In this document: piece by piece, positions 1 to 40,172 of the stretch
Layout of the letters: each line of letters opens with the position of its first letter
How positions within the stretch are numbered: the first letter of the stretch is position 1
From: a virus
Strand: one strand, 5' to 3'
Virus record (IMG/VR): IMGVR_UViG_3300045988_146023
DNA length: 40,172 nt
The notes under the pieces: model-generated
Database searches by the model: none
What the model was told of the DNA's origin: nothing
What the model saw: the letters and a program-made list of their open reading frames with translations, nothing else
Program-made: the position numbers and the translations under genes

Positions 1-99
1 CACAGAGAACGGGCAAAGGGGTTACAGTAAGTTTGCGGAAGCCTACTGTACCCCCTACTATAACATACAGTAGGAGGAAAATGCAATGATAAAACGGAA
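1..99 (+). repeat. Terminal direct repeat, copy 1 (identical to 40074-40172)
   Basis: Base-by-base comparison: cacagagaacgggcaaagg...gataaaacggaa is present at both ends. Confidence 0.97.
22..77. promoter_or_regulatory. TACAGTA boxes and a 9-bp inverted repeat overlapping the integrase SD
   Basis: TACAGTA occurs at 23-29 and 66-72, and inverted at 44-50. CCTACTGTA (42-50) and TACAGTAGG (66-74) form a perfect inverted repeat whose right arm overlaps GGAGG (73-77). Confidence 0.4.
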
Positions 100-1147
100 A
101 GATGGATTGTGGCAGGAGCGAATCTCTCTGCCGGGTATGGCAAAGCCCAAGTATTTCTATGCCAAGACCCAGAAGGAATTGAAGAAAAAGGTTGCTGCAT
201 GGAACCAGGATCAGGCGGCAGGGAAAACCTTTGAAGCCTGCGCCGATTCCTGGGACCGGTGGCATGAAGGGCAGGTGTCCTACAACGGGGCGGAAGCATA
301 TCGAGCCGCGATGAAGCGGACGAAGGAACAATTCAAGGGGCGCAGGATTGACGATATCCGGCCTGATGAAATAGACGCTTACATCCGATATCTGGCGGGG
401 AGGGGCTATGCTCGGCGGACGGTGCAACTCTATCTGGATATGCTGCGGATGATCTGGGACTATTCCATTGTCCAGGGGTGGACTACGTTCAACCCGTGCG
501 GGGCGGTAAAGCTGCCTAGTGGGCTGCCCAGGGGCCGGAGAGAGATGCCCAGCGACGAGCAGATAGAGCGCGTCAAGGCCGGGCTATTTCTCGACTTCGG
601 GTTATTCCCCTATTTCCTCCTGCATACTGGGATGCGTCGAGGGGAACTCCTGGCGCTGCGCTGGGAGGATATTGATCGGGAGCATAAGCTGATAACCGTA
701 AACAAGGCGGTTTATTTTGCTGGGAACACGCCCCAGATTAAAGCGCCGAAAACGGATAGCGGACGGCGGGAGATCGTCCTGCTGGATGCTCTGGCTGCCG
801 TTCTTCCAAAGGGTGGCAAAGGCTATGTGTTCGGCGGGGAGAAACCGCTGACAAAAATGCAGGTGCGGAAACGATGGCAGAGATGGTGCAGGGAGGCAGG
901 GCTGGCGACAGAGGAGGGCGTGGCTATGATCACGCCACACCAGCTGCGACACGCCTTCGCTACCATTCTGTTTGACGCTGGCATTGACGTCAAGGTGGCG
1001 CAAGAGCTGCTGGGACACTCCAGTATACAGGTCACGCGGGACATCTACACCCACATCCGAAAGAGCCGGATGGAGAACACGGCGGAGACGCTGAACAAGT
1101 ATTTATCTGGTGGTGCGTGTAAAAATAATGTAATTGAGCTCGCATGA
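86..1147 (+). CDS. int: Tyrosine recombinase / phage integrase
   Basis: 353 aa. The C-terminal catalytic region HQLRHAFATILFDAGIDVKVAQELLGHSSIQVTRDIYTH fits the R..H-x-x-R..Y pattern. SD GGAGG lies 8 nt upstream, and a tRNA fragment lies immediately downstream. Confidence 0.93.
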   Translation: MIKRKDGLWQERISLPGMAKPKYFYAKTQKELKKKVAAWNQDQAAGKTFEACADSWDRWHEGQVSYNGAEAYRAAMKRTKEQFKGRRIDDIRPDEIDAYIRYLAGRGYARRTVQLYLDMLRMIWDYSIVQGWTTFNPCGAVKLPSGLPRGRREMPSDEQIERVKAGLFLDFGLFPYFLLHTGMRRGELLALRWEDIDREHKLITVNKAVYFAGNTPQIKAPKTDSGRREIVLLDALAAVLPKGGKGYVFGGEKPLTKMQVRKRWQRWCREAGLATEEGVAMITPHQLRHAFATILFDAGIDVKVAQELLGHSSIQVTRDIYTHIRKSRMENTAETLNKYLSGGACKNNVIELA

Positions 1148-1168
1148 CCTGCTACGCAAGAAAACAAT

Positions 1169-1218
1169 TCTGCCTTTTAAGCAGGGTGTCCGGGGTTCGA
1201 ATCCCCGACGGGTCACCA
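1169..1218 (+). other. attP core candidate: 3' portion of a tRNA-Lys(UUU), from anticodon stem-loop to CCA
   Basis: TCTGC-CTTTTAA-GCAGG is an anticodon arm (anticodon TTT). It is followed by GTGTC, the T arm CGGGG-TTCGAAT-CCCCG, and ACGGGTC-A-CCA. The 5' side (1146-1168) has a near-complementary acceptor strand but no D arm, so this is a fragment and not a gene. Confidence 0.75.
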
Positions 1219-1227
1219 GATAGGAAA

Positions 1228-1270
1228 ATCCCTGAGTCCCTTGAGCGCCAAGGGGTTCAGGGATTTTTTC
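1228..1270 (+). terminator. Rho-independent terminator after int and the tRNA fragment
   Basis: A 13-bp stem (1228-1240 with 1252-1264, two G-U pairs) and an 11-nt loop, followed by TTTTTT. Confidence 0.8.
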
Positions 1271-1371
1271 TTGCCATTTTATTGATTGTTTTGGGAGATA
1301 GGAAGGACATAAATCAACATATAAATGCACATTACAGCGTGAAAAAGTGTGTAGTTCGTGTGTAGTAAAAG

Positions 1372-1401
1372 AGCCGCCCCGGGAGCTTATCCGGAGCGGC
1401 T
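1372..1401. terminator. Hairpin terminator downstream of the leftward accessory operon
   Basis: AGCCGC (1372-1377) pairs with GCGGCT (1396-1401), with an inner CCGG/CCGG pairing. The flanks are T/A-rich on both strands. Confidence 0.55.
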
Positions 1402-1405
1402 TTAT

Positions 1406-2167
1406 TTATGGGTTTTCGTCTGTTTTTTCAAGCTCTTCCAAAAACGGCTGAAAGTATTTCTCTTCTGCCCGCTTCCTGGCTTTCGCGGCGTCATCGATGT
1501 TTCTGTAGTGGCCGAGATGGTGGAAAGTTCCCTTGAATTTGATATATGCTTCCCACTTTTTGTCTCTTTTGCTCCAGGACACACCACGCACGCCGCTTGT
1601 ATTGGTGACTGGCGGCTTATCACCAAGGGACGAAGTTCGGGTCCCCTCTATTGTGTCTGAGGGTGTAGGCCTACTCTCTCGGTTTAGGCATCCGCAGGAT
1701 CTTGTATTGCCGCTCTTGAGATACCTTGTGGGGACGTCTATTTCATTCCCACAATCACACCGGCAATGCCAACAAGCGTTTCTTCCTCTCATCTCATCAA
1801 GCAGATAAAGAGCAGTGAGACGGCCAAACCGCTGGCCGGTTAAATCCTCACGCCCATGCTTGCCGCACGTTTGGGTGTTGCCGGATCTGAGATCCTTCGC
1901 AGTTGCAAACACCTCGCGCCCGCAATCGCACAGGCACCGCCACACAATTTTTTTGTTCTTCCGCCGGTCCGTCGGCTCTATTGCAGTCAGCATCCCAAAC
2001 TTTTGACCGGTTATATCTACCTTAGCGCCCACAGTTATTCGCCTCCCCTCGATTTCAATCCACGCTCTCCTTGCGGAGAGCGACACACCCCGATTTTCTC
2101 CGTGCCGCTTGACAACGCGGATGGCCGGGATGGACTTCCCGGCCAGTTCCGTATTCTTTTTATTCAT
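1406..2167 (-). CDS. DNA-binding protein with two Cys-rich repeats and a C-terminal AP2-type domain
   Basis: Repeats are GQKFGMLTAI..WRCLCDCGREV..LRSGNTQTCG and GQRFGRLTAL..WHCRCDCGNEI..LKSGNTRSCGC. The C-terminus GVRGVSWSKRDKKWEAYIKFKGTFHHLGHY..DAAKARKRAE resembles AP2. The start is moved to ATG 2167, which overlaps the upstream stop as ATGAATAA. Confidence 0.7.
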   Translation of the reverse strand: MNKKNTELAGKSIPAIRVVKRHGENRGVSLSARRAWIEIEGRRITVGAKVDITGQKFGMLTAIEPTDRRKNKKIVWRCLCDCGREVFATAKDLRSGNTQTCGKHGREDLTGQRFGRLTALYLLDEMRGRNACWHCRCDCGNEIDVPTRYLKSGNTRSCGCLNRESRPTPSDTIEGTRTSSLGDKPPVTNTSGVRGVSWSKRDKKWEAYIKFKGTFHHLGHYRNIDDAAKARKRAEEKYFQPFLEELEKTDENP

Positions 2168-2339
2168 CTGGATCAGGGGCAAACTGGTCCAGGGTTGCCT
2201 GAAAATCTGGATCCAGTTCCAGGTAGCGCTCAAGGAATTCGGTGTTGGTGCAGGGGGCGAGTTCAGCGTGGACCGCCTCCCGGATGTCATCATTCATCAA
2301 CTCCACGATCTGGTCCCAGTAGTTGTTGTAAGTTTTCAT
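2160..2339 (-). CDS. Hypothetical acidic protein (59 aa)
   Basis: The ORF has the SD AAAAAGGAGGG upstream of ATG 2339 and is translationally coupled to the next gene. Confidence 0.6.
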   Translation of the reverse strand: MKTYNNYWDQIVELMNDDIREAVHAELAPCTNTEFLERYLELDPDFQATLDQFAPDPDE

Positions 2340-2392
2340 TTGGTGGCCCTCCTTTTTAGGATTATAGCATGGTTTCTCTGACTCGGTCAATG

Positions 2393-2563
2393 TCATTCTA
2401 CCTCGTATCCGTTGGCGCCCATAAAATACTCACGGCCCAGGGTCGTTACAAACGCGCTGTCACAGTCTCCGTCTGTTTCGATCTCCATCGTGTAGACTGT
2501 GGCGGCGTGGCCGCCTGCAAAGGCAAGGGCGGCGGTGAGCAATACGGCAATGAATGCTTTCAT
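2393..2563 (-). CDS. Small secreted protein (56 aa) with an N-terminal signal peptide
   Basis: MKAFIAVLLTAALAFAGGHAA is followed by a polar domain. SD GAAGGAGGAG lies upstream of ATG 2563. Confidence 0.6.
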   Translation of the reverse strand: MKAFIAVLLTAALAFAGGHAATVYTMEIETDGDCDSAFVTTLGREYFMGANGYEVE

Positions 2564-2585
2564 GTTTGGCTCCTCCTTCTGGCTC

Positions 2586-2750
2586 TCATCGGGCGGGTAT
2601 AAACTTAATCTCTTTGGCAAAAGCAACGAGCGCGTCTCTTGCTGCCTCGTGTGCCTCTTTGAGCAGTGGGCGGTCCGGGTTGTTGCTCTTTAGCTCGAAG
2701 AGCTCGCATTCTACCTCGGAGATCAGGTCAAGCAGTTCTTTCATTGTCAT
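2586..2750 (-). CDS. Hypothetical protein (54 aa)
   Basis: MTMKELLDLISEVECELFELK... is preceded by SD AAAGGA. It is the real part of the longer 233-aa low-complexity ORF in the track. Confidence 0.5.
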   Translation of the reverse strand: MTMKELLDLISEVECELFELKSNNPDRPLLKEAHEAARDALVAFAKEIKFIPAR

Positions 2751-2765
2751 AGTATTTTTTCCTTT

Positions 2766-2833
2766 CTGCCCTGCCATCGTCAGCACTGGTGGGGCGGTTC
2801 CAGTGGACCCCCGAAGGGGTTTCGGCTGTTGGG
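2766..2833 (-). ncRNA. Type II hammerhead ribozyme (HH-B)
   Basis: On the minus strand: AACAGCC-GAAA-CCCC-UUCG-GGGG-U-C^CACUGG-(10-nt loop)-CCAGUG-CUGACGA-U-GGCAGGGC. Core positions are CUGACGA 2783-2777, GAAA 2823-2820, U16.1 2807 and C17 2806. Loop I GCCC (2795-2792) is complementary to GGGC (2771-2768). Confidence 0.8.
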
Positions 2834-2865
2834 TGAGTCCCTGCTTTTCATGTCCTGCCGCCTCC

Positions 2866-3369
2866 TTACGCTGTAGCGGTTTCGATGTCCTGGGATCCAC
2901 GGGAGCGGAATGCCTGACTGCCGTACTTGGTGCGGATTTCCGCCATGGAGGACTTGCCACGGTACCAGCGGGAACCGGCCTCGGCGTGGTGCCAGTACCA
3001 CTTGGCTTTATTTTTGGACCACTTGCAGCCAGCTGCCTTGAGCTTGTCCTTGTTGGCCTTGGTGTTGCCGCCGATCCAGAGCCAGGACCCGCAAAGCTCG
3101 ATCTCAAGGCCGTCCAGGCGGAGCAGGATGTCCAGGATCTGCCGGAACTCTTCGGCGGTCTCGGTGGTGGTCTTCGTTTTGCCGGTGGTGTCGGCCTGGG
3201 CCTGGGCGTTGTGCTGGCGCTTGAGGATCTCAAAGAGGGCGTCGTGTTCGTTGTTGATCTCCTGCATTGCCTCGGTGCTGCCGCCACAGTCTGGGTGGTA
3301 CTGCATGGCCAGACGGCGATAGGCCTTCTTGAGCTCGTCCAGGGTCTTGATATTCTCGAAGTATTTCAT
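2866..3369 (-). CDS. J-domain (DnaJ-like) protein
   Basis: The N-terminus LDELKKAYRRLAMQYHPDCGG..EAMQEINNEHDALF contains the HPD tripeptide. The C-terminal domain is Trp/Lys-rich (CGSWLWIGGNTKANKDKLKAAGCKWSKNKAKWYWH). SD GAGAGGAG is present. Confidence 0.85.
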   Translation of the reverse strand: MKYFENIKTLDELKKAYRRLAMQYHPDCGGSTEAMQEINNEHDALFEILKRQHNAQAQADTTGKTKTTTETAEEFRQILDILLRLDGLEIELCGSWLWIGGNTKANKDKLKAAGCKWSKNKAKWYWHHAEAGSRWYRGKSSMAEIRTKYGSQAFRSRGSQDIETATA

Positions 3370-3389
3370 GGGGTGTTCTCCTCTCTGTT

Positions 3390-3467
3390 GCGTCGGCCTG
3401 CCTCATCAGCGCCGGGAGGCCGTTCCTCGGCGGACGCCCTGAAGGGCGTTTCGGCTGTTTACCACGC
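3390..3467 (-). ncRNA. Type II hammerhead ribozyme (HH-A)
   Basis: On the minus strand: AACAGCC-GAAA-CGCCC-UUCA-GGGCG-U-C^CGCCG..CGGCG-CUGAUGA-GGCAGGCCG. Core positions are CUGAUGA 3409-3403, GAAA 3452-3449, U16.1 3434 and C17 3433. Loop I CGGCCU (3422-3417) is complementary to AGGCCG (3399-3394). Confidence 0.85.
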
Positions 3468-3684
3468 TACCACCCAGGGAAGCCCGCTTCCGTTCCATCT
3501 GTTGTGGTAGATTGCCGCAGTCTTTATGTCTAGGTATGTAAATTTGCTCTTTGCGCGTTTTCCGCCACAGTAAACGGGTATGCCTTGCTTTTTTAAGTTC
3601 ATTTACCTTTTTCAGCGCGTTGCGCCGATCTTCGTACCATGCGAAATTATGAACCATATCCACGGTAATAGTGTTATGCGCCAT
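3406..3684 (-). CDS. Hypothetical basic protein (92 aa) whose 3' end overlaps HH-A
   Basis: SD AAGGAGGAG lies upstream of ATG 3684 (MAHNTITVDMVHNFAWYEDRR...). The last ~25 codons run through the ribozyme, and the stop codon is the UGA inside CUGAUGA. Confidence 0.55.
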   Translation of the reverse strand: MAHNTITVDMVHNFAWYEDRRNALKKVNELKKARHTRLLWRKTRKEQIYIPRHKDCGNLPQQMERKRASLGGSVVNSRNALQGVRRGTASRR

Positions 3685-3727
3685 TGTATTCTCCTCCTTG
3701 CCCTCGTAACCTCCGGGGCGGGGGTAA

Positions 3728-3868
3728 TTATTTAACTTTTGATTCCTTCCCACAAGGGTTTTTGGGGGAAGATACGGAACAACCATACTTTTTGCACCAA
3801 TCATAAGTTCCGTACTTTGTTTTCCTAGTGGTATTGTAGGGGCAATTTTTGCAACCGCAAGTTTTCAT
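3728..3868 (-). CDS. Small Cys-rich protein (46 aa)
   Basis: MKTCGCKNCPYNTTRKTKYGTYDWCKKYGCSVSSPKNPCGK. SD GGGAGGG lies 4 nt before ATG 3868. It is the first gene of the leftward operon. Confidence 0.55.
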   Translation of the reverse strand: MKTCGCKNCPYNTTRKTKYGTYDWCKKYGCSVSSPKNPCGKESKVK

Positions 3869-3922
3869 TTTTCCCTCCCGGCCTGTGGCCTGTCGTGGTT
3901 GGCTGTCGTTTAGCTTGGCTTT

Positions 3923-3952
3923 ATGGTAGCACGTTACAACGTGCAATGTCAA
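3923..3952 (-). promoter_or_regulatory. Leftward promoter with a palindromic operator in its spacer
   Basis: On the minus strand: TTGACA (3952-3947), an 18-nt spacer, then TACCAT (3928-3923). The spacer contains the perfect palindrome GCACGTT-AC-AACGTGC (3929-3944). Confidence 0.55.
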
Positions 3953-4002
3953 GCCATGATACTGACCAAAAGATGGGGCTGCGTTTTGTGCAAAATATAC
4001 AC

Positions 4003-4031
4003 TTTACAACGTGCTGCGCACTATGTACCAT
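4003..4031 (+). promoter_or_regulatory. Rightward promoter candidate for the RHH gene and late operon, with a related operator
   Basis: TTTACA (4003-4008), 17 nt, then TACCAT (4026-4031). The spacer repeats TTACAACGTGC (4004-4014, also at 3934-3944) and holds the palindrome GTGC-TGC-GCAC (4011-4021). Confidence 0.4.
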
Positions 4032-4056
4032 AGTAATTAGAATTGGAGGTGATCCG

Positions 4057-4308
4057 ATGAACGAGGAACGCAAGGTATCTGCAGCAAAGAGGGCCAGCAA
4101 CGATAAATGGGATGCGGAGCATATGGCATATCAAACGGTTAAGGTTCGGCGGGAGCTGCTGGAGGAGTTCCGCGTTGCCTGCAAGCTGCGAGGGGATCCC
4201 GTTAACGCTGTGCTGCGGAGAGCAATGGAGGACTACGTAGAGCAGGCAAAGACTGCGCCAGGACAGCAGGAAGCACAAGAGCAGGGAGAGGACCAGGGGC
4301 AACCATAA
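4057..4308 (+). CDS. Ribbon-helix-helix (CopG/Arc-like) DNA-binding protein
   Basis: MNEERKVSAAKRASNDKWDAEHMAYQTVKVRRELLEEFRVACKLRGDPVNAVLRRAMEDYVEQ fits a strand-helix-helix pattern. SD GGAGGTG lies 6 nt before ATG 4057. Confidence 0.6.
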   Translation: MNEERKVSAAKRASNDKWDAEHMAYQTVKVRRELLEEFRVACKLRGDPVNAVLRRAMEDYVEQAKTAPGQQEAQEQGEDQGQP

Positions 4309-4329
4309 CGCCCCGCAGAGAGCAACACA

Positions 4330-4374
4330 AGAGGCCTAGAGAGGGGCAGTAAACCCCCTTCCGGGCCTCTTTTC
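4330..4374 (+). terminator. Rho-independent terminator after the RHH gene
   Basis: AGAGGCC (4330-4336) pairs with GGCCTCT (4364-4370), with an inner GGGG/CCCC hairpin, followed by TTTT. Confidence 0.7.
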
Positions 4375-4465
4375 CATCTAAGATATTAGACACATGTCGA
4401 AAAAGATTGAGGAAAATAATTTAAAATAAATTTGAAAAGCCCCTCCTTTCGGAAACCCTGGAATG

Positions 4466-4471
4466 TATAAT
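4466..4471 (+). promoter_or_regulatory. -10 candidate (TATAAT) for the packaging/late operon
   Basis: A perfect TATAAT preceded by TG, in the AT-rich spacer between the terminator and terS. No convincing -35 was seen. Confidence 0.3.
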
Positions 4472-4483
4472 TGATTCATACCC

Positions 4484-4517
4484 TTAGATTGGGAAAAGTC
4501 TAGATTTACTAGATTTC
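4484..4517 (+). repeat. Tandem CTAGATTT repeats just upstream of the terS SD
   Basis: CTAGATTT occurs at 4500-4507 and 4509-4516, with a third degenerate copy TTAGATTG at 4484-4491. Confidence 0.6.
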
Positions 4518-4536
4518 AGGAAGGGAGGTAAGCCAG

Positions 4537-4923
4537 ATGGCACAGACAAGAAAGGTAGAATCCGCTGAAAAGCTGATGAAATATATAGATGATTTCATTA
4601 AATACTGCGAGGAAAACGGTGAAATCCCTTCCAACTATAACCTCTGTAAATTCCTGTCGGTGAGTGCTGCGACACTGAGTAGGTATGAGGCGGGGGATGG
4701 GAATTATAAAGGATACGAAATCCCATTCAAAAACCTGCGGCAATACAGAGAGCACCGGCTGCTGAGTATGCTAGAGGGCGATCCCAAGAGAGCAGCAGCA
4801 GCGATCTTCCAGCTGAAACAGCCATTTAATGGAGGCTATGTGGAGTCCACGCAGCAGGTAGACCAGGGCGCAACCGTTACCCTCAAGATCGAGGGAGTGG
4901 GCGGAGTCGATGCTTTCAAGTAG
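4537..4923 (+). CDS. terS: Terminase small subunit
   Basis: 128 aa. The N-terminal HTH-like region (IDDFIKYCEENGEIPSNYNLCKFLSVSAATLSRY) and AAAAIFQLKQPFNGGY are typical of Firmicutes phage small terminases. It sits at the head of the packaging module. Confidence 0.7.
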   Translation: MAQTRKVESAEKLMKYIDDFIKYCEENGEIPSNYNLCKFLSVSAATLSRYEAGDGNYKGYEIPFKNLRQYREHRLLSMLEGDPKRAAAAIFQLKQPFNGGYVESTQQVDQGATVTLKIEGVGGVDAFK

Positions 4924-5045
4924 CAATTACAGACTGCTTGCTATATAAGCAAGTGCAAGCCCTTGCAGCACAACGGGTTGCGGCACCACTACAGAGATAT
5001 TACAGTATGCGGCGGGCTGGAGCAATCAGGCAGACCGGCCTGCAC

Positions 5046-5288
5046 GGGGGTGGCTGGGTGCAATAAGACCCTCCCGCCCCGGGGGTGGGGGTGGTGCAGC
5101 GCTGGCCGGTTTCGAGGTATACCCCCCTACCCCCCTACCTACCTACCAGGGGGGGTGTGGCGGAAAAAGTGGGGGCTGGCTTCCGGCAGGGGGTGTATAA
5201 GATAACCCCCATCCTCCAGACTTCCCCCCTCCAACATAGCTATCTATGATAACTATACAGGGGGTACCCGGAAAATCAGGGGGTACCC
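5046..5288. repeat. Array of GGGGGT boxes in both orientations, including two 12-bp direct repeats
   Basis: GGGGGT occurs at 5046, 5081, 5087, 5151, 5189, 5260 and 5279. Inverted copies are ACCCCCCT x2 (5121-5136) and ACCCCC (5205-5210). CAGGGGGTACCC occurs at 5258-5269 and 5277-5288. Confidence 0.7.
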
Positions 5289-5321
5289 AGAAGGAATGGG
5301 TCCCCAGGGTGAAATAGAAAT

Positions 5322-5370
5322 CGGGCTGTGTGAGAGGCGCACGAGACGGGTTCAAGTCCCGGAGGCCCGA
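5322..5370 (+). ncRNA. tRNA-like minihelix A (acceptor-like stem plus T arm, no cloverleaf)
   Basis: CGGGCU (5322-5327) pairs with GGCCCG (5364-5369). The T arm is CGGG-UUCAAGU-CCCG (5347-5361). A central hairpin GUGUG/CGCAC spans 5328-5342. There is no CCA. Confidence 0.4.
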
Positions 5371-5439
5371 AGCAGTTCTTGGGTGTTCTACCTCCTTTCG
5401 AGTGGGGGCAAGGGAAGACAGCCTTTGCCTCCCTCAAAT

Positions 5440-5485
5440 CGTCCGGCAGGTGCAAAGCCTGGTTCGATTCCAGGCCGGGCGGCCA
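5440..5485 (+). ncRNA. tRNA-like minihelix B (acceptor-like stem, T arm and encoded CCA)
   Basis: CGUCCGG (5440-5446) pairs with CCGGGCG (5475-5481). The T arm is CCUGG-UUCGAUU-CCAGG (5458-5474), followed by G-CCA. Only an 11-nt linker stands where the D and anticodon arms should be. Confidence 0.4.
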
Positions 5486-5653
5486 ACCCCGAAAGGGGAA
5501 TATCAAACAGAAAGGAAGTGAATTCTCTCCTTCGCTGCTTCCTTTCACATGGTTTGGTAACACATTGTCTTGTATGCTCTTTCGAGCTACCCGGCGCGCG
5601 GGAAAAGCCGGTTACAAACCCGCGACATGGCCCGAGGATTTAGGGCCATATAC

Positions 5654-5729
5654 GGTTCCCTATCTCAAGAGGCAGAGATCCCGGCTCATAACCGGGAATA
5701 TCCTGGTTCGAGGCCAGGGGGAACCACCA
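5654..5729 (+). tRNA. tRNA-Met (anticodon CAT), or tRNA-Ile2 if the C is lysidinylated
   Basis: Hand-folded cloverleaf. Acceptor GGTTCCC/GGGAACC; D stem TCTC/GAGA with loop AAGAGGCA; anticodon arm CCCGG-CTCATAA-CCGGG; variable loop AATAT; T arm CCTGG-TTCGAGG-CCAGG; discriminator A; encoded CCA. G1:C72 argues against an initiator. Confidence 0.85.
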
Positions 5730-5757
5730 GAATACAGAATACGGAACGGGAGGGAGC

Positions 5758-5901
5758 ATGGACAGAGACACGATACAGAGGATCCAGGCCCTTCTGAAAC
5801 GGGATGGGCGCGTGGAGCTCATTTCCGGGCCCAACGGGACGGTGAAGGTTGTGCAGATCAAGCGCAAGGTTGTTCTGGAGGGCAAGCTTACAGACGAATA
5901 G
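5758..5901 (+). CDS. Small hypothetical protein (47 aa), absent from the ORF track
   Basis: SD GGGAGGGAG lies 1 nt before ATG 5758. Sequence: MDRDTIQRIQALLKRDGRVELISGPNGTVKVVQIKRKVVLEGKLTDE. It is followed by a strong terminator. Confidence 0.5.
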   Translation: MDRDTIQRIQALLKRDGRVELISGPNGTVKVVQIKRKVVLEGKLTDE

Positions 5902-5936
5902 AGACCTCCCTGGGAATGGCTGGGGAGAAGGACCGA

Positions 5937-5982
5937 ACGGGGTCAACTTGTTGGAATTTCCGACAGGTTGGCCCCGTTTTTG
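5937..5982 (+). terminator. Strong rho-independent terminator 35 nt upstream of terL
   Basis: A 14-bp stem (5937-5950 with 5964-5977, two G-U pairs) followed by TTTTT (5977-5981). Confidence 0.8.
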
Positions 5983-6016
5983 CGTTTGGAGGTGAGGAGA
6001 GACGGCACGGCGAAGG

Positions 6017-7477
6017 ATGAGCAAGGTCCAGAAGAAGGACGTGGTCTGGGACCCGGGAGAAGCCAACGCGAAGCAGAAGCTGTTCTATCTCTCCCGAACA
6101 ACCTATACCGCTTATGGCGGGGCCAAGGGCGGCGGCAAGACCCATGCCGTTCGCATCAAGGCTGTGGGTGGGGCCATTGCCAACCCGGGCATCAAGATCC
6201 TCATCATGCGGCGGACCTATCCAGAATTGGAGGAAAACCACATCCGGCCCATTGTGAAGATGGTGCCGCCTGCGCTGGCCTCCTACAACGCCACCACCCA
6301 CCTGATGACCTTTCACAACGGGAGCACCATCAAGTTTGGCCATTGGAGCGGCGACGCCTCGGAGGATGAGTACAACGGCCTGGAATATGACTGGATTTTC
6401 ATCGACGAGGCCACGCAGTTTTCCGAGCGGAGTTTCAATTTCCTGGGCGGCTGCTTGCGCGGCGTGAACCAGTTCCCAAAGCGGATGTACCTCACCTGCA
6501 ACCCCGGCGGCGTCGGCCACCGGTGGGTGAAGCGGCTGTTCATTGACCGGCAGTTCAAGCAGAACTGCGACAACCCGGAAGAGAACGAGAATCCGGAGGA
6601 TTATACCTTCATCCCGGCGACGGTGGAGGACAACTACCACCTGATGGCCTCTTCCCCGGGGTATGTGCGGATGCTGGCGAACATGCCGGAGGATAAGCGG
6701 CGGGCCTACCGGTACGGCGATTGGAATGCCATCGGCGGGAACTTTTTCCCGGAATTCTCTACCGCGACCCACGTTGTGCAGCCGTTTCGCATCCCGGAGC
6801 ATTGGCAGCGGTACCGCAGTTTCGACTACGGCCTGGACATGTTCGCCTGCTTCTGGTGGGCGGTAGACGAAGACGGAAGGTCTTGGTGCTACCGGGAATT
6901 CACCCACAAGGGCCTCATTGTCAAAGAGGCGGCAGAGAAGATCCACGAGTTGACGCTGCCGGGAGAGCATGTTTCTGCCACCTATGCCCCGCCGGATATG
7001 TGGAGCCGGCAAAAAGACACCGGCAAGACCATGGCGGAGGTGTTCATGCTGAACCAGGTTGGCCTGATCCGGGCGGACAACAACCGGGTGCAGGGACACC
7101 TGATGATGAAGGAAGCGTTGGCCCCAAGGCCGCTGCGCGACCCCTATGTGCAGGCTATGTTCCGCCGGGAAGACGGGACGGCGCCGGACAAGCTGCCGGG
7201 CCTTATGTTCTTCGATGCCTGCAAAGAGGTTATCGGGGATATCCAGGATATCCAGGCGGACGAGAAAAACCCCAACGACTGTGCCAAGGACCCCCACGAA
7301 GTGACCCACACGGTGGACGGGGTGCGGTATTACTGCATTTCCCGTGTGCTGCCTGCACAGCCGGAGAAGGACGAGAAGAAGGTTGTCCTGTATGACGATG
7401 ACGAGGACAGCATGGAGAGCTACGAGGAGTTCATGGTAGGAAGCGGGGCCCCCAGCCCCAGCTATCTTGCGTTGTGA
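6017..7477 (+). CDS. terL: Terminase large subunit
   Basis: 486 aa. Walker A is YGGAKGGGKTH and Walker B is WIFIDEATQF. The C-terminal half is nuclease-like with conserved acidic residues. Confidence 0.92.
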   Translation: MSKVQKKDVVWDPGEANAKQKLFYLSRTTYTAYGGAKGGGKTHAVRIKAVGGAIANPGIKILIMRRTYPELEENHIRPIVKMVPPALASYNATTHLMTFHNGSTIKFGHWSGDASEDEYNGLEYDWIFIDEATQFSERSFNFLGGCLRGVNQFPKRMYLTCNPGGVGHRWVKRLFIDRQFKQNCDNPEENENPEDYTFIPATVEDNYHLMASSPGYVRMLANMPEDKRRAYRYGDWNAIGGNFFPEFSTATHVVQPFRIPEHWQRYRSFDYGLDMFACFWWAVDEDGRSWCYREFTHKGLIVKEAAEKIHELTLPGEHVSATYAPPDMWSRQKDTGKTMAEVFMLNQVGLIRADNNRVQGHLMMKEALAPRPLRDPYVQAMFRREDGTAPDKLPGLMFFDACKEVIGDIQDIQADEKNPNDCAKDPHEVTHTVDGVRYYCISRVLPAQPEKDEKKVVLYDDDEDSMESYEEFMVGSGAPSPSYLAL

Positions 7478-7487
7478 GGAGGACACT

Positions 7488-7787
7488 ATGGAAACCATTC
7501 TGTTTGGCATCGGAACTGCGCTTGCCCTTGTGTGTTTTGTCGTTCTGCTGGTGCTGGAGCACAAGAACGAAAAGCACCTGGATGAGTTGAGCACGCGCCT
7601 GGCCAGCATCTCCCTTAAAGTGCGAAGCCTTGAGAAGAAGGTAGAACACTTGGAACAGGTTTGGAAAGCGGAAGAGGGTGACCGAGAGACCCGGAAGAGA
7701 CAGGAGGAACTGCTGTTTACCGGGATCAACAACATCCTCAATTACGACATGAACGCAGCCAGAAAGGCAGGCGGTGACGATGCCTAA
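7488..7787 (+). CDS. Membrane-anchored coiled-coil protein (BhlA/UviB-like architecture)
   Basis: An N-terminal TM helix (ILFGIGTALALVCFVVLLVL) is followed by a charged coiled coil. SD GAGGAGG precedes ATG 7488. Confidence 0.6.
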   Translation: METILFGIGTALALVCFVVLLVLEHKNEKHLDELSTRLASISLKVRSLEKKVEHLEQVWKAEEGDRETRKRQEELLFTGINNILNYDMNAARKAGGDDA

Positions 7788-9552
7788 GAGAGAGAAAAAG
7801 CCGGACACTTCCGGCCTGAACACCTACTCCCTGGGGAAGGAGAGCAAGCTGCCGGACTGCGGGACGGCGTGGAAGTTGTACGAGCGAGGACTGGACTTCA
7901 ACTCCAGCATCAATCTGGAGGACACTGTCCGCGTCAACGAGAACTTCTTCATCGGGAAACAGTGGGAGGGCGTGATTTCCAACGGGCTTCCCACTCCCGT
8001 GTTCAACTTCCTAAAGCGGGTGTGCTGCTTCACGGTGGCGACCATCACCAGCGACAACATCAAGGTCAACGCTTCCCCACTGTCTGCGACGCCGAACACC
8101 ACGTCGCTTGTGGAGCCGGTTCGGATCATCAACGAGGAACTGGATGCGCTGACGGAGTTGAACAACATCCCGTCGCTGATGCGTGAGTTCGCCAGAAATG
8201 CCGCTGTGGATGGGGACGGGTGCCTTTACACCTGGTGGGACCCGGACGCGGAGACCGGGCAGGACGCCAAGGGGTGTATCCGAACCGAGATTGTAGAGAA
8301 TCTCCGGGTCCATTTCGGCAACCCCAACGACCGAGATGTGCAGAGCCAGCCGTGGATCATTCTGGAGCGGCGGGAAATTATCTCCGCAGCCCAGGCAGAG
8401 GCCAAGGAGAACGGCTTCGAGACCTGGCGGAACATCGGCGGGGACGGCGACAACACCAACCCGGACGCGGCCAAAGAGACCACGGACAAGGTGACCACCA
8501 TCCTGCTCTTCTGGCGGGACACCAAGACCCGCCACATCTGGGCGTACAAGTGCGCCCGGGGGTCCTCCATCCGGGAGCCGTGGGATTTGGGGATCAAGCT
8601 ATATCCCATTTCCTGGCTGAACTGGGACTACATCCAGGACTGTTTCCACGGGCAGGCCATGATTACCGGTCTGATTCCCAATCAGATTTTCGTAAATAAG
8701 CTCTGGGCCATGTCGCAGCTGTCCCTGATGACCACGGCATTTCCCAAGGTCGTGTACGACGCGACCAGGGTCGGAAAATGGGACAACCGGATTGGCGCTG
8801 CCATCGGGATCCAGGGCGGCGACGTGAACAACGTAGCCAAGATCATTGACCCGGCCAGCATCTCCCCGCAAATCTCCCAGTTCATTCAATTGGCGGTGGA
8901 GGAGACGGAGCAGAGTTTGGGCGCAACATCCGTTGCCCTGGGCGACACGCGGCCTGACAACACATCGGCCATCATTGCCTTGCAGCGGGCTGCCTCCACC
9001 CCGTCGGAGATTACAAAGCAAAACCTGTATAAGTCCATTGAGGACCTATACAGGATCTACATCGAGTTTATGGGCGAGTATTACGGCAAACGGTATGTGG
9101 ACATGACCACGCCGGAAGAAGTCCGGCAGGTCTATGACTTCATTGGACAGGAGACCCCGGCAGAGATTCCGATGCAGTTTGACTTTTCCCAGCTGAAAGA
9201 CATGCCCATGCACATCAAACTGGACATCGGGGCCAGTTCGTACTACTCGGAAATCGCCTCCATCCAGACGTTGGACAACCTGTTGAAGATGGGGAAGATC
9301 GACACCGTTCAGTATCTGGAGCGAATTCCCGACGGCTACATCCCAGGACGGAGAGAGCTCATCAACGAACTGAAAGAGCAGCAGAGAAACGCCATGGCTA
9401 TGCAGGCGCAGATGCAGCAGGGCGTCCCCCAGAACCCCGGCGGGGCCCCGGTGGCGGGAGACACCACAAAGGACGAGATCCCGACGGGAGGCGGATATTC
9501 CGCTTTGCAACGAAAGGTCAACGAGACCGGGACCACCGCAGGGATGGTTTGA
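7774..9552 (+). CDS. Portal protein (putative)
   Basis: 592 aa, located immediately after terL, with a Gln/Gly-rich C-terminal tail. The start is GTG 7774 or ATG 7780. The call rests on position, size and general resemblance only. Confidence 0.65.
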   Translation: MTMPKREKKPDTSGLNTYSLGKESKLPDCGTAWKLYERGLDFNSSINLEDTVRVNENFFIGKQWEGVISNGLPTPVFNFLKRVCCFTVATITSDNIKVNASPLSATPNTTSLVEPVRIINEELDALTELNNIPSLMREFARNAAVDGDGCLYTWWDPDAETGQDAKGCIRTEIVENLRVHFGNPNDRDVQSQPWIILERREIISAAQAEAKENGFETWRNIGGDGDNTNPDAAKETTDKVTTILLFWRDTKTRHIWAYKCARGSSIREPWDLGIKLYPISWLNWDYIQDCFHGQAMITGLIPNQIFVNKLWAMSQLSLMTTAFPKVVYDATRVGKWDNRIGAAIGIQGGDVNNVAKIIDPASISPQISQFIQLAVEETEQSLGATSVALGDTRPDNTSAIIALQRAASTPSEITKQNLYKSIEDLYRIYIEFMGEYYGKRYVDMTTPEEVRQVYDFIGQETPAEIPMQFDFSQLKDMPMHIKLDIGASSYYSEIASIQTLDNLLKMGKIDTVQYLERIPDGYIPGRRELINELKEQQRNAMAMQAQMQQGVPQNPGGAPVAGDTTKDEIPTGGGYSALQRKVNETGTTAGMV

Positions 9553-9570
9553 CCGAATGGGAGGTGCCAC

Positions 9571-9834
9571 ATGACGGAATGGGAAGTGGTTGGAGTCATT
9601 GTGGTCCTCGTTGGCCTCGTGATTTCCGTTGCCGGTCCAATGGTGAAGCTGAATTCCACCATCACGAGGCTGACGGTGCAGATGGCGAATTTCACCCAGG
9701 GATTGGAGGAATTCAAGGACCGATACAAGGACCAACTCAAGGAGTTTAAGGACGTACACGAAGACATTTACGAAAAGGTGGACGATCACGAGCACCGAAT
9801 TACGGTGCTGGAGGAAAGGAGGGAGGACCGATGA
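9571..9834 (+). CDS. Holin-like / BhlA-like membrane protein
   Basis: 87 aa with an N-terminal TM helix (VVGVIVVLVGLVISVAGPMV) and a coiled-coil tail. It sits directly upstream of the holin and amidase. Confidence 0.5.
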   Translation: MTEWEVVGVIVVLVGLVISVAGPMVKLNSTITRLTVQMANFTQGLEEFKDRYKDQLKEFKDVHEDIYEKVDDHEHRITVLEERREDR

Positions 9835-10049
9835 GCGAGAAATGGAAACTCTGGTGGAAGGCTGCCGGGGTGCGGGCCATCAAGACCATGGCTCAAACCG
9901 CTGTCGCCACCATCGGCGCAGCCGCTGTGTTGTCTGACGTTAACTGGGTCATGGCGGTGTCTGCCGCTGTGCTGGCTGGGGTGCTGTCTCTGCTGACCTC
10001 CGTTGCGGGGCTCCCCGAAGTCAAGCAGGAGGTGAGTACCGGTGAGTAA
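9831..10049 (+). CDS. Holin (r1t/LL-H-type)
   Basis: 72 aa. WWKAAGVRAIKTMAQTAVATIGAA... and the second TM ending LSLLTSVAGLPEV match the pattern of r1t-type holins. It overlaps the amidase start. Confidence 0.7.
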   Translation: MSEKWKLWWKAAGVRAIKTMAQTAVATIGAAAVLSDVNWVMAVSAAVLAGVLSLLTSVAGLPEVKQEVSTGE

Positions 10050-10818
10050 CAGTAAACTCGTTGCATACACGAAATTGTCCCCTCACTGTACGAAGCCCAG
10101 ACAGGGGAAAATCAAGGGCATCTCCATCCATACGATGGCTGGCCCTGGCAGTGTGGAGGGCTGTGGTCAGGTATTCCAGCCCTCCGAGGCATCCAGCCAT
10201 TACGGCATTGGCCCAGATGGGCGAATTGGCCAGTACGTTCTGGAGGAAAATCGGGCCTGGTGCTGCTCCCACAAGGTGGACCATGAGGTGGTAACCATTG
10301 AGGTCTCCAGCATCCAGAGTTATCAGGAGCCTTATGAATGCACCGACGCAGCCTTTGAGAGCCTGATTAACCTGTGCGTGGACATCTGCCAGCGCAACGG
10401 CATCCGGGAACTCATCTGGAAGGAGGGCAAACAGTATTGCCCCGCGTTTACCGGCGACTGGGCCGTGTGCAACATGGTCCCCCACCGATACACCACAGAC
10501 AAGGGCAAGAGCTGCCCGGGAAACTATCTGTTTGGGAAATATGGCGAGATCGCAAAACTTGTCAATGCGCGACTGAAAGGAGAGGACGAGGACATGGACA
10601 TCAATAAGCTGCTCCAGGAAATGACCGACGAGCAGGCCTATCAGATTTACCAGAAGGCCATCCAGCACATAGTGACCCTGCCGGAGCCGGAGTGGTCCCA
10701 GGAGGAGGGGGCCTGGAAGAAGGCCAAGGAAACCGGTGTCATGGACGGCACCAGCCCGGAACGCCCCCTGAAACGGGATGAGTTCGCGGCTGTTCTGGAC
10801 CGGAAGGGGCTGCTGTGA
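10042..10818 (+). CDS. N-acetylmuramoyl-L-alanine amidase (endolysin, Amidase_2/PGRP type)
   Basis: ISIHTMAG...ASSHYGIGPDGRIGQYVLEENRAW...TIEV... is an amidase_2 signature. Starts at GTG, 10 nt after GGAGG. Confidence 0.85.
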   Translation: MSNSKLVAYTKLSPHCTKPRQGKIKGISIHTMAGPGSVEGCGQVFQPSEASSHYGIGPDGRIGQYVLEENRAWCCSHKVDHEVVTIEVSSIQSYQEPYECTDAAFESLINLCVDICQRNGIRELIWKEGKQYCPAFTGDWAVCNMVPHRYTTDKGKSCPGNYLFGKYGEIAKLVNARLKGEDEDMDINKLLQEMTDEQAYQIYQKAIQHIVTLPEPEWSQEEGAWKKAKETGVMDGTSPERPLKRDEFAAVLDRKGLL

Positions 10819-11090
10819 TGGACGTGACCATCCACAACCCGGACAACATCCCCGAGGAGATTGTGCAAGCGGCCATTGCCATGATGGAGCAGGAAGAGGG
10901 GCGGCACGTGGTGGAGCTCTCCATCCGCCGCACCGGCGATCCCGACGAATACGGGATCACCCCCGTTTTTGAAAAGGTGCCCTTCCAGAGGATCCGGCGG
11001 ATCACCGGTTACCTGGTGGGAACTCTGGACCGGTTCAACAACGCCAAGCGGGCGGAAGTGGAGGACCGGGTGAAGCATACAACCAACTGA
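10818..11090 (+). CDS. Stand-alone NrdD-type glycyl-radical domain protein (90 aa)
   Basis: The C-terminus FQRIRRITGYLVGTLDRFNNAKRAEVEDRVKH matches the extreme C-terminus (glycyl radical loop, RxxGY) of class III ribonucleotide reductases. No catalytic barrel is present. The ATG overlaps the amidase stop (TGATG). Confidence 0.7.
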   Translation: MDVTIHNPDNIPEEIVQAAIAMMEQEEGRHVVELSIRRTGDPDEYGITPVFEKVPFQRIRRITGYLVGTLDRFNNAKRAEVEDRVKHTTN

Positions 11091-11154
11091 CCGCAAACCA
11101 GCGGGAACCAAAGAACAAACTTGGGCCACCCATGCCCAATAGGAGGAACTACAC

Positions 11155-12072
11155 ATGGACGAACTGACTGTGAACACCATCCCTGAAAGCACCGAAAGCG
11201 TGACAGAAGATCCAGCCCGAGACCCGGACGATTGGTCCGACATCGACTTTTCGGATCTGGAGATCCTGGACGGAGACGAAGAGGAAAGCCAGGGAGGCGA
11301 GACACAGAATGACACTGCGGAACCGGAAGCAGACCAGCAGGAAGGGGAAGCAGAGGCCGAAGCGGCCAACGAGCCCACAGCCGAAGCGCAGGAGCAGACT
11401 GACGGATCGGAAGCGGCAGACCAGCCGGAACTGATCGAGTTGAAACACCTGGGCCAGACGGTGCGGGTAACCCCGGAGCAGCTGAACGCCTACGCCCAGA
11501 TGGGCCTGGACTACCAGCGGATCCGGGAGGACCGGGACGCGGCGCGGAAAGAGGTGGAACGCCTCACCGCTATGGAGACTTTCCTCAAGGAACTCGCTGC
11601 GCCCCAGGGAATCTCCGTTGAGGACCTGATCGACGGGGCACGGGCCGAGGTGCTGGCCAAGAAGGAGCACCTGAACAAGGACGTTGCCCTCCAGAGAATC
11701 AAGCTGGACCGAGAGAGAAAGGCCTTCGAGGCCCAGAAGGACCAGCAAAAGAAGGAAGCCCAGGCCAAAAGCCAGGAAGAGGCGAAACGGCAGGAACAGT
11801 TCCTGCGGTTTGCCCGGACCTATCCGAAGGTGAAACCCAACGACATCCCCAAGGATGTGTGGGACGCCTTCAAGGACGGCGAGGACCTGGTGAACGCCTA
11901 TGCCAGATTCGAGAACCGGGAACTCAGGGAGAAAGTCTCCAAGCTGGAGAGCCAGCTGGAGACAGCGAAGAAGAACAGCGAGAACAAACGACGGTCCGCA
12001 GGAAGCCAGAGAAGCGCGGGCAGCGCCAGTGAAATGGACGAGTTTGACCGCGCCTGGTACGACGGGACCTGA
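11155..12072 (+). CDS. Scaffolding protein (putative)
   Basis: 305 aa, highly acidic and coiled-coil-rich, located directly upstream of the major capsid gene. Confidence 0.6.
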   Translation: MDELTVNTIPESTESVTEDPARDPDDWSDIDFSDLEILDGDEEESQGGETQNDTAEPEADQQEGEAEAEAANEPTAEAQEQTDGSEAADQPELIELKHLGQTVRVTPEQLNAYAQMGLDYQRIREDRDAARKEVERLTAMETFLKELAAPQGISVEDLIDGARAEVLAKKEHLNKDVALQRIKLDRERKAFEAQKDQQKKEAQAKSQEEAKRQEQFLRFARTYPKVKPNDIPKDVWDAFKDGEDLVNAYARFENRELREKVSKLESQLETAKKNSENKRRSAGSQRSAGSASEMDEFDRAWYDGT

Positions 12073-12115
12073 TTGCCCCCTACCATGAATTTGGGGGCAG
12101 GAAGGAGAAGAGAAT

Positions 12116-13186
12116 ATGGCTACGATCAATCTTGCCACCAAATATGAGAAGAAGCTGGACGAGCGCTTTAAGCTCTCCTCCGTGACCGATGCTTACGCCG
12201 GTAAGCAGTATGATTTTGAGGGCGTCAACGCCATCAAGATTTGGACCATTGACCAGGTGCCCATCAACGACTACAACCGGAACGCCTCCGCAAGCCGCTT
12301 CGGCACCATCAACGAACTGGGCGACACCGTGCAGACCCTGGTGATGACCCAGGACAAGTCCTATACCTTCGCCATCGACGCCGGGAACGCCGGGGAGCAG
12401 TACAACATCAAGCACTGCAACGCCGTTCTGAAGCAGGTCTGGGACGAGCAGGTGACCCCTGAGATTGACGCCTACCGCCTGAACGTGTGGGCCAGCGGTG
12501 CTGGTCTAGTGACTCCCGGTGCTGCCCTGACCAAGGACACCGTGGTGGAAGCCCTGCTGACCGGCCATGCCGCCATGAGCAACAAGCGGGTGCCCAAGGG
12601 CAAGGCCCGTGTCACCTTCATTTCTGAGACCCTGGCTATCCAGACCAAGCTGGCGACCAACCTTCAGAACAACGAGAAGTACACCACCGGCGCTATCCTG
12701 AACGGCCAGATCGGTGTGATCAACGGCTCCCCCATTGTGGCTGTGCCTGATGACCTTCTGCCCGCTGGCGTGCAGTTCATGATCAAGTACAAGGGTGCTA
12801 CCGTTGACCCCATGAAGCGGAAGGTCCTGCGTGTGCAGACCCACCCTCTGGGCTTCGACGCCGACGTGGGCGAGGGCCGCTACATCCACGACTCTTTCGT
12901 GCTGGCCCAGAAGATCAACGGCCTGTATGTGTATGCCAACACCGCCAATGCAGCTGTCACCCCCACCATTTCCATTGCTGCGGGCGGCGAGGTGACCATG
13001 ACCGCTGCCGGTTCCGACGGCATCAAGTACACCCTGGACGGCACCAACCCCAAGACTTCCGATACTGCACAGACCTATGCCTCCGGGAGCAAGCCTAACG
13101 CTGCCGCTGGCGTGACTGTCAAGGCTTATGCCTACAAGTCCGGCCTGCTGAACTCCGGCGTTGCCGAGAGCGTCAGCGCGGGCTGA
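12116..13186 (+). CDS. Major capsid protein with a C-terminal Fn3/chitobiase-C-like domain
   Basis: 356 aa, positioned after the scaffold. The C-terminal ~80 aa (GIKYTLDGTNPKTS..TYASGSKP..GVTVKAYAYKSGLLNSGV) resemble surface-exposed Fn3-associated domains. Confidence 0.7.
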   Translation: MATINLATKYEKKLDERFKLSSVTDAYAGKQYDFEGVNAIKIWTIDQVPINDYNRNASASRFGTINELGDTVQTLVMTQDKSYTFAIDAGNAGEQYNIKHCNAVLKQVWDEQVTPEIDAYRLNVWASGAGLVTPGAALTKDTVVEALLTGHAAMSNKRVPKGKARVTFISETLAIQTKLATNLQNNEKYTTGAILNGQIGVINGSPIVAVPDDLLPAGVQFMIKYKGATVDPMKRKVLRVQTHPLGFDADVGEGRYIHDSFVLAQKINGLYVYANTANAAVTPTISIAAGGEVTMTAAGSDGIKYTLDGTNPKTSDTAQTYASGSKPNAAAGVTVKAYAYKSGLLNSGVAESVSAG

Positions 13187-13197
13187 TCTACACCTGT

Positions 13198-13231
13198 AAC
13201 GGGGTGGGAGGAACCACCTCCCACCCCGTTT
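13198..13231 (+). terminator. Perfect 14-bp hairpin after the capsid gene (attenuator or stabiliser)
   Basis: AACGGGGTGGGAGG (13198-13211) pairs with CCTCCCACCCCGTT (13217-13230). The loop is AACCA and only a short T tract follows. Confidence 0.55.
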
Positions 13232-13252
13232 CCATAAAGGAGGGAACCGACT

Positions 13253-13702
13253 ATGCCCGCACCTACCACCACCGCCCAGCGCGTGTTTGACATTACCATG
13301 GGCCTGATCGACGAGGTCAACGAGAATTCCGGGGAGACGGACACTGCCGACACCAGAGAATACAAGGTGCGGACGCTGCTGATCCTGAACGCGCTGCGGG
13401 GTGAACTGTACCCCTACAGCGACACCTACGATGTGGAGACGGCGGGAGAGCGCCCCATTGTCTCGGTGATTCAGGACTTTGACACCCCCATCGACCTGGA
13501 CGATTACATTTGCCAGAGCGTGATGCCCTACGGCCTGGCGGCACACCTGCTGCTGGACGAAAACCCGGCCTCGGCCAGCTTTTTCCAGCAGCGATATGAA
13601 GAACTTCGGAACAACCTTTCCAAGGGCCTGCCGAAAACAGCGGAGGCCATCACCGACTGTTACGGCGTCGGCTTCGAGTACAACGAATTTTCCAGGTGGT
13701 GA
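13253..13702 (+). CDS. Head completion / adaptor protein (putative)
   Basis: 149 aa, between the capsid and large structural genes. No diagnostic motif was recognised. Confidence 0.4.
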   Translation: MPAPTTTAQRVFDITMGLIDEVNENSGETDTADTREYKVRTLLILNALRGELYPYSDTYDVETAGERPIVSVIQDFDTPIDLDDYICQSVMPYGLAAHLLLDENPASASFFQQRYEELRNNLSKGLPKTAEAITDCYGVGFEYNEFSRW

Positions 13703-13708
13703 TGCAGT

Positions 13709-15910
13709 ATGGCGGAAATCAAGGCAAGCAGCGACGAGAAGGTGTTTCGCGTCCATGAATTTCTAGGCCTGAATGAAAGCCCAGACGGCGACACAAAGCT
13801 GAAACTGGGCGAGGCATCGGTCATGCGGAATTTTAAGATTACCCGGGACCGTTCGTTGCAGAAGAGGCCGGGACTTGATTCTGTCGGAAGTATCGTCAAG
13901 GACAACGTCATTCAGATCTCTTCGTCTTCCACTGCCGTCCGTGTGGACAATAATGTTTCGAGCGCACTGCAACTGTACCCGAACGCCTCCCTTGTCAATG
14001 ATGAAATTGAACTTTCCGGGGACTACGTTAGCGTGACTTATGAGAACTGGGAGGATGCCAAATGGTTTTACTGGCATGGCACGGACAACAACTACTACCA
14101 GCTGGACCGGTGCGAAATGTCCGTTGATGGAGATACAACAACATACACTTGGTTTATGTACCTTGTGTCTGTCGTTCCTGCCGGGGATGCCGTCGCAAAC
14201 GTGAACGGGCTTTGGAGTGGCGTCGTGGGCGGGAAGAGAATGGTTGTTGGCTCTGTCGATGACGGAATTGTTCTTGTCTGGCACGAGGATGAAGGATTTG
14301 TATTCCGGGACATCGGGACTGTGAATTTGATCCGAGGAAAAGTAAGCGACATTACCTTTTTTGGCTTTTCCAACCGTCTATATATCCTTACCGGGAATAG
14401 TTACTACTATTGGGACGGAGAGGGGGATCTGACGCTTGTTATTTCCTATGAAGCGTATGCCCCCCTTGTTGCAGTATCAATCCCGCCGAACGGAAGCGGC
14501 GGAGGGGCGACTCTACAACAGATAAACAGCATTTCAAACATAGCTCGGGCGTGGCTCTCTCCAGAAGGAGAGGCGGACGTTCTTGGGGAATTACGTTTTC
14601 CGCTTCCAGGGACAACGGAACTTAGAGAAACCTTTATGGATGTTAGGTATTTAGCCACGGGAGAAAGTGTTCCATCCAATTCGTGGTATGTGGGCAATGA
14701 TCCCGATACAGGGTTGGAAAACATTATTGTAATTGCTGATGAGGCAGCGAAAAGAGGGCAGAACACGATAGAAGTCACATACAACATAGATAATAGTGTC
14801 CAATCCTATAACCCGTTTGATTCTTTTGGCGGCGTCCTTCCAGGCATGAAATATATAGAAATGTATAATGGGGCAACGGACTCAAGAATTTTTCTGTATG
14901 GAGATGGGACGAACAGAGTCTATTATTCCGATTTCGATGAAAACGGCGTTCCAAGGGCGGACTACTTCCCGGAGCTTAATGTGATCAATATAGGCTCGGA
15001 AAACACACCAGTCACCGGATTGATCCGGCACTACTCCCGCCTTATCGCATTCAAAGAGGATGAAGCGTACTCTATCCAATACGGAACCATCACGCTTCCG
15101 GACAACACCACTACGGCGGCCTTTTACTGCACACCAATCAACCGGAATCTGGGCAATGAAGCTATGGGACAGGCTCGTCTCGTTCTGAATTCCCCGTATA
15201 CCCTGTGCGGAAAAGACTTGTACGAGTGGAGAAACAACTCGTCCTACTCCAGCAACCTGACTATCGACGAACGGCAGGCCAAACGGATTTCCGATAGGGT
15301 ATACGCGACGCTTGCGACTTTTGAATTCTCCCGATGCTACTGCTACGACGATAAAGACCATCAGGAATACTATGTGTGCTACGACAAGAAGGCGCTTGTG
15401 TACAACTATGCAGCGGACGCTTGGTACTATTACACTAATTTTGACGTGACGCGCATGGTGAATCTGAATGGGGAGTTATATGCCGGAGATAGCCTTGGGA
15501 GACTGAACCTGGTATCTAGGAACAATCGGACAGACAACGGAACGGAAATCACCGGATACTGGGCTTCCGGGGCGGAACCCTTCGACCGGGAGTTTATGCG
15601 AAAATACTCCGCTATGCTTTGGGTGGTATTGAAACCGGAACTGCGTTCTCAAGTCACGGTGACAGTAGAGACGGACCGAAAGAGCGACCACAGCAAGAAG
15701 GTGGCAGCTTCTTCGGTATTCTCTTTTGGGAGCGCAGATTTTCGCCGGTGGTCTTTTAACACCAACCGAAAGCCGCACACCACGAGATTGAAAATCAAGG
15801 CAAAAAAATTCACCTATTACAAGTTGATCCTGGAATACTCCGGGACGAACACCACGGCGACGGTGGTTGCCGCAGATATGCGGATCCGGTACACCGGATA
15901 CGCCAAGTGA
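13709..15910 (+). CDS. Large virion structural protein (tail/nozzle candidate)
   Basis: 733 aa, beta-rich, with lower GC than its neighbours, located between the head genes and the fibre gene. The function is inferred from position only. Confidence 0.4.
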
Positions 15911-15923
15911 GGAGGGCGAGAGA

Positions 15924-18056
15924 ATGAGCCTGAACCCTTTGAATGAGGATCTAAATATCATTTCCAGTTTGGTGATCCCGGAGTTGGACGAAGACCTCGA
16001 TGTCATCCAGAAACTGGATGACGAACCCAACGACGTTGGCGGTCTGACGGCGTCGGAACTCAAGGCGGAGTTTGACAAGGCCGGGAATATCATCAAGGAC
16101 TATATCAACAATGAATTACGCCCCAAACTCTCCGGCACCATTGCGGAAGAAGAAGAGCGGGAGGCTGCCGAGGCGGAGCGCGTTCAGGCCGAGCAGGGCC
16201 GTGTGACCGCAGAGAAAGGGAGAGTTTCTGCGGAGAAAAGCCGGGTTACTGCCGAACAAGGGCGGGCCAGCGCGGAGACTCTGCGAGGCCAGGCAGAGAC
16301 CGACCGGGCGGACGCGGAGGACGAAAGAATCTCTGCGGAGGAAGGCCGTGTCTCCGCAGAGCAGGCCCGGGTGCTGGCGGAACAGGGCCGAGTTTCTGCT
16401 GAACAGGAACGGGTTCAAGCGGAGAAGGAGAGAGAGGACGCCGAGCAGGCACGGGAGGATGCCACCACCGGCATTGTGGCCCAGGCCACCGTCCAGGCGA
16501 AAGCGGCGGCCCAGTCGGCGAAGGATGCAGCGGCGGCGCGGGACGCCATTGTTGACCTTGAGGTGGCCAGCACGGAACTGCCCGCAGGGTCCACCCCCAC
16601 GGTGACGAAATCCACCACCAGCACGGGAAATGTTTTGCTGACCTTCGGCCAGGTTCCTGGCCCCCAGGGCGTACAGGGGCAGACAGGCCCCCAAGGGCCT
16701 GCCGGGCCCCAGGGCGATCCAGGACCGCAGGGGCCCCAAGGCATCAAGGGCGACCCTGGAGACACTGGACCTCAAGGTTTGCAAGGCCCCCCTGGCGAGA
16801 AGGGAGACCCCGGCGCACAGGGCCCGAAGGGTGACCAGGGGGACCCCGGCCCCCAGGGCCCTAAAGGGGACAAGGGGGAAAAAGGCGACCCCGGCGACAC
16901 CGGTCCGACCGGATCGGAAGGTCCCCAAGGTCCGAAGGGAGACCCGGGCGACACCGGACCGGAGGGCCCTATGGGGCCCCAAGGACCCAAGGGAGATACG
17001 GGAACCGGGCTTGACATTAAGGGAACCTATGAGAGCCTAGAAGCCCTGCAGGCCGGTGTACAGAGCCCGGCGCAGGGAGACATGTACAATGTTGGCGCGG
17101 CGGCTCCCTACACCATCTACATGTGGGACACCACAGACACTCCGGGCTGGAAGAGCCAGGGGCAGCTGCAAGGGGCAAAGGGCGACCCCGGCCCGCAAGG
17201 GCCCAAAGGCGACACGGGGCCCCAGGGAGCAAAAGGCGATCCCGGGGCGGCTGCCGGATTTGGCAATGTCTCCGCCACGGTGGATGACGCAACAGGGACG
17301 CCCTATGTCGATGTGGAAACATCCGGCCCAGACTCGGCACTGAACATCTCCTTCGTCTTCCACAACTTGAAAGGTCCCACAGGACAAACAGGAGAGCAGG
17401 GCCCTGCCGGGGAAACTGGCCCCAAGGGAGATACCGGAGACCAGGGGCCGAAGGGGGATACTGGACCGGCGGGAGCAGACGGAGGATATTACTCCCCTGC
17501 CGTGGACAGTTCTGGGAACCTGAATTGGAATGCCAGCAAGGTCGGGATGCCGTCAATCCCCGAAACGAACATCCGAGGCCCACAGGGTCCGCAAGGCCCC
17601 GCAGGGGCTGACGGCGCTCCCGGCGCACAAGGTCCAGCAGGGCAGGATGGGGCTCCTGGCACTCCTGGTGCTGATGGTTCAGACGGAGCCGATGCCACCA
17701 TCAACGGTGTGAACGCCCTTACGATGAACGTGACAGGTGGCTTGAACGGTCAACAGATCGGGAACACCTACACCATTGACGGGAGTGGAAAAGCCGATAA
17801 GCCTATCAAGGTTTCTATCTCTATCCCAACATCAGGTTGGACAAACAACAAACAGACCTTCGCTGTGCCAGGCGTTCCGTCAAACTCGACTACATACGAA
17901 GTGCATCTAGCCCAAGTGGGCGCAACCAACGTCGAAGCGGCAATGGCTTGCGGCCTCTATATTTCGGACGAGGCTCAGGATAGCCTAACCTTGGCAGTAA
18001 GCAGTGTGCCGACGAGTAGTTTTACTGTGTATGTCGTGATCCAGTTGTTAGCATAG
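15924..18056 (+). CDS. Collagen-like tail fibre protein
   Basis: SD GAGGAGGG precedes ATG 15924. It contains an AE-rich repeat region ([29 protein letters not shown]...), four Gly-X-Y tracts and a non-repetitive, lower-GC C-terminal domain. Confidence 0.8.
16659..17007 (+). repeat. Collagen triple-helix (GXY) tract 1, the longest
   Basis: [40 protein letters not shown]...GPKGDTGTG, in frame with 15924. Confidence 0.9.
17172..17246 (+). repeat. GXY tract 2
   Basis: [25 protein letters not shown]. Confidence 0.85.
17373..17486 (+). repeat. GXY tract 3
   Basis: [38 protein letters not shown]. Confidence 0.85.
17577..17687 (+). repeat. GXY tract 4
   Basis: [37 protein letters not shown]. Confidence 0.85.
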
Positions 18057-18066
18057 GGAGGGATTT

Positions 18067-18411
18067 GTGGTGATTCGAAATCCGATTGTTGTAGGTAGCG
18101 GCGGAAACACGGAGAATGTCCCTGTTACCTTTAAATATGGTCCAGCAATTGTTTATTGCTATTACTCAACAATAGAAAACGGCTCTATCATCGAAAAACA
18201 TTTGAATGTTTCTGGTCAAACCATCTCAGCCGCTAAAGGAAGCATTATTGTTGCATTTACAACCACTCCCTACGAGGCGTTGTTGAACGCAAGTGGGGCT
18301 AGGACGATTGCGACGTTTTATAATGTCCCAGGAGAGGACATGGATATAGGTGAATTTACGGTTGTATCAACGCAGACATTCACCGTAAGGGTTTACGAGG
18401 CAACCGGATAA
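18067..18411 (+). CDS. Hypothetical protein (114 aa), possible fibre accessory protein
   Basis: Starts at GTG after SD GGGAGGG. It is markedly AT-richer than the genome and adjacent to the fibre C-terminus. Confidence 0.5.
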   Translation: MVIRNPIVVGSGGNTENVPVTFKYGPAIVYCYYSTIENGSIIEKHLNVSGQTISAAKGSIIVAFTTTPYEALLNASGARTIATFYNVPGEDMDIGEFTVVSTQTFTVRVYEATG

Positions 18412-18509
18412 ATGTTTACTTCCTGTGTTTTTAGTTGTTTTCACTCCCTTCGTTCGCTTGTCGGCAATTATTTTTCTGTTGTTGCCTGATCCCCTATTTA
18501 ATATACGTC

Positions 18510-18526
18510 CAGTATATGATATACTG
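18510..18526. promoter_or_regulatory. 17-bp palindrome containing an extended -10 (TGATATACT)
   Basis: CAGTATAT-G-ATATACTG is a perfect inverted repeat. It lies in the only AT-rich intergenic gap of the late operon, 65 nt upstream of ATG 18591. Confidence 0.45.
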
Positions 18527-18590
18527 TATGTATACCTATGGTAAGTGCGCATAGCTATGGGAAAAATCTTACTACAAAGGAGAATGGATT

Positions 18591-19109
18591 ATGGAGTATG
18601 CAAGCAAAGGTGTGGCCGGGGCCGGTCTGGGCCTCGGGATCGCAGGTACCGCTCTGGGCCTGCTGAATGGCGGCGCTGGTCTGCTGGGCGCTCACATGGC
18701 AAACGCAGGCAGCAACACTGCCGCTGCCTGTTCTGAGAACCAGCCGGTGAACCGCTACGAGATGACCCTGACCCAGGCGATTTCCTCCAAGGACGGGGAG
18801 ATTGCCCTGCTCAAGTCTGAGCGGTACACCGACGAGCGTCTGGTGGAGGTCTACAAGGACCTGAACCGCCAGATCAACGCTGTGAATGAGAAGATCCAGG
18901 CCAACCGGGACGAGCAGAACGCCGTGAACTGCCAGCAGGCGGTGTTCAACGGCACCATGACCTCCACCGTGGGCTGCCTCCAGCAGCAGATTGCCTGCCT
19001 GCAGAGCCTGACCAAGGTGGTCATCCCCAAGGACAGTGTCTGTCCTGAACCCATGGACCGGTACAACAGCTGGACCGCACCCACCACCGGCGGCGCTGCC
19101 ACGGCTTGA
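18591..19109 (+). CDS. Hypothetical protein with a Gly-rich hydrophobic N-terminus and a coiled coil
   Basis: 172 aa: GVAGAGLGLGIAGTALGLLNGGAGLLGA followed by a coiled coil. It has its own promoter-like element and terminator. Confidence 0.6.
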   Translation: MEYASKGVAGAGLGLGIAGTALGLLNGGAGLLGAHMANAGSNTAAACSENQPVNRYEMTLTQAISSKDGEIALLKSERYTDERLVEVYKDLNRQINAVNEKIQANRDEQNAVNCQQAVFNGTMTSTVGCLQQQIACLQSLTKVVIPKDSVCPEPMDRYNSWTAPTTGGAATA

Positions 19110-19117
19110 GGCGACCA

Positions 19118-19155
19118 GGGAGGGGCGGGGCAACCTGCCCCTTCCTTCTTTTCTG
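19118..19155 (+). terminator. Rho-independent terminator
   Basis: GGGAGGGG (19118-19125) pairs with CCCCTTCC (19138-19145), followed by TTCTTTTCT. Confidence 0.6.
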
Positions 19156-19170
19156 TAAGGAGGGACGAGG

Positions 19171-19485
19171 ATGGAATCCATGGAACAGGTGAAGCGGGGG
19201 ATCGCCGTCTTCATCGACCGGGAAATTGTGCCGGTGATGCCGAAGTGGAAGGGGATCCTGTTCGCTGCAGGGGCACCCCTGGTCATCGAGCAAAAGGCAA
19301 AAGAGCTGCCGGAAAACCCCATCGCCCAGGCGCTGGGGGTGTTCGACGGAGACATGGTAGACGTGGACAAGGTGTATTCCGCCATCAAAGAGAAGGCCAG
19401 CGGGAAGTGGCCGGTGGAGATCTCCAACTTCAAGATGAATGAGGCGGACTTCGACAAACTGTATCAGTACATCAAGGAGGCGTGA
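19171..19485 (+). CDS. Hypothetical protein (104 aa)
   Basis: SD AAGGAGGG precedes ATG 19171. No motif was recognised. Confidence 0.6.
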   Translation: MESMEQVKRGIAVFIDREIVPVMPKWKGILFAAGAPLVIEQKAKELPENPIAQALGVFDGDMVDVDKVYSAIKEKASGKWPVEISNFKMNEADFDKLYQYIKEA

Positions 19486-19489
19486 GAGC

Positions 19490-19792
19490 ATGGAGACAAT
19501 GGACATTCTGGTGGCGCGGTACAAGCTCTGCATGGAGGAATTGACCGATGCGCAGAAGTACCTCCGCCTCGCCAAAGAGTGCGGGGAGCAGGAGGGCCGA
19601 GACATGTTTCTCTCCCTGGCCGGGCAAGAGCTGGGGCACTACGATACCCTATGCCGCAGCGGGGAGAAGATCCTGGACCGCAACCACGGGACCGAGGAAC
19701 AGAGGACCGTCTGGGGTGCGCTGATGAGCACGTCCGGCGACTGGGCAGCTGAACTCCGGGAGAAGCTTGACCGGGTTCGCCATACAAACTAA
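19490..19792 (+). CDS. Hypothetical helical protein (100 aa)
   Basis: SD AAGGAGG lies upstream of ATG 19490 (METMDILVARYKLCMEELTDAQKYL...). Confidence 0.55.
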   Translation: METMDILVARYKLCMEELTDAQKYLRLAKECGEQEGRDMFLSLAGQELGHYDTLCRSGEKILDRNHGTEEQRTVWGALMSTSGDWAAELREKLDRVRHTN

Positions 19793-19812
19793 ATGAGAAA
19801 AGGGGGAGCGTT

Positions 19813-21240
19813 ATGCCCACGACCACTACGAAACAGAACACCAATGCGGTGAACATAACCAATGCCCCAGTGACTGCCGGGGGCACATCGGCTGCGGCCA
19901 GAACCACCAATGGGCTTGCCACGCAGGGGTCGAACGGGAGCATCGCTCCCCTTTCCTCTGCGTCTGGGAGCCAGGCTTCCAGCACCACCCAGACGGGCAA
20001 CGGCAGTGTGACCACCCCAAGTACCGGCACTGGAACCACAGGGAACGGGGCCTACAACACCCCTAGCGGGTACTATGAGACGGGCCGGTATGTCAATGTT
20101 GCCGAAGGGGGCAACGCCCCGGCGGGGACCAACATCGGCGACACCGTCATCACCGCCGGGGGCAATTACCTGGTGGTAAACCCCAACACGCCGGGGGCAA
20201 GCTACAACCCCACCAACGGGCTGTGGTCCATTAAGGTTCCCTCTCGGGCCACCAGCGGAACGGTGGACGCCAACGGGAACTACATCCCCATGGGCACCTG
20301 GATGGACCAGGGGCTTTCGGAGAGCGATAAGGCGAAGATTGAATCCCTCCAGGCGGCCTGGGAGCAGGCCAACATGCGGGGGGACGAAGCCCTCAAGCAG
20401 CAGCTTCACGCGGCGGCCCAGGCGATCCGGGAGAAGTACGGCTATTCCGGCGGCGGCGACGGGTCCATGTACCTGCCCATTGAACTGCCGGAGGGGCACC
20501 TACCCAACGTGGGCCTGCCCAACGTGACGCTGCCCAGCTACGAGGCACAGATTGATCCTACTAACGACGTATACGACGCTGCGCTGGATGCAGCCATTGC
20601 GGGGCTACAGAACGCCTACGACCAGTCCCGGCTGGAAATTGAGCACGCCATGTCCGGGATCCCCCAGCAGTACCAGGACCAGAGGAACGCGGTGGCCGCT
20701 CAGTCGGAGCGGGACAGGCTTCGGTGGAATGAGTACGCCGCTGCTACGGGTCTGGGCTCCGGGGTGAATGGGCAGGCCAGCCTGGCCTTTTCCACCCAGC
20801 TGCAAAACGACCTTGGGTCGCTGCGGCGCGGCGAGGCGGATGCCATTGCGGACATGCAGCTCCAGCTGAACCAGTTGGAGGTGAGCTATCAGAACTCCAT
20901 TGCGGAAGCCATTGCCAACAACGAGTACGAGAGAGCCGCCGCCCTGCTGGAGGAATACCGGCAGCAGGCACAGAGCGTGGTGGACACCGCCCAGCTCCAG
21001 GCCCAGCTGGACACCGACCGCTGGCTGAACCAGGCATACCTGGACCAGGATATCGCCGACTTCAACCAGAACGCCGACCAGCAGAACTACCAGGAACTGC
21101 TGGACCGGGCGGAGACGCTGGCGGCCTTCGGCAACTTCTCCGGGTACCTGGCCCTGGGGTATTCCCAGGATCAGGTGGAACAGATGAGAAAGGCGTGGGC
21201 GGCCATGAACCCGAACCTTGCCGCATATGCCACCGCATAA
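19813..21240 (+). CDS. Virion-associated protein (475 aa) with a Thr/Gly/Ser-rich N-terminus
   Basis: SD GGGGGAG. The N-terminal ~130 aa are low-complexity and the C-terminal half is Q/A-rich and helical. No function was recognised. Confidence 0.6.
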   Translation: MPTTTTKQNTNAVNITNAPVTAGGTSAAARTTNGLATQGSNGSIAPLSSASGSQASSTTQTGNGSVTTPSTGTGTTGNGAYNTPSGYYETGRYVNVAEGGNAPAGTNIGDTVITAGGNYLVVNPNTPGASYNPTNGLWSIKVPSRATSGTVDANGNYIPMGTWMDQGLSESDKAKIESLQAAWEQANMRGDEALKQQLHAAAQAIREKYGYSGGGDGSMYLPIELPEGHLPNVGLPNVTLPSYEAQIDPTNDVYDAALDAAIAGLQNAYDQSRLEIEHAMSGIPQQYQDQRNAVAAQSERDRLRWNEYAAATGLGSGVNGQASLAFSTQLQNDLGSLRRGEADAIADMQLQLNQLEVSYQNSIAEAIANNEYERAAALLEEYRQQAQSVVDTAQLQAQLDTDRWLNQAYLDQDIADFNQNADQQNYQELLDRAETLAAFGNFSGYLALGYSQDQVEQMRKAWAAMNPNLAAYATA

Positions 21241-21252
21241 GGAGGGATTCCC

Positions 21253-24200
21253 TTGCCGTTGAACATGAAACTTGGCGTGATGACGCCGGACGAATGGCTC
21301 CAAAACACCGTTGGCCAGGCGAACAAGAACAAGGGAAATTCTTCCAGTTCCAGTAAAAAGCCCTCTTCCAATCCGGCAAAATCATCTTCCAGCAAGAACA
21401 ACGGGGTGTTTACCGGAAACTTTGCAAAGGACTTCGAGACCCGGAAGAACATTCAAAAGAAGCAAAATTCCTATGGAGCGAAGCTAGGTAAGGCAGCATA
21501 CGACACCCAGGCAAAGCGGCTCCAGGATAAAATTGACAGCGCCAGAGACGGAAATGCCCGGACGCGGTACCAAAATCAGTTGGCGGAACTGCGTGCTCGG
21601 GCAAACGCTACCCTTCCCGGCGGCCTTGCTGGGATGGAGGAGGCGGAGGAAAGGGAAACCTCCGCCGCACAGCGCCGAGCCCCCCGGGAGCAGCGAGAGC
21701 GTCAGGCGAAGATTGACGCACTGAACGAAAAGTTAAGCAAGACCACAGACCGCCGGACCCGGGCGGCTTACCGGCAGGAGATCCGAGACCTGGAATACCC
21801 TCTGAGTGCATCGGACCAGCGGTTGGGCCACCTCTCCCGAGACATTATCCAGGATGCCAAGGAGCAGTATGACGAGGGAACGCAGCTGATCCGGGAAGGG
21901 TTTGAGGAAGAGGGGCGGCGGATCCAGGAGCAGGCCCACCTCATGGCGGAGTACCAGCGGGCATTGGCCGGGTATTCCGGCGGCGGAAGCGGGGAGGACC
22001 GCTTTGTCCCTGAACTGACCGCGCAGGAAAACCAGATTATGACCGCCGAAGGAAAGCAGGCCCTTCGTGCGGCCAAACGGCTGTATGAACTGGGGGAAGA
22101 GACCGGAAACGAGGAACTGAAAGAGACGGGCCGGATCCTGGGGCAGAATGTCCGTCTAACCCAGAACAGCTACGACCTGGACAAGATCCGGGAATTGCGG
22201 TCTAAAGAGCCCACCGTGAAACGCACCGACGCCCACGGGCGGCCGATTTACACCCCCACGGAACTGGAGGCAGAGGGGCAGAGGAACTTTTTTCCCGCCA
22301 TTTGGAATCAGATTACAGGCTCCCTCCTCAGCCTTGGAGAGGCTGCCCATGCCGCCACGCGGGAGGCCATCAGCAACCGGAACAATACAGCATACCAGAG
22401 CAACCAGGATGCCGCTGCTTACTGGGACAGACAGGCCAGAACGGCCCAGACAGAGGAAGCCAGAAAACAGGCGGAAGAGAACGCCCAGAAGGCTCGGGAG
22501 ATGGTAGAACAACTCCGGGCCAAGGAGGAAGTGCATCCCTGGTCGGAGGGCCAGTGGAGGCTTCGCCAGGCGGCCCAGCAGCAGGAAACGGTACAGAACA
22601 GCATCGACAGCCCCTTTGGGCGGCTGGTGAACCAGGCCGCCATGTCTGCCCTGGGGATGGCCCCGGCCCTGGGCCTTTCCGCCGTGGCCGGTCCTGCTGC
22701 CGGTGCCGCGCTGATGGGTGCCCAGGCCGCAGGCGGCAAGGCCGGAGAACTGCTGTCCAGAGGGGAGTCTGGCACGGAGGCCCTTGGACGCGGTCTTGTC
22801 TCTGGTGCCATTGAAGGAGTTACGGAGAAAATCCCCATCGGGAACCTGGTGCGCATTGCCAGGGGCGCCGGCGGTGCATCCTGGCTGCGGAACATGGCTC
22901 GTCAAGCAGGGATTGAGGCCACGGAGGAATCGGCATCCTATGCCCTGAACTATGCCGCCGACGTGGCGGCCAGGGACCCGGAGGCGGAATTTTCTCTGCA
23001 AGACCTGTTGGAAGGGGCGGCTGTGGGTGCCCTTACCGGCGGGGCATTGGGCGGCGGCGCGTCCGCGCTTTCGGGCGGGACCACGGCTGCCAGGGGAAGA
23101 ACCAGAGGAGGGACTGCCGCCGCGCAGGACGCAGCTAGACGGGCGGTACAGGAGGTCACCCGGGAGACCCAGGCGCAAATGCCGAGCGCCCCAGAGAACC
23201 CTCTGCTCCAGACTATCCAGGAGACCCGACGGGAACAGGAGCAGGCGGCGAGAATGGAGCCGGAGGAACCCCAGGGGCCCCAGTCGGTCCTCAATCAGGT
23301 GGTGGAACAGGCTGCCGCTGAGCGGAACGCCAGACGGGAGGCAGATACGGCCCCCGCACAGGAAGCGCCTCAAACCCTGGCGGAACGGGAAGCCAGATAC
23401 CAGCAGCGGTACCAGGACTATATGCAGCGGGCCCGGGCCGCAGCGGAGGACCCGTCTCTGCAAACGCCTGAGAATTACCAGGCGCTGCGGTTGGAACTGG
23501 ATGAGATCCAGAATGAGTACAACGGGATCCTCCAGGCCCGGCGGGTAGAGTCCGGGGAGGTTTCCACAGACTACAACACCCCGGAAAACCATATCGACAA
23601 CCGGACCACCGAGGATGTGGAAAACCGGTCCGTCAAAGCCTTCCAGTTTGACTATCCCCAGCTGCACCCCTACTATGTCCAGGCGGCCCAGGCTCTGATG
23701 GAGGACGCCAACTGGAGCCTGGAAACCCAGAGTAACCAGAAGGGCAAGGGGACGGTGGCCCGGTATTCCGAGGCCCTGGAGCGGGCGGCGAACCTGGGCC
23801 TCTCCCGCCAGGAGATCATCCGGGTGTGCCAGGACATTATTACAGACCGGGGGCAGGAGAACTACGCCGCCGCCAAGAAGGTGGAACTGATCCTGGACCA
23901 GATGCTTTCGGAGGGATACACCCCCAACGAAGCCCTGGGGAACCCGGACCAGCGGGTGGGCCCTAATGAAGCCTATCTACAGACGAAGGAGGCCATTCCC
24001 GGGGCGGTGACAAGGGATTCCTTCGAGCACTACCTGCGGCAAAATGCACTTGCCATGGATGCCGGGGAGGTGACGGAGGAGCAGCTTCGGCAGGAGTGGG
24101 AGGCGCGAAGAACAAACGAAGAGAGCGATGGTATGTCCTTCTGGACCGGCGCCCGTCAAGGCAGCTCCGGAGACATAACATCGCCCTCTGCGAACAGAGT

Positions 24201-27200
24201 ACAGGAAAACGAAAGAACTGTCAATAACAATGTGCTTCAAAAAGTGGCAGAGCATCAAGACGAAATTTCTGCGCACGGGACAGTATCTGAGTTGACGGGG
24301 AATGAGTTTTCTGATGTTCACACCAGAAAAGAGATCGAAAACGCAGTCACGGAGTTTTACCAAGAAATCGGGGCTGTAGACAGGCCCGGGTTTGGTACTG
24401 TACGTCTAGGCCGCCGAGGGGTAAAGGACAGTTTGGCTCACGGGTATGGCCAGAAGAAGATTGCGGCCTTCGCTTCGGTCCCTGACGTTATTCAGGATGG
24501 CGTACAAATCGACTATCAGCCGAACTGGAAGGGACGCGACTATGATACTTATATTATTGCTGGAGATGTAACTATTGGTGGAGAGCCAAACACGGTTGGC
24601 GTTGTTTTGATTCGAAGAAAGAATGACAGCCGATTCTACCTCCATGAAGTCACAACGACAAAAAATGGAGACGCAACGTCGTTCCAAACCGGGGCCACCG
24701 AAGAAACTTCGGCCCGCTTACCCGGCGACGTTACATCTCCTATGGATATTATACAGGATCGAGGTGCAACTGTCAATCCCGAGTTGCCGGAGGAGCAAGC
24801 TCGGTACAGCGTGGGCGCAGCTCCTAGTGGATTTGACCCGTATTCCCGGATGCTGAATGAATACGGGGCTATTGCACCGGGCGAGAAACCGGCGCGGATG
24901 GTGGACGTACCACGCAGTACCGACGGACAAGACCGGGTACGTCAGTCTGCCAGAACATTCATGGAAGCGGAAGCCACTCCGGATGCACTGGTGAATTTGT
25001 TCCAGCAGGGCGTAGTGAACAAGGAGTGGTCCTATAATCCGAAGAAGGACAAAGCTAGTGTGGACCGGGCCATGGGCATTCTGCGTCAAAGGGACGGCTT
25101 CCAGAATGGCCTGAACCAATGGAATGAAATGGTTTCCACCGGACGGCAGGCTACAAAGGACGATGTGGTCATGGCGCAGATGATCTATAAAGCCGCAGCC
25201 AATGCCGGAGACTATGAAACTGCTGGACGGCTGGCGGGTGAGATTGCTGCACTTGGTACCATTTCCGGGCAAAATATTCAGGCGCTTCGTCTGCTGAAAC
25301 GAGCCACGCCGGAAGGAAAACTGTTTTATATCCAGAAGGGCGTTGACCAGGTCAACGATACGATGGAGAAAAAATACGGGGAGGGTTTCCATGGTATCGA
25401 GGTCCCGGATGAACTGTACCAGCAGTACATGAACGCTGAGACCAATGAAGCCCAGATTGCGGCCCTAGATGCCATCTATGACTATGTGGCGGAGCGCGTC
25501 CCCCGCACTTTTGGGGATGCTTTGGATACCTGGCGTTATTTCGCCATGCTGGGAAATCCTCGCACACATATCCGAAACGTCCTGGGCAACGTTATCATGC
25601 AGGGGCCGATCCAGGCACGAAACGCACTTTCTGCGGGACTACAAAACGCTCTGCTCCCTCAAGAACAGAGGACCCGCTCTGTGGGGGCCAACCGTGCCAC
25701 CAGGGACTTTGCGCGACAGGATTTTGAAGCCAACAAGGATGTCCTTCGAGGTAATCCTTACACTACGCCGGAAGGCGGAGAGATTATGCGTCGGGTCCGA
25801 GAAAAGGGACTGACCGTTGACAAGGGGAAACAGGAGCGCAGTGCCTTCTGGCGTGGCGTTAACACGATGTTGAAGCCGCTTCAAGGAGCCGCTTCTGCAA
25901 ACAGTAACTTGATGGACTTTGAGGACATGGTTTTCAAGAAGAGCACTTATATCAACAGTCTGTCGAACTTCTTGAAAGCCAGGGGTTATGACCCATCTAC
26001 ACAGGACATCCCGGAAAATGTGTTGGAAGAAGGTCGGGGGCAGGCTATCGAGGATGCGCTGGAATCCACTTTCCAGAATTATTCCTCCCTTGCGAGCAAA
26101 CTGGCAGAGTTAGAGAGCTCCAGCAGAGCGGCCAAACTGGTGATTGGCGGCCTTATGCCCTTTAAGAAAACCCCCATCAATATTACGAAACGAAGCATTG
26201 AGTTTTCCCCTATTGGCTTGTTCCGTGGTATGCACCAGTGGTTGAGCAAAGTGCCAAAGGGAGAGACCACCGCAGCGGAAGCGCTAGACAACATTGCAGC
26301 AGGCATTACCGGTTCCGGCATCGTTGCTATCGGTGCTTTTCTGGCGTCTCAGGGACTGATTAACGCAGGAGACGATGAAGATGACCGGCTCCGCGATTTT
26401 GGCGTAGCGCAAGGATCTCAGGAGTATTCCTTGAACGTCGGGGATTATTCCTATACCATTGACTGGGCGGCACCGTCTGTCATTCCTCTCTTCCTTGGGG
26501 TGGAGGGATACAATGCCTTCAAACGTCTTCTGGATGAGCAGGAAAACGAGGATAGCCCCGGGTTCTTTACAGAAACCGTCAATGCCATTTCCCGCATGTT
26601 TGAACCCATGATGAACATGACCATGCTTTCTGGCCTCAGTGGGGCAATTCAGAGCGCAGCATACAATCAGGCTAACCCGATTATCGGGATTGGCTCCAAC
26701 GTGGCGCAGAATTTCCTTGGGCAAGTGTTCCCTACCCTGTCCGGACAGATTGCCCGCACCATCGACGATACCCGCCGGACAACCTTTTATGATAAGACCA
26801 CGGACGTTCCAAAGGGTTTGCAGACCTTCCTTCAAACTCAAATGAACAAGATCCCCGGCCTATCCCAAAGAAACCCGGCTTGGCTGGATAGTTGGGGGCG
26901 GGCCGATGTCACGGAAAACCCCCTCGTTCGTTTTCTGGAAAACTTCCTTTCTCCCGGCTACATTGCAGAACGTAACACGGATGATGTGGATACCGAATTG
27001 CAACGTCTCTATGACCTCGGGGAAGAAGGTGTTTTGCCGAAGAACCCGGAGAAGAGCGCAGAGGTGGATGGCAAACGCCTCACCGCCGAACAGTGGCAAA
27101 CCTATGCTCAGACAAAGGGTTCGGAGTCTCGGGACATGTTGGAGGGAATTATATCTTCCCCGCAGTATCAGGAGTTGTCCGACCAGGATAAGGCGAAGGT

Positions 27201-28005
27201 TGTCCGAAAGGTATTTGAATATGGCACCTATAGCGGCAAGGAGGCGATTGGTGCAGATACCAGTAAGTTTGACTCTTGGTATGGCAAGCTTATTGAGGGG
27301 AGAGACCAGCACGGCATTTCTCCTGTGGACTACCTGACTATGTACATCGGCAAGAGCAACATCGACAACGACGAAAGCAAGTCTAATCAACAGCAGGGTA
27401 TGGATGTCGCCGCCATGATTGACAGCAATGACCGTCTAAACGACGATCAAAAGAAATACTTGAAAGAGAACCTTAAAGTTTACAACTTTAACCCCGTAAA
27501 TATTGGGGATGACTCTAAGTATCAACAAGCCATTAACGCAGGATTCTCTCCGGAGGAGGCCGCCGAAGGGTATAAGATTATCGAGGGAGCAAAAGCTTAT
27601 GGTGAGGACGGCGAACTGGATGAATCCGAATTTGAACGCTATATGCGGGAAAAGATGAGTATTGAGCCTGGTACGGAGGAGTATAACAAGTATCTGAAAG
27701 CTTATGGGAATCGAGACTGGAAAAGTGTGAAGGCTCTTATCGGCGATACCACTTCCTCTGGACACAAAGGCTACACCATGAATGACCAGAGGTACAGTTC
27801 CGCTGTCAACGCCGGTTTCGATGAGGAAGCGGCGAAGGAACTTTCCATTGGCCGTCAAGTTGCCGATCAAGAATTCGGAAACGGGAACGGGACTCTTAGT
27901 AAAAACGAGTTGGTAAATTACATCCAGAGTAATTACTCTCAAAACCAGTGGAGAACCGTATACTCTGTTCTTGCTAACTCGAACTGGAAAAATCCGTTCG
28001 GATAA
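21253..28005 (+). CDS. Giant multidomain (polyvalent-type) virion/ejection protein, 2250 aa
   Basis: An uninterrupted ORF starting at TTG, 6 nt after AAGGAGGG. It contains coiled coils, Gly/Ala-rich hydrophobic segments and a lower-GC insert (about 24390-24660, ...GVKDSLAHGYGQKK..FYLHEV). The C-terminus carries two repeated modules with EF-hand-like loops. Confidence 0.8.
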   Translation: MPLNMKLGVMTPDEWLQNTVGQANKNKGNSSSSSKKPSSNPAKSSSSKNNGVFTGNFAKDFETRKNIQKKQNSYGAKLGKAAYDTQAKRLQDKIDSARDGNARTRYQNQLAELRARANATLPGGLAGMEEAEERETSAAQRRAPREQRERQAKIDALNEKLSKTTDRRTRAAYRQEIRDLEYPLSASDQRLGHLSRDIIQDAKEQYDEGTQLIREGFEEEGRRIQEQAHLMAEYQRALAGYSGGGSGEDRFVPELTAQENQIMTAEGKQALRAAKRLYELGEETGNEELKETGRILGQNVRLTQNSYDLDKIRELRSKEPTVKRTDAHGRPIYTPTELEAEGQRNFFPAIWNQITGSLLSLGEAAHAATREAISNRNNTAYQSNQDAAAYWDRQARTAQTEEARKQAEENAQKAREMVEQLRAKEEVHPWSEGQWRLRQAAQQQETVQNSIDSPFGRLVNQAAMSALGMAPALGLSAVAGPAAGAALMGAQAAGGKAGELLSRGESGTEALGRGLVSGAIEGVTEKIPIGNLVRIARGAGGASWLRNMARQAGIEATEESASYALNYAADVAARDPEAEFSLQDLLEGAAVGALTGGALGGGASALSGGTTAARGRTRGGTAAAQDAARRAVQEVTRETQAQMPSAPENPLLQTIQETRREQEQAARMEPEEPQGPQSVLNQVVEQAAAERNARREADTAPAQEAPQTLAEREARYQQRYQDYMQRARAAAEDPSLQTPENYQALRLELDEIQNEYNGILQARRVESGEVSTDYNTPENHIDNRTTEDVENRSVKAFQFDYPQLHPYYVQAAQALMEDANWSLETQSNQKGKGTVARYSEALERAANLGLSRQEIIRVCQDIITDRGQENYAAAKKVELILDQMLSEGYTPNEALGNPDQRVGPNEAYLQTKEAIPGAVTRDSFEHYLRQNALAMDAGEVTEEQLRQEWEARRTNEESDGMSFWTGARQGSSGDITSPSANRVQENERTVNNNVLQKVAEHQDEISAHGTVSELTGNEFSDVHTRKEIENAVTEFYQEIGAVDRPGFGTVRLGRRGVKDSLAHGYGQKKIAAFASVPDVIQDGVQIDYQPNWKGRDYDTYIIAGDVTIGGEPNTVGVVLIRRKNDSRFYLHEVTTTKNGDATSFQTGATEETSARLPGDVTSPMDIIQDRGATVNPELPEEQARYSVGAAPSGFDPYSRMLNEYGAIAPGEKPARMVDVPRSTDGQDRVRQSARTFMEAEATPDALVNLFQQGVVNKEWSYNPKKDKASVDRAMGILRQRDGFQNGLNQWNEMVSTGRQATKDDVVMAQMIYKAAANAGDYETAGRLAGEIAALGTISGQNIQALRLLKRATPEGKLFYIQKGVDQVNDTMEKKYGEGFHGIEVPDELYQQYMNAETNEAQIAALDAIYDYVAERVPRTFGDALDTWRYFAMLGNPRTHIRNVLGNVIMQGPIQARNALSAGLQNALLPQEQRTRSVGANRATRDFARQDFEANKDVLRGNPYTTPEGGEIMRRVREKGLTVDKGKQERSAFWRGVNTMLKPLQGAASANSNLMDFEDMVFKKSTYINSLSNFLKARGYDPSTQDIPENVLEEGRGQAIEDALESTFQNYSSLASKLAELESSSRAAKLVIGGLMPFKKTPINITKRSIEFSPIGLFRGMHQWLSKVPKGETTAAEALDNIAAGITGSGIVAIGAFLASQGLINAGDDEDDRLRDFGVAQGSQEYSLNVGDYSYTIDWAAPSVIPLFLGVEGYNAFKRLLDEQENEDSPGFFTETVNAISRMFEPMMNMTMLSGLSGAIQSAAYNQANPIIGIGSNVAQNFLGQVFPTLSGQIARTIDDTRRTTFYDKTTDVPKGLQTFLQTQMNKIPGLSQRNPAWLDSWGRADVTENPLVRFLENFLSPGYIAERNTDDVDTELQRLYDLGEEGVLPKNPEKSAEVDGKRLTAEQWQTYAQTKGSESRDMLEGIISSPQYQELSDQDKAKVVRKVFEYGTYSGKEAIGADTSKFDSWYGKLIEGRDQHGISPVDYLTMYIGKSNIDNDESKSNQQQGMDVAAMIDSNDRLNDDQKKYLKENLKVYNFNPVNIGDDSKYQQAINAGFSPEEAAEGYKIIEGAKAYGEDGELDESEFERYMREKMSIEPGTEEYNKYLKAYGNRDWKSVKALIGDTTSSGHKGYTMNDQRYSSAVNAGFDEEAAKELSIGRQVADQEFGNGNGTLSKNELVNYIQSNYSQNQWRTVYSVLANSNWKNPFG

Positions 28006-28008
28006 GAA

Positions 28009-28036
28009 GGAAGGGACCGGATCACCGGTCCCTTCT
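28009..28036. terminator. Bidirectional terminator between the convergent late and early operons
   Basis: GAAGGGACCGG (28010-28020) pairs with CCGGTCCCTTC (28025-28035). The loop is ATCA and T-rich tracts follow. Confidence 0.75.
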
Positions 28037-28543
28037 TCTTTTCTCTTCGTATTCAAACCAACACCCATCGTATTGGATGTGGTGTATAATCCGGTACCGC
28101 ATACCGCTTGGGGTGAGGAAATTTGCGTTGGCAGCTGCGGTAATCGACGGGTAGATGTCAACAACCCCTTCCCGATTCATCTTTTTCACTGGGATTCTGA
28201 AACTTACGGAGAGGTTGTTACTGGGGAAATAACCCAAATTGCTTAGACTATTGCACTGCCAGTCCCCGTTTTTATTCTTGACGCACATGCCGGGAATCGG
28301 GCCATTCATAAACACATCCCGCATGAGGCTGCGGATGCGGTGCGTCTTTTGGCCTATTTCCTCACGGGGATAGTACAGCGTGACCAGCATCGTCTTGCTG
28401 TGGTAATCTTTCGTGAGGTTTAATATCCTTGGCTCCTTTATCGGGATTGTGGCGTCCCGACAGTGGAACCAGGCGCGGACCCGGCCCTCCGAGCTAAGGT
28501 CATAGCGTCCTCCGGTTCCGGGGATGGGTCTCCATTCCTCCAT
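28022..28543 (-). CDS. Homing-endonuclease-like protein (NUMOD4 N-terminus, degenerate HNH)
   Basis: MEEWRPIPGTGGRYDLSSEGRVRAW is NUMOD4-like. KNKNGDWQCNSLSNL aligns to the HNH region but lacks the His. It is AT-richer than its neighbours. Confidence 0.6.
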   Translation of the reverse strand: MEEWRPIPGTGGRYDLSSEGRVRAWFHCRDATIPIKEPRILNLTKDYHSKTMLVTLYYPREEIGQKTHRIRSLMRDVFMNGPIPGMCVKNKNGDWQCNSLSNLGYFPSNNLSVSFRIPVKKMNREGVVDIYPSITAAANANFLTPSGMRYRIIHHIQYDGCWFEYEEKRRRDR

Positions 28544-29010
28544 AGTTGTCCTCCTTTTGTCTCTATGTATGCAAGACCGGCAGCGTAGGCTGCCCACATG
28601 TCGGCCCGGAAGCCGAAAAAGAAATCCGGGTGTTTCTTGCTCCCCTTTCCATTGGTGTGGTCGTGGGTGGCGAACCGGTCAATCAACGCCCGTCGGATGG
28701 TGGCGTCGTTGCCGCGGGGGCTGTTGCAGATGTGCAGGACAACTTCCTTCCGGTAGATGTACCCCACAGGGGCGGTGGCAGCTTGGGTGTACCTGCCCAC
28801 CCACTCGCAGGTCTCCAGCACCTCCCGGCCCACGGGCATCCCGTAGCTTGCCACACGCTCAATGACCAGGAAATCGTAGTGCTCCACCTGGACCATGAGC
28901 AGGCAAGTTGCATTAAGCTCCTTTCCCACTCTGATGGGGCGGAGGGTATCACTATCCAGGACACAGAAGCCGGACTGGATATCGCCGGGGTCAAGGGCTA
29001 GTACTTTCAC
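28438..29010 (-). CDS. RuvC-like Holliday junction resolvase
   Basis: Starts at GTG after GGAGGGGGAGGGG. KVLALDPGDIQSGF..., ...LVIERV... and ...ADMWAAYAAG... give the acidic catalytic pattern of the RuvC fold. The 3' end overlaps the next gene by ~100 nt. Confidence 0.6.
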   Translation of the reverse strand: MKVLALDPGDIQSGFCVLDSDTLRPIRVGKELNATCLLMVQVEHYDFLVIERVASYGMPVGREVLETCEWVGRYTQAATAPVGYIYRKEVVLHICNSPRGNDATIRRALIDRFATHDHTNGKGSKKHPDFFFGFRADMWAAYAAGLAYIETKGGQLWRNGDPSPEPEDAMTLARRAGSAPGSTVGTPQSR

Positions 29011-29221
29011 TTGAACCCCTCCCCCTCCTGATGATGTGGACCTTTCCATCCCAGAACAGAGAGAAAATGTAATCAAACAAGAAGTTCCGGACGGGCCCGA
29101 ATTTAGCGATTACCTCGCCGCAGTTCCGGCAGACCTTGACGGGGAAAAAGGAGAACATGACGTAGCCGTTGTCGTATTCGTCCGTCTGATAGTGCGTGCA
29201 GCAGTTATAGTTTGTTTCCAT
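28991..29221 (-). CDS. Hypothetical protein (76 aa), CxxC-containing
   Basis: SD GGAGGG precedes ATG 29221. Confidence 0.5.
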   Translation of the reverse strand: METNYNCCTHYQTDEYDNGYVMFSFFPVKVCRNCGEVIAKFGPVRNFLFDYIFSLFWDGKVHIIRRGRGSSESTSP

Positions 29222-29222
29222 G

Positions 29223-29591
29223 TCAGCCCTCCATCCTCAGTGCAGCCTCGGCACGGGTGATTACCTTTGTCGCATCCAAATATTGACCACACTCCGGGCA
29301 CTGTAAAACCATGCGCTCCCCATATGGGATGCCCATTAAGTCCTTTCCGCAGTATGGGCATAGGCAGGTATTTTTGTCGCCGTCGCCCCAAACCAGAGGT
29401 TTGCGAGGCATATCCAGCACCACGCACCGTCCCTCTCGATCCGCCTGCACCAGCTCCCGCAGCCGATCCAGGTCGTACTCGTCGCCCAGGATGTCCTCGA
29501 TGGTGACGAGGCGACCCATGACGCTCTCTTTCTGTTTGGCGAAGTCTACATGGATAACGCCGTTGGGAAGTCGCTTTGTCAACCGTTTCAT
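29223..29591 (-). CDS. Hypothetical protein with a C-terminal zinc ribbon (122 aa)
   Basis: SD GGAAGGAGGAC precedes ATG 29591. Cys motifs are CLCPYCG...CPECG. Confidence 0.6.
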   Translation of the reverse strand: MKRLTKRLPNGVIHVDFAKQKESVMGRLVTIEDILGDEYDLDRLRELVQADREGRCVVLDMPRKPLVWGDGDKNTCLCPYCGKDLMGIPYGERMVLQCPECGQYLDATKVITRAEAALRMEG

Positions 29592-29592
29592 G

Positions 29593-30069
29593 TCAGTCCT
29601 CCTTCCGGCCGCGCCATCTCCATCTGTCATAGTTGTTTGAGCAACCTCCATCAGGGTTAGTACAATCATGATCCAGCGTACAGCCGTTAAAAAATACTGT
29701 GTGATACACGCAGGTTTTACATTCGTGTGGGATACTCTCCACCGCCGCATCCCTCTCGGCTTTCACCTTTTCAAGCTCTTGCTTAGTTTCCGATAATTCC
29801 GCTGCCAGAGCAAAAGCCTCTGCGCCTTTTCCGGTCAGTTCAATGGGTCTGGCCATTTTGGCCTTCTCCAGCTCGGCTTCCAGCCTCGGAATAACAACAT
29901 CGAGCAAATGGCCTTGATAGCTGTCATGGAGCTTGTTTTTCAGGCTTTCGTTCTCGGCCTGTAACTTTTCGAGGGCTTCGGCGGCATCTTTCACCGTTTG
30001 GAGGTTCAAAAGCGCCTTGTCCTTTATCGAGTAATTTTTCAGCCGGTCTATCAGCTTTTCAACGTCCAT
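29593..30069 (-). CDS. Coiled-coil / Cys-rich protein, paralog 1 (158 aa)
   Basis: Ends ...RWRWRGRKED and shares its N-terminal (LIDRLK) and C-terminal pattern with 30071-30442. Confidence 0.6.
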   Translation of the reverse strand: MDVEKLIDRLKNYSIKDKALLNLQTVKDAAEALEKLQAENESLKNKLHDSYQGHLLDVVIPRLEAELEKAKMARPIELTGKGAEAFALAAELSETKQELEKVKAERDAAVESIPHECKTCVYHTVFFNGCTLDHDCTNPDGGCSNNYDRWRWRGRKED

Positions 30070-30070
30070 G

Positions 30071-30442
30071 TCAGTCCTCCTTATGCGGGCCGCGCCACTT
30101 AAAATGTTTACAGCGATAATGTTCGCCTTCTTCGTAGCAGAGGTTACCTACATTGGCACAATATCCATTACACAGTTCTGCGAAAGCCTTATCGGCGTCG
30201 GAGTTATTAACACCGTATCCGCATCTGATTTCCTCGATATCTCCTATTATTTCAAACAGGTCTTTAATTGCTGCATCCCGCTCATATTTGACAGAATCCA
30301 GTTCGTCCCGCATCTTCTCGTTTTCGGCCTGGATCGTGAAGAGGGCGTCAGCCGCATCGCCTAAAAGGGTTGCGTCCGGATCCTCAAGATCATGCCACGA
30401 CGGCATTCTAAGATTGTCGATCAGTTCATTTATGTCCATCAT
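30071..30442 (-). CDS. Coiled-coil / Cys-rich protein, paralog 2 (123 aa)
   Basis: Ends ...FKWRGPHKED. The ATG overlaps the upstream stop (ATGA). Confidence 0.6.
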   Translation of the reverse strand: MMDINELIDNLRMPSWHDLEDPDATLLGDAADALFTIQAENEKMRDELDSVKYERDAAIKDLFEIIGDIEEIRCGYGVNNSDADKAFAELCNGYCANVGNLCYEEGEHYRCKHFKWRGPHKED

Positions 30443-30819
30443 GTGTCCTCCTCTCCCTCCGGCGGGCGGCTGTCAGGCGGTGCGGGACGTGGCATCCAGT
30501 GGGTGACTTCTCTGCAAATCCTATTCCATTCGAGTCCGTTGTATCTGTACCAACTTCTCGACAGGGAAGCGTACCACGCCTCACCAACATCTGATCCGTT
30601 GGTTGCGATAACATTTTGTCCAGATGCTGGGAGCCGGTCCTCCACGCTTACCCACTCGTTCGGCGGGGTGAGGGTGGGCTGTGCGTTGATTTCCCACAGC
30701 ACATCCTCCAGTAGGCCGACACCATCGGTATCGTCAACGTCCGTATGCGCGTCGATCCATTTCTGGATGGTTGCACGGAGTTCTGCTCTATCGATCGGTT
30801 CAATCTGTCGTACTTCCAT
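30439..30819 (-). CDS. DUF551-type phage protein
   Basis: The C-terminal WVSVEDRLP...THWMPRPAPP pattern is typical of DUF551. Confidence 0.6.
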   Translation of the reverse strand: MEVRQIEPIDRAELRATIQKWIDAHTDVDDTDGVGLLEDVLWEINAQPTLTPPNEWVSVEDRLPASGQNVIATNGSDVGEAWYASLSRSWYRYNGLEWNRICREVTHWMPRPAPPDSRPPEGEEDT

Positions 30820-30883
30820 CTTTCAGTTCCTCCAATCCATCCCCTTCAAACGGTCTATATTCAATTGGTTCTTGTTTCCCCTC

Positions 30884-30991
30884 CTAACGCCATCCACAGG
30901 ATGGACAACTTTTGCAAGGAATCGGCTGCTCTGTGCAAATTACAGTATTCATTAGTACAGCGCCACATTTAGGGCATGTTTCAATAATCAT
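30884..30991 (-). CDS. Possible 35-aa zinc-ribbon peptide (not in the ORF track)
   Basis: MIIETCPKCGAVLMNTVICTEQPIPCKSCPSCGWR. The ATG overlaps the upstream stop (GATGATTATTGA). Confidence 0.35.
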   Translation of the reverse strand: MIIETCPKCGAVLMNTVICTEQPIPCKSCPSCGWR

Positions 30992-31232
30992 CTTTCAGCG
31001 CCCCCCGTACAATTTTCTGCGCCGCCTTGTTCCCGCACTCACGGCTTGCCTGCGCCACAATCCGGTCGATAATCTCCTGCTTATCCTTGTAAATGACCTT
31101 CCGGACACAATCTGCAATGGTGCGCTTATACAGGTTTCTGTCTACAGACCAGTCTGCAAGCAGTGCTCTCCCTGCCGCCGTCAGAATATACTCTCTCAGT
31201 TCGTTATCCGGAACTTCAATCTCGATTTTCAT
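30981..31232 (-). CDS. Hypothetical protein (83 aa)
   Basis: An ORF with coupled neighbours. No motif was recognised. Confidence 0.55.
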   Translation of the reverse strand: MKIEIEVPDNELREYILTAAGRALLADWSVDRNLYKRTIADCVRKVIYKDKQEIIDRIVAQASRECGNKAAQKIVRGALKDDY

Positions 31233-31566
31233 ACAGCGCCTCCAATCTCTCCATCACCATTTCCACGGCCTCGTCCGTCATTGCCGCCCCGCAACGAGGG
31301 CAGAAGTTGTCCAAAACGAATTCGTCATTGCAATCAAGAACGGCCTCTGCTTTGCACCGAGAACATTTATAACCTCCAACAGCTTCTCGGACTGCAATCC
31401 ACTCCCCCCTCAACACCTTATCCACCCGCTCACGGCTGACGGGGCGGAGGGCTTTTTGAGCAACGTCCAAGGCCACCATGAACTCCGTGAGCCTTTTCGC
31501 TTTTCCGCCGATCTCGATCCCTTCGATTCGCAAGGCCTTTATGGCTTCTTCCCGTGTCATGTTCAT
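31216..31566 (-). CDS. Hypothetical protein with a zinc ribbon (116 aa)
   Basis: Cys motifs are CSRC...CPRCG. Confidence 0.55.
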   Translation of the reverse strand: MNMTREEAIKALRIEGIEIGGKAKRLTEFMVALDVAQKALRPVSRERVDKVLRGEWIAVREAVGGYKCSRCKAEAVLDCNDEFVLDNFCPRCGAAMTDEAVEMVMERLEALYENRD

Positions 31567-31937
31567 AGTTTATCCTCCTCGAGGAATAGTTGGCGAATCG
31601 AAAGAAGTTCTTTTTGTGCGTGATACCTCCATATCCCGAGGTATTCGCTCAGGTTATCCGTTTCGATGTGGGAAGCAATCTCGACAACGCTCATGTCGGA
31701 AATTAAATTTCGTAATTCCTCAAAGTGTTCTTGGCTGCGACCATTTTTTAATGGTTCATCCGGTTCCCTCAACGCCTCCGCCGCCATCCGATACATCTCC
31801 CGAGCGGCTGGGCCGGGCGGGTGTATGGTCTCAAACCATTCGGCGGCTTGTTCTTTAGTGGCTTTCACTTTTCTCCCCTCCATCGCCTGCACAAAACAAC
31901 TCTTCGCAAAGTTTTTCATATCGTTCGTGGATTCCAT
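31563..31937 (-). CDS. Hypothetical protein (start uncertain)
   Basis: The stop at 31563 is clear. Candidate starts are 31937, 31919 and 31883, all with weak SDs, and the gene overlaps the SprT-like gene end. Confidence 0.4.
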   Translation of the reverse strand: MESTNDMKNFAKSCFVQAMEGRKVKATKEQAAEWFETIHPPGPAAREMYRMAAEALREPDEPLKNGRSQEHFEELRNLISDMSVVEIASHIETDNLSEYLGIWRYHAQKELLSIRQLFLEEDKL

Positions 31938-32223
31938 CAAAAGCCTTTTGCCATTCTTTTCCGTGCCCAGCTTCAATTCCAACTGCAACATGAGCCAACT
32001 CATGCGCGAATGTTTCTGTCTGTATCACAACAGGTTCATTCGCGTTCAACTCAATCAACGGAGGTCTTCCAACTTTAAATCCAGTGCGTCCGAACCCGTC
32101 ATTTATATCCGGGTTCCAAATCGCCTGAAAGTTTCCTGCTTTCTCCGGATAAAGTTCCTTGAATGCCTCGAACAGCAGGCAAAATGGATCATTCTCAAAG
32201 GGACTCTGCATTAACTTTCTCAT
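31855..32223 (-). CDS. SprT-like zinc metallopeptidase domain protein
   Basis: HELAHV (HExxH) is followed by GHGKEWQKAF. Confidence 0.55.
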   Translation of the reverse strand: MRKLMQSPFENDPFCLLFEAFKELYPEKAGNFQAIWNPDINDGFGRTGFKVGRPPLIELNANEPVVIQTETFAHELAHVAVGIEAGHGKEWQKAFDGIHERYEKLCEELFCAGDGGEKSESH

Positions 32224-32268
32224 TGCATCTCCCTCCTCAACGCCTCACGGCTTCCTCTCTGGTGATGC

Positions 32269-32571
32269 TCATTCCGCTGCCCCTTTCGTTGCGATCTCCC
32301 CGCCACAGGCGGCGTAACCGGCGATATCTACCCAGTTGTCCTGGGAAGAGGATCCTCCAGCAATTCGTCCCACTTTGAGCAGAACCATCATGGCGGCCAC
32401 ATCGTCAGGGACAAGGTCTACCAAAACACCAGGGCCAACGCAACGAGCCTGTATGTATTGCCTCCACAACTCAGCGATGGTGCGAAAATTGTCCTCTGGG
32501 CTGCCATAGTCCTGCTCTCTCTGTCCGCAAACACACGCCTCTGCGGCGTCCAGTATTCCCTTTCTAGTCAT
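32269..32571 (-). CDS. Conserved phage protein (DUF6378-like)
   Basis: REQDYGSPEDNFRTIAELW...DVAAMMVLLKVGR...D..VDIAGYAA pattern. SD GGGGAAG precedes ATG 32571. Confidence 0.5.
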   Translation of the reverse strand: MTRKGILDAAEACVCGQREQDYGSPEDNFRTIAELWRQYIQARCVGPGVLVDLVPDDVAAMMVLLKVGRIAGGSSSQDNWVDIAGYAACGGEIATKGAAE

Positions 32572-33098
32572 TTCTTCCCCTCCATCTCTCTGTACATCCG
32601 GCTGGCCACAATCTCCCGGCTTCCCTGGTATTTTCCGTGGTAGGTATCCGTCACCTCGCCACACACAGGATGATAGGACAGTTGCCCTATCTCCATGTTG
32701 GGGTAGATGCGGACCGGCTCCACGGCGACGATCTCCAGGGTCCAGTAACCCCGGAAACCTACGTCACCATACCCGGCGGTAACGTGGATGAACATCCCCA
32801 GGCGGCCAATGGAGGAACGGCCCTCTAGTTTGGGAACCAATCCGTATGTCTCCGTCCACTCGTTGGTGCGACCGAGGTAGAGCTTCCCAGGGGTTAACAC
32901 AAGCCCCTCCTCTGGGATGGTGATGGTCCGTGTCCGGTTGTCCTGCCGGGGATCCAAGCAAGCCTCGGTATAGACCATCAACTCCGGGGCCAGGGAGACG
33001 TTGTAGCTGTTGGGGTTCAGCCGCTTCTCGTTCCACGGCTCGATCACAATGTTTCCTGCCTCATGCTGGAGCTTAATTTTATTTCCGGTTAAAATCAT
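32568..33098 (-). CDS. dcd: dCTP deaminase (dUTPase superfamily)
   Basis: 176 aa: IVIEPW...LNPNSYNVSL...GRSSIGRLG...H.TAG..D.GF.G..TLE. Confidence 0.85.
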   Translation of the reverse strand: MILTGNKIKLQHEAGNIVIEPWNEKRLNPNSYNVSLAPELMVYTEACLDPRQDNRTRTITIPEEGLVLTPGKLYLGRTNEWTETYGLVPKLEGRSSIGRLGMFIHVTAGYGDVGFRGYWTLEIVAVEPVRIYPNMEIGQLSYHPVCGEVTDTYHGKYQGSREIVASRMYREMEGKK

Positions 33099-33261
33099 AG
33101 GCTCCTCCTATCTGCATCTGCTCCGGGGTATCTGTCTCCCGGATTTCCACGTATTGCACATGACCGTACTTCTCTAGGTCCATGGCAATCCCTTCCCGGC
33201 TTCCCTGCGGGTTGGCCGCAGAGGACGGGATGGGTCGGAGTTTCGCGATTATCTCCCACAT
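33079..33261 (-). CDS. Hypothetical protein (about 60 aa) immediately downstream of the MazF-like gene
   Basis: ATG 33261 lies 5 nt after GAGG, which overlaps the toxin stop. GTG 33267 is the alternative start. Confidence 0.5.
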   Translation of the reverse strand: MWEIIAKLRPIPSSAANPQGSREGIAMDLEKYGHVQYVEIRETDTPEQMQIGGAYDFNRK

Positions 33262-33268
33262 AGGCACC

Positions 33269-33589
33269 TCACAATTCCAGCAGGCGGCACAGCGCTGCCT
33301 CTACAGTCGCCATCTCGCTATAAGGCAACGACCCGAGGCCGTGCCGCAGAATGTGCTCCGGCGCATTGCGCATCCTGTCCAGGCAAACATGATGCACATG
33401 CCCGCGAAACTGCACATCCGGGCGAGTAATGCTGCCATCAAACAATTTCGCCCGCCCCTGAACGATGGGGGCCACCACGATGTGGCCGGTCTCCCGGTTG
33501 GCCTGGTCCCCGGAGAGGACCAGGACAGTCATGCCATTGCCAGGGTCGCCGTGCTGGCGAAGCTTGTAAACGTTTCCTTTTCGAATCAT
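33269..33589 (-). CDS. PemK/MazF-fold toxin-like protein
   Basis: IRKGNVYKL....G..MTVLVLSGDQANRETGHIVVAPIV... aligns by eye to the MazF/PemK N-terminal pattern. Confidence 0.55.
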   Translation of the reverse strand: MIRKGNVYKLRQHGDPGNGMTVLVLSGDQANRETGHIVVAPIVQGRAKLFDGSITRPDVQFRGHVHHVCLDRMRNAPEHILRHGLGSLPYSEMATVEAALCRLLEL

Positions 33590-34140
33590 TCAAAACCCCT
33601 TTCATCGGGCAACGCAAATTGTTCCGCGAGACCACGGGAGAGTGCTTTCACGTCCTCAGGGAGGGCCTCAAAGTCCCGGGCCTGCTGGGCCCTGGCGCGG
33701 TAGCTGCGCTGCACGTTGGAGGCTACCACGCTTTGCACCGTGGCCTCGTCCATCATGGCCCATTCCCGGAGTTGTCGTGGGTCATGGACCACGGACTGGA
33801 GGACGGGCGGAAGTTTGCGGAACTCCTCCTCGGAGCCGTACAGGCTGTTTCGCAGGGCCTTGGAGATGTGCGCCCAGGCTTCCTGCTCGGTCATCTCCCT
33901 GGGCTTGGTGATGCGCCGGACGTGCTCCTTGACCTCCCCGATGGTAGGGGGGTATCCGGTGGTTTTCGTGGCAATGAGAGCCTTGACGGCCCCTGCCACC
34001 ACGTTGGCGGCATCGTCCTGGAACATGTCGTTCCAAAGACTGACAATGCCCTCCAGCTCTTTCCGCTCCATGCCCTTGTAGAAGCTAGGGAAGGCGGCCC
34101 GGAGAATAGCCAGGATGGAAACGGTCTCCTGTCTGTTCAT
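33586..34140 (-). CDS. Helicase loader (SPP1 G39P-like)
   Basis: ILAILRAAFPSFYKG......SLWNDMFQDD....V..AVKALI pattern, next to the replisome organizer. Confidence 0.55.
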   Translation of the reverse strand: MNRQETVSILAILRAAFPSFYKGMERKELEGIVSLWNDMFQDDAANVVAGAVKALIATKTTGYPPTIGEVKEHVRRITKPREMTEQEAWAHISKALRNSLYGSEEEFRKLPPVLQSVVHDPRQLREWAMMDEATVQSVVASNVQRSYRARAQQARDFEALPEDVKALSRGLAEQFALPDERGFE

Positions 34141-34808
34141 AATCCTGCCTCCTCCATCATGTCCAGGAACGGGTTAGAACTGTTGGGTTGGCGCTTTTTC
34201 TCTTCCTCCAGGCGATCCTCCACCCAGGAGAGAATGGCGCGGTAGTCGCTCTTGTACTTTTTCCCGGAACTCCCCTTGTAGTTGTCCAGAATCTCTATCA
34301 GCCTAGCGGTGTCGGCTGGTCCATGAGTGTCAAGCAGCTTCTGGTGCTCGGCATTGGTCATGGAGACGTACTCAGCCCATTGGACCTTCGGCTCGGTAGG
34401 GGGGACATGGGGGGTAATATTGTCTTCGTCTTTGTCTTCGTCTTTGTCTTTGTCTTTGTCTTTGTCTTTGTCTTCTTCTTCGTCTTTGCCATGTTTGCCA
34501 TTTTCATCATGGCAAATATGGCATTTGCTATTTTTGCCATCCTTTGCTTGGCCTTGCCATCTGGACGAGGCCCCTTTTTTTCCCGCATTAGACCGGGATG
34601 AGACGGTCTCTCGATACTTCTCGTTGTCGCGGTCAATCTGCGCTTTACAGGTATGGAACAGGAAGCGCTCGTTCCCGGGAAGGACCGGGTACTGGCCCGT
34701 GCGCTGATACTCCAGCAGCGCACGGACCAAGCGACCCACCTCCTCATCGCTCAACAGGGACCAGGTTTCCAGAGCGTCGGTAAATACCTTGATGTACGCG
34801 ATTTCCAT
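34137..34808 (-). CDS. Replisome organizer (DnaD-like C-terminal domain) with a KD-repeat linker
   Basis: The N-terminus IAYIKVFTDALETWSLLSDEEVGRLVRALLEY and the C-terminus WAEYVSMTNAEHQKLLDTHG...YKSDYRAILSW fit phage replication organizers. Confidence 0.65.
   Translation of the reverse strand: MEIAYIKVFTDALETWSLLSDEEVGRLVRALLEYQRTGQYPVLPGNERFLFHTCKAQIDRDNEKYRETVSSRSNAGKKGASSRWQGQAKDGKNSKCHICHDENGKHGKDEEEDKDKDKDKDKDEDKDEDNITPHVPPTEPKVQWAEYVSMTNAEHQKLLDTHGPADTARLIEILDNYKGSSGKKYKSDYRAILSWVEDRLEEEKKRQPNSSNPFLDMMEEAGL
34422..34487. repeat. Hexanucleotide tandem repeat, (GTCTTY) about 11 units
   Basis: gtcttc gtcttt gtcttc gtcttt x5 gtcttc ttcttc gtcttt. It encodes (E/K)D repeats in the organizer linker. 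Confidence 0.9.
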
Positions 34809-34812
34809 GCGG

Positions 34813-34989
34813 TCACCCGATCTGCCCTTCTTTGGTGATGAAGGCCTTGAGTTCGTCGGGGGAATAGTAGACCCTTGCTCCAATGTTCAGGGCGCGGACC
34901 TTGCCCGCGGACCTTAGCTCGTCCAGGGTGTCCACGCTGATGTTGAGAGCCTGTGCGGCCTCCTTGCGGGTGATAAGCAGTTTCTCCAT
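34813..34989 (-). CDS. Small HTH DNA-binding protein (excisionase/MerR-type)
   Basis: LITRKEAAQALNISVDTLDELRSAGKVRALNIGARVYYSPDELKAFI. SD AAGGAGG is present. Confidence 0.65.
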   Translation of the reverse strand: MEKLLITRKEAAQALNISVDTLDELRSAGKVRALNIGARVYYSPDELKAFITKEGQIG

Positions 34990-34999
34990 GTCAGCCTCC

Positions 35000-35542
35000 T
35001 TAGAACGGTAAATCTTCGTCCGGCTCGTTGGAAATGTCGGTAAATCCGCGGGTGTCACCGCCGTATGCCTTTGCGCCGTTCTGGAGGGTTTTCAGCTCGG
35101 GGACCTTGAAGTCTCCGTTTCGGATAGAATCCACGCTTCGGGTCTGGCGGACGGTGGGACGGGTTTTCACGGTGCCATCCTTGGCAATGTACTCTTCCAT
35201 TCCGATGACCACGCCGATATATTTCCGGCGCATATCCTGGAGGTTATCCTCCCGGAAGGTATAACCGGGGTTGGATTTTTCCAAGGCGGTCTTGAATGCC
35301 TTGAAGAATCCAAGGGCAGACTCTTTGTAACTGCGGGGGAACCGCATGGGCCAGTATCCTCGGTCCTTGTGCGTCTGGGTGTTACGGCCTCGATAGGGCT
35401 GTTCGACAAAGTCCCAACAAACCATGAGAAACTCGTCTGACTCATGGTCCTCCACCTCTGTGATGGCGGCCACATAACCGCCGGGGGCGACGGGGGTGAA
35501 GTCACCCATTTCCTGGACGTTGTTCCAATCAATTTTCCTCAT
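35000..35542 (-). CDS. DUF669-like ssDNA-binding protein with an SSB-type acidic tail
   Basis: The C-terminus ...NEPDEDLPF mimics the SSB tip (DDDIPF). It is adjacent to the AAA ATPase, as in Sak4/DUF669 modules. Confidence 0.6.
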   Translation of the reverse strand: MRKIDWNNVQEMGDFTPVAPGGYVAAITEVEDHESDEFLMVCWDFVEQPYRGRNTQTHKDRGYWPMRFPRSYKESALGFFKAFKTALEKSNPGYTFREDNLQDMRRKYIGVVIGMEEYIAKDGTVKTRPTVRQTRSVDSIRNGDFKVPELKTLQNGAKAYGGDTRGFTDISNEPDEDLPF

Positions 35543-35777
35543 TCTTGTCTTCCTCCTTGTCAGATGAATGGAAAGTGAGGGGGCAGTGGCTCCCAATGTA
35601 TCTTTCCGGGTACTCGCAGATTTTATCATTAAGCCCGCAGTGTCGGATAGTGTAGCGGAAGTATGGGCACTGGGAGCAGGAAACGTCTGCCCGGTCGTGG
35701 AAGTCCACAGGAAAGGAAACTTCTACGATGGCACTGGCTCGGATATATTCCTTTACGCCACTCGAAAACTCAGGCAT
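35529..35777 (-). CDS. Cys-rich hypothetical protein (82 aa)
   Basis: GGAGG lies 8 nt before ATG 35777. Cys motifs are CSQCPYF...C...C. Confidence 0.5.
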   Translation of the reverse strand: MPEFSSGVKEYIRASAIVEVSFPVDFHDRADVSCSQCPYFRYTIRHCGLNDKICEYPERYIGSHCPLTFHSSDKEEDKNEEN

Positions 35778-36423
35778 CTGGCGCACCTCCTGTCACGGGA
35801 GCCAGGCCCCAGTATTCCCGGATTCTTGTGTCGACGGCTTTTAGGTCGTTTTCGATTTCCAGGTCGAACATTTCCTCAGGGGATTTGCTGATGTCCATGC
35901 CGGAGGACTGGGTGCGGAAAAAGTGTCGGTCCCCCTCCACCATGCAGCGAAGAGCGATAGAGACCATCCCCTCTACACAGACTTTTTCATCCAGCAACTT
36001 GCCGATGGTCCGCAATTTGGTTTCCCCGTAGTCGGAGGTTGCCTCGTGCATGATGATGTACACAATCACGTCCTCGGGGAGGTCGTTTTGGATGAACCGT
36101 AGGAGATCCCAGAACGAATCCGCAATGTCGTTGTAGAGGTCAAAGCTGCTACTTCCGCTTTTGGGGGCGGAGTGCCCTCGCATAAATGTATTGGTGAGCA
36201 GGTACCCGGCGTCGTCGATGACGGCAGCCTTGGTGGGCATGGTTTTCAATCCCTTTTGGATTGTGTTGTAGCTGTCGGTCTTGGCGGTGTAGCGGAATTT
36301 TCCAGGGAACGGGAGGGGCTTTCCTATCACATTTACCAGGAAAATCTCATCCTCAGTGAAGTTCTTGAGGCTGCGGCTCTTACCGGATCCAGAGCGGCCA
36401 TAAATCAGGACGCTGACCCCCAT
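35770..36423 (-). CDS. AAA/RecA-like ATPase (Sak4/AAA_24-type)
   Basis: Walker A is VLIYGRSGSGKS and Walker B-like is AAVIDDAG. SD GGGGGAGG precedes ATG 36423. Confidence 0.75.
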   Translation of the reverse strand: MGVSVLIYGRSGSGKSRSLKNFTEDEIFLVNVIGKPLPFPGKFRYTAKTDSYNTIQKGLKTMPTKAAVIDDAGYLLTNTFMRGHSAPKSGSSSFDLYNDIADSFWDLLRFIQNDLPEDVIVYIIMHEATSDYGETKLRTIGKLLDEKVCVEGMVSIALRCMVEGDRHFFRTQSSGMDISKSPEEMFDLEIENDLKAVDTRIREYWGLAPVTGGAPDA

Positions 36424-36632
36424 TACTGCGCACCTCCCCCGGAGAGGACCCATTCCTCGAAAAGCTCTTCCCGTTCGGTCAGATAGACGGACAGGACGCA
36501 TGGATTGGCGATGATGAGGTAGTCCAGGAAGTCCTGGAGAGCTTCGTCCTTGATCCACTTCTGGACCATCTGGGCGGTGATCTCCATCTGGACTTTGCGG
36601 GGGAAGGGGTTGTAGGCGTTACTTGGTGTCAT
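36423..36632 (-). CDS. Hypothetical protein (69 aa)
   Basis: SD GAGGAGG precedes ATG 36632. Confidence 0.55.
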   Translation of the reverse strand: MTPSNAYNPFPRKVQMEITAQMVQKWIKDEALQDFLDYLIIANPCVLSVYLTEREELFEEWVLSGGGAQ

Positions 36633-37089
36633 GGTTCATTTCCTCCTCTGTTTCTTGGATCCAACGATGAACGACGTCGGATCCAACTTGGAAATACTGC
36701 ATCAGTTTGTGGATCCCGACTCCGTTTAGGTACATGGTTTTGAACCGTGGGGGGCGGGGGCGCTTTGGCCGTCCGGTCTTTCGAGGAAGCCCCAGGGTGT
36801 GGCACCACCGCTTGGCCCGGTCGGGGGAGACACAGTAGTGGTCCCCCAGCTCCTGGTATGTCATGGTTTTTGCCAGGTCTGCCAGGTCCTCCGGAATCTC
36901 CATCCTCCGGCGATACTGCCGGTTCAGGGGGCACTCCCGTCTCTCTGGATGGCACTCCTCCAGGTGGCAGTGCAGGCAGATGGAGATAAGCTGCGGCGGG
37001 TCCGTCCGTTGCGGGCGGCCAGGTGGGCGGGGTTGCTCATTCCAGGGACGGGTCCCGCCCTCGAAGGGGTTTTTGCGGCTTATGGTCAT
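36619..37089 (-). CDS. DNA-binding protein with two HTH-like segments (156 aa)
   Basis: MTYQELGDHYCVSPDRAKRWCHTLGL and GIHKLMQYFQVGSDVVHRWIQE. SD AAGGGGG precedes ATG 37089. Confidence 0.55.
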   Translation of the reverse strand: MTISRKNPFEGGTRPWNEQPRPPGRPQRTDPPQLISICLHCHLEECHPERRECPLNRQYRRRMEIPEDLADLAKTMTYQELGDHYCVSPDRAKRWCHTLGLPRKTGRPKRPRPPRFKTMYLNGVGIHKLMQYFQVGSDVVHRWIQETEEEMNHDTK

Positions 37090-37209
37090 CAGCCCCCTTT
37101 CTGCGCCTCTGCCACTCGCAGTGGGGGCAGATGTAGTGTTTGCCCCCTGGATCCAGACTGGAGACATTCCAGTCCCTCCCGCAAACATGGCAGAGGCGGT
37201 GCTTCCCCT

Positions 37210-37377
37210 GGATCACAGGACCCGGAGGGGGATGCCGAGACGGGCCAGGGCGGCGTTGGTGCGGGCTATTCGGCCCTTCTTGGCCTGCTCAGCGTGGCGC
37301 TTTTTCATGGCGGGGGCAATCGCCCGGATCATGGTGTCCTCGGCGAGGGCGGCTTTCTTGGTCTGGATGGCGTTCAT
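37210..37377 (-). CDS. Small basic helical protein (55 aa), not in the ORF track
   Basis: SD AAGGAG. The ATG overlaps the upstream stop (ATGA). Sequence: MNAIQTKKAALAEDTMIRAIAPAMKKRHAEQAKKGRIARTNAALARLGIPLRVL. Confidence 0.5.
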
Positions 37378-37826
37378 AGGGTTTTCTCCTTTTCGGTATA
37401 ATTTTTGCCACGGGGCTGATGGCTGGGGCGGTTTGTGGCTTTCCGCCAGTTGGCCACGGTCTTTTTGCAGACGTTGCAGGCCAGGCCGATTTGCAGGTCG
37501 TTGGCTCCCTTGTCGTAGAGGGTTGCGGCCAGTTCCCGATCAAAAGTTTGGGGGAGTTTCCGCTTCCGTTCCCGGACGGCCTGGGACGCTTTTTGGCGGG
37601 CCTTCTTGGTCAAAAGCTGTTCCTGGTGGGTTTTGCTGCTTCGGTAGAGGGAGCAGCCGCCCTGGGGTTCTGTATGCACTCCCTGTTTGATCCGGCTGGA
37701 CCTTGTGTGCCATAGATAGTCACAGGTCCAAAACTGGGACAAGTACCGGCAGCCGGCACATTTTGGATAGCGCCGCTTGTTGCTGTTCCGGACAACGGAA
37801 ACGGTCAAGCCGTAGAAGGTGGGCAT
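37374..37826 (-). CDS. Hypothetical protein with a C-terminal HTH-like segment (150 aa)
   Basis: SD GAGGGGG. NDLQIGLACNVCKKTVANWRK. Confidence 0.55.
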   Translation of the reverse strand: MPTFYGLTVSVVRNSNKRRYPKCAGCRYLSQFWTCDYLWHTRSSRIKQGVHTEPQGGCSLYRSSKTHQEQLLTKKARQKASQAVRERKRKLPQTFDRELAATLYDKGANDLQIGLACNVCKKTVANWRKATNRPSHQPRGKNYTEKEKTL

Positions 37827-37827
37827 G

Positions 37828-38028
37828 TTATACCCCCTCGCAGAGACGCCGGGCCAGGGTGGGAACTGAGATGCAGTTTTGATCCTGGAACCCTAAGTGG
37901 GCCTTGACCCACCGGCAGTCCTTGCCGGTGTACCGGGCCACTTCTTTGATGGAGAGGACGCGCTTGCCGTCGAAGAAGGTCAGTAGGTCCTCTAGGTTGT
38001 CGCGGTAGGCTGGGTGTTCTCGAGACAT
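37828..38028 (-). CDS. Small HTH protein, first gene of the early leftward operon
   Basis: VLSIKEVARYTGKDCRWVKAHLG. SD AAAAGGAGG is present. Confidence 0.6.
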   Translation of the reverse strand: MSREHPAYRDNLEDLLTFFDGKRVLSIKEVARYTGKDCRWVKAHLGFQDQNCISVPTLARRLCEGV

Positions 38029-38054
38029 GGTGATACCTCCTTTTTCGTTATTTC

Positions 38055-38082
38055 AATAGGCTGGTACAATAGACCTACCTGG
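38055..38082 (+). repeat. 28-bp inverted repeat, left copy (contains TGGTACAAT)
   Basis: AATAGGCTGGTACAATAGACCTACCTGG matches the reverse complement of 38354-38381 at 25 of 28 positions. Confidence 0.85.
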
Positions 38083-38353
38083 ACGCAGCGAACAGGTGAT
38101 CACAAAATGGGAGATGATTGCCATAGAGGGTATTCTCAGTAGCCTATTTCGCTTCCCCGTACCCGAGGCCGGTAAACCAACCCGGCTTTCCGATGCGTTG
38201 AAACACAGGCCGTTGCTGTGAGTGAGGATGCAAGGGGGATAGAAGCATGGTGACTCATGCGTCTATGGTTCAAACCAAACCGTAGTTTGCACCCTACATC
38301 GGGTTCAAGAACGGAAGAAGATGTCCGGGAGTCACACCGGGCATTTTCTTTGC

Positions 38354-38381
38354 CCAGATAGGCCTATTGCACCAGCCTATT
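38354..38381 (-). repeat. 28-bp inverted repeat, right copy (contains TGGTGCAAT on the minus strand)
   Basis: The minus strand reads AATAGGCTGGTGCAATAGGCCTATCTGG. Confidence 0.85.
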
Positions 38382-38389
38382 TGTTGTTT

Positions 38390-38435
38390 CCTATTCCATC
38401 CTGGGTGAATCTGTGGTATAAAAGGATGGAATAGG
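38390..38435 (+). promoter_or_regulatory. Extended -10 promoter (TGGTATAAA) bracketed by a perfect 12-bp inverted repeat
   Basis: CCTATTCCATCC (38390-38401) and GGATGGAATAGG (38424-38435) flank TG (38414-15) and TATAAA (38417-22). Confidence 0.5.
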
Positions 38436-38446
38436 GGGTGAATACG

Positions 38447-38929
38447 ATGCGAAGGATATTGCTTCTGGTTGCCGCCATCGTTCTTTGCCTTGGGCTCGGG
38501 TCCTGCCAAATGATGACGGAAGAGGAAATTCAGGCGGCGTATGACGAGGCTTTCGCTGCCGGGGCTGCCTCTGTCGATGTAACGTCACAGGTGGAAGACG
38601 CTCGAGCCGAAGGGTATGAAGACGGGCGCGACGAAGGCTACGACGAAGGGTATGACGCCGGATATGATGCTGGGATCGCGGAAGCGGGCGAGGCTTCCGA
38701 CGGTTCCTCCAGTTCTGCGGCGACGTACTCCGGAGGGACAACGTCCTCCAGTTCCGAGGGGTCCGGCTATGCGTCCCAGTCTGCCGTGACGGTGTATGTC
38801 ACAGACACGGGGAGCAAGTACCATTCCTATGGCTGCCAGTATCTGAGAGAGAGCTGCCACGGGATGACGCTGTACCAGGCCAAGCAGGCCGGGTATACAG
38901 CGTGCAGCCGGTGTGATCCGCCTGCATAA
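38447..38929 (+). CDS. Lipoprotein (moron) with a C-terminal Cys/His cluster
   Basis: The signal peptide MRRILLLVAAIVLCLGLGSC carries the lipobox LGSC. The linker is acidic and Ser-rich. The C-terminus is VYVTDTGSKYHSYGCQYL...GYTACSRCDPP. It is oriented opposite to the flanking early genes. Confidence 0.75.
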   Translation: MRRILLLVAAIVLCLGLGSCQMMTEEEIQAAYDEAFAAGAASVDVTSQVEDARAEGYEDGRDEGYDEGYDAGYDAGIAEAGEASDGSSSSAATYSGGTTSSSSEGSGYASQSAVTVYVTDTGSKYHSYGCQYLRESCHGMTLYQAKQAGYTACSRCDPPA

Positions 38930-38941
38930 CCTTCGAGCAAC

Positions 38942-38968
38942 GGGACCGCTTCGGCGGTCCTTTTGCTT
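38942..38968 (+). terminator. Rho-independent terminator of the lipoprotein gene
   Basis: GGACCGC-TTCG-GCGGTCC followed by TTTT. Confidence 0.8.
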
Positions 38969-38975
38969 TGATGCC

Positions 38976-38994
38976 GGTTCAATCTGATTGAACC
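38976..38994. promoter_or_regulatory. Distal operator-like palindrome GGTTCAA-TCTGA-TTGAACC at the 3' end of cro
   Basis: It has the same TTGAAC half-site and the same 5-nt spacer as the switch-region operators. Confidence 0.5.
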
Positions 38995-39203
38995 TTTTGC
39001 GCAAAAAAATACTGAGAAATTAGTTCTGCAGGGATTCCCAACAGATTTGAGGCTTGCACAATCTCTGACTGCTTCCATCCGGTTTTTCCGTTCAATTTCA
39101 AGGAAATGGAGCGTTCCGAAAGGTTCATGGCATCAGAAAATTTCTGTTGAGTACCGTAGACCTCTACGATTTTACCGAGGAGTTTCGAGTAATCAAAGGA
39201 CAT
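38979..39203 (-). CDS. Cro-like HTH regulator
   Basis: 74 aa, divergent from the repressor gene. HTH: QQKFSDAMNLSERSISLKLNGKTGW. Confidence 0.7.
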   Translation of the reverse strand: MSFDYSKLLGKIVEVYGTQQKFSDAMNLSERSISLKLNGKTGWKQSEIVQASNLLGIPAELISQYFFAQKVQSD

Positions 39204-39228
39204 AGGGGCACCTCCTTTCTCTCGGGTT

Positions 39229-39245
39229 GTTCAATTGCTTTGAAC
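39229..39245. promoter_or_regulatory. Operator O1 (GTTCAA-TTGCT-TTGAAC)
   Basis: A perfect 6-bp inverted repeat with a 5-nt spacer, downstream of the cro promoter. Confidence 0.6.
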
Positions 39246-39252
39246 TACCTAA

Positions 39253-39281
39253 AGTATATCACCGCGCGAAGAGGAAGTCAA
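39253..39281 (-). promoter_or_regulatory. Promoter of cro (lytic direction)
   Basis: On the minus strand: TTGACT (39281-39276), 17 nt, then TATACT (39258-39253). Confidence 0.6.
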
Positions 39282-39287
39282 TAGAGA

Positions 39288-39306
39288 AATTCAAAAAAGT
39301 TGAATT
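39288..39306. promoter_or_regulatory. Operator O2 (AATTCAA-AAAAG-TTGAATT)
   Basis: A perfect 7-bp inverted repeat with a 5-nt spacer, between the two promoters. Confidence 0.6.
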
Positions 39307-39321
39307 TATTCCCGTTTGCTA

Positions 39322-39350
39322 TTGAACTTTAGTTCAAAATCTGTTATAGT
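39322..39350 (+). promoter_or_regulatory. Repressor promoter with overlapping operator O3
   Basis: TTGAAC (39322-27), 17 nt, then TATAGT (39345-50) with an upstream TG. O3 is TTGAAC-TTTA-GTTCAA (39322-39337). Confidence 0.6.
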
Positions 39351-39373
39351 ATAGGGGACAGGAGGTGCCACCC

Positions 39374-40048
39374 ATGAGAGCCACCAATACGGCGCAACGA
39401 CTAAAGGAAATCATGGCAGAAAGAGGGCTAAGGCAAGTAGATATTATTGATATGGCAAAGCCCTACTGCGAAGAGCACAATGTAAAACTAGGGAAGAATG
39501 ACCTGAGCCAATATGTGAATGGGAAGGTGGAACCAGGACAAACCAAACTAGCCATCTTAGGGATGGCTTTAGGGGTTAGTGAAACTTGGTTGATGGGTTA
39601 TGATGTTCCTAGGGATCGAGAATCTACTGTGAACACTCCTGCCGGATTTTTCCCGGTTCCAGACACCTATACAGTCCCCCGGGTTGGGGCGATTGCCTGC
39701 GGTACGCCCATCCTCGCTGAGCAAAACATTGAAACCTACGATGCAGTTCCAAACCGCATCCGCTGCGATTTCACCCTTGTGTGTAAAGGGGACAGCATGG
39801 TTGGGGCTGGGATCGAAGACGGTGACGTGGTCTACATTCGCCAGCAGCCAGAGGTGGAAAACAACGAAATCGCTGCCGTGATGATTGACGGGGAGGCTAC
39901 CTTGAAATATTTCAAGCGCGTCGGTGATATGGTGCTTCTTTCCCCGGCAAATCGGGAGTATGAGCCGATCATTGTTTCTGGGGAGAACTTGGGAAAAGTG
40001 AAAATCGTCGGGAAAGCTGTAGGGTTTACCCGGTTTTGGGAAAAGTAA
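39374..40048 (+). CDS. CI/LexA-type repressor (HTH plus S24 peptidase)
   Basis: An N-terminal XRE HTH and a C-terminal S24 domain with GDSM (Ser nucleophile) and a later Lys. A linker Ala-Cys-Gly region (VGAIACGTP) is present. GGAGG lies 8 nt before ATG 39374; the track start at 39365 is a GTG. Confidence 0.9.
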   Translation: MRATNTAQRLKEIMAERGLRQVDIIDMAKPYCEEHNVKLGKNDLSQYVNGKVEPGQTKLAILGMALGVSETWLMGYDVPRDRESTVNTPAGFFPVPDTYTVPRVGAIACGTPILAEQNIETYDAVPNRIRCDFTLVCKGDSMVGAGIEDGDVVYIRQQPEVENNEIAAVMIDGEATLKYFKRVGDMVLLSPANREYEPIIVSGENLGKVKIVGKAVGFTRFWEK

Positions 40049-40073
40049 AAAGCGCCCGCCCTCTGTGCGGCAA

Positions 40074-40172
40074 CACAGAGAACGGGCAAAGGGGTTACAG
40101 TAAGTTTGCGGAAGCCTACTGTACCCCCTACTATAACATACAGTAGGAGGAAAATGCAATGATAAAACGGAA
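40074..40172 (+). repeat. Terminal direct repeat, copy 2 (identical to 1-99)
   Basis: Same 99 nt as the window start. This is either assembly overlap of a circular molecule or true terminal redundancy. Confidence 0.97.

Follow-up and report, generated by a model that had tools for sequence, protein, structure and literature searches.

A probable type II hammerhead ribozyme below the Rfam threshold between a J-domain gene and its neighbour in a predicted viral accessory operon

What lies in the short gap between a J-domain gene and the gene that follows it on the minus strand of a virus, and what would it do there? The question is raised by IMG/VR virus record IMGVR_UViG_3300045988_146023, analysed here as a single stretch of 40,172 nucleotides that is referred to as the window. 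A preliminary description had placed in this gap a type II hammerhead (HH-B), homologous to another one (HH-A) located upstream of the J-domain gene. Judged from sequence, structure models and conservation, HH-B is, with high probability, a true self-cleaving RNA of the type II hammerhead class. A probability of roughly 0.8 is assigned to the main reading, in which HH-B is a functional hammerhead embedded in a predicted minus-strand accessory operon. It would represent a well supported but ordinary case, i.e. a sub-threshold addition to a hammerhead type known from phage operons.

Anatomy and score of the element

The two hammerheads and the parts of HH-B are the following:
2766..2830, minus strand: HH-B, complete type II hammerhead of 65 nt, from the helix II 5' strand through the end of the pseudoknot tail
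2824..2826, minus strand: helix II 5' strand GCC, partner of GGC at 2775-2773 (sequence reading and family columns)
2821..2823, minus strand: core G12 A13 A14, read as GAA (sequence and Rfam alignment)
2807..2820, minus strand: helix III hairpin ACCCC-UUCG-GGGGU, with A15.1:U16.1, four G-C pairs and a UUCG tetraloop
2805..2806, minus strand: predicted scissile bond, between C17 (2806) and C1.1 (2805), from the GUC/C context in the sequence (the slash marks the bond)
2784..2805, minus strand: helix I hairpin CACUGG-AACCGCCCCA-CCAGUG, 6 bp with a 10-nt loop I
2777..2783, minus strand: core C3 U4 G5 A6 C7 G8 A9 (CUGACGA; sequence and alignment to the model core)
2776, minus strand: extra U at the A9/G10.1 junction (sequence reading)
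2773..2775, minus strand: helix II 3' strand GGC (sequence reading)
2768..2771, minus strand: pseudoknot tail GGGC, partner of GCCC at 2795-2792 in loop I (complementarity)
3392..3456, minus strand: HH-A, the type II hammerhead that precedes the J-domain gene, scoring 47.3 bits with RF02276 and so exceeding the gathering score, with a predicted cut between 3433 and 3432

From 2833 to 2766 the minus strand reads CCC-AACAGCC-GAAA-CCCC-UUCG-GGGG-U-C-CACUGG-AACCGCCCCA-CCAGUG-CUGACGA-U-GGC-AGGGC-AG, exactly as in the preliminary description, whose coordinates for the core, helix I, the extra U and the Shine-Dalgarno (SD) sequence are correct base for base. The type II topology was likewise recovered: helices I and III are closed by loops, and helix II is open and formed from the 5' and 3' ends. 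A2820 pairs with U2807 as A15.1:U16.1, next to G12 A13 A14. Cleavage had been predicted after C2806, where the expected context is present and H17 is C and not G, as in 110 of the 114 parsed family members. The features of the type found in HH-B thus comprise both core strands, H17, three helices, a pseudoknot, compensatory change and one tolerated deviation. The CCCC-UUCG-GGGG hairpin was also considered as an intrinsic terminator and rejected, as no U-tract follows it and the terminator scan is blank there.

The covariance-model check suggested beforehand returned a match to the Rfam family Hammerhead_II (RF02276) at 32.3 bits, with an E value of 5.7e-5 locally and of 0.0075 when the whole window is compared with all 4227 Rfam families. 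The gathering score is 37 bits and HH-B is therefore missed by a default Rfam scan. This low score is explained by a 5-bp tetraloop stem III, found in 9/114 parsed family members, together with the 4-bp pseudoknot, the 10-nt loop I, which the RF02276 model treats as a local deviation, and the extra U. Close homologues obtain 34.5 bits (Faecalibacterium phage Mushu) and 36.3 bits (locus L004). The model R1, built from four other hammerheads with HH-B excluded, scores HH-B at 57 bits (E about 1e-12). The sub-threshold Rfam score could suggest that GC-rich intergenic DNA resembles the hammerhead consensus here by chance. This reading is effectively refuted by the R1 score, by the haplotype changes and by the subfamily pairing described below; the whole-window E value, the conservation of homologues with compensatory changes and the family-typical position and orientation of HH-B also contradict it.

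When 65-72 nt of HH-B are folded in isolation, the minimum free energy (MFE) structure holds all three hammerhead helices. With 30-70 nt of native flank (81-201 nt stretches) the predicted MFE structure takes competing pairings, and the fold energy of the 81-nt stretch 2840-2760 is no better than that of shuffles (z = +0.77); energy-based prediction on the flanked sequence thus neither recovers nor supports the hammerhead. This result was not counted against HH-B, as the folding model includes neither the pseudoknot nor the tertiary core.

The only departure of HH-B from the core consensus is U2776. The suggestion that an extra nucleotide is tolerated at this position was borne out: U is the dominant natural insertion after A9 (115 of a sample of 120 one-base insertions, the others being A in 3, G in 2 and C in none), in agreement with mutational data cited in PMC3705267. 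It was found in at least 115 viral-contig representatives, and also in the Mushu hammerhead and a 53.7-bit hammerhead of Dulem virus 39. Under R1, members with this insertion score as high as 87.8 bits. A U at the A9/G10.1 position is reported to raise the rate of a model hammerhead 3-4-fold (PMC3705267), and U10 variants are reported to be compatible with catalysis and even to enhance it (De la Pena and Flores 2001, summarised in PMC3705267). The CChMVd (+) hammerhead carries a one-nucleotide insertion at the identical core position, A10 between A9 and G10.1, whereas HH-B has U; the viroid ribozyme is in addition of type III, comes from a circular RNA replicon and makes loop-loop contacts that form no Watson-Crick pseudoknot. 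Reading U2776 as a U10.1 that opens helix II was rejected, since it gives U-C and G-G mismatches while the bulge reading keeps 3 bp.

Pairing in the family and among close relatives

HH-A and HH-B have the same helix II strands, AACAGCC and GGCAGG, as had been reported, and the corresponding family columns (5-7 with 109-111) show 99.4% pairing. In the related locus L008 the 3' strand GGC is changed to GGU and a G-U wobble pair is retained. The pairing between loop I and the tail, proposed earlier to covary between the two copies, does so, with GCCC:GGGC in HH-B and CGGCCU:AGGCCG in HH-A. At 4 bp (2795-2792 with 2771-2768) the HH-B pseudoknot is at the short end of the family range, but GCCC/GGGC is a recurrent type and 4-bp pseudoknots occur in 27/90 non-redundant members. 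The longest complement between loop and tail averages 4.56 bp in the family, against 2.82 +/- 0.10 bp with permuted tails. When a pseudoknot was shortened from 6 to 4 bp, a loss of about 20-fold was observed (Perreault et al., PMC3088659). The short 5-bp stem III and the 4-bp pseudoknot, compared with 6 bp in Mushu, were counted against a functional HH-B.

Compensatory change in helices I and III and in the pseudoknot, for which an alignment of related contigs had been called for, is visible at the level of the family and, for helix I, also of the subfamily and the haplotypes. Across 123 family hits, in an alignment that is itself fitted to the model, 99% of the cells are paired and the covariation score is 0.653; shuffles give 0.142 and slid partners no more than 0.087. 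The subfamily closest to HH-B was defined by loop, core and tail alone (AACYGCCCCA/AGGGC), with no pairing filter. In its 19 distinct sequences UC always precedes helix I, the helix pairs 6/6 throughout (permuted mean 4.33 +/- 0.21) and position 1 shows each of the four pair types. Two HH-B haplotypes exist among close relatives, and all 5 substitutions between them are structure-neutral. Helix I is UACCGG/CCGGUA in one and CACUGG/CCAGUG in the other, i.e. C:G to U:A and U:A to C:G, and N7 (C or U) is the sole core position that varies. From these sequence comparisons, HH-B was shown to be under purifying selection among close relatives.

The preliminary description regarded HH-B as a homologue of HH-A. 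This stands at the family level and fails for the nearest relative, as the Mushu hammerhead and the loop/tail subfamily, which is present in many gut phage contigs, are closer. The Mushu hammerhead (MG711460.1, 2237-2307, unannotated) is 79% identical to HH-B over about 70 nt. Like the subfamily, it shares with HH-B loop I, the tail, the extra U, the 6-bp length of helix I and the position between two same-strand genes with an SD following the tail. It differs in its 6-bp pseudoknot (CUGCCC:GGGCAG), its 6-bp stem III and other helix I base pairs, and its flanking genes are unrelated to those of HH-B.

These comparisons bear on whether HH-B is a decaying, catalytically dead relic. The sub-threshold score, the extra core nucleotide and a U to C change in loop I relative to Mushu, which leaves 4 bp of pseudoknot and not 6, could be read in that sense, as could the deletion of the 5' two-thirds of HH-B in L006, which indicates that the element can be lost. 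However, a relic would gather disruptive substitutions too, whereas those among close relatives are all compensatory or at N7. The core nucleotides of HH-B are all intact, its extra U is also that of high-scoring members and pseudoknots of its length recur in the family, so that decay is decidedly unlikely. No ribozyme was found at the HH-B site in L018 and L024; with the loss in L006, this indicates that cleavage at this site is dispensable in some relatives. In L009-L016, R1 also gave weak matches (E about 0.02) to the other strand, some 1.5 kb upstream; they lack the CUGANGA core and were dismissed as chance.

Gene context and other ribozymes at J-domain loci

The neighbouring features are the following:
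2866..3369, minus strand: upstream cistron, 167-aa J-domain protein (Pfam DnaJ E = 1.2e-8; phrog_15863 E = 3.9e-50)
2780..2851, minus strand: possible 23-codon small ORF (sORF), SD AAGGAGG at 2867-2861, ATG at 2851, ending at the core UGA
2760..2765, minus strand: SD AAAGGA of the 54-aa gene, directly after the HH-B tail
2586..2750, minus strand: downstream 54-aa cistron, without family match; close relatives have unrelated genes in its place
3923..3952, minus strand: promoter-like site from which the minus-strand operon could be transcribed (consensus match only)
1372..1401, minus strand: terminator-like hairpin at the end of the minus-strand operon, 11-bp stem with 9 G-C pairs and a T-rich tail

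The predicted operon runs from small ORFs through HH-A, the J-domain gene, HH-B, the 54-aa gene and a 77-aa gene to AcrIC5-like and HNH/AP2 genes; an integrase lies at 86-1147 of the window. No other minus-strand terminator-like site was found between 3923 and 1401, including between the genes flanking HH-B. Searches of PHROGs and Pfam with the 54-aa, 77-aa and upstream small ORFs returned no function. A scan of a genome collection with the J-domain protein retrieved two loci only, one of them a Clostridiales metagenome-assembled genome (MAG) that points to the host group, and contributed little to the covariation analysis. The two hammerheads lie on either side of the J-domain gene and on its strand, intercistronic and in sense orientation. 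As previously noted, the HH-B tail runs into the SD (2765-2760) of the 54-aa gene, whose ATG is at 2750. The stop-ribozyme-SD-start layout is family-wide; the median distance is 2 nt from the upstream stop to helix II and 18 nt from the tail to the start. Arrays of 7-10 hammerhead hits were observed in L050, L032 and L064.

The sORF raises the possibility that HH-B is a translation-sensitive switch, in which ribosomes on the sORF would unfold the ribozyme and cleavage would report or depend on translational coupling to the J-domain gene. The strong SD AAGGAGG overlaps the J-gene stop with the ATG 9 nt downstream, the SD core and ATG are kept in relatives and two substitutions in the 5' part of the sORF are synonymous. 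These two are nevertheless the only informative substitutions, and the helix I haplotype changes alter the peptide from PL..QC to LP..RY and therefore appear dictated by RNA pairing, not by coding. Most family members moreover have an upstream stop abutting the ribozyme and lack such an sORF, and a switch is very unlikely. If translated, the sORF would drive ribosomes through HH-B, an observation that counts against the main reading.

The relatives also illustrate how DNA is exchanged around HH-B. The SD after HH-B is common to them before their sequences diverge, and the same HH-B and SD precede three or more unrelated genes. Homology blocks with relatives stop at the 3' edge of HH-B with its SD and at the 3' edge of HH-A, and in L006 at the 5' edge of HH-A. 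The ribozymes are the only DNA similarity of the window to Mushu and Dulem virus 39. Among pairs of ribozymes at least 80% identical from different contigs, neither 400-nt flank is common to the two contigs in 198 pairs, one flank in 37 and both in 17, in a comparison confined to ribozyme-bearing sites. The ribozyme with its SD could accordingly be regarded as a DNA-level linker for phage recombination and cassette exchange, with cleavage secondary or serving the context-independence of cassettes. Mosaic joints usually fall in intergenic sites anyway, though, and the stretches in common are short, at about 65 nt. A pure DNA linker needs neither compensatory changes nor a covarying pseudoknot and would not be replaceable by unrelated ribozyme classes, which makes this reading unlikely.

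Such replacement was observed. A type III hammerhead was found at or near the HH-B site in 7 homologous J-domain loci and a twister-sister ribozyme at or near the homologous site in L017 and L146. Sub-gathering twister-P1 matches flank the J gene on both sides in L014, and a twister-P5 ribozyme in L020 is one 32-codon ORF further downstream. J-domain homologues variously precede a type II or type III hammerhead, twister-sister, twister, plain hairpin or terminator. Since ribozyme classes are replaced at or near the same site, it can be argued that cleavage itself is what selection maintains. The type III hammerheads, twister and twister-sister ribozymes (reviewed in PMC6765202 and PMC6155905) occupy the same slot between J-gene stop and SD-start as HH-B, and would therefore work like it. 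These ribozymes, whose folds and active sites are unrelated, are analogues outside the family.

Predicted cleavage and its possible role

The most likely role of HH-B is self-cleavage of the operon transcript between C2806 and C2805, which would part the J-domain cistron from the next one. Hairpins III and I would form while the transcript emerges, and the 3-bp helix II would then close. Loop I GCCC would pair with the 3' tail GGGC, helices I and II would dock and the RNA would cut itself at the scissile bond. The CCCC-UUCG-GGGG hairpin, bearing a 2',3'-cyclic phosphate, would form the end of the J-domain mRNA. The downstream mRNA would begin with a 5'-OH buried in the helix I hairpin, followed by the remainder of the ribozyme, an unpaired SD and the start codon. 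The effect would be intercistronic processing or insulation, with defined structured ends for each cistron; having its own ends, each could be stable and translated independently of its neighbours. Co-transcription, cleavage by HH-B and the consequences for mRNA stability and translation are likewise predictions. The benefit of such processing is established for no phage hammerhead (PMC6765202).

The pair HH-A and HH-B could also excise a 627-nt J-domain RNA (3432 to 2806), circularised through a chimeric hammerhead, by the ribozyme or by RtcB ligation, a possibility raised by Perreault et al. (PMC3088659). The identity of the helix II strands would allow it: the hairpins are self-contained, so that the 5' half of HH-B and the 3' half of HH-A would need just GCC/GGC. 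The J gene between two sub-gathering twister-P1 matches in L014 fits this idea as well. Yet close relatives carry one ribozyme only, HH-A being absent from L004, L005, L007, L008 and L022 and an intact HH-B from L006, and array neighbours can have incompatible helix II strands, e.g. GCC/GGC beside GUC/GAC in L102. Circular or spliced products were sought and none were found by Perreault et al. (PMC3088659). A circular J-domain mRNA is therefore extremely unlikely.

HH-B has precedents among known hammerheads. Clustered prophage hammerheads that flank single genes and carry a pseudoknot were described by Perreault et al. 2011 (PMC3088659), and for tandem hammerheads of prophages cleavage is documented both in vitro and in vivo (PMC3088659). 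Like HH-B, the RF02276 phage and prophage hammerheads have a CUGANGA...GAAA...UH core, closed helices I and III, a short open helix II and a Watson-Crick pseudoknot between loop I and the 3' tail; they lie in prophage operons near an integrase, several flanking single genes of varying identity. HH-A and HH-B, two same-strand copies around one gene, fit this clustered arrangement. In Desulfovibrio vulgaris, cyPhyRNA-seq has shown type II hammerheads close to phage genes to be active in vivo (PMC8782182), so that predicted elements of this kind do undergo cleavage in cells. They belong to the same class as HH-B, are near phage-like genes and two adjoin each other, but they come from another host phylum and have other sequences, and HH-B is known here from its sequence. 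The phenomenon has been known in general terms since 2011, and the J-domain locus alone does not settle the role of self-cleavage.

A wider proposal, tentative and on balance doubtful, is that a type II hammerhead with its trailing SD forms a portable intercistronic joint of interchangeable ribozyme class, which would insulate cistrons and mark, perhaps promote, recombination junctions. If true, it would provide insulation at the RNA level for each accessory or anti-defence-type cistron and swap junctions at the DNA level for gut-phage cassettes. It would also explain near-identical ribozymes between unrelated genes, homology blocks that end at ribozyme edges and five ribozyme forms downstream of one J-domain gene family. 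In synthetic constructs, the insulator RiboJ is a self-cleaving hammerhead placed just upstream of the ribosome binding site (RBS), which frees the transcript of upstream RNA and leaves its 5' end protected by a hairpin. RiboJ is engineered from a type III satellite-RNA hammerhead with an added hairpin. HH-B resembles it in its placement before the RBS, the natural role of HH-B being the one inferred above.

Default Rfam thresholds appear to miss real phage hammerheads such as HH-B, that of Mushu and a type III element in L010-L021, and the density of ribozymes in gut phage operons is therefore probably underestimated. The J-domain locus constitutes a compact natural experiment in which close relatives differ only in the ribozyme present or deleted, so that the role of self-cleavage in phage operons could be approached with matched constructs.

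Anatomy, scoring and conservation of HH-B

HH-B, the type II hammerhead at 2766..2830 on the minus strand, is real and belongs, with a score below threshold, to a known hammerhead class. Reading of the minus strand from 2833 to 2766 returned the string of the preliminary description, CCC-AACAGCC-GAAA-CCCC-UUCG-GGGG-U-C^CACUGG-AACCGCCCCA-CCAGUG-CUGACGA-U-GGC-AGGGC-AG (^, cleavage site), whose coordinates were all correct and which is flanked as described by a J-domain ORF (the J gene) and a 54-aa ORF.

Elements of HH-B and flanking genes (minus strand; sequence reading unless stated)
2866-3369, J-domain ORF, 167 aa (Pfam DnaJ, E = 1.2e-8)
2823-2821, GAA
2820:2807, A15.1:U16.1 pair
2806, C17
2805-2800 with 2789-2784, helix I
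2783-2777, core strand
2776, extra U
2765-2760, Shine-Dalgarno sequence (SD) 3' of HH-B
2750, ATG of the downstream gene
2586-2750, 54-aa ORF (ORF reading)

All in silico testable sequence and structure properties of the type II family are present in HH-B, which falls short only of the operational Rfam score cut-off. The default Rfam scan of the window found HH-A, the second type II hammerhead upstream of the J gene (3392-3456, 47.3 bits), and HH-B was absent from it. The covariance-model search proposed in the preliminary description, run at a permissive threshold, gave a full-length Hammerhead_II match of 32.3 bits, below the gathering score of 37 (E = 5.7e-5 in a local search; 0.0075 for the entire window against all 4227 families). 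A model trained on HH-A, the hammerhead of Faecalibacterium phage Mushu and two hammerheads of Dulem virus 39, all type II, scored HH-B at 57 bits. Thermodynamic evidence is neutral, because the isolated element folds as a hammerhead (all three helices in the MFE structure at 65-72 nt) and the flanked stretch does not: with longer flanks the MFE is taken by competing pairings, and the fold energy of an 81-nt stretch is unremarkable.

When positions 2400-3900 were compared with phage genomes by blastn, similarity was confined to the two ribozymes, HH-B matching Mushu (79% identity over ~70 nt) and HH-A matching Dulem virus 39; both target sites are Hammerhead_II matches, intergenic and on the sense strand like HH-A and HH-B. 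HH-B is also present directly 3' of the J gene in viral contigs whose J-domain proteins are 95-99% identical, in two haplotypes, one combining N7 = C with helix I CACUGG/CCAGUG and the other N7 = U with UACCGG/CCGGUA. The five differences are all structure-neutral, being two both-sided pair changes and N7, an unconstrained core base; in one relative (L008) helix II GGC has become GGU with a wobble pair retained. The alignment of related contigs called for earlier thus bore out both conservation in close relatives and compensatory change in helix I.

Across 123 type II hits, 99% of cells are paired and the covariation score is 0.653 (shuffles 0.142, slid partners at most 0.087). Because this alignment is fitted to the model, independent parses and a filter-free run were added, in which the HH-B subfamily was defined by loop I, core and tail alone, pairing not being used as a filter. 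Helix I was paired 6/6 in 19/19 distinct sequences (permuted expectation 4.33 +/- 0.21), all 19 with UC preceding helix I. The covariation claimed for the loop-I/tail pseudoknot holds across the family, the mean longest complement being 4.56 bp (permuted tails, 2.82 +/- 0.10); the complements are made of many different sequences, GCCC/GGGC being a recurrent type. Weighing the low Rfam score on one side and these compensatory changes on the other, we consider a dead relic the less likely reading of HH-B.

Insertions between A9 and G10.1, which the preliminary description attributed to some natural hammerheads, do occur there: HH-B shares one with Mushu and the 53.7-bit Dulem virus 39 hammerhead, and a pattern scan of viral contigs returned at least 120 matches to the U-insertion form. 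When the inserted base was left free, the first 120 matches listed had U in 115, A in 3, G in 2 (ambiguous register) and C in none. These counts agree with the mutational data summarised in PMC3705267 (citing De la Pena & Flores 2001), according to which an extra A at this site moderately slows a hammerhead, C or G is detrimental and U raises the rate 3-4-fold. Given this natural occurrence and these data, the extra U is no argument against HH-B activity. Subfamily members with the U insertion have GCC/GGC in helix II, and those lacking it have GUC/GAC.

U4 of the hammerhead core is normally invariant. A CCGAUGA core (U4 to C) recurs in hammerheads of the HH-B loop/tail subfamily (L102:2282-2351, L081:3324-3393, L043:5815-5886, L040:10077-10150, L042:336-408, L128, L111, L130 and L143) that are otherwise perfect, always have GUC/GAC in helix II and carry no extra U; another hammerhead (L060:5673-5742) has CAGAUGA. 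To judge from their cores, such ribozymes may have lost some activity or be tuned differently.

Predicted cleavage and operon layout

HH-B most likely self-cleaves co-transcriptionally, the predicted cut lying between C2806 and C2805. The J-domain mRNA would then end in the stem III hairpin with a 2',3'-cyclic phosphate, and the downstream mRNA would begin with a 5'-OH inside the helix-I hairpin, the rest of the ribozyme and an accessible SD coming next; the 3' product is predicted to fold with its SD unpaired. By yielding two separately ended mRNAs, cleavage would uncouple the cistrons on either side. Cleavage of tandem prophage hammerheads is established both in vitro and in vivo, and single-gene mRNA processing was proposed for them (PMC3088659); in vivo activity is likewise established for type II hammerheads located near phage genes (PMC8782182). 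What a phage gains from such processing is not established for any phage ribozyme (PMC6765202; PMC6155905).

Other features of the minus-strand operon
3952-3923, minus, promoter-like site (sequence scan)
2780-2851, minus, small ORF of 23 codons (MKSRDSPNSRNPFGGPLEPPHQC), whose strong SD (AAGGAGG) overlaps the stop codon of the J gene
2160-2396, minus, AcrIC5-like ORF, 78 aa, two cistrons past the 54-aa gene (Pfam PF22147, AcrIC5, anti-CRISPR)
1401-1372, minus, strong terminator-like hairpin (sequence scan)

HH-A and HH-B probably belong to one operon, since a promoter-like site precedes them, a terminator-like hairpin lies distally and no terminator-like site was found between the two on the minus strand. 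Two hammerheads flanking the J gene on one transcript could also circularise its mRNA through an HH-A/HH-B chimeric hammerhead, which we regard as less likely than release of separately ended mRNAs. The integrase (86-1147, +) on one side and the packaging genes (+) on the other flank the operon, which also encodes an HNH/AP2 protein. Its 78-aa ORF matches PF22147 with E = 3e-10 and 40.5 bits (cut-off 27) and had no match in a PHROGs search; the operon, punctuated by ribozymes, may represent a cluster of anti-defence or accessory genes.

In the 114 members of the family that were parsed, the median distance is 2 nt from the upstream stop codon to helix II and 18 nt from the pseudoknot tail to the downstream start codon; the SD (GAAAGGA/GAAAGGG) comes immediately 3' of the tail. 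HH-B conforms on its 3' side and is looser on its 5' side, the J-gene stop lying ~40 nt upstream. The small ORF crosses HH-B and stops at the UGA within the core CUGA. Its SD and ATG are kept in relatives, where neither of the two substitutions in its 5' part changes the peptide, but the helix-I haplotype changes do alter it; control of HH-B cleavage by translation of this ORF is a less likely account. Upstream of the J gene, the longest ORF (3406-3804, minus) extends 51 nt into HH-A, and a shorter alternative (3459-3602) ends 3 nt short of it; neither had a family match.

Ribozymes and junctions at the same position in relatives

Seven compared loci (L010-L013, L015, L016, L021) carry a canonical type III hammerhead after the J gene (3518-3567, +), CUCCGUC^CGCCGG-loop-CCGGCG-CUGAUGA-GC-AAGA-GC-GAAA-CGGAG, with a 2-bp helix II and variation in the loops only. 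Whole-locus Rfam scans at E <= 1 did not pick it up; when only 131 nt of L012 were searched, Hammerhead_3 scored 32.4 bits (gathering score 48.5).

Other ribozyme matches beside J-domain homologues
L017 3553-3633, twister-sister, 84.6 bits, downstream
L146 (Clostridiales MAG) 3010-3090, twister-sister, 87.4 bits, downstream
L014 2910-2970 and 3522-3573 (+), twister-P1, 61.2 and 52 bits, both below the gathering score
L020 3652-3715, twister-P5, one 32-codon ORF further downstream

The L014 matches flank the J gene on both sides, the layout of HH-A, J gene and HH-B. Downstream of the J gene, L018 lacks a ribozyme and has a hairpin only, and L024 has a terminator and promoter instead. Different ribozyme classes thus hold the slot of HH-B. 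As these unrelated folds have only their chemistry in common, their shared position suggests that RNA cleavage is what selection keeps there, and is the strongest comparative argument for it. Between the J-gene stop and the twister-sister of L017, the segment 3505-3552 (+), UAAGCCGAAAUGG..., matches UAA-GCC-GAAA, the conserved type II 5' start; the match may be what is left of a hammerhead since replaced, or coincidental.

In close relatives, homology to the window ends at ribozyme edges. The block of J gene and HH-B stops right after the tail and SD, with at least three unrelated genes beyond, and in L006 a block begins at the HH-A 5' edge. L006 (3470-3560, against window 2849-2786) has also lost the 5' two-thirds of HH-B (GAAA with helix III, the cleavage site and the 5' strand of helix I); the last 30 nt of HH-B remain, 100% identical, as does an intact upstream HH-A homologue. 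Among ribozyme pairs at least 80% identical on different contigs, 198 shared neither 400-nt flank, 37 one and 17 both. Since these counts cover ribozyme-bearing regions alone, recombination at ribozyme edges is a lead and not a finding. Such junctions would suit HH-B as mainly a recombination linker, which, set beside the cleavage chemistry common to the slot, is less likely than a self-cleaving HH-B. In L004, L005, L007 and L022 a different, conserved segment of ~60 nt (about 2930-2985) replaces HH-A (window 3456-3389). It forms a hairpin, GGGGC-AUCCUCAAAA-GCCCC, whose loop CCUC is complementary to GAGG, the SD of the J gene. An Rfam scan at E <= 1, run on L004 alone of these four, gave no match to the segment.

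Relation to known systems and further observations

The hammerhead class, its pseudoknot and prophage context, its clustering around single genes of variable identity, an anti-restriction gene included, and the co-occurrence of type II hammerheads with twister-type ribozymes are already in the literature. What this locus adds is of local scope: interchangeable classes of ribozyme in one orthologous slot, a tightly set stop-ribozyme-SD-start order and breakpoints at ribozyme edges.

Same-strand arrays of 7-10 type II hammerhead hits, roughly one per gene-gene gap, occur at L050 584-8217 (+), L032 6220-9599 (-) and L064 160-5114 (-); genes within the L050 array encode a Ku protein (1.2e-35) and an anti-restriction protein, ArdC (ArdcN 2.5e-36, with a zincin domain as well). 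Elsewhere in the window, a gut-2 RNA (RF02990; 5903-5950, +; 47 bits, above the gathering score) adjoins a large-terminase-like ORF (6017-7477) on its upstream side, and the motif is also found in L004-L008, L010 and L022. A FuFi-1 RNA match (RF02986; 38185-38350, +) is sub-threshold (37.2 bits, gathering score 59.6, E = 1.2e-4). A tRNA-like match (1146-1215, +; 29.4 bits, gathering score 29) begins in the final bases of the integrase ORF and may represent an attachment-site tRNA, complete or partial.

Follow-up and report, generated by a model that had tools for sequence, protein, structure and literature searches.

Two type II hammerhead motifs flank a J-domain gene in a gut phage operon: predicted release of a single-gene mRNA

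The role of the hundreds of hammerhead and twister ribozymes present in bacteria and phages is still unsettled (PMC6765202). An operon in which a single gene lies between two of these elements poses the question in a concrete form: is the gene cut out of its transcript, and would the product be a linear or a circular RNA? We examined such a locus in an IMG/VR virus record (IMGVR_UViG_3300045988_146023), and the whole 40,172-nt stretch that was analysed is referred to here as the window. A sequence-only reading of this DNA had proposed that two same-strand hammerheads excise a J-domain mRNA which may then be closed into a circle, and had considered this arrangement to be new.

The window derives from a temperate, tailed phage of gut Clostridiales. 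Its phage genes include an integrase (86-1147) with a tRNA-Lys at its stop codon, a large terminase subunit, a P22-like portal and an S24 repressor-like protein. The gene between the hammerheads (2866..3369, minus strand) encodes a 167-aa protein that matches Pfam DnaJ (E 1.2e-08) as well as J domains in the PDB and is assigned to phrog_15863. The J domain covers approximately residues 8-52 and carries the HPD motif, which is invariant across the aligned relatives; the C-terminal domain is conserved and uncharacterised. More than 480 relatives of the gene occur in gut metagenomes, and one is found in a Clostridiales MAG. A foreign origin of the J cassette was considered and rejected, as its GC content (~0.61) matches that found elsewhere in the phage, and it is the segment upstream that stands out by being richer in AT.

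The J gene belongs to a predicted leftward operon. A promoter-like site (TTGACA-18-TACCAT; 3923..3952, minus strand), whose function is presumed from its match to the consensus, stands at one end and a terminator-like hairpin (1372..1401, minus strand), likewise a consensus match, at the other; no minus-strand terminator-like site was found between the two, in agreement with the single operon proposed earlier. The first cistron is a small Cys-rich ORF of 46 aa (3728..3868, minus strand) that has no family match. Between this cistron and the next lies a conserved intergenic motif, CGCCCCGGAGGUUACGAGGG (3701..3720, minus strand), directly upstream of the Shine-Dalgarno (SD) site of the second gene. 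Its letters would allow a GCCC/GGGC hairpin with the loop GGAGGU, and Rfam returns no match there. More than 120 viral contigs share the 18-nt core of the motif, which in every case follows a stop codon and precedes an SD. The second gene (3459..3684, minus strand) has one A too many in the run 3594-3589, which shifts its reading frame. Once repaired it encodes 74 aa, with 70% identity over the full length to a 74-aa ORF in a related locus (L099), and its stop codon TAA (3461-3459) stands directly against the upstream hammerhead. The unrepaired frame (3684-3406) runs through this hammerhead to a UGA within CUGAUGA, a stop codon that cleavage would remove, which raised the idea of a non-stop mRNA. 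We rejected this idea, as the read-through is an artefact of the 1-nt frameshift and the L099 homologue places the true stop against the hammerhead. Beyond the J gene, the third predicted cleavage product (1406..2750, minus strand) carries a 54-aa ORF (2750-2586), a 56-aa ORF with a signal-peptide-like start (2563-2393), a 78-aa AcrIC5-like ORF (2396-2160) and a 295-aa AP2/HNH-like ORF (2293-1406), all on the minus strand.

Two type II hammerheads, HH-A (3457-3389) and HH-B (2828-2763), were recognized on the minus strand by sequence reading, Rfam, a pattern search and an independent covariance model. Both have the orientation of the J gene (3369-2866), both lie within intergenic gaps, and the J gene is the only gene that they enclose; Rfam, the independent model and sequence reading thus confirm the bracketing that had been read from the letters. 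With Rfam Hammerhead_II (RF02276), HH-A scores 47.3 bits (3456-3392, minus strand; E 8.5e-07 in the whole-window search) and HH-B 32.3 bits (2827-2765, minus strand; E 0.0015 in an 8-kb search), the first above and the second below the gathering score of 37 bits. The independent model was built from 36 type II hammerheads of unrelated phage contigs, with all J-locus copies excluded, and was run over the entire window with filters off. It assigns 67.4 bits to HH-A (E 1.5e-18) and 53.9 bits to HH-B (E 2.1e-14), the variant with an extra nucleotide that HH-B represents being included in some of the training copies. The next-best match of this model in the whole window reaches 10.5 bits (E 0.37), and we therefore count exactly two hammerheads in the window and no third. 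That HH-A and HH-B are genuine hammerhead motifs, predicted from their sequences to be functional, is well supported.

The anatomy of both elements agrees with this assignment. We used CUGANGA, GAAA, an A15.1-U16.1 pair and a cleavage-site H17 other than G as core criteria for type II, and every nucleotide of the catalytic core can be read in HH-A and in HH-B. Rfam, the pattern search and the model agree on the type II topology of both, with helices I and III closed by loops and helix II open. In HH-A, GAAA and the helix III hairpin lie between the helix II 5' strand GCC and the cleavage triplet GUC (3435-3433), with a predicted cut after C3433. The helix I hairpin (3432-3410), the core CUGAUGA (3409-3403) and the helix II 3' strand GGC (3402-3400) follow, and a pseudoknot of 6 bp joins the loop CGGCCU (3422-3417) with the tail AGGCCG (3399-3394). 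HH-B contains GAAA, the triplet GUC (2808-2806) with a predicted cut after C2806, helix I (2805-2784), the core CUGACGA (2783-2777), an extra U (2776) between A9 and G10.1, the helix II 3' strand GGC (2775-2773) and a 4-bp pseudoknot between the loop GCCC (2795-2792) and the tail GGGC (2771-2768); all of these coordinates are on the minus strand. The SD of the next gene, AAAGGA, is directly 3' of HH-B. The helix II strands, AACAGCC...GGCAGG, are identical in the two hammerheads, which share this string and the core only; helices I and III and the pseudoknot are distinct in each.

The two departures of HH-B from the canonical form bear on its activity. Position 7 of the hammerhead core, which is C in HH-B, is variable by definition. 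Among 102 unique phage type II hammerheads this position is C in 23 and the extra U is present in 24, and 30 of the 102 have an extra nucleotide after A9, including copies that score 53-60 bits in Rfam. One or both hammerheads might nevertheless be inactive relics, with the operon RNA remaining polycistronic or being cut once. HH-B would be the likelier relic because of its extra U and its sub-threshold Rfam score, hammerhead decay is seen in two relatives (L003 and L103, described below), and Perreault et al. (PMC3088659) considered that some clustered hammerheads may be non-functional. The full core in both copies, the frequency of both departures among phage type II hammerheads, the score of HH-B in the independent model and the compensatory changes in its relatives argue against such decay, and we regard it as distinctly unlikely.

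These compensatory changes are found at several levels. Helix I of HH-B is kept among its relatives through two double changes (CACUGG/CCAGUG versus UACCGG/CCGGUA), and close relatives of HH-B carry the canonical CUGAUGA. HH-A has a single relative (in L003), with one change from G-C to G-U. Between the two copies the pseudoknot of loop I and the 3' tail compensates as well, with GGCC/GGCC (within the 6 bp) in HH-A and GCCC/GGGC in HH-B. Across the family of 102 unique sequences, the matched length of this pseudoknot averages 3.96, compared with 3.14 +/- 0.08 after permutation of the loops and tails. Family-wide, 94.7% of cells in helices I and III are paired, the covariation score was reached by 0 of 500 shuffles, and changes on both sides are seen in all five pairs of helix I and in three pairs of helix III. 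The compensatory changes in helix I and the pseudoknot therefore point to selection on the RNA fold, beyond the identity of the DNA.

We surveyed 91 distinct J-gene loci; the earlier reading had recommended looking for the hammerhead-gene-hammerhead layout in related phages. The layout is not conserved: a hammerhead on each side is found at 1 of the 91 loci and a ribozyme pair of any kind at 4. The downstream slot holds a type II hammerhead at 12 loci, a type III-like hammerhead at 13, twister-P1 at 3 and twister-sister at 2. Upstream of the gene, 2 loci have a type II hammerhead, 3 have twister-P1 and 14 a RAGATH-5-like element, with a promoter in others. HH-B alone is present in most close relatives, and several have a promoter immediately before the J gene; the 5' UTR that follows the promoter-like site at 3923..3952 directly precedes the J gene in L005, L103 and L107-L109. 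Two-sided bracketing recurs with another class: in L011 and L132 the J gene has a twister-P1 on either side, and in L123 it lies between twister-P1 and a type III-like hammerhead. A downstream ribozyme accompanies the upstream one at 4 of 5 loci and is present at 26 of the remaining 86, these loci being mutually related. In the relatives of 66-67% identity, the type III-like hammerhead downstream of the J gene was detected by the pattern search alone and has neither an Rfam report nor covariation among these relatives. RAGATH-5 (Rfam RF02685) stands directly upstream of the J gene in many relatives, in the slot that HH-A occupies here; the element in L154 reaches the gathering score with 50.3 bits, the version in close relatives is a short-stem variant of 13 bits only, and the window itself has none. 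A preQ1-I-type pseudoknot or a new ribozyme was also considered for the hairpin that precedes the J gene in relatives, and was rejected since this hairpin is RAGATH-5 or its short-stem variant. The slots beside the J gene are filled interchangeably, and these occupancies suggest that selection acts for cleavage rather than for one motif. Movement of the J gene and its hammerheads as one mobile cassette was rejected, as the J gene is stably resident in the backbone and its neighbours vary instead.

The same comparison reveals mosaic borders, and these could mean that the hammerheads are mainly linkers or hitch-hikers at the borders of cassettes, where shared strings of 12-21 nt would aid exchange and cleavage would barely be selected. 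Among close relatives, blocks of homology end at 3456, 3385 and ~2757, which are the edges of the hammerheads. HH-B with its SD (GGCAGGGCAGAAAGGA) is unchanged before at least six different downstream genes, and the 21-nt string GCCGAAACCCCTTCGGGGGTC is present in 75 viral contigs. Loss is also tolerated: in the close relative L003 the 5' half of HH-B is gone, so that the elements are dispensable, and the copy in L103 is weakened (26.2 bits). A linker role, however, accounts neither for the preservation of helix I and the pseudoknot by compensatory changes nor for four unrelated ribozyme classes and topologies in one slot, and breakpoints are expected in intergenic DNA anyway, which is here wholly filled by the hammerheads. 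On balance we hold a mere linker role to be unlikely.

If both hammerheads cleave, arithmetic on the sequence gives a product of 627 nt (2806..3432, minus strand) composed of a 63-nt leader with the SD GAGGAG (3383-3378), the 504-nt ORF and a 60-nt trailer, exactly as had been computed before. Its 5' end would be buried in helix I and the pseudoknot of HH-A, and its 3' end would be the helix III hairpin of HH-B with a terminal C. Hammerhead cleavage leaves a 5'-OH and a 2',3'-cyclic phosphate, and the assignment of these ends to a doubly cleaved J-domain RNA is supported by this established chemistry. Because comparable hammerheads provide a precedent for cleavage in vivo, release of a linear single-gene J-domain mRNA is likely.

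We consider it probable that the hammerheads, placed in the intergenic gaps, cut the operon RNA into three linear pieces and act as natural insulators. The leftward accessory operon would be transcribed from the promoter near 3950 to the terminator near 1400, and each hammerhead would fold during transcription and cut itself after C3433 or C2806. The products would separate at once because helix II has only 3 bp. The pieces would be an upstream RNA with two small genes, the 627-nt J-domain mRNA, and a downstream RNA with the anti-CRISPR-like and HNH-like genes. Each new 5'-OH end would have its first base within the GC-rich helix I and pseudoknot, directly before an SD, and each new 3' end would consist of the GC-rich helix III hairpin and one nucleotide with a cyclic phosphate. 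Every cistron would in this way gain defined, hairpin-capped ends, and its stability and translation would likely become independent of the adjacent cassette, in a region where cassettes are swapped often; we infer a protective role for the terminal helix. In RiboJ, a synthetic hammerhead upstream of an SD, the variable sequence at the 5' end is likewise cut away, and the leader that remains has a 5'-OH end capped by a hairpin. RNase J1 of Firmicutes can attack a 5'-OH end, as with the product of the glmS ribozyme, so that cleavage could make the RNA less stable instead of more stable. We also count against insulation that about two thirds of the J-gene relatives lack a ribozyme after the gene. 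In phage arrays a hammerhead usually adjoins the stop codon of the gene before it and is followed by the next start within 15-30 nt, and the same is seen here.

A further possibility, and the one that had been put forward for this locus, is that the ends of the 627-nt RNA are joined by an RtcB-type ligase or by ligation in a chimeric hammerhead, and that a circular, translatable J-domain mRNA is the functional product. The junction of such a circle would read ...CUUCGGGGGUC joined to CGCCGAGGAACGG..., with CCCCUUCGGGGGUC followed directly by CGCCGAGGAACGGCC in reads. The predicted termini are substrates of RtcB by established chemistry, the topology fits, as the 3' part of HH-A and the 5' part of HH-B give a complete core with matching helix II, and the doubly flanked relatives L011, L132 and L123 show that bracketing recurs. 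Compatibility of helix II between neighbours in phage arrays is slightly enriched (36 of 51, against 28.3 +/- 3.5; P ~0.017), although this could stem from local duplication. Folding, on the other hand, predicts no end-to-end pairing for this RNA: the summed probability of pairing between the first 30 and the last 40 nt is 0.01 (a thermodynamic estimate that ignores pseudoknots), and the chimeric helix II of 3 bp, which must close ~575 nt, has a predicted probability of ~7e-5. The identity of the helix II strands had been taken as meaningful, but GCC/GGC is the default allele of the family (~70% of copies) and the identity therefore carries little information; of the neighbouring pairs in phage arrays, 29% are unable to rebuild a chimera. 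The pair is rare among the J-gene loci, as noted above, and in L005 and others no gene separates the J gene from the promoter. Tornado, a synthetic system, ligates a twister-flanked RNA by RtcB and joins its ends through a designed terminal stem; no such stem is predicted for the window RNA. Circular or spliced products of similar clusters were, in addition, considered, looked for and not detected by Perreault et al. 2011 (PMC3088659). Together these points count heavily against circularisation, and we judge it highly improbable. If it were true, a ligase of the RtcB type in the host would generate a J-domain mRNA that is circular, translatable and resistant to exonucleases, the natural equivalent of circular RNAs engineered with flanking ribozymes, and the relatives with double twister-P1 would do alike. 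The circle would be fairly stable, since a hammerhead whose 3-bp helix II spans ~575 nt would rarely refold.

Comparison with circular hammerhead RNAs leads in the same direction. Viroid-like satellites and retrozymes (PMC7761336, PMC5680766) resemble the locus in that double cleavage yields a unit-length RNA with hammerhead halves at its 5'-OH and cyclic-phosphate termini. Their hammerheads are, however, of type III or I and lie in repeated units or LTRs, self-complementary rods or branches hold the ends together, and the RNAs are non-coding and replicate or retrotranspose (PMC7761336, PMC5680766). The pair in the window is of type II with an open 3-bp helix II, has no repeat unit and no predicted end pairing, encloses an ordinary mRNA, and is not conserved. 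Of the likeness to circular hammerhead RNAs that had been drawn for this locus, the hammerhead halves at the termini stand, whereas no end complementarity is predicted and a repeat unit and a retained pair are absent.

The closest known systems are prophage clusters. Perreault et al. 2011 (PMC3088659) described prophage hammerheads that flank individual genes and proposed processing into single-gene mRNAs, with examples in A. tumefaciens (a triple hammerhead around ardA), C. scindens and A. caulinodans, and self-cleavage of such clustered hammerheads was observed in vitro as well as in E. coli (PMC3088659). Both the layout and the idea of a circle had thus been published for prophages, and the novelty claimed in the sequence-only reading does not hold. 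The locus shares with these clusters same-strand hammerheads that include type II, a single gene or short block between them, a prophage accessory region near the integrase, and, with the type II copies, the loop I/3'-tail pseudoknot. It differs in that the flanked gene encodes a J-domain protein, which is not mentioned in Perreault et al. 2011 (PMC3088659), in that the phage is one of gut Clostridiales, and in that cleavage is here predicted from sequence. A literature search returned nothing that connects a hammerhead or twister ribozyme with a DnaJ or J-domain gene, and nothing on RAGATH-5.

Two type II hammerheads of D. vulgaris (loc 2 and loc 3) were cleaved in vivo (Olzog et al. 2021, PMC8782182), with 2',3'-cyclic phosphate and 5'-OH ends and without an established functional consequence. 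They resemble the present pair as same-strand type II hammerheads a few hundred nucleotides apart with phage-like genes adjoining, and differ in spacing (~313 nt there, 627 nt here), organism and genes. In fungal and plant RNA viruses (bioRxiv 10.1101/2024.05.16.594327) a hammerhead likewise fills a short intergenic region, and it cuts a few nucleotides upstream of the next ORF to give a separate RNA. Those hammerheads are of type I, in eukaryotic hosts and associated with cap-independent translation, whereas the locus here is a DNA phage operon with Shine-Dalgarno sites.

This locus does not settle the role of phage ribozymes, and the arrangement itself was already known. Its value is that of a comparative test bed, in which the J gene is constant and ribozyme classes are naturally swapped in two slots. 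These swaps could be used to test whether cleavage per se sets the level or lifetime of the neighbouring mRNA, and the rare doubly flanked loci could reveal whether circles ever form. The deposited phage collection returned three short matches only, one of which is an HH-A-like hammerhead in Dulem virus 39. Three type II hammerheads are present in Dulem virus 39, all of them unannotated.

The window represents a temperate tailed phage with integrase, terminase, portal and repressor-like genes. A tRNA-Lys (UUU; 1146-1218, plus strand) begins at the stop codon of the integrase gene (86-1147) and probably supplies the tRNA portion of the attachment site. Another tRNA, tRNA-Met (CAU; 5654-5729, plus strand), separates a small-terminase-like gene from the large terminase subunit gene (6017-7477), a P22-like portal is also encoded, and the gene for an S24 repressor-like protein lies at the far end. 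A leftward operon separates the integrase gene from the packaging genes; it is headed by a promoter-like site (3952-3923, minus strand) and ended by a terminator-like hairpin (1401-1372, minus strand), and no terminator-like site was found on the minus strand between 3923 and 1401. Its order is a 46-aa Cys-rich ORF, a 74-aa gene, the upstream hammerhead HH-A, the J-domain gene (2866-3369), the downstream hammerhead HH-B and four ORFs of 54 aa, 56 aa, 78 aa (AcrIC5-like) and 295 aa (AP2/HNH-like). The encoded protein combines a genuine, HPD-bearing J domain with a C-terminal domain that is conserved and uncharacterised, and a relative of its gene is present in a human-gut Clostridiales MAG. The 78-aa ORF (2160-2396, minus strand) matches the AcrIC5 anti-CRISPR family above the Pfam cutoff (E 3e-10) and sits on the RNA predicted to be released downstream of HH-B.

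Both hammerheads belong to the type II family. HH-A (3456-3392, minus strand) scores 47.3 bits against an Rfam gathering score of 37 and is the sole type II hammerhead over that score in the window. HH-B (2827-2765, minus strand) reached 32.3 bits (E 0.0015) in a permissive scan, and because this is under the Rfam threshold we built an independent model from 36 type II copies on unrelated phage contigs, leaving out all J-locus copies, and scanned the entire window with filters off. Under this model HH-A reaches 67.4 bits (E 1.5e-18), HH-B reaches 53.9 (E 2.1e-14) and the third-best match only 10.5 bits. Direct reading shows GAAA, a helix III hairpin, GUC, a helix I hairpin, CUGANGA and an open 3-bp helix II (GCC/GGC) in both. 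Two features set HH-B apart from the textbook core: position 7 is C, as in 23 of the 102 unique type II hammerheads from phages that were compared, and A9 and G10.1 are separated by an additional U, as in 24 of them. The same extra U occurs in copies reaching 53-60 bits with Rfam. The pseudoknot between loop I and the 3' tail, the hallmark of natural type II hammerheads, is present in both copies (6 bp in HH-A, 4 bp in HH-B), with compensating sequence differences; family-wide, matched pseudoknot length lies ~10 sd over permuted pairs and helices I and III covary strongly. Helix I of HH-B is kept through two double substitutions in close relatives, where CUGAUGA is canonical. Cleavage is predicted after C3433 (HH-A) and C2806 (HH-B), releasing a piece from 3432 to 2806 (627 nt: 63-nt leader, 504-nt ORF, 60-nt trailer). 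The two hammerheads and their placement, noted in the sequence-only reading, are confirmed.

The 74-aa gene upstream of HH-A (3459-3684 after repair, minus strand) carries a 1-nt frameshift at the A-run 3594-3589, where the window has six A and five would hold the frame of the intact homologue in the related locus L099. The repaired product is 70% identical to that homologue across all 74 residues, and its stop codon (TAA, 3461-3459) directly abuts HH-A. The gene may be a true pseudogene, or the homopolymer may have been misassembled. A non-stop mRNA, from an ORF running through HH-A to the UGA of CUGAUGA, was ruled out by the L099 homologue and the frameshift. Also in this region (3701-3720, minus strand) is a copy of a highly conserved intergenic motif, CCCG-CCCCGGAGGUYACGAGGG-CAGAAAGGA, which recurs in L099 (two copies), L124 and >120 viral contigs (L182 onward), always between a stop codon and the following SD. 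It could form a GCCC/GGGC hairpin with a perfect SD-like GGAGGU in the loop; its 3' end (GGGCAGAAAGGA) matches the HH-B tail, and an Rfam search at the motif gave no match.

We first compared 22 J-gene relatives on viral contigs. Close relatives (95-99% protein identity) have the same phage backbone and differ precisely around the hammerheads, with homology-block breaks at 3456, 3385 and about 2757. Among them HH-A is found only in the window and L003; five loci (L001, L002, L004, L019, L020) have a different structured motif in its slot, and in L005 a promoter and 5' UTR directly precede the J gene. HH-B and its SD (GGCAGGGCAGAAAGGA) are constant, and the genes after it vary, with at least six different ones. 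In L003, a 63-nt deletion with TG microhomology at the junction (L003/L104, 4515-4550) has removed the 5' half of HH-B, and the L103 copy is weakened to 26 bits; both are signs of hammerhead decay.

The motif replacing HH-A in L001 and similar loci is RAGATH-5 (Rfam RF02685, Rfam type 'ribozyme') or a short-stem variant, directly 5' of the J-gene SD. It scores 50.3 bits in L154 against a gathering score of 50, and the variant of the close relatives 13 bits. The five loci named carry it near 3935-3975, as do L014, L017, L102, L105, L106, L140, L141, L143, L145, L154 and L169 in their own contigs. It looks like an H-type pseudoknot: 5' AGG, AGGC, GGCG and CCGG covary with loop CCU, GCCU, CGCC and CCGG, and the tail AYCCCA is conserved. 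A twister-sister follows the J gene in L014 and L100, and a twister-P5 lies one small ORF beyond it in L017. Twister-P1 flanks the gene on both sides in L011, L132 and L133, with L136 grouped under the same observation; the L011 copies (3910-3970 and 4522-4573) score 61 and 52 bits (E 1.8e-11 and 8e-9) and do not reach the family threshold of 67.2. This bracket is the same layout as in the window, built from another ribozyme class. Relatives at 66-67% identity have a minimal type III-like hammerhead right after the J stop codon; it stands there in L007-L010, L012, L013 and L018 (4501-4570) and in 11 metagenome loci (e.g. L118 at 1218-1267), and L123 combines one with an upstream twister-P1. 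Its sequence is CUCCGUC^ CGCCGG..CCGGCG CUGAUGA GCAAGAGC GAAACGGAG, and its helix II has 2 bp; the motif goes unreported by Rfam and shows no covariation. The SD GGAGG of the following gene overlaps its helix III 3' strand, and cleavage with product release might unmask this SD.

With 80 metagenome loci added, 91 distinct J-gene loci were classified by pattern and BLAST. The downstream slot holds a type II hammerhead in 12 loci, the type III-like hammerhead in 13, twister-P1 in three and twister-sister in two, with no element found by these methods in 57. Upstream, 21 loci are promoter-like, 14 RAGATH-5-like, three have twister-P1 and two a type II hammerhead. Ribozymes stand on both sides in four of the 91, and the hammerhead pair occurs in the window alone. 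Elements of this kind are thus common around the J gene, can stand in for one another and are optional, and such interchangeable slots around one gene family are a useful addition to what is known. The sharing of a slot beside the same gene by four ribozyme classes or topologies is the strongest comparative argument, and it points to selection for cleavage itself. Separately, in many lineages the J stop codon is immediately followed by the string GCCGTCCCC, regardless of the next element (e.g. L142, L150, L154, L172).

Layouts of this kind are common, and the pair in the window is their smallest form. The HH-B helix III string is present in 75 viral contigs, and a scan with the independent model yields 123 type II hammerheads spread over 70 loci, namely 69 of these and a Dulem virus locus. 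Among them are same-strand arrays of ten copies in about 5.2 kb (L079, 1642-6863, minus strand), nine (L034) and seven (L075). The median spacing is ~570 nt; a hammerhead typically lies directly against the stop codon of the gene before it, with the following start within 15-30 nt. The enclosed genes are mostly small unknowns, along with an ArdA anti-restriction protein and a mycobacteriophage L5 gp82-like protein. L040 and L035 likewise carry same-strand type II arrays; all five are high-GC phage contigs with one hammerhead per intergenic gap. Dulem virus 39 (L023, PP511791.1) has three unannotated type II hammerheads (2495-2563, minus strand; 4221-4288 and 4703-4773, plus strand), one of them 87% identical to HH-A, and its plus-strand pair flanks a 74-aa hypothetical gene. 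The arrangement is that of the clustered prophage hammerheads published in 2011 (Perreault et al., PMC3088659). In literature searches including that paper, a J-domain gene between hammerheads appears unreported.

The evidence best supports a model in which the operon RNA would cleave itself during transcription, giving three linear pieces. Once a type II hammerhead has cut, only helix II would still hold its two products together; at 3 bp it is very weak, so the anatomy predicts fast release and poor re-ligation. Each downstream product would begin with a 5'-OH engaged in helix I from the outset and held there by the pseudoknot, right before an SD, and each upstream product would end in the GC-rich helix III hairpin. 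Such defined, structured ends may insulate each cistron from the adjacent cassette, which would fit a region with frequent neighbour exchange. Whether cleavage would raise or lower RNA stability here is uncertain; in Bacillus, RNase J1 degrades the RNA with a 5'-OH end that glmS ribozyme cleavage leaves. Activity has precedents in clustered prophage hammerheads (PMC3088659) and in D. vulgaris, where two type II hammerheads close to each other are cleaved in vivo (PMC8782182).

Ligation of the excised RNA into a circular mRNA by an RtcB-type enzyme, as had been suggested, is very improbable. The proposed topology, in which joined ends rebuild a hammerhead, is correct for HH-A and HH-B, but it applies to any two same-type hammerheads, and the helix II allele they share is the most frequent one, so that the match says little. 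Of 51 neighbouring pairs in arrays, 36 have compatible helix II strands, where about 28 would be expected, and 15 have incompatible ones. Folding predicts no contact between the ends of the 627-nt RNA, the pair is not conserved around the J gene, and the sole published search for circular or spliced products of such clusters detected none (Perreault et al. 2011, PMC3088659). Against the defining features of circular hammerhead RNAs, the window pair differs in hammerhead type, lacks a repeat unit and conservation of both copies, and has no predicted end-joining fold.

Elsewhere in the window, a gut-2 RNA (Rfam RF02990, 47 bits; 5903-5950, plus strand) lies just 5' of the large terminase subunit gene, in the same position in nearly all relatives, and a terminator-like hairpin overlaps its 3' end. 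A FuFi-1 RNA match (38185-38350, plus strand) is weak, at 37.2 bits against a gathering score of 59.6 (E 9e-05). Two long plus-strand ORFs encode a 2250-aa protein with an LPD3 domain of the large polyvalent protein type (21253-28005) and a 729-aa protein with collagen triple-helix repeats (15867-18056).

What the first reader, a model, noticed from the sequence alone, without database searches (positions are those of the whole stretch)
3390..3467. Type II hammerhead ribozyme (HH-A) embedded in the 3' end of an ORF, upstream of the J-domain gene
The minus strand reads ...GCGUGGUAAACAGCC-GAAA-CGCCC-UUCA-GGGCG-U-C^CGCCG-A-GGA-ACGGCC-UCC-CGGCG-CUGAUGA-GGC-AGGCCG-ACGC. Every invariant hammerhead position is present and correctly placed:
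- C3-U4-G5-A6-U7-G8-A9 = 3409..3403.
- G12-A13-A14 = 3452..3450.
- A15.1:U16.1 = 3449:3434.
- C17 = 3433, so scission is predicted between 3433 and 3432.

The helices also fit:
- Helix III is 5 bp closed by UUCA (3448-3435).
- Helix I is CGCCG/CGGCG (3432-3428 with 3414-3410) and continues past a bulged A.
- Helix II is the open helix (GGC 3402-3400 with GCC 3455-3453), which gives type II topology.
- Loop I CGGCCU (3422-3417) is complementary to AGGCCG (3399-3394) just 3' of helix II, consistent with a loop-I to 3'-tail pseudoknot.

The stop codon of ORF 3406-3684 is U4-G5-A6 of the core, and cleavage lies 24 nt upstream of it. The cleaved upstream mRNA would therefore lack a stop codon and become a trans-translation substrate. 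This couples ribozyme activity to the fate of the upstream protein.
Basis: partly seen in the sequence, partly recalled or inferred. Interest (0 to 1): 0.9.

Follow-up and report, generated by a model that had tools for sequence, protein, structure and literature searches.

The report
Prophage hammerhead ribozymes flanking J-domain gene
This is a genuine but ordinary type II hammerhead self-cleaving RNA sitting between two genes of a gut-bacterial prophage, one of a pair that brackets a J-domain chaperone gene; the proposed link to a missing stop codon comes from a one-base frameshift found only in this contig.

Summary
The hammerhead is real. Rfam's type II model scores 47.3 bits (threshold 37) at 3392-3456(-). 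A second type II hammerhead (HH-B, 2765-2827(-)) lies just after the J-domain gene, so the pair brackets that gene.

The "ORF ends inside the core, giving a non-stop mRNA" idea fails. The 92-aa ORF exists only because this contig has A6 at 3589-3594. Six related contigs from other samples have A5, and their conserved 74-aa protein ends at TAA 3461-3459, 3 nt before the ribozyme.

Among 133 viral type II hammerheads, the upstream ORF normally stops right at the ribozyme edge (median gap 0 nt). Only 2 have solely an ORF that reads past the cleavage site. CUGAUGA carries UGA-UGA in one frame, so any read-through in that frame must stop there.

The best reading is intercistronic processing of a polycistronic accessory operon, as described for prophages in 2011. 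In relatives the same J gene is flanked by twister or twister-sister ribozymes, and mosaic breakpoints coincide with ribozyme edges.

It is a new member of a known kind and of low interest.

The parts
3392..3456 (-). HH-A, a type II hammerhead ribozyme. Helix II 5' strand 3455-3453; G12-A14 3452-3450; helix III hairpin 3449-3434; C17 3433; helix I hairpin 3432-3410; core CUGAUGA 3409-3403; helix II 3' strand 3402-3400; pseudoknot tail 3399-3394.
   Evidence: Rfam RF02276 47.3 bits, above the gathering score of 37. My structure-aware scan found it. Covariation in helix I and the pseudoknot.
3432..3433 (-). Predicted HH-A scission site, 3' of C17 (3433).
   Evidence: Position relative to the core. 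Cleavage itself was not tested.
2765..2827 (-). HH-B, a second type II hammerhead. Core CUGACGA (N7=C), one extra U after A9, C17 at 2806, helix III closed by UUCG, 4-bp pseudoknot GCCC/GGGC.
   Evidence: Rfam 32.3 bits, below the gathering score of 37; E=3.9e-4 in the 2.1-kb scan. Conserved in L003, L004, L006, L007, L021 and L022 with two compensatory helix I pairs and C/U variation at N7. The extra base after A9 occurs in 79 of 156 type II hammerheads.
2866..3369 (-). J-domain protein gene (167 aa) bracketed by HH-A and HH-B. Double cleavage would release a 627-nt RNA (3432 to 2806).
   Evidence: Pfam DnaJ PF00226 E=1.2e-8; phrog_15863 E=3.9e-50.
3459..3684 (-). Upstream gene (74 aa in relatives), frameshifted in this contig. 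Its native stop TAA 3461-3459 lies 3 nt 5' of HH-A and 26 nt 5' of the scission site.
   Evidence: Homologues P0002-P0004; DNA alignment with L025-L030; translation of the second frame.
3589..3594 (-). A6 homopolymer run. It carries one more A than the A5 found in all six related contigs, and this creates the 92-aa read-through ORF 3406-3684.
   Evidence: Seen in a single assembly, HMP scaffold_966.
2586..2750 (-). Next cistron (54 aa). Its start codon is 14 nt past the end of HH-B's tail. This gene is variable among relatives.
3923..3952 (-). Promoter-like site at the head of the minus-strand accessory operon (consensus match only).
   Evidence: TTGACA-18-TACCAT, 10 of 12 matches with TG.
1372..1401 (-). 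Terminator-like hairpin at the end of the operon, after the AP2/HNH gene (consensus match only).

Best explanation
HH-A is a functional type II hammerhead that fills the intercistronic gap between a small phage gene (native stop TAA 3461-3459) and the J-domain gene (ATG 3369). It lies in a roughly 2.5-kb minus-strand accessory operon of a gut Clostridia prophage. Together with HH-B it cuts the polycistronic transcript co-transcriptionally. The upstream mRNA keeps its stop codon and ends 26 nt later in the GC-rich helix III hairpin with a 2',3'-cyclic phosphate. The J-domain mRNA begins with a 5'-OH, the helix I hairpin and the pseudoknot, followed by a free ribosome-binding site. Each cistron's stability and translation thereby become independent of its neighbours, a natural 'insulator' for gene cassettes that are shuffled between phages. 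Shown here: ribozyme identity, structure and covariation, intercistronic placement, pairing around the J gene, and coincidence with mosaic boundaries. Inferred: actual cleavage, and the effect on mRNA stability and translation.
For: Rfam score above threshold. Compensatory changes in helix I and the pseudoknot: 95.5% of cells paired against about 40% with slid partners. HH-B is conserved with covariation. All genes from 3952 to 1406 are co-oriented with the ribozymes, between an integrase and the terminase genes. The layout is tight and general: among 133 viral type II hammerheads the stop-to-ribozyme gap has a median of 0 nt and the ribozyme-to-next-start gap a median of 20 nt. The cleaved upstream fragments are predicted to end in the helix III hairpin. 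The downstream ribosome-binding sites are unpaired in the centroid structures (for HH-B also in the MFE), though the low-frequency MFE for the HH-A leader pairs part of its RBS. The same J gene is flanked by twister-P1-like ribozymes on both sides in L013, followed by twister-sister in L016 and L158, and followed by twister-P5 in L019. This suggests that self-cleavage at this position matters rather than the particular fold. Homology blocks between relatives start or end within a few nt of the ribozyme edges (3456, 3385, 2757). The literature reports multiple hammerheads flanking single genes in prophages near integrases that cleave in vitro and in vivo (PMC3088659). Type II hammerheads are active in vivo in D. 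vulgaris (PMC8782182).
Against: No cleavage data exist for this RNA. HH-B is below Rfam's gathering score (32.3 against 37). Minimum-free-energy folding does not distinguish either ribozyme from shuffled sequence (z = -0.65 and -0.08). The biological role of bacterial and phage hammerheads is still unsettled in the literature (PMC6765202). Several J-gene loci (L017, L018, L023, L024) have no detectable ribozyme, and most close relatives lack HH-A, so the ribozyme is dispensable for J-gene function.
Confidence: 0.7

Rival explanations
1. One reading: the ribozyme lies inside the 3' end of a real gene, so cleavage 24 nt before the stop codon creates a non-stop mRNA. tmRNA trans-translation then tags the upstream protein, coupling ribozyme activity to that protein's fate.
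For: In the window as sequenced, a 92-aa frame (3406-3684) does run through the ribozyme and stops at U4-G5-A6. If the A6 allele is real, ribosomes in that frame would reach a cleaved 3' end.
Against: The frame depends on one extra A (3589-3594) that is absent from six related contigs from other samples, including a 77%-identical orthologue. Protein conservation follows the other frame, which ends at TAA 3461-3459. The A6 allele is seen in one assembly only. Only 2 of 133 viral type II hammerheads have solely an ORF reading past C17. The UGA-UGA in CUGAUGA makes a stop at U4-G5-A6 automatic for that frame.
Confidence: 0.03
2. The paired hammerheads produce an RNA with 5'-OH and 2',3'-cyclic-phosphate ends (3432 to 2806, 627 nt). 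RtcB, or a hybrid HH-B/HH-A ribozyme, then ligates it into a circular J-domain mRNA, or splices the J gene out of the transcript.
For: HH-A and HH-B share an identical helix II (GCC/GGC) and 5' flank (ACAGCCGAAAC). The 5' fragment of one could therefore dock on the 3' fragment of the other. The end chemistry matches RtcB substrates (established knowledge).
Against: Perreault et al. looked for spliced or circular products from tandem prophage hammerheads and found none (PMC3088659). Most relatives have only one ribozyme next to the J gene. Helix II is only 3 bp, so the fragments should dissociate.
Confidence: 0.07
3. The ribozymes matter mainly at the DNA level. Their conserved halves are microhomology joints for cassette exchange, or they are selfish passengers of mobile cassettes, with little consequence for expression.
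For: Mosaic block edges coincide with ribozyme edges. L025 and L030 carry a chimeric ribozyme (HH-A's 5' flank with HH-B's body) and lack the J gene, as expected from recombination within the shared 12-nt AACAGCCGAAAC. L005 keeps only the 3' half of HH-B.
Against: Intact cores, compensatory substitutions in helix I and the pseudoknot, and replacement by unrelated ribozyme classes at the same position all indicate selection on RNA catalysis rather than on DNA sequence. This role is compatible with the main explanation rather than exclusive of it.
Confidence: 0.15
4. Cleavage is regulated by translation. A ribosome terminating at a stop codon that abuts the ribozyme, or one translating the 23-codon mini-ORF through HH-B, unfolds it. 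Processing would then depend on translation of the upstream cistron.
For: The stop codon abuts helix II in most viral type II hammerheads (median gap 0 nt). A strong SD+ATG (2850-2848) opens a frame through HH-B that ends at the core UGA, and the two substitutions upstream of HH-B seen in relatives are synonymous in that frame.
Against: The tight packing may simply reflect genome compaction. The relatives that carry the mini-ORF are about 95% identical, so conservation is uninformative. Hammerheads usually cleave within seconds, probably before ribosomes arrive (inference).
Confidence: 0.08

Closest known systems
Type II hammerhead ribozymes of prophages (Rfam RF02276; Perreault et al. 2011, PMC3088659), e.g. 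the tandem arrangements in Clostridium scindens and around ardA in Agrobacterium tumefaciens
   Same: Same core, open helix II, loop I/3'-tail pseudoknot and short (3-bp) helix II. Located near an integrase in a prophage, with two ribozymes flanking a single accessory gene in a polycistronic unit.
   Different: The flanked gene here is a J-domain protein, an association I did not find in the literature. This particular instance has not been tested for cleavage.
Desulfovibrio vulgaris type II hammerheads validated in vivo by cyPhyRNA-seq (PMC8782182)
   Same: Type II topology, next to phage-like and hypothetical genes, two of them close together.
   Different: Those were shown to cleave in vivo and in vitro. 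Here there is only sequence and comparative evidence.
[quoted passage not shown]
   Same: Relatives of this locus carry twister-P1-like, twister-P5 or twister-sister ribozymes in the same position next to the same J gene, which fits the published interchangeability.
   Different: These are different folds. The window itself has only hammerheads.
Synthetic ribozyme insulators such as RiboJ (Lou et al. 2012; cited from my own knowledge, not checked with the tools)
   Same: A self-cleaving ribozyme just upstream of an RBS removes the upstream RNA context and leaves a 5' hairpin. This is the mechanism I infer here.
   Different: RiboJ is an engineered satellite-RNA hammerhead. The natural function of the ribozyme here is unproven.

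Membership tests
Hammerhead ribozyme, type II (RF02276) | Invariant core: C3 U4 G5 A6 N7 G8 A9, G12 A13 A14, A15.1:U16.1, H17 | tested here: met
   HH-A: all positions present at the stated coordinates. HH-B: met, with N7=C.
Hammerhead ribozyme, type II (RF02276) | Three helices around the core with helices I and III closed by loops and helix II open; no mispair next to the core | tested here: met
   For HH-A, 10.1-11.1 is G-C, 1.1-2.1 is C-G and 15.1-16.1 is A-U. HH-B has one extra U after A9, a variant seen in 79 of 156 type II hammerheads.
Hammerhead ribozyme, type II (RF02276) | Covariance-model score at or above Rfam's gathering score (37 bits) | tested here: met
   HH-A scores 47.3 bits. 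HH-B does not reach the threshold: 32.3 bits, and its L003 variant 36.3 bits.
Hammerhead ribozyme, type II (RF02276) | Pseudoknot of at least 4 bp between loop I and the nucleotides just 3' of helix II | tested here: met
   HH-A has 6 bp (5 if the helix I extension keeps U3417). Four pseudoknot pairs change on both sides among 5 sequences of the same architecture. At class level, 42% have at least 5 bp against 6% with permuted tails. HH-B has 4 bp.
Hammerhead ribozyme, type II (RF02276) | Compensatory substitutions in the helices among relatives | tested here: met
   Helix I of HH-A: 4 pairs with changes on both sides. Helix I of HH-B: CACUGG/CCAGUG versus UACCGG/CCGGUA. Helices II and III are invariant in the small sample, so they say nothing either way.
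Hammerhead ribozyme, type II (RF02276) | Mg2+-dependent self-cleavage 3' of H17, giving 2',3'-cyclic phosphate and 5'-OH ends | not testable with these tools
   Requires in vitro transcription or end-specific RNA-seq.
Ribozyme-flanked gene arrangement in prophages (Perreault 2011, Fig. 3) | Two or more same-strand self-cleaving ribozymes bracketing one gene or a short gene block within a co-oriented operon near phage genes | tested here: met
   The order is HH-A, J gene, HH-B on the minus strand, between the integrase and the terminase genes. The same layout with twisters occurs in L013.
   The frame is created by a private 1-nt insertion, and the native stop is 5' of the ribozyme. Only 2 of 133 surveyed hammerheads have solely an ORF reading past C17.

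The most novel reading that the evidence does not exclude
Self-cleaving ribozymes of several unrelated folds are interchangeable 'punctuation' at the borders of a mobile J-domain gene cassette in gut Clostridia phages. The folds seen are type II hammerhead, twister-P1, twister-P5, twister-sister and a candidate type III hammerhead. Each is packed with essentially no slack between the upstream stop codon and the next RBS. They would act both as natural expression insulators, with cleavage about 26 nt past the stop so that termination stays normal, and as recombination joints through which cassettes are gained and lost.
Probability: 0.35. Interest if true: 0.55.

Novelty: new member of a known kind. 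Interest (0 to 1): 0.22.

Why it matters
The ribozyme itself adds one more instance to a family described in 2011 whose biological role is still open. What is useful here is mostly negative. It shows how a single homopolymer indel can produce an attractive but false 'ribozyme inside an ORF' story. It also shows that the hammerhead core always offers UGA-UGA to one reading frame. On the positive side, the locus is a compact natural test case for the unanswered question of why phages place self-cleaving ribozymes between accessory genes: one gene, two ribozymes, and relatives that carry other ribozyme classes or none.

Tried and rejected
- Minimum-free-energy folding with shuffles. Helices I and III are recovered, but z-scores of -0.65 and -0.08 do not discriminate, so I rejected this as a test for short GC-rich ribozymes.
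- Pfam and PHROGs on the upstream ORF in both start variants. No family was found. The weak UPF0561 hit (E=0.007, below cutoff) was ignored.
I replaced them with my own scanner.
- Type III hammerhead candidate after the J gene in the L009 clade. All core positions and helices parse by hand. Rfam gives nothing at E<=1 and only a forced 17-bit fit to the type II model in a focused scan, so it stays a candidate.
- Programmed +1 frameshift at CUU-AAA-AAA-G as an explanation for A6. I considered and rejected this because all relatives are in frame with A5.
- Literature searches for a J-domain/ribozyme link, for ribozyme/trans-translation coupling in bacteria and for later work on hammerheads processing polycistronic prophage transcripts. 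Nothing relevant was found.
- The 2024 pseudoknot-hammerhead crystal structure (PMC11300833) is a different variant in which the pseudoknot replaces helix II.
- A genome-collection scan for the J protein gave only two loci, so the host is assigned only roughly. The evidence for gut Clostridia/Oscillospiraceae is short hits to Faecalibacterium phage Mushu, an HMP scaffold and a Clostridiales MAG.
- A scan for the hairpin motif that replaces HH-A in relatives found only 6 exact copies. It remains unresolved.

Full report
**1. The observation**

On the minus strand, window 3456-3392 reads AGCCGAAACGCCCUUCAGGGCGUCCGCCGAGGAACGGCCUCCCGGCGCUGAUGAGGCAGGCCGAC.
- CUGAUGA is at 3409-3403, and G12-A14 at 3452-3450.
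- A15.1:U16.1 is 3449:3434, and C17 is 3433.
- Helix III is CGCCC-UUCA-GGGCG.
- Helix I is CGCCG/CGGCG, extended by GG/CC past a bulged A.
- Helix II is the open helix, GCC/GGC.
- Loop I CGGCCU (3422-3417) is complementary to the tail AGGCCG (3399-3394).

Rfam's type II hammerhead model (RF02276) scores 47.3 bits against a gathering score of 37, with E=8.5e-07 for the whole window on both strands. Minimum-free-energy folding recovers helices I and III but is not better than shuffled sequence. That is expected for a short GC-rich RNA with a pseudoknot, so it is uninformative.

Five non-identical hammerheads with exactly HH-A's segment lengths align without gaps: the window, L005, Dulem virus 39 and two from L084. 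On that alignment 95.5% of cells form standard pairs, against about 40% when partners are slid. Four helix I pairs and four pseudoknot pairs change on both sides. Across 156 type II hammerheads, 42% have at least 5 contiguous loop I/tail base pairs, against 6% when tails are permuted among ribozymes. The ribozyme call, its topology and its pseudoknot are therefore confirmed.

**2. A second ribozyme and the gene between them**

A permissive scan finds a second type II hammerhead at 2765-2827(-), HH-B, at 32.3 bits.
- Its core is CUGACGA. Position 7 is the one free core position.
- Helix III is closed by UUCG.
- It has one extra U after A9, a feature present in 79 of 156 type II hammerheads.
- It is conserved at the same place in six related viral contigs, with two compensatory helix I pairs (CACUGG/CCAGUG versus UACCGG/CCGGUA) and C/U variation at position 7.

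HH-A and HH-B bracket a 167-aa J-domain protein gene at 2866-3369(-) (Pfam DnaJ E=1.2e-8; phrog_15863 E=3.9e-50). Each ribozyme ends shortly before the next ribosome-binding site. The J gene's ATG is 23 nt after HH-A, and the next gene's ATG (2750) is 14 nt after HH-B.

**3. Context**

The window is a phage or prophage:
- integrase 86-1147(+), abutted by tRNA-Lys
- small terminase-like gene 4537-4923
- large terminase 6017-7477
- portal 7774-9552

Between the integrase and the packaging genes lies a co-oriented minus-strand block running from about 3952 to 1406. In order it holds a small Cys-rich ORF, the 74-aa gene, HH-A, the J gene, HH-B, a 54-aa ORF, a 56-aa ORF, an AcrIC5-like ORF (Pfam PF22147 E=3e-10) and an AP2/HNH protein. 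A promoter-like site sits at its head and a terminator-like hairpin at its end.

The contig is identical to an HMP metagenome scaffold. Short DNA matches point to Faecalibacterium phage Mushu and a lemur-gut phage, both of which carry type II hammerheads in intergenic positions.

**4. The 'ORF ends inside the core' claim**

The 92-aa frame 3406-3684 has only four database relatives. One is the identical protein from the same scaffold. The other three share residues 1-32 and then continue as ...QGIPVYCGGKRAKSKF...PWVVAW. That sequence is exactly the second frame open in the window, at 3459-3602.

At the DNA level, six contigs from independent samples all have five A's where the window has six, at 3589-3594. 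One of them is an orthologue only 77% identical. Their ORF ends GCG-UGG-UAA immediately before the ribozyme. L026 carries an HH-A identical to the window's behind the unshifted ORF.

The native stop is therefore TAA 3461-3459, which is 3 nt upstream of the ribozyme and 26 nt upstream of the scission site. The read-through frame is a private homopolymer insertion, either a sequencing or assembly error or a very recent mutation. I cannot tell which without the reads.

That the shifted frame stops at U4-G5-A6 is automatic, because CUGAUGA presents UGA-UGA in one frame.

**5. Is an ORF reading through the ribozyme ever the norm?**

I pulled 120 stretches from IMG/VR with a core pattern and scanned them with a structure-aware script. 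Among 133 distinct type II hammerheads:
- 102 have a same-strand ORF of at least 60 codons whose stop lies within 120 nt upstream of the ribozyme.
- The gap between stop codon and ribozyme has a median of 0 nt and an interquartile range of -1 to +4.
- The next start codon follows helix II by a median of 20 nt.
- Only 2 have solely an ORF that reads past C17. Ten more are ambiguous.

The normal design is stop codon, ribozyme, pseudoknot tail, RBS. From my own knowledge (not checked with the tools), trans-translation needs an essentially empty mRNA channel. A 26-nt 3' extension ending in a hairpin should therefore allow ordinary termination.

**6. Relatives of the locus**

I fetched 22 viral loci and one bacterial MAG that encode the J protein.

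| Loci | J protein identity | What flanks the J gene |
|---|---|---|
| L003, L004, L006, L007, L021, L022 | 95-99% | HH-B downstream; no HH-A upstream |
| L005 | 95% | HH-A upstream (48.6 bits) and a 5'-truncated HH-B remnant |
| L013 | 66% | twister-P1-like ribozymes on both sides (61.2 and 52 bits; E=1.5e-11 and 6.5e-9; below that family's high gathering score of 67.2) |
| L016 and MAG L158 | 59% and 61% | twister-sister right after the gene (84.6 and 87.4 bits) |
| L019 | 57% | twister-P5 about 160 nt downstream |
| L009-L012, L014, L015, L020 | about 67% | hand-parsed type III hammerhead candidate that Rfam does not score |
| L017, L018, L023, L024 | 45-63% | nothing detected |

(L008, also in the 67% clade, ends about 25 nt after the J stop codon, so it could not be assessed.)

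Homology blocks between relatives begin or end within a few nucleotides of the ribozyme edges. L005 shares 3456..2849, starting at HH-A's first base. L003, L006 and L007 share 3385..2757, ending at HH-B's tail.

L025, L027 and L030 have the 74-aa gene followed directly by a chimeric ribozyme (HH-A's 5' flank with HH-B's body) and no J gene. That is the product expected from recombination within the 12 nt (AACAGCCGAAAC) that the two ribozymes share.

**7. Mechanism**

The best-supported reading is the one proposed for prophage hammerheads in 2011 (PMC3088659) and still considered unproven (PMC6765202). In that reading, constitutive co-transcriptional self-cleavage chops a polycistronic accessory transcript into single-gene mRNAs.

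In this window the upstream fragment would end in the helix III hairpin with a cyclic phosphate. The J mRNA would start with a 5'-OH, helix I and the pseudoknot, then an RBS that is unpaired in the centroid fold, although the low-frequency MFE pairs part of it.

Three things fit an 'insulator' role that makes a shuffled cassette's expression independent of whatever lies upstream: the interchangeability of ribozyme classes, the zero-slack packing, and the coincidence with mosaic joints. A secondary role as recombination joints is also possible. Cleavage and its consequences are inferred, not shown.

**8. Comparison and verdict**

HH-A meets every sequence-testable criterion for RF02276. HH-B meets the descriptor criteria but not Rfam's score threshold. 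The paired arrangement matches Perreault's Figure 3 class. The trans-translation coupling fails its defining test.

This is a new member of a known kind. What remains of interest is the J-gene cassette as a compact test case for ribozyme function in phages.

Noticed in passing
window 2780-2850 (-): A 23-codon mini-ORF (MKSRDSPNSRNPFGGPLEPPHQC*) starts with a strong SD (AAGGAGG, overlapping the J stop) and ATG 2850. It reads straight through HH-B and stops at the core UGA. The two substitutions that relatives carry upstream of HH-B are synonymous in this frame; the helix I changes inside HH-B are not. It could be a remnant of a displaced gene start, or a leader whose translation competes with ribozyme folding.
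   Followed up: partly
L031-L150 (survey), e.g. L001 3987/4000, L002 2237: In viral type II hammerheads the upstream stop codon abuts or overlaps the first base of helix II (median gap 0 nt, IQR -1 to +4, n=102), and the next start codon follows by a median of 20 nt. I did not find this zero-slack layout stated in the papers I read.
   Followed up: partly
L003 ~2430-2475; L019 ~2445-2480; L153 7050-7090 (-): A portable intercistronic motif, AAGGUUCUGGCGGGGCAUCCUCAAAAGCCCCACCCCA, occupies the HH-A slot upstream of the J gene in relatives that lack HH-A. It recurs, diverged, in a locus whose J protein is only 57% identical, and it also recurs in front of an unrelated gene. No Rfam match at E<=1. 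Function unknown.
   Followed up: partly
L013 2410-2470 and 3022-3073; L016 3053-3133; L158 3510-3590; L019 3152-3215: The same J-domain gene is flanked or followed by twister-P1-like, twister-sister or twister-P5 ribozymes in other phages and in a Clostridiales MAG.
   Followed up: yes
L009-L012, L014, L015, L020, ~3018-3070: Right after the J stop lies CUCCGUC^CGCCGG...CCGGCG-CUGAUGA-GC-AAGA-GC-GAAA-CGGAG. This is a complete hammerhead core with helix III open (type III) and a 2-bp helix II. Rfam does not score it.
   Followed up: partly
window 5903-5950 (+): A gut-2 RNA (RF02990, 47 bits against a gathering score of 39.8) lies about 65 nt upstream of the large terminase gene. The same element is present in L005 and L007. 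tRNA-Met (CAT) is at 5654-5729 just before it.
   Followed up: no
window 2160-2339 (-): A small ORF matches the anti-CRISPR family AcrIC5 (PF22147, E=3e-10) in the same ribozyme-punctuated operon. Together with the AP2/HNH gene it is absent from L007 and L030.
   Followed up: no
window 1146-1218 (+): tRNA-Lys (UUU) starts at the last bases of the integrase ORF (86-1147). It lies between the integrase and the rest of the phage genes, which is an unusual placement.
   Followed up: no
window 38185-38350 (+): A sub-threshold match to FuFi-1 RNA (37.2 bits against a gathering score of 59.6, E=1.2e-4).
   Followed up: no
L077 893-4792 (-): One IMG/VR contig carries eight type II hammerhead pattern matches within 4 kb, an extreme case of ribozyme punctuation.
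   Followed up: no

What the first reader, a model, noticed from the sequence alone, without database searches (positions are those of the whole stretch)
4924..6016. A 1.1-kb non-coding, structure-dense island splits terS from terL
terS and terL are normally adjacent or overlapping. Here they are separated by 1,093 bp whose track ORFs are G/R/P-rich junk. The island contains, in order:
- Two short hairpins right after terS (4934-4975).
- A G-run/C-run repeat field (5046-5288).
- An AT-rich patch with the palindrome ATAGCTAT (5236-5243).
- Two tRNA-like minihelices.
- A CCCC-GAAA-GGGG tetraloop hairpin (5487-5498).
- An 8-bp hairpin (5511-5545) and further hairpins (5597-5624, 5629-5647).
- A canonical tRNA-Met.
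- A 47-aa ORF and a strong terminator.

This looks like a dedicated RNA locus inside the packaging module. Possibilities are processed small RNAs, a packaging-related RNA or DNA site, or an inserted moron.
Basis: partly seen in the sequence, partly recalled or inferred. Interest (0 to 1): 0.7.

Follow-up and report, generated by a model that had tools for sequence, protein, structure and literature searches.

The report
Control region and RNA cargo before terminase
The 1.1-kb gap between the two terminase genes of this gut (Oscillospiraceae-type) phage is a composite control region made of a widely conserved DNA control element, swappable tRNA and tRNA-like RNAs, a tiny conserved gene, and a conserved RNA switch (Rfam gut-2) overlapping a strong terminator just before the large terminase gene.

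Summary

It is not one RNA locus. It has four modules.

1. 4937-5316 is a DNA element found in more than 140 related phage contigs. It always lies upstream of terL in terL orientation, wherever terS sits. A GC-rich tract is followed by the box GGGGTRG-CGGAAAAA-S-GGGG, a TATAAT-like hexamer about 35 nt later, and a second box about 110 nt downstream. I read it as an activator-dependent promoter region; a pac site is the main rival.
2. 5317-5729 is exchangeable RNA cargo. It holds tRNA-like elements that lack an anticodon arm (one has an encoded CCA and compensatory changes), hairpins and a true tRNA(CAU). The cassette also occurs elsewhere, without terL.
3. ORF47 is a conserved small protein of unknown fold.
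4. Rfam gut-2 (5903-5950) has a 3' hairpin that shares bases with a 20-bp intrinsic terminator 33 nt before terL. This is an attenuator design, with strong covariation.

A terminator directly before terL recurs in 54 of 98 relatives. The mechanisms are inferred, not shown.

The parts
4537..4923 (+). terS-like gene (P22 gp3-type small terminase), upstream neighbour of the island
   Evidence: 17 of 21 family members hit Pfam GP3_package, best E=2.8e-7. No PHROG or PDB sequence hit. Its position relative to the element and to terL varies among relatives.
4937..4985 (+). Two hairpins or inverted repeats right after terS. They are present only in lineages where terS lies directly upstream.
   Evidence: HMM positions 1-50 are conserved in groups A, B, L013-19 and L023. 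No U-run follows. Function not determined.
4937..5316 (+). Family-wide conserved non-coding DNA element ('ELEM') at the head of the terL operon
   Evidence: Iterative nhmmer finds it in 72 of 123 terL loci, always on the + strand and upstream of terL by 99 nt to 4.9 kb. A 16-mer scan found 71 further contigs of the family. The window has only one intergenic exact copy of GCGGAAAAA.
5150..5176 (+). Box 1: GGGGGGTGTGG-CGGAAAAA-GTGGGGGC (family consensus ggggt.gCGGAAAAAcgGggGgc)
   Evidence: Anchored alignment of 57 distinct sequences in 38 lineages. The spacer after it is not a conserved hairpin.
5196..5201 (+). TATAAG, a -10-like hexamer 35 nt after the start of CGGAAAAA, followed by a CACAC/TCCAGAC-like conserved stretch (5206-5221)
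   Evidence: TATAAT-like matches are enriched only at +26..+50 after box 1. Mean best score is 4.54 and 20 of 37 lineages reach 5/6 or better, against 0-6 lineages in ten control windows. No -35 hexamer was found by the consensus scan.
5269..5289 (+). Box 2: CGGAAAA-TCA-GGGGGTACCC, a second copy of the box 108 nt downstream of box 1
   Evidence: A second box is present at +67..+214 in 20 of 37 lineages. About 20 contigs carry two full 16-mers 81-135 nt apart as direct repeats.
5321..5370 (+). tRNA-like element 1: 6-bp acceptor-like stem, one hairpin, 4-bp T-like arm with loop TTCAAGT. Weakly supported.
   Evidence: Read from the sequence. One G-U to A-U change in the hairpin. Rfam mascRNA hit at chance level, E=7.9. 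Fails the strict T-arm plus acceptor scan.
5440..5485 (+). tRNA-like minihelix 2: 7-bp acceptor stem, 11-nt connector, 5-bp T arm (TTCGATT loop), discriminator G and encoded CCA. No D arm and no anticodon arm.
   Evidence: Strict scan. All cells are paired, and 3 pairs change on both sides among 5 distinct sequences, including L220.
5487..5647 (+). Hairpin series: CCCC-GAAA-GGGG 5487-5498, GAAAGGAAG/CTTCCTTTC 5510-5546, 5597-5624 and 5629-5647. It travels with minihelix 2 as one cassette.
   Evidence: Nearly invariant in group A, 1-3 variable columns per 50 nt. Group B keeps a hairpin of different sequence at the first position and the motif ACAGAAAGGAAGTGAA. The same block is 91% identical in the unrelated context of L220.
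5654..5729 (+). tRNA with CAU anticodon (Met or Ile2 type; G1-C72, so not an initiator), CCA encoded
   Evidence: ARAGORN. Rfam tRNA 52.6 bits. Relatives at this position have Ile(TAT), Ser(TGA), Lys, Gln or Thr.
5758..5901 (+). ORF47, a conserved 47-aa protein with a strong Shine-Dalgarno (GGGAGGGAGC before the ATG)
   Evidence: 19 homologue clusters of 44-51 aa. phrog_29211, function unknown. Diverged homologues of 27-49% identity sit at the same position in groups B, L244 and L340. AF2 model has pLDDT 77, helix plus 3 strands, with no PDB fold match.
5903..5950 (+). gut-2 RNA (Rfam RF02990): two hairpins (5906-5913/5920-5927 and 5931-5934/5941-5944) with RAAYGG-type loops
   Evidence: 47.0 bits against a gathering score of 39.8. 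My own covariance model finds it in 15 group A and B loci plus L060, L244 and L340, always 50-110 nt before terL. 10 of 12 pairs change on both sides and 96.9% of cells are paired.
5935..5984 (+). Intrinsic terminator: about 20-bp stem, -33.7 kcal/mol, then TTTTTGCGTTT. Its 5' arm overlaps loop 2 and the 3' strand of gut-2 hairpin 2. It ends 33 nt before the terL ATG.
   Evidence: 5 pairs change on both sides between groups A and B. A terminator 7-62 nt before terL occurs in nearly all of the 54 of 98 distinct relatives that have one.
6017..7477 (+). terL, the gene controlled by the island
   Evidence: Pfam Terminase_3 and Terminase_6N. The portal gene follows at 7774-9552.

Best explanation
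The gap is the cis-control region and transcribed leader of the packaging/late operon of a temperate Oscillospiraceae-type phage. It has been colonised by RNA cargo. Steps marked 'shown' rest on tool results. The rest is inference.

1. **The conserved DNA element.** Shown: 4937-5316 is conserved across the phage family, has a fixed orientation and lies upstream of terL. It consists of a GC-rich tract, box 1, a -10-like hexamer at a fixed offset, and box 2. Inferred: it is a promoter that lacks a -35 hexamer and depends on a protein bound to the boxes (centred near -45 and about +75). Transcription would start near 5207.
2. **The RNA cargo.** Shown: the next 400 nt carry tRNA-like elements without an anticodon arm, hairpins and a real tRNA. 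This block is exchangeable between close relatives and also occurs as a cassette elsewhere. Inferred: RNase P, RNase Z and the CCA enzyme recognise the tRNA-like modules. That would cut the leader into stable small RNAs and release the tRNA.
3. **ORF47.** Shown: ORF47 is a real, conserved small gene. Its stop codon lies 4-6 nt before gut-2 in four lineages.
4. **The switch.** Shown: gut-2 and a strong terminator are both conserved with covariation, and they share bases, so they cannot form together. Inferred: by default the roughly 780-nt leader transcript ends at 5984. Read-through into terL, portal and the rest occurs when the gut-2 fold is stabilised or remodelled. The trigger would be either ORF47 protein binding the two RAAYGG loops or a ribosome stopping at the ORF47 stop codon. 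This resembles a RAT/BglG-type or leader-peptide attenuator, and it would delay terminase and late-gene expression.
For: **Element distribution and orientation.**
- Found in 72 of 123 terL loci and in 71 further contigs; never on the other strand and never downstream of terL.
- Independent of terS position.
- Where it lies 4 kb from terL, the intervening genes are all on the + strand.

**Promoter-like features.**
- TATAAT-like hexamer enriched only at +26..+50 after box 1.
- Sharp shift in composition at the box, from AT 0.2-0.3 upstream to 0.5 or more downstream.
- The spacer is not a conserved hairpin, and 5205-5320 has no excess folding energy. This points to recognition at the DNA level.
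- The box is nearly invariant, although terS proteins of the same loci are only 28-35% identical with divergent helix-turn-helix regions.

**Cargo.**
- The gap is 432 to about 2,070 bp, with six tRNA identities among relatives.
- A 280-bp insertion or deletion holding a third tRNA-like element separates phages with 99% identical terL.
- The same cassette sits behind a sigma-70-type promoter in L220.
- The strict scan gave 93 T-arm plus acceptor hits against 2 or fewer in shuffles. Of these, 23 lie outside called tRNAs, and 22 of the 23 are on the + strand in terL leaders, in four sequence families.
- Compensatory changes in minihelix 2.

**Switch.**
- Rfam gut-2 scores above its gathering score.
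- Covariation in gut-2 and in the terminator, with a shared GGUC/AGCU segment in groups A, B, L060, L244 and L340.
- Terminators precede terL in 54 of 98 relatives, mostly 17-62 nt before the start codon, which leaves no room for a promoter.
- ORF47-like proteins precede gut-2 in 4 of 5 lineages.
Against: - No transcript data, so the promoter, start site, processing and read-through are all inferred.
- The consensus sigma-70 scan finds no promoter in the island.
- No activator, sigma factor or Q/RinA/ArpU-type regulator was found among about 26 window ORFs scanned.
- RHH and terS lie upstream of the element on the same strand. The cargo could therefore be co-transcribed from a promoter near 3850, and the element could be something else.
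- A box at about +75 is unusual for an activator. Two direct repeats flanking an AT-rich patch also fit a pac site.
- Contig ends are enriched just upstream of box 1: 17 of 77 against 2.6 expected.
- L060 has gut-2 plus a terminator but no ORF47, so ORF47 is not obligatory.
- The ORF47 fold gave no hint of RNA binding.
- Minihelix support rests on only 5 distinct sequences.
Confidence: 0.5

Rival explanations
1. The conserved element (4937-5316) is the packaging initiation (pac) region. The small terminase oligomer would bind the two direct-repeat boxes, and terL would cut in or near the AT-rich patch or the GC-rich tract. The tRNA cargo and the gut-2/terminator are then simply co-transcribed with terS. 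This rival concerns module 1 only and could coexist with a promoter, as is reported for the SPP1 pac region (my recollection, not checked here).
For: - One copy per genome, next to terS and terL, with fixed orientation.
- Two boxes 81-135 nt apart flanking an AT-rich patch, each with an A5 tract.
- P22-type terS and portal imply headful packaging from a pac site.
- Contig ends are enriched within 600 nt upstream of box 1: 17 of 77, expected 2.6, and only 2 downstream.
- terS lies upstream of the element in the window, so no promoter is needed there.
Against: - The box is nearly invariant across lineages whose terS is 28-35% identical or undetectable, with divergent helix-turn-helix regions. 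pac sites normally co-vary with terS.
- In P22-like phages pac lies inside the terS gene (textbook knowledge); here the element is outside it and can lie 1.5-3 kb from terS.
- The TATAAT-like hexamer at a fixed offset has no role in this model.
- Most large contigs (39 of 43) do not end there, and the end positions scatter over 7-574 nt. The GC-rich, low-complexity, variable tract could break assemblies by itself.
Confidence: 0.3
2. The whole island, or 4924-5650, is one large structured non-coding RNA of the GOLLD/ROOL kind. These are phage-borne, lie next to tRNAs, and have an unknown function of their own.
For: - Location next to a tRNA in a phage.
- Many hairpins.
- + strand folding z=-2.8 for 5300-5655.
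- 5367-5566 is as conserved as the coding genes among close relatives.
Against: - No Rfam large-RNA family matches even at E up to 10.
- The 5' 400 nt are conserved as a linear motif without a conserved fold.
- The region is modular. Its halves occur separately: the element alone in L013-16 and L026, and the cassette alone in L220.
- Close relatives differ by 280-670-bp replacements.
Confidence: 0.05
3. The middle part is evolutionary debris: a decaying tRNA array or moron insertion hot spot whose tRNA-like pieces are pseudogenes with no function. Only the tRNA, the terminator and perhaps the promoter matter.
For: - Extreme variability of the segment among relatives.
- The shortest relatives (L013-16, 432-bp gap) do without any tRNA or tRNA-like element.
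- CCA is mutated to CAA in L001 and L003.
- Minihelix 1 is imperfect.
Against: - Four independent sequence families all keep a perfect 7/7 acceptor stem, a 5-bp T stem and the T-loop consensus, and all lack exactly the anticodon arm.
- Compensatory changes keep minihelix 2 paired.
- 5367-5566 varies no more than the coding genes do.
- The cassette is maintained at 91% identity in an unrelated context.
Confidence: 0.1

Closest known systems
Lambdoid late control region (pR' - tR' with Q antitermination), especially in Stx phages, where tRNA genes and morons sit between the late promoter/terminator and the late genes
   Same: - A dedicated control region at the head of the late operon.
- A strong terminator that must be read through to reach packaging and structural genes.
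- tRNA and moron cargo in the leader.
- A short leader RNA made by default.
   Different: - No Q homologue and no sigma-70 -35/-10 promoter were found.
- The boxes lie near -45 and about +75.
- The terminator sits directly in front of terL and is coupled to a local RNA switch (gut-2) rather than to promoter-proximal RNA polymerase modification. The mechanism was not tested.
Rfam RF02990 gut-2 RNA motif (Weinberg et al. 2017, PMC5737381; an orphan motif from human gut metagenomes that is not discussed in the main text of that paper)
   Same: It is a member: full-length match above the gathering score, with both hairpins showing covariation.
   Different: What is added here is the context. gut-2 lies 50-110 nt upstream of terL in at least 5 phage lineages, overlaps an intrinsic terminator, and is usually preceded by a 44-47-aa ORF.
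Protein- or ribosome-mediated transcription attenuators: BglG/SacY-RAT, PyrR, TRAP, and trp-type leader peptides
   Same: A small hairpin element whose 3' strand is also the 5' base of a terminator. There are two similar loops (RAAYGG) as possible protein sites, and an upstream short ORF ends 4-6 nt before the first hairpin.
   Different: No homology to any of these proteins or RNAs. ORF47 is a conserved protein rather than a codon-sensing leader peptide. The effector is unknown.
pac regions of headful phages (SPP1 pacL/pacC/pacR, P22 pac)
   Same: Single copy, next to the terminase genes, with repeated boxes and A-tracts flanking a central region.
   Different: It lies outside terS, and its sequence is invariant across divergent terS proteins. 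Physical ends were not determined.
tRNA-like RNAs processed with tRNAs: phage T4 species 1 and 2 RNAs in the tRNA cluster, mascRNA from MALAT1, and candidate tRNA-like structures in IMG/VR phages (PMC10690425)
   Same: An acceptor-like stem plus T arm embedded in a longer transcript next to true tRNAs. Such modules are expected substrates of RNase P, RNase Z and the CCA enzyme.
   Different: These elements lack the anticodon arm, and minihelix 2 also lacks the D arm (42 nt). There are four unrelated sequence families in one phage group. No Rfam family matches them, and processing was not tested.
GOLLD / ROOL large phage-associated RNAs
   Same: Phage-borne, adjacent to tRNAs, rich in hairpins.
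   Different: No covariance-model match. The region is modular and variable rather than one conserved fold.

Membership tests
Rfam gut-2 (RF02990) | Covariance-model score at or above the curated gathering score over the full model | tested here: met
   47.0 bits against 39.8, model positions 1-48 of 48, at 5903-5950. The same holds in L001, L003, L008 and L022.
Rfam gut-2 (RF02990) | Two hairpins maintained by compensatory changes | tested here: met
   10 of 12 pairs change on both sides and 96.9% of cells are paired over 5 lineages. The alignment is fitted to the model, but slid controls give 26-51% paired.
Canonical tRNA | Cloverleaf with acceptor, D, anticodon and T arms | tested here: met
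   5654-5729: ARAGORN tRNA-Met(CAT) and Rfam tRNA 52.6 bits.
Canonical tRNA (applied to the two 'minihelices') | Presence of an anticodon arm; detection by ARAGORN or the Rfam tRNA model | tested here: not met
   Neither is called at default settings. At an 85% threshold ARAGORN proposes a different, unconvincing 5319-5404 'tRNA-Leu'. 5440-5485 has only an acceptor stem, an 11-nt connector and a T arm.
Intrinsic (Rho-independent) terminator | GC-rich stem-loop directly followed by a U-run | tested here: met
   5935-5979, 20 pairs, followed by TTTTTGCGTTT. Energy -33.7 kcal/mol. Covariation between groups A and B.
Transcription attenuator / riboswitch-type expression platform | Conserved alternative structure that shares nucleotides with the terminator stem | tested here: met
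   The 3' strand of gut-2 hairpin 2 (5941-5944) and its loop lie inside the terminator's 5' arm. This overlap is kept in groups A, B, L060, L244 and L340.
Transcription attenuator / riboswitch-type expression platform | Regulated read-through in response to an effector | not testable with these tools
   Needs in vitro or in vivo termination assays.
Sigma-70-type promoter | -35 and -10 hexamers with 16-18-nt spacing | tested here: not met
   The consensus scan finds none on the + strand of 4400-6200. Only a -10-like hexamer at a fixed offset from box 1 is present.
Activator-dependent (-35-less) late promoter | Conserved -10 element plus a conserved protein site around -40 to -55; activity dependent on a phage factor | tested here: inconclusive
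   The sequence architecture fits. No factor was identified, and there are no transcript data.
pac site | Terminase-dependent cleavage or genome ends at the site; terS binding | tested here: inconclusive
   The only proxy is contig-end enrichment upstream of box 1 (17 of 77 against 2.6 expected), which assembly fragility could also explain. Binding and cleavage cannot be tested here.
Lambda Q-type antitermination | A Q-family protein gene next to the late promoter | tested here: not met
   No Q/antiterminator Pfam family among about 26 window ORFs. The genes upstream of the element are the RHH-like gene and terS.
GOLLD / ROOL / other large Rfam RNAs | Covariance-model match | tested here: not met
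   No hit at the gathering threshold on the window or at E up to 10 on 4800-6100.
Small terminase (P22 gp3 family) | Match to PF16677 and position in the packaging module | tested here: inconclusive
   The window protein is below Pfam's cutoff (19.6 bits against 29.4), but 17 of 21 homologues match, best E=2.8e-7. It is always adjacent to terL or the element.

The most novel reading that the evidence does not exclude
The 3' end of the island is a previously unrecognised phage antitermination switch. A 44-47-aa protein (ORF47 family) or its terminating ribosome acts on the orphan gut-2 RNA to open a strong terminator and license expression of terminase and the late genes. The leader in front of it produces anticodon-arm-less tRNA mimics, some ending in CCA. 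These mimics would have a function of their own, for example as decoys for tRNA-targeting defence nucleases or tRNA-binding host factors, or as RNase P/Z punctuation that sets the stability of the late mRNA.
Probability: 0.25. Interest if true: 0.75.

Novelty: new variant of a known kind. Interest (0 to 1): 0.55.

Why it matters
**An orphan RNA gets a testable job.** gut-2 now has a genomic context and a hypothesis: an attenuator in the leader of the large-terminase gene, usually paired with a tiny conserved protein.

**A control element for uncultured phages.** The analysis defines a conserved box-plus-(-10) element that marks the start of the packaging/late operon in a large group of uncultured gut Oscillospiraceae phages. 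That helps in annotating operon starts, and possibly pac sites, in metagenomic phage genomes.

**tRNA-like RNAs without an anticodon arm.** Four sequence families of these RNAs recur at this spot. If they are made and matured, they bear on the current debate about why phages carry tRNAs: codon supply, or evasion of tRNA-cleaving defence systems (PMC10264068, PMC11464382, PMC11555353).

**A recurrent terminator.** A terminator directly in front of terL occurs in more than half of the relatives. This suggests that antitermination control of packaging genes is common in these phages.

Tried and rejected
- **Phage GenBank records (blastn).** Only short terL and tRNA matches and no annotated relative.
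- **Rfam.** At E up to 10 on the island, nothing beyond tRNA and gut-2. The mir, CRISPR-DR, SAM-IV and mascRNA hits are at chance level.
- **ARAGORN variants.** Relaxed, mitochondrial, intron and tmRNA modes gave no credible extra tRNA or tmRNA.
- **16-mer ACAGAAAGGAAGTGAA in viral contigs.** Mostly chance Shine-Dalgarno-like hits, but it produced L220.
- **ORF47 function.** No Pfam family; the only PHROG hit (phrog_29211) has no known function. The AF2 model has pLDDT 77, and Foldseek against the PDB gave no match below E=0.6. No function inferred.
- **terS against PDB sequences with a profile.** Only spurious hits.
- **Search for a late regulator.** Pfam and PHROGs on about 26 ORFs found integrase, HNH, a DnaJ domain, a G39P-like loader, a MazF-like protein, an S24 repressor and DUF739, but no sigma, Q, RinA or ArpU type.
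- **RNA-structure reading of box 1 and its spacer.** The C-run/G-run pairings and spacer hairpins are not conserved across lineages, and 5205-5320 has z=+0.2. Rejected for box 1. Box 2 often sits in a C-run/G-run hairpin loop reminiscent of lambda boxB, but not consistently.
- **Coding potential of 4924-5650.** The ORFs are not conserved, and relatives differ by indels whose lengths are not multiples of three.
- **Contig ends as a proxy for genome termini.** The enrichment is real but ambiguous.
- **gut-2 in Weinberg 2017.** The main text does not mention it, and no supplements are held.
Full report
**What is there.**
- The terS-like ORF ends at 4923 and terL (Terminase_3/6N) starts at 6017. 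The portal gene follows at 7774.
- The window is a temperate phage. It has an integrase next to a tRNA-Lys at its left end, and an S24 repressor, a DUF739 protein and leftward replication genes at its right end.
- terL relatives are mostly binned to Oscillospiraceae MAGs, including integrated copies in Mb-scale contigs.
- Tools add two curated hits inside the island: tRNA(CAT) at 5654-5729 and Rfam gut-2 at 5903-5950 (47.0 bits, gathering score 39.8).
- The 'terS' label is acceptable but soft. The window protein is below Pfam's cutoff, yet 17 of 21 homologues match GP3_package.

**The gap is variable, and terS is not the partner that matters.**
- Among 122 loci fetched through terL, the terS-terL distance varies widely:
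  - 432 bp in L013-16;
  - about 926 bp in L017/19;
  - 1,093 bp in the window and L011;
  - about 1,375 bp in L001, L002, L005 and L007;
  - 1,617 bp in L003/4;
  - about 2,070 bp in L021/22.
- The resident tRNA is Met, Ile, Ser, Lys, Gln or Thr.
- Phages with 99% identical terL differ by a 280-bp block inserted just before the tRNA, or by a 670-bp replacement.
- In other lineages the terS-like gene lies downstream of terL, or between the conserved element and terL.

**Module 1: a conserved DNA element (4937-5316).**
- Distribution:
  - Iterative nhmmer starting from the seven closest copies shows that the first roughly 380 nt of the island are homologous across the family. I found 72 of 123 sequences with the element, always on the terL strand and always upstream of terL, 99 nt to 4.9 kb away.
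  - A scan of viral contigs with GGGGTRGCGGAAAAAS added 71 more contigs with the same neighbourhood: a DnaJ-like gene on the opposite strand upstream and terL downstream.
- Anchoring 57 distinct copies on CGGAAAAA gives this order:
  - a very GC-rich tract (AT 0.20-0.29);
  - box 1, consensus ggggt.gCGGAAAAAcgGggGgc;
  - a variable 12-16-nt spacer;
  - a TATAAT-like hexamer 31-37 nt after the start of CGGAAAAA;
  - then CACAC..TTCAGAG-like sequence.
- The TATAAT-like signal is specific to that offset. Mean best score is 4.54 and 20 of 37 lineages reach 5/6 or better, against 0-6 lineages in ten control windows.
- A second box follows at +67..+214 in 20 of 37 lineages. In about 20 contigs both boxes are complete 16-mers 81-135 nt apart.
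- In the window these features are box 1 at 5150-5176, TATAAG at 5196-5201 and box 2 at 5269-5289.
- The spacer and flanks do not keep a common hairpin, and 5205-5320 folds no better than shuffles. The conservation is that of a linear DNA motif.

*Promoter or pac?*
- I favour a -35-less, factor-dependent promoter at the head of the late operon, for these reasons:
  - the -10-like hexamer sits at a fixed offset;
  - the orientation is strict, with only + strand genes between the element and terL even when they are 4 kb apart;
  - the box is invariant, although the terS proteins of the same loci are only 28-35% identical with divergent helix-turn-helix regions.
- A pac site is a serious rival, for these reasons:
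  - there is one copy per genome;
  - two direct repeats flank an AT-rich patch;
  - the packaging proteins are of the P22 type;
  - contig ends are enriched just upstream of box 1 (17 of 77 within 600 nt, 2.6 expected, only 2 downstream).
- That enrichment comes mainly from short contigs. It scatters over 7-574 nt and could reflect assembly breaks in the GC-rich, low-complexity, variable tract.
- No sigma-70 consensus promoter and no known late regulator were found.

**Module 2: exchangeable RNA cargo (5317-5729).**
- I ran a strict scan requiring a T loop of TTCRANY, a 5-bp T stem and a 7/7 acceptor pairing directly after the T arm.
  - It gave 93 hits in the 123 sequences, against 2 or fewer in shuffles.
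  - 70 hits are ARAGORN tRNAs. Of the 23 others, 22 are on the + strand inside terL leaders.
- The 23 fall into four sequence families, and all lack an anticodon arm:
  - the window's 42-nt minihelix (5440-5481, followed by G-CCA);
  - a 64-nt element with acceptor, D and T arms in the 280-bp block that the window lacks;
  - a 66-nt element with ACCA in group B;
  - a 57-nt element in L017-19.
- Minihelix 2 is paired in every sequence, with three pairs changed on both sides.
  - The key variant comes from L220. There the block 5426-5650, the 280-bp block and the tRNA-Met sit 91% identical behind TTGACT-N18-TACAAT and a perfect palindrome, in a contig region without terL.
  - The block is therefore a mobile cassette.
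- Group B keeps the same order: a tRNA-like element with CCA, a hairpin of unrelated sequence, then ..ACAGAAAGGAAGTGAA...
- 5300-5655 folds with z=-2.8 on the + strand. Among close relatives, 5367-5566 varies no more than terL does.
- Minihelix 1 (5321-5370) is weaker: a 4-bp T stem, and it is not found by the scan.
- That these modules are processed by RNase P and RNase Z is inferred from what is known of tRNA-like substrates. It is not shown.

**Modules 3 and 4: ORF47, gut-2 and the terminator.**
- ORF47:
  - It has a strong ribosome-binding site and 19 homologue clusters.
  - Diverged counterparts (27-49% identity, 44-47 aa) sit at the same place in groups B, L244 and L340.
  - Its predicted fold is a helix plus three strands, and it matches nothing in the PDB.
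- gut-2:
  - It starts 4-6 nt after the ORF47 stop codon.
  - A covariance model built from groups A and B finds gut-2 in all 15 group A and B loci that have ORF47. It also finds more distant copies in L060, L244 and L340, always 50-110 nt before terL.
  - Over five lineages, 10 of 12 pairs change on both sides.
- Terminator:
  - The 20-bp terminator (5935-5979, -33.7 kcal/mol, followed by a U-run) also covaries between groups A and B.
  - Its 5' arm contains loop 2 and the 3' strand of gut-2 hairpin 2 in every lineage inspected. The two folds therefore exclude each other.
  - Only 33 nt, including the ribosome-binding site, separate the U-run from the terL ATG. terL must be transcribed through the terminator.
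  - A strong terminator before terL, 7-62 nt upstream in nearly all cases, is present in 54 of 98 distinct upstream regions across the whole family, with unrelated stem sequences.
- I infer an attenuator. The two candidate effectors are ORF47 protein binding the two RAAYGG loops, or the ribosome terminating at the ORF47 stop codon. L060 lacks ORF47, so the protein cannot be universally required.

**Comparison with known systems.**
- Functionally, the layout most resembles the lambdoid pR'-tR' late control region, including the tRNA and moron cargo seen in Stx phages. No Q-type protein or sigma-70 promoter is present.
- The switch resembles RAT/BglG-type or leader-peptide attenuators, without homology to either.
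- gut-2 is a true member of RF02990. The original paper's main text does not discuss it.
- A survey of IMG/VR reported uncharacterised candidate RNAs upstream of large-terminase genes, and tRNA-like candidates in phages (PMC10690425).
- GOLLD/ROOL membership is rejected.

**Verdict.** The island is the operon-head control region plus RNA cargo plus an attenuator. It is a new variant of known kinds, with three new leads:
- a context and hypothesis for gut-2;
- a family-wide box element;
- recurrent tRNA mimics that lack an anticodon arm.

All mechanistic steps remain inferences that need end-mapping and termination assays.

Noticed in passing
window 3392-3456 (- strand); L008 1350-1414, L022 879-943, L057 2515-2579 (hammerhead II); L020 1625-1688, L023 1940-2006 (twister-P5); L052 2927-2991 (pistol): A type II hammerhead ribozyme lies between two leftward genes next to the DnaJ-domain gene. 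Related phages carry hammerhead, twister or pistol ribozymes near the same gene, so different self-cleaving classes are interchanged at one genomic position.
   Followed up: partly
window 86-1218: A tyrosine-type integrase (PHROG 1) abuts a tRNA-Lys(TTT) gene. This is probably the attachment region of the prophage.
   Followed up: no
window 5680-5700 compared with L001 3420-3497 and L011 4636-4713: In phages more than 95% identical across the island, only the anticodon arm of the tRNA differs: CAT in the window, L002 and L005, TAT in L001 and L011. The acceptor, D and T arms are kept. This looks like targeted diversification of the anticodon arm.
   Followed up: partly
L021 and L022, 4197-5001: terL is interrupted after residue 70 by about 800 nt that hold a 225-aa Cys-rich ORF, possibly a homing endonuclease or intron-type insertion. 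No group I intron hit in Rfam.
   Followed up: partly
window 5391-5400 and 5510-5518: ACCUCCUUUC is identical, from memory, to the anti-Shine-Dalgarno 3' end of 16S rRNA. It is complementary to GAAAGGAAG 110 nt downstream, and the MFE fold pairs the two. CCUCCUUU-like motifs recur in the leaders of L008, L017, L020 and L220.
   Followed up: no
L220 (IMGVR_UViG_3300045988_111375), reverse strand about 9330-10180: The cassette of minihelix 2, hairpins, tRNA-like element and tRNA-Met sits behind TTGACT-N18-TACAAT and a 44-nt perfect palindrome. The contig shares other genes with the window but has no terL nearby.
   Followed up: partly
L029 6839-6922: A tRNA with a CTA anticodon (amber-suppressor type, which ARAGORN labels 'Pyl') lies directly after the terS-like gene of a related phage.
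   Followed up: no
upstream of box 1 in 77 related contigs (window equivalent about 4600-5150): Contig ends pile up within 600 nt upstream of box 1: 17 observed, 2.6 expected, and only 2 downstream. Either physical DNA ends or an assembly-fragile GC-rich tract would explain this.
   Followed up: yes
window 21253-28005; 33269-33589 (-): A 2,250-aa ORF in the structural region has no PHROG family hit. A MazF/PemK-like toxin gene lies among the leftward early and replication genes.
   Followed up: no
L080 857-4403 and L110 2421-5753: In some lineages four + strand genes of unknown function are inserted between the conserved element and terL. The last has a CHB_HEX_C/Fn3-associated domain.
   Followed up: partly
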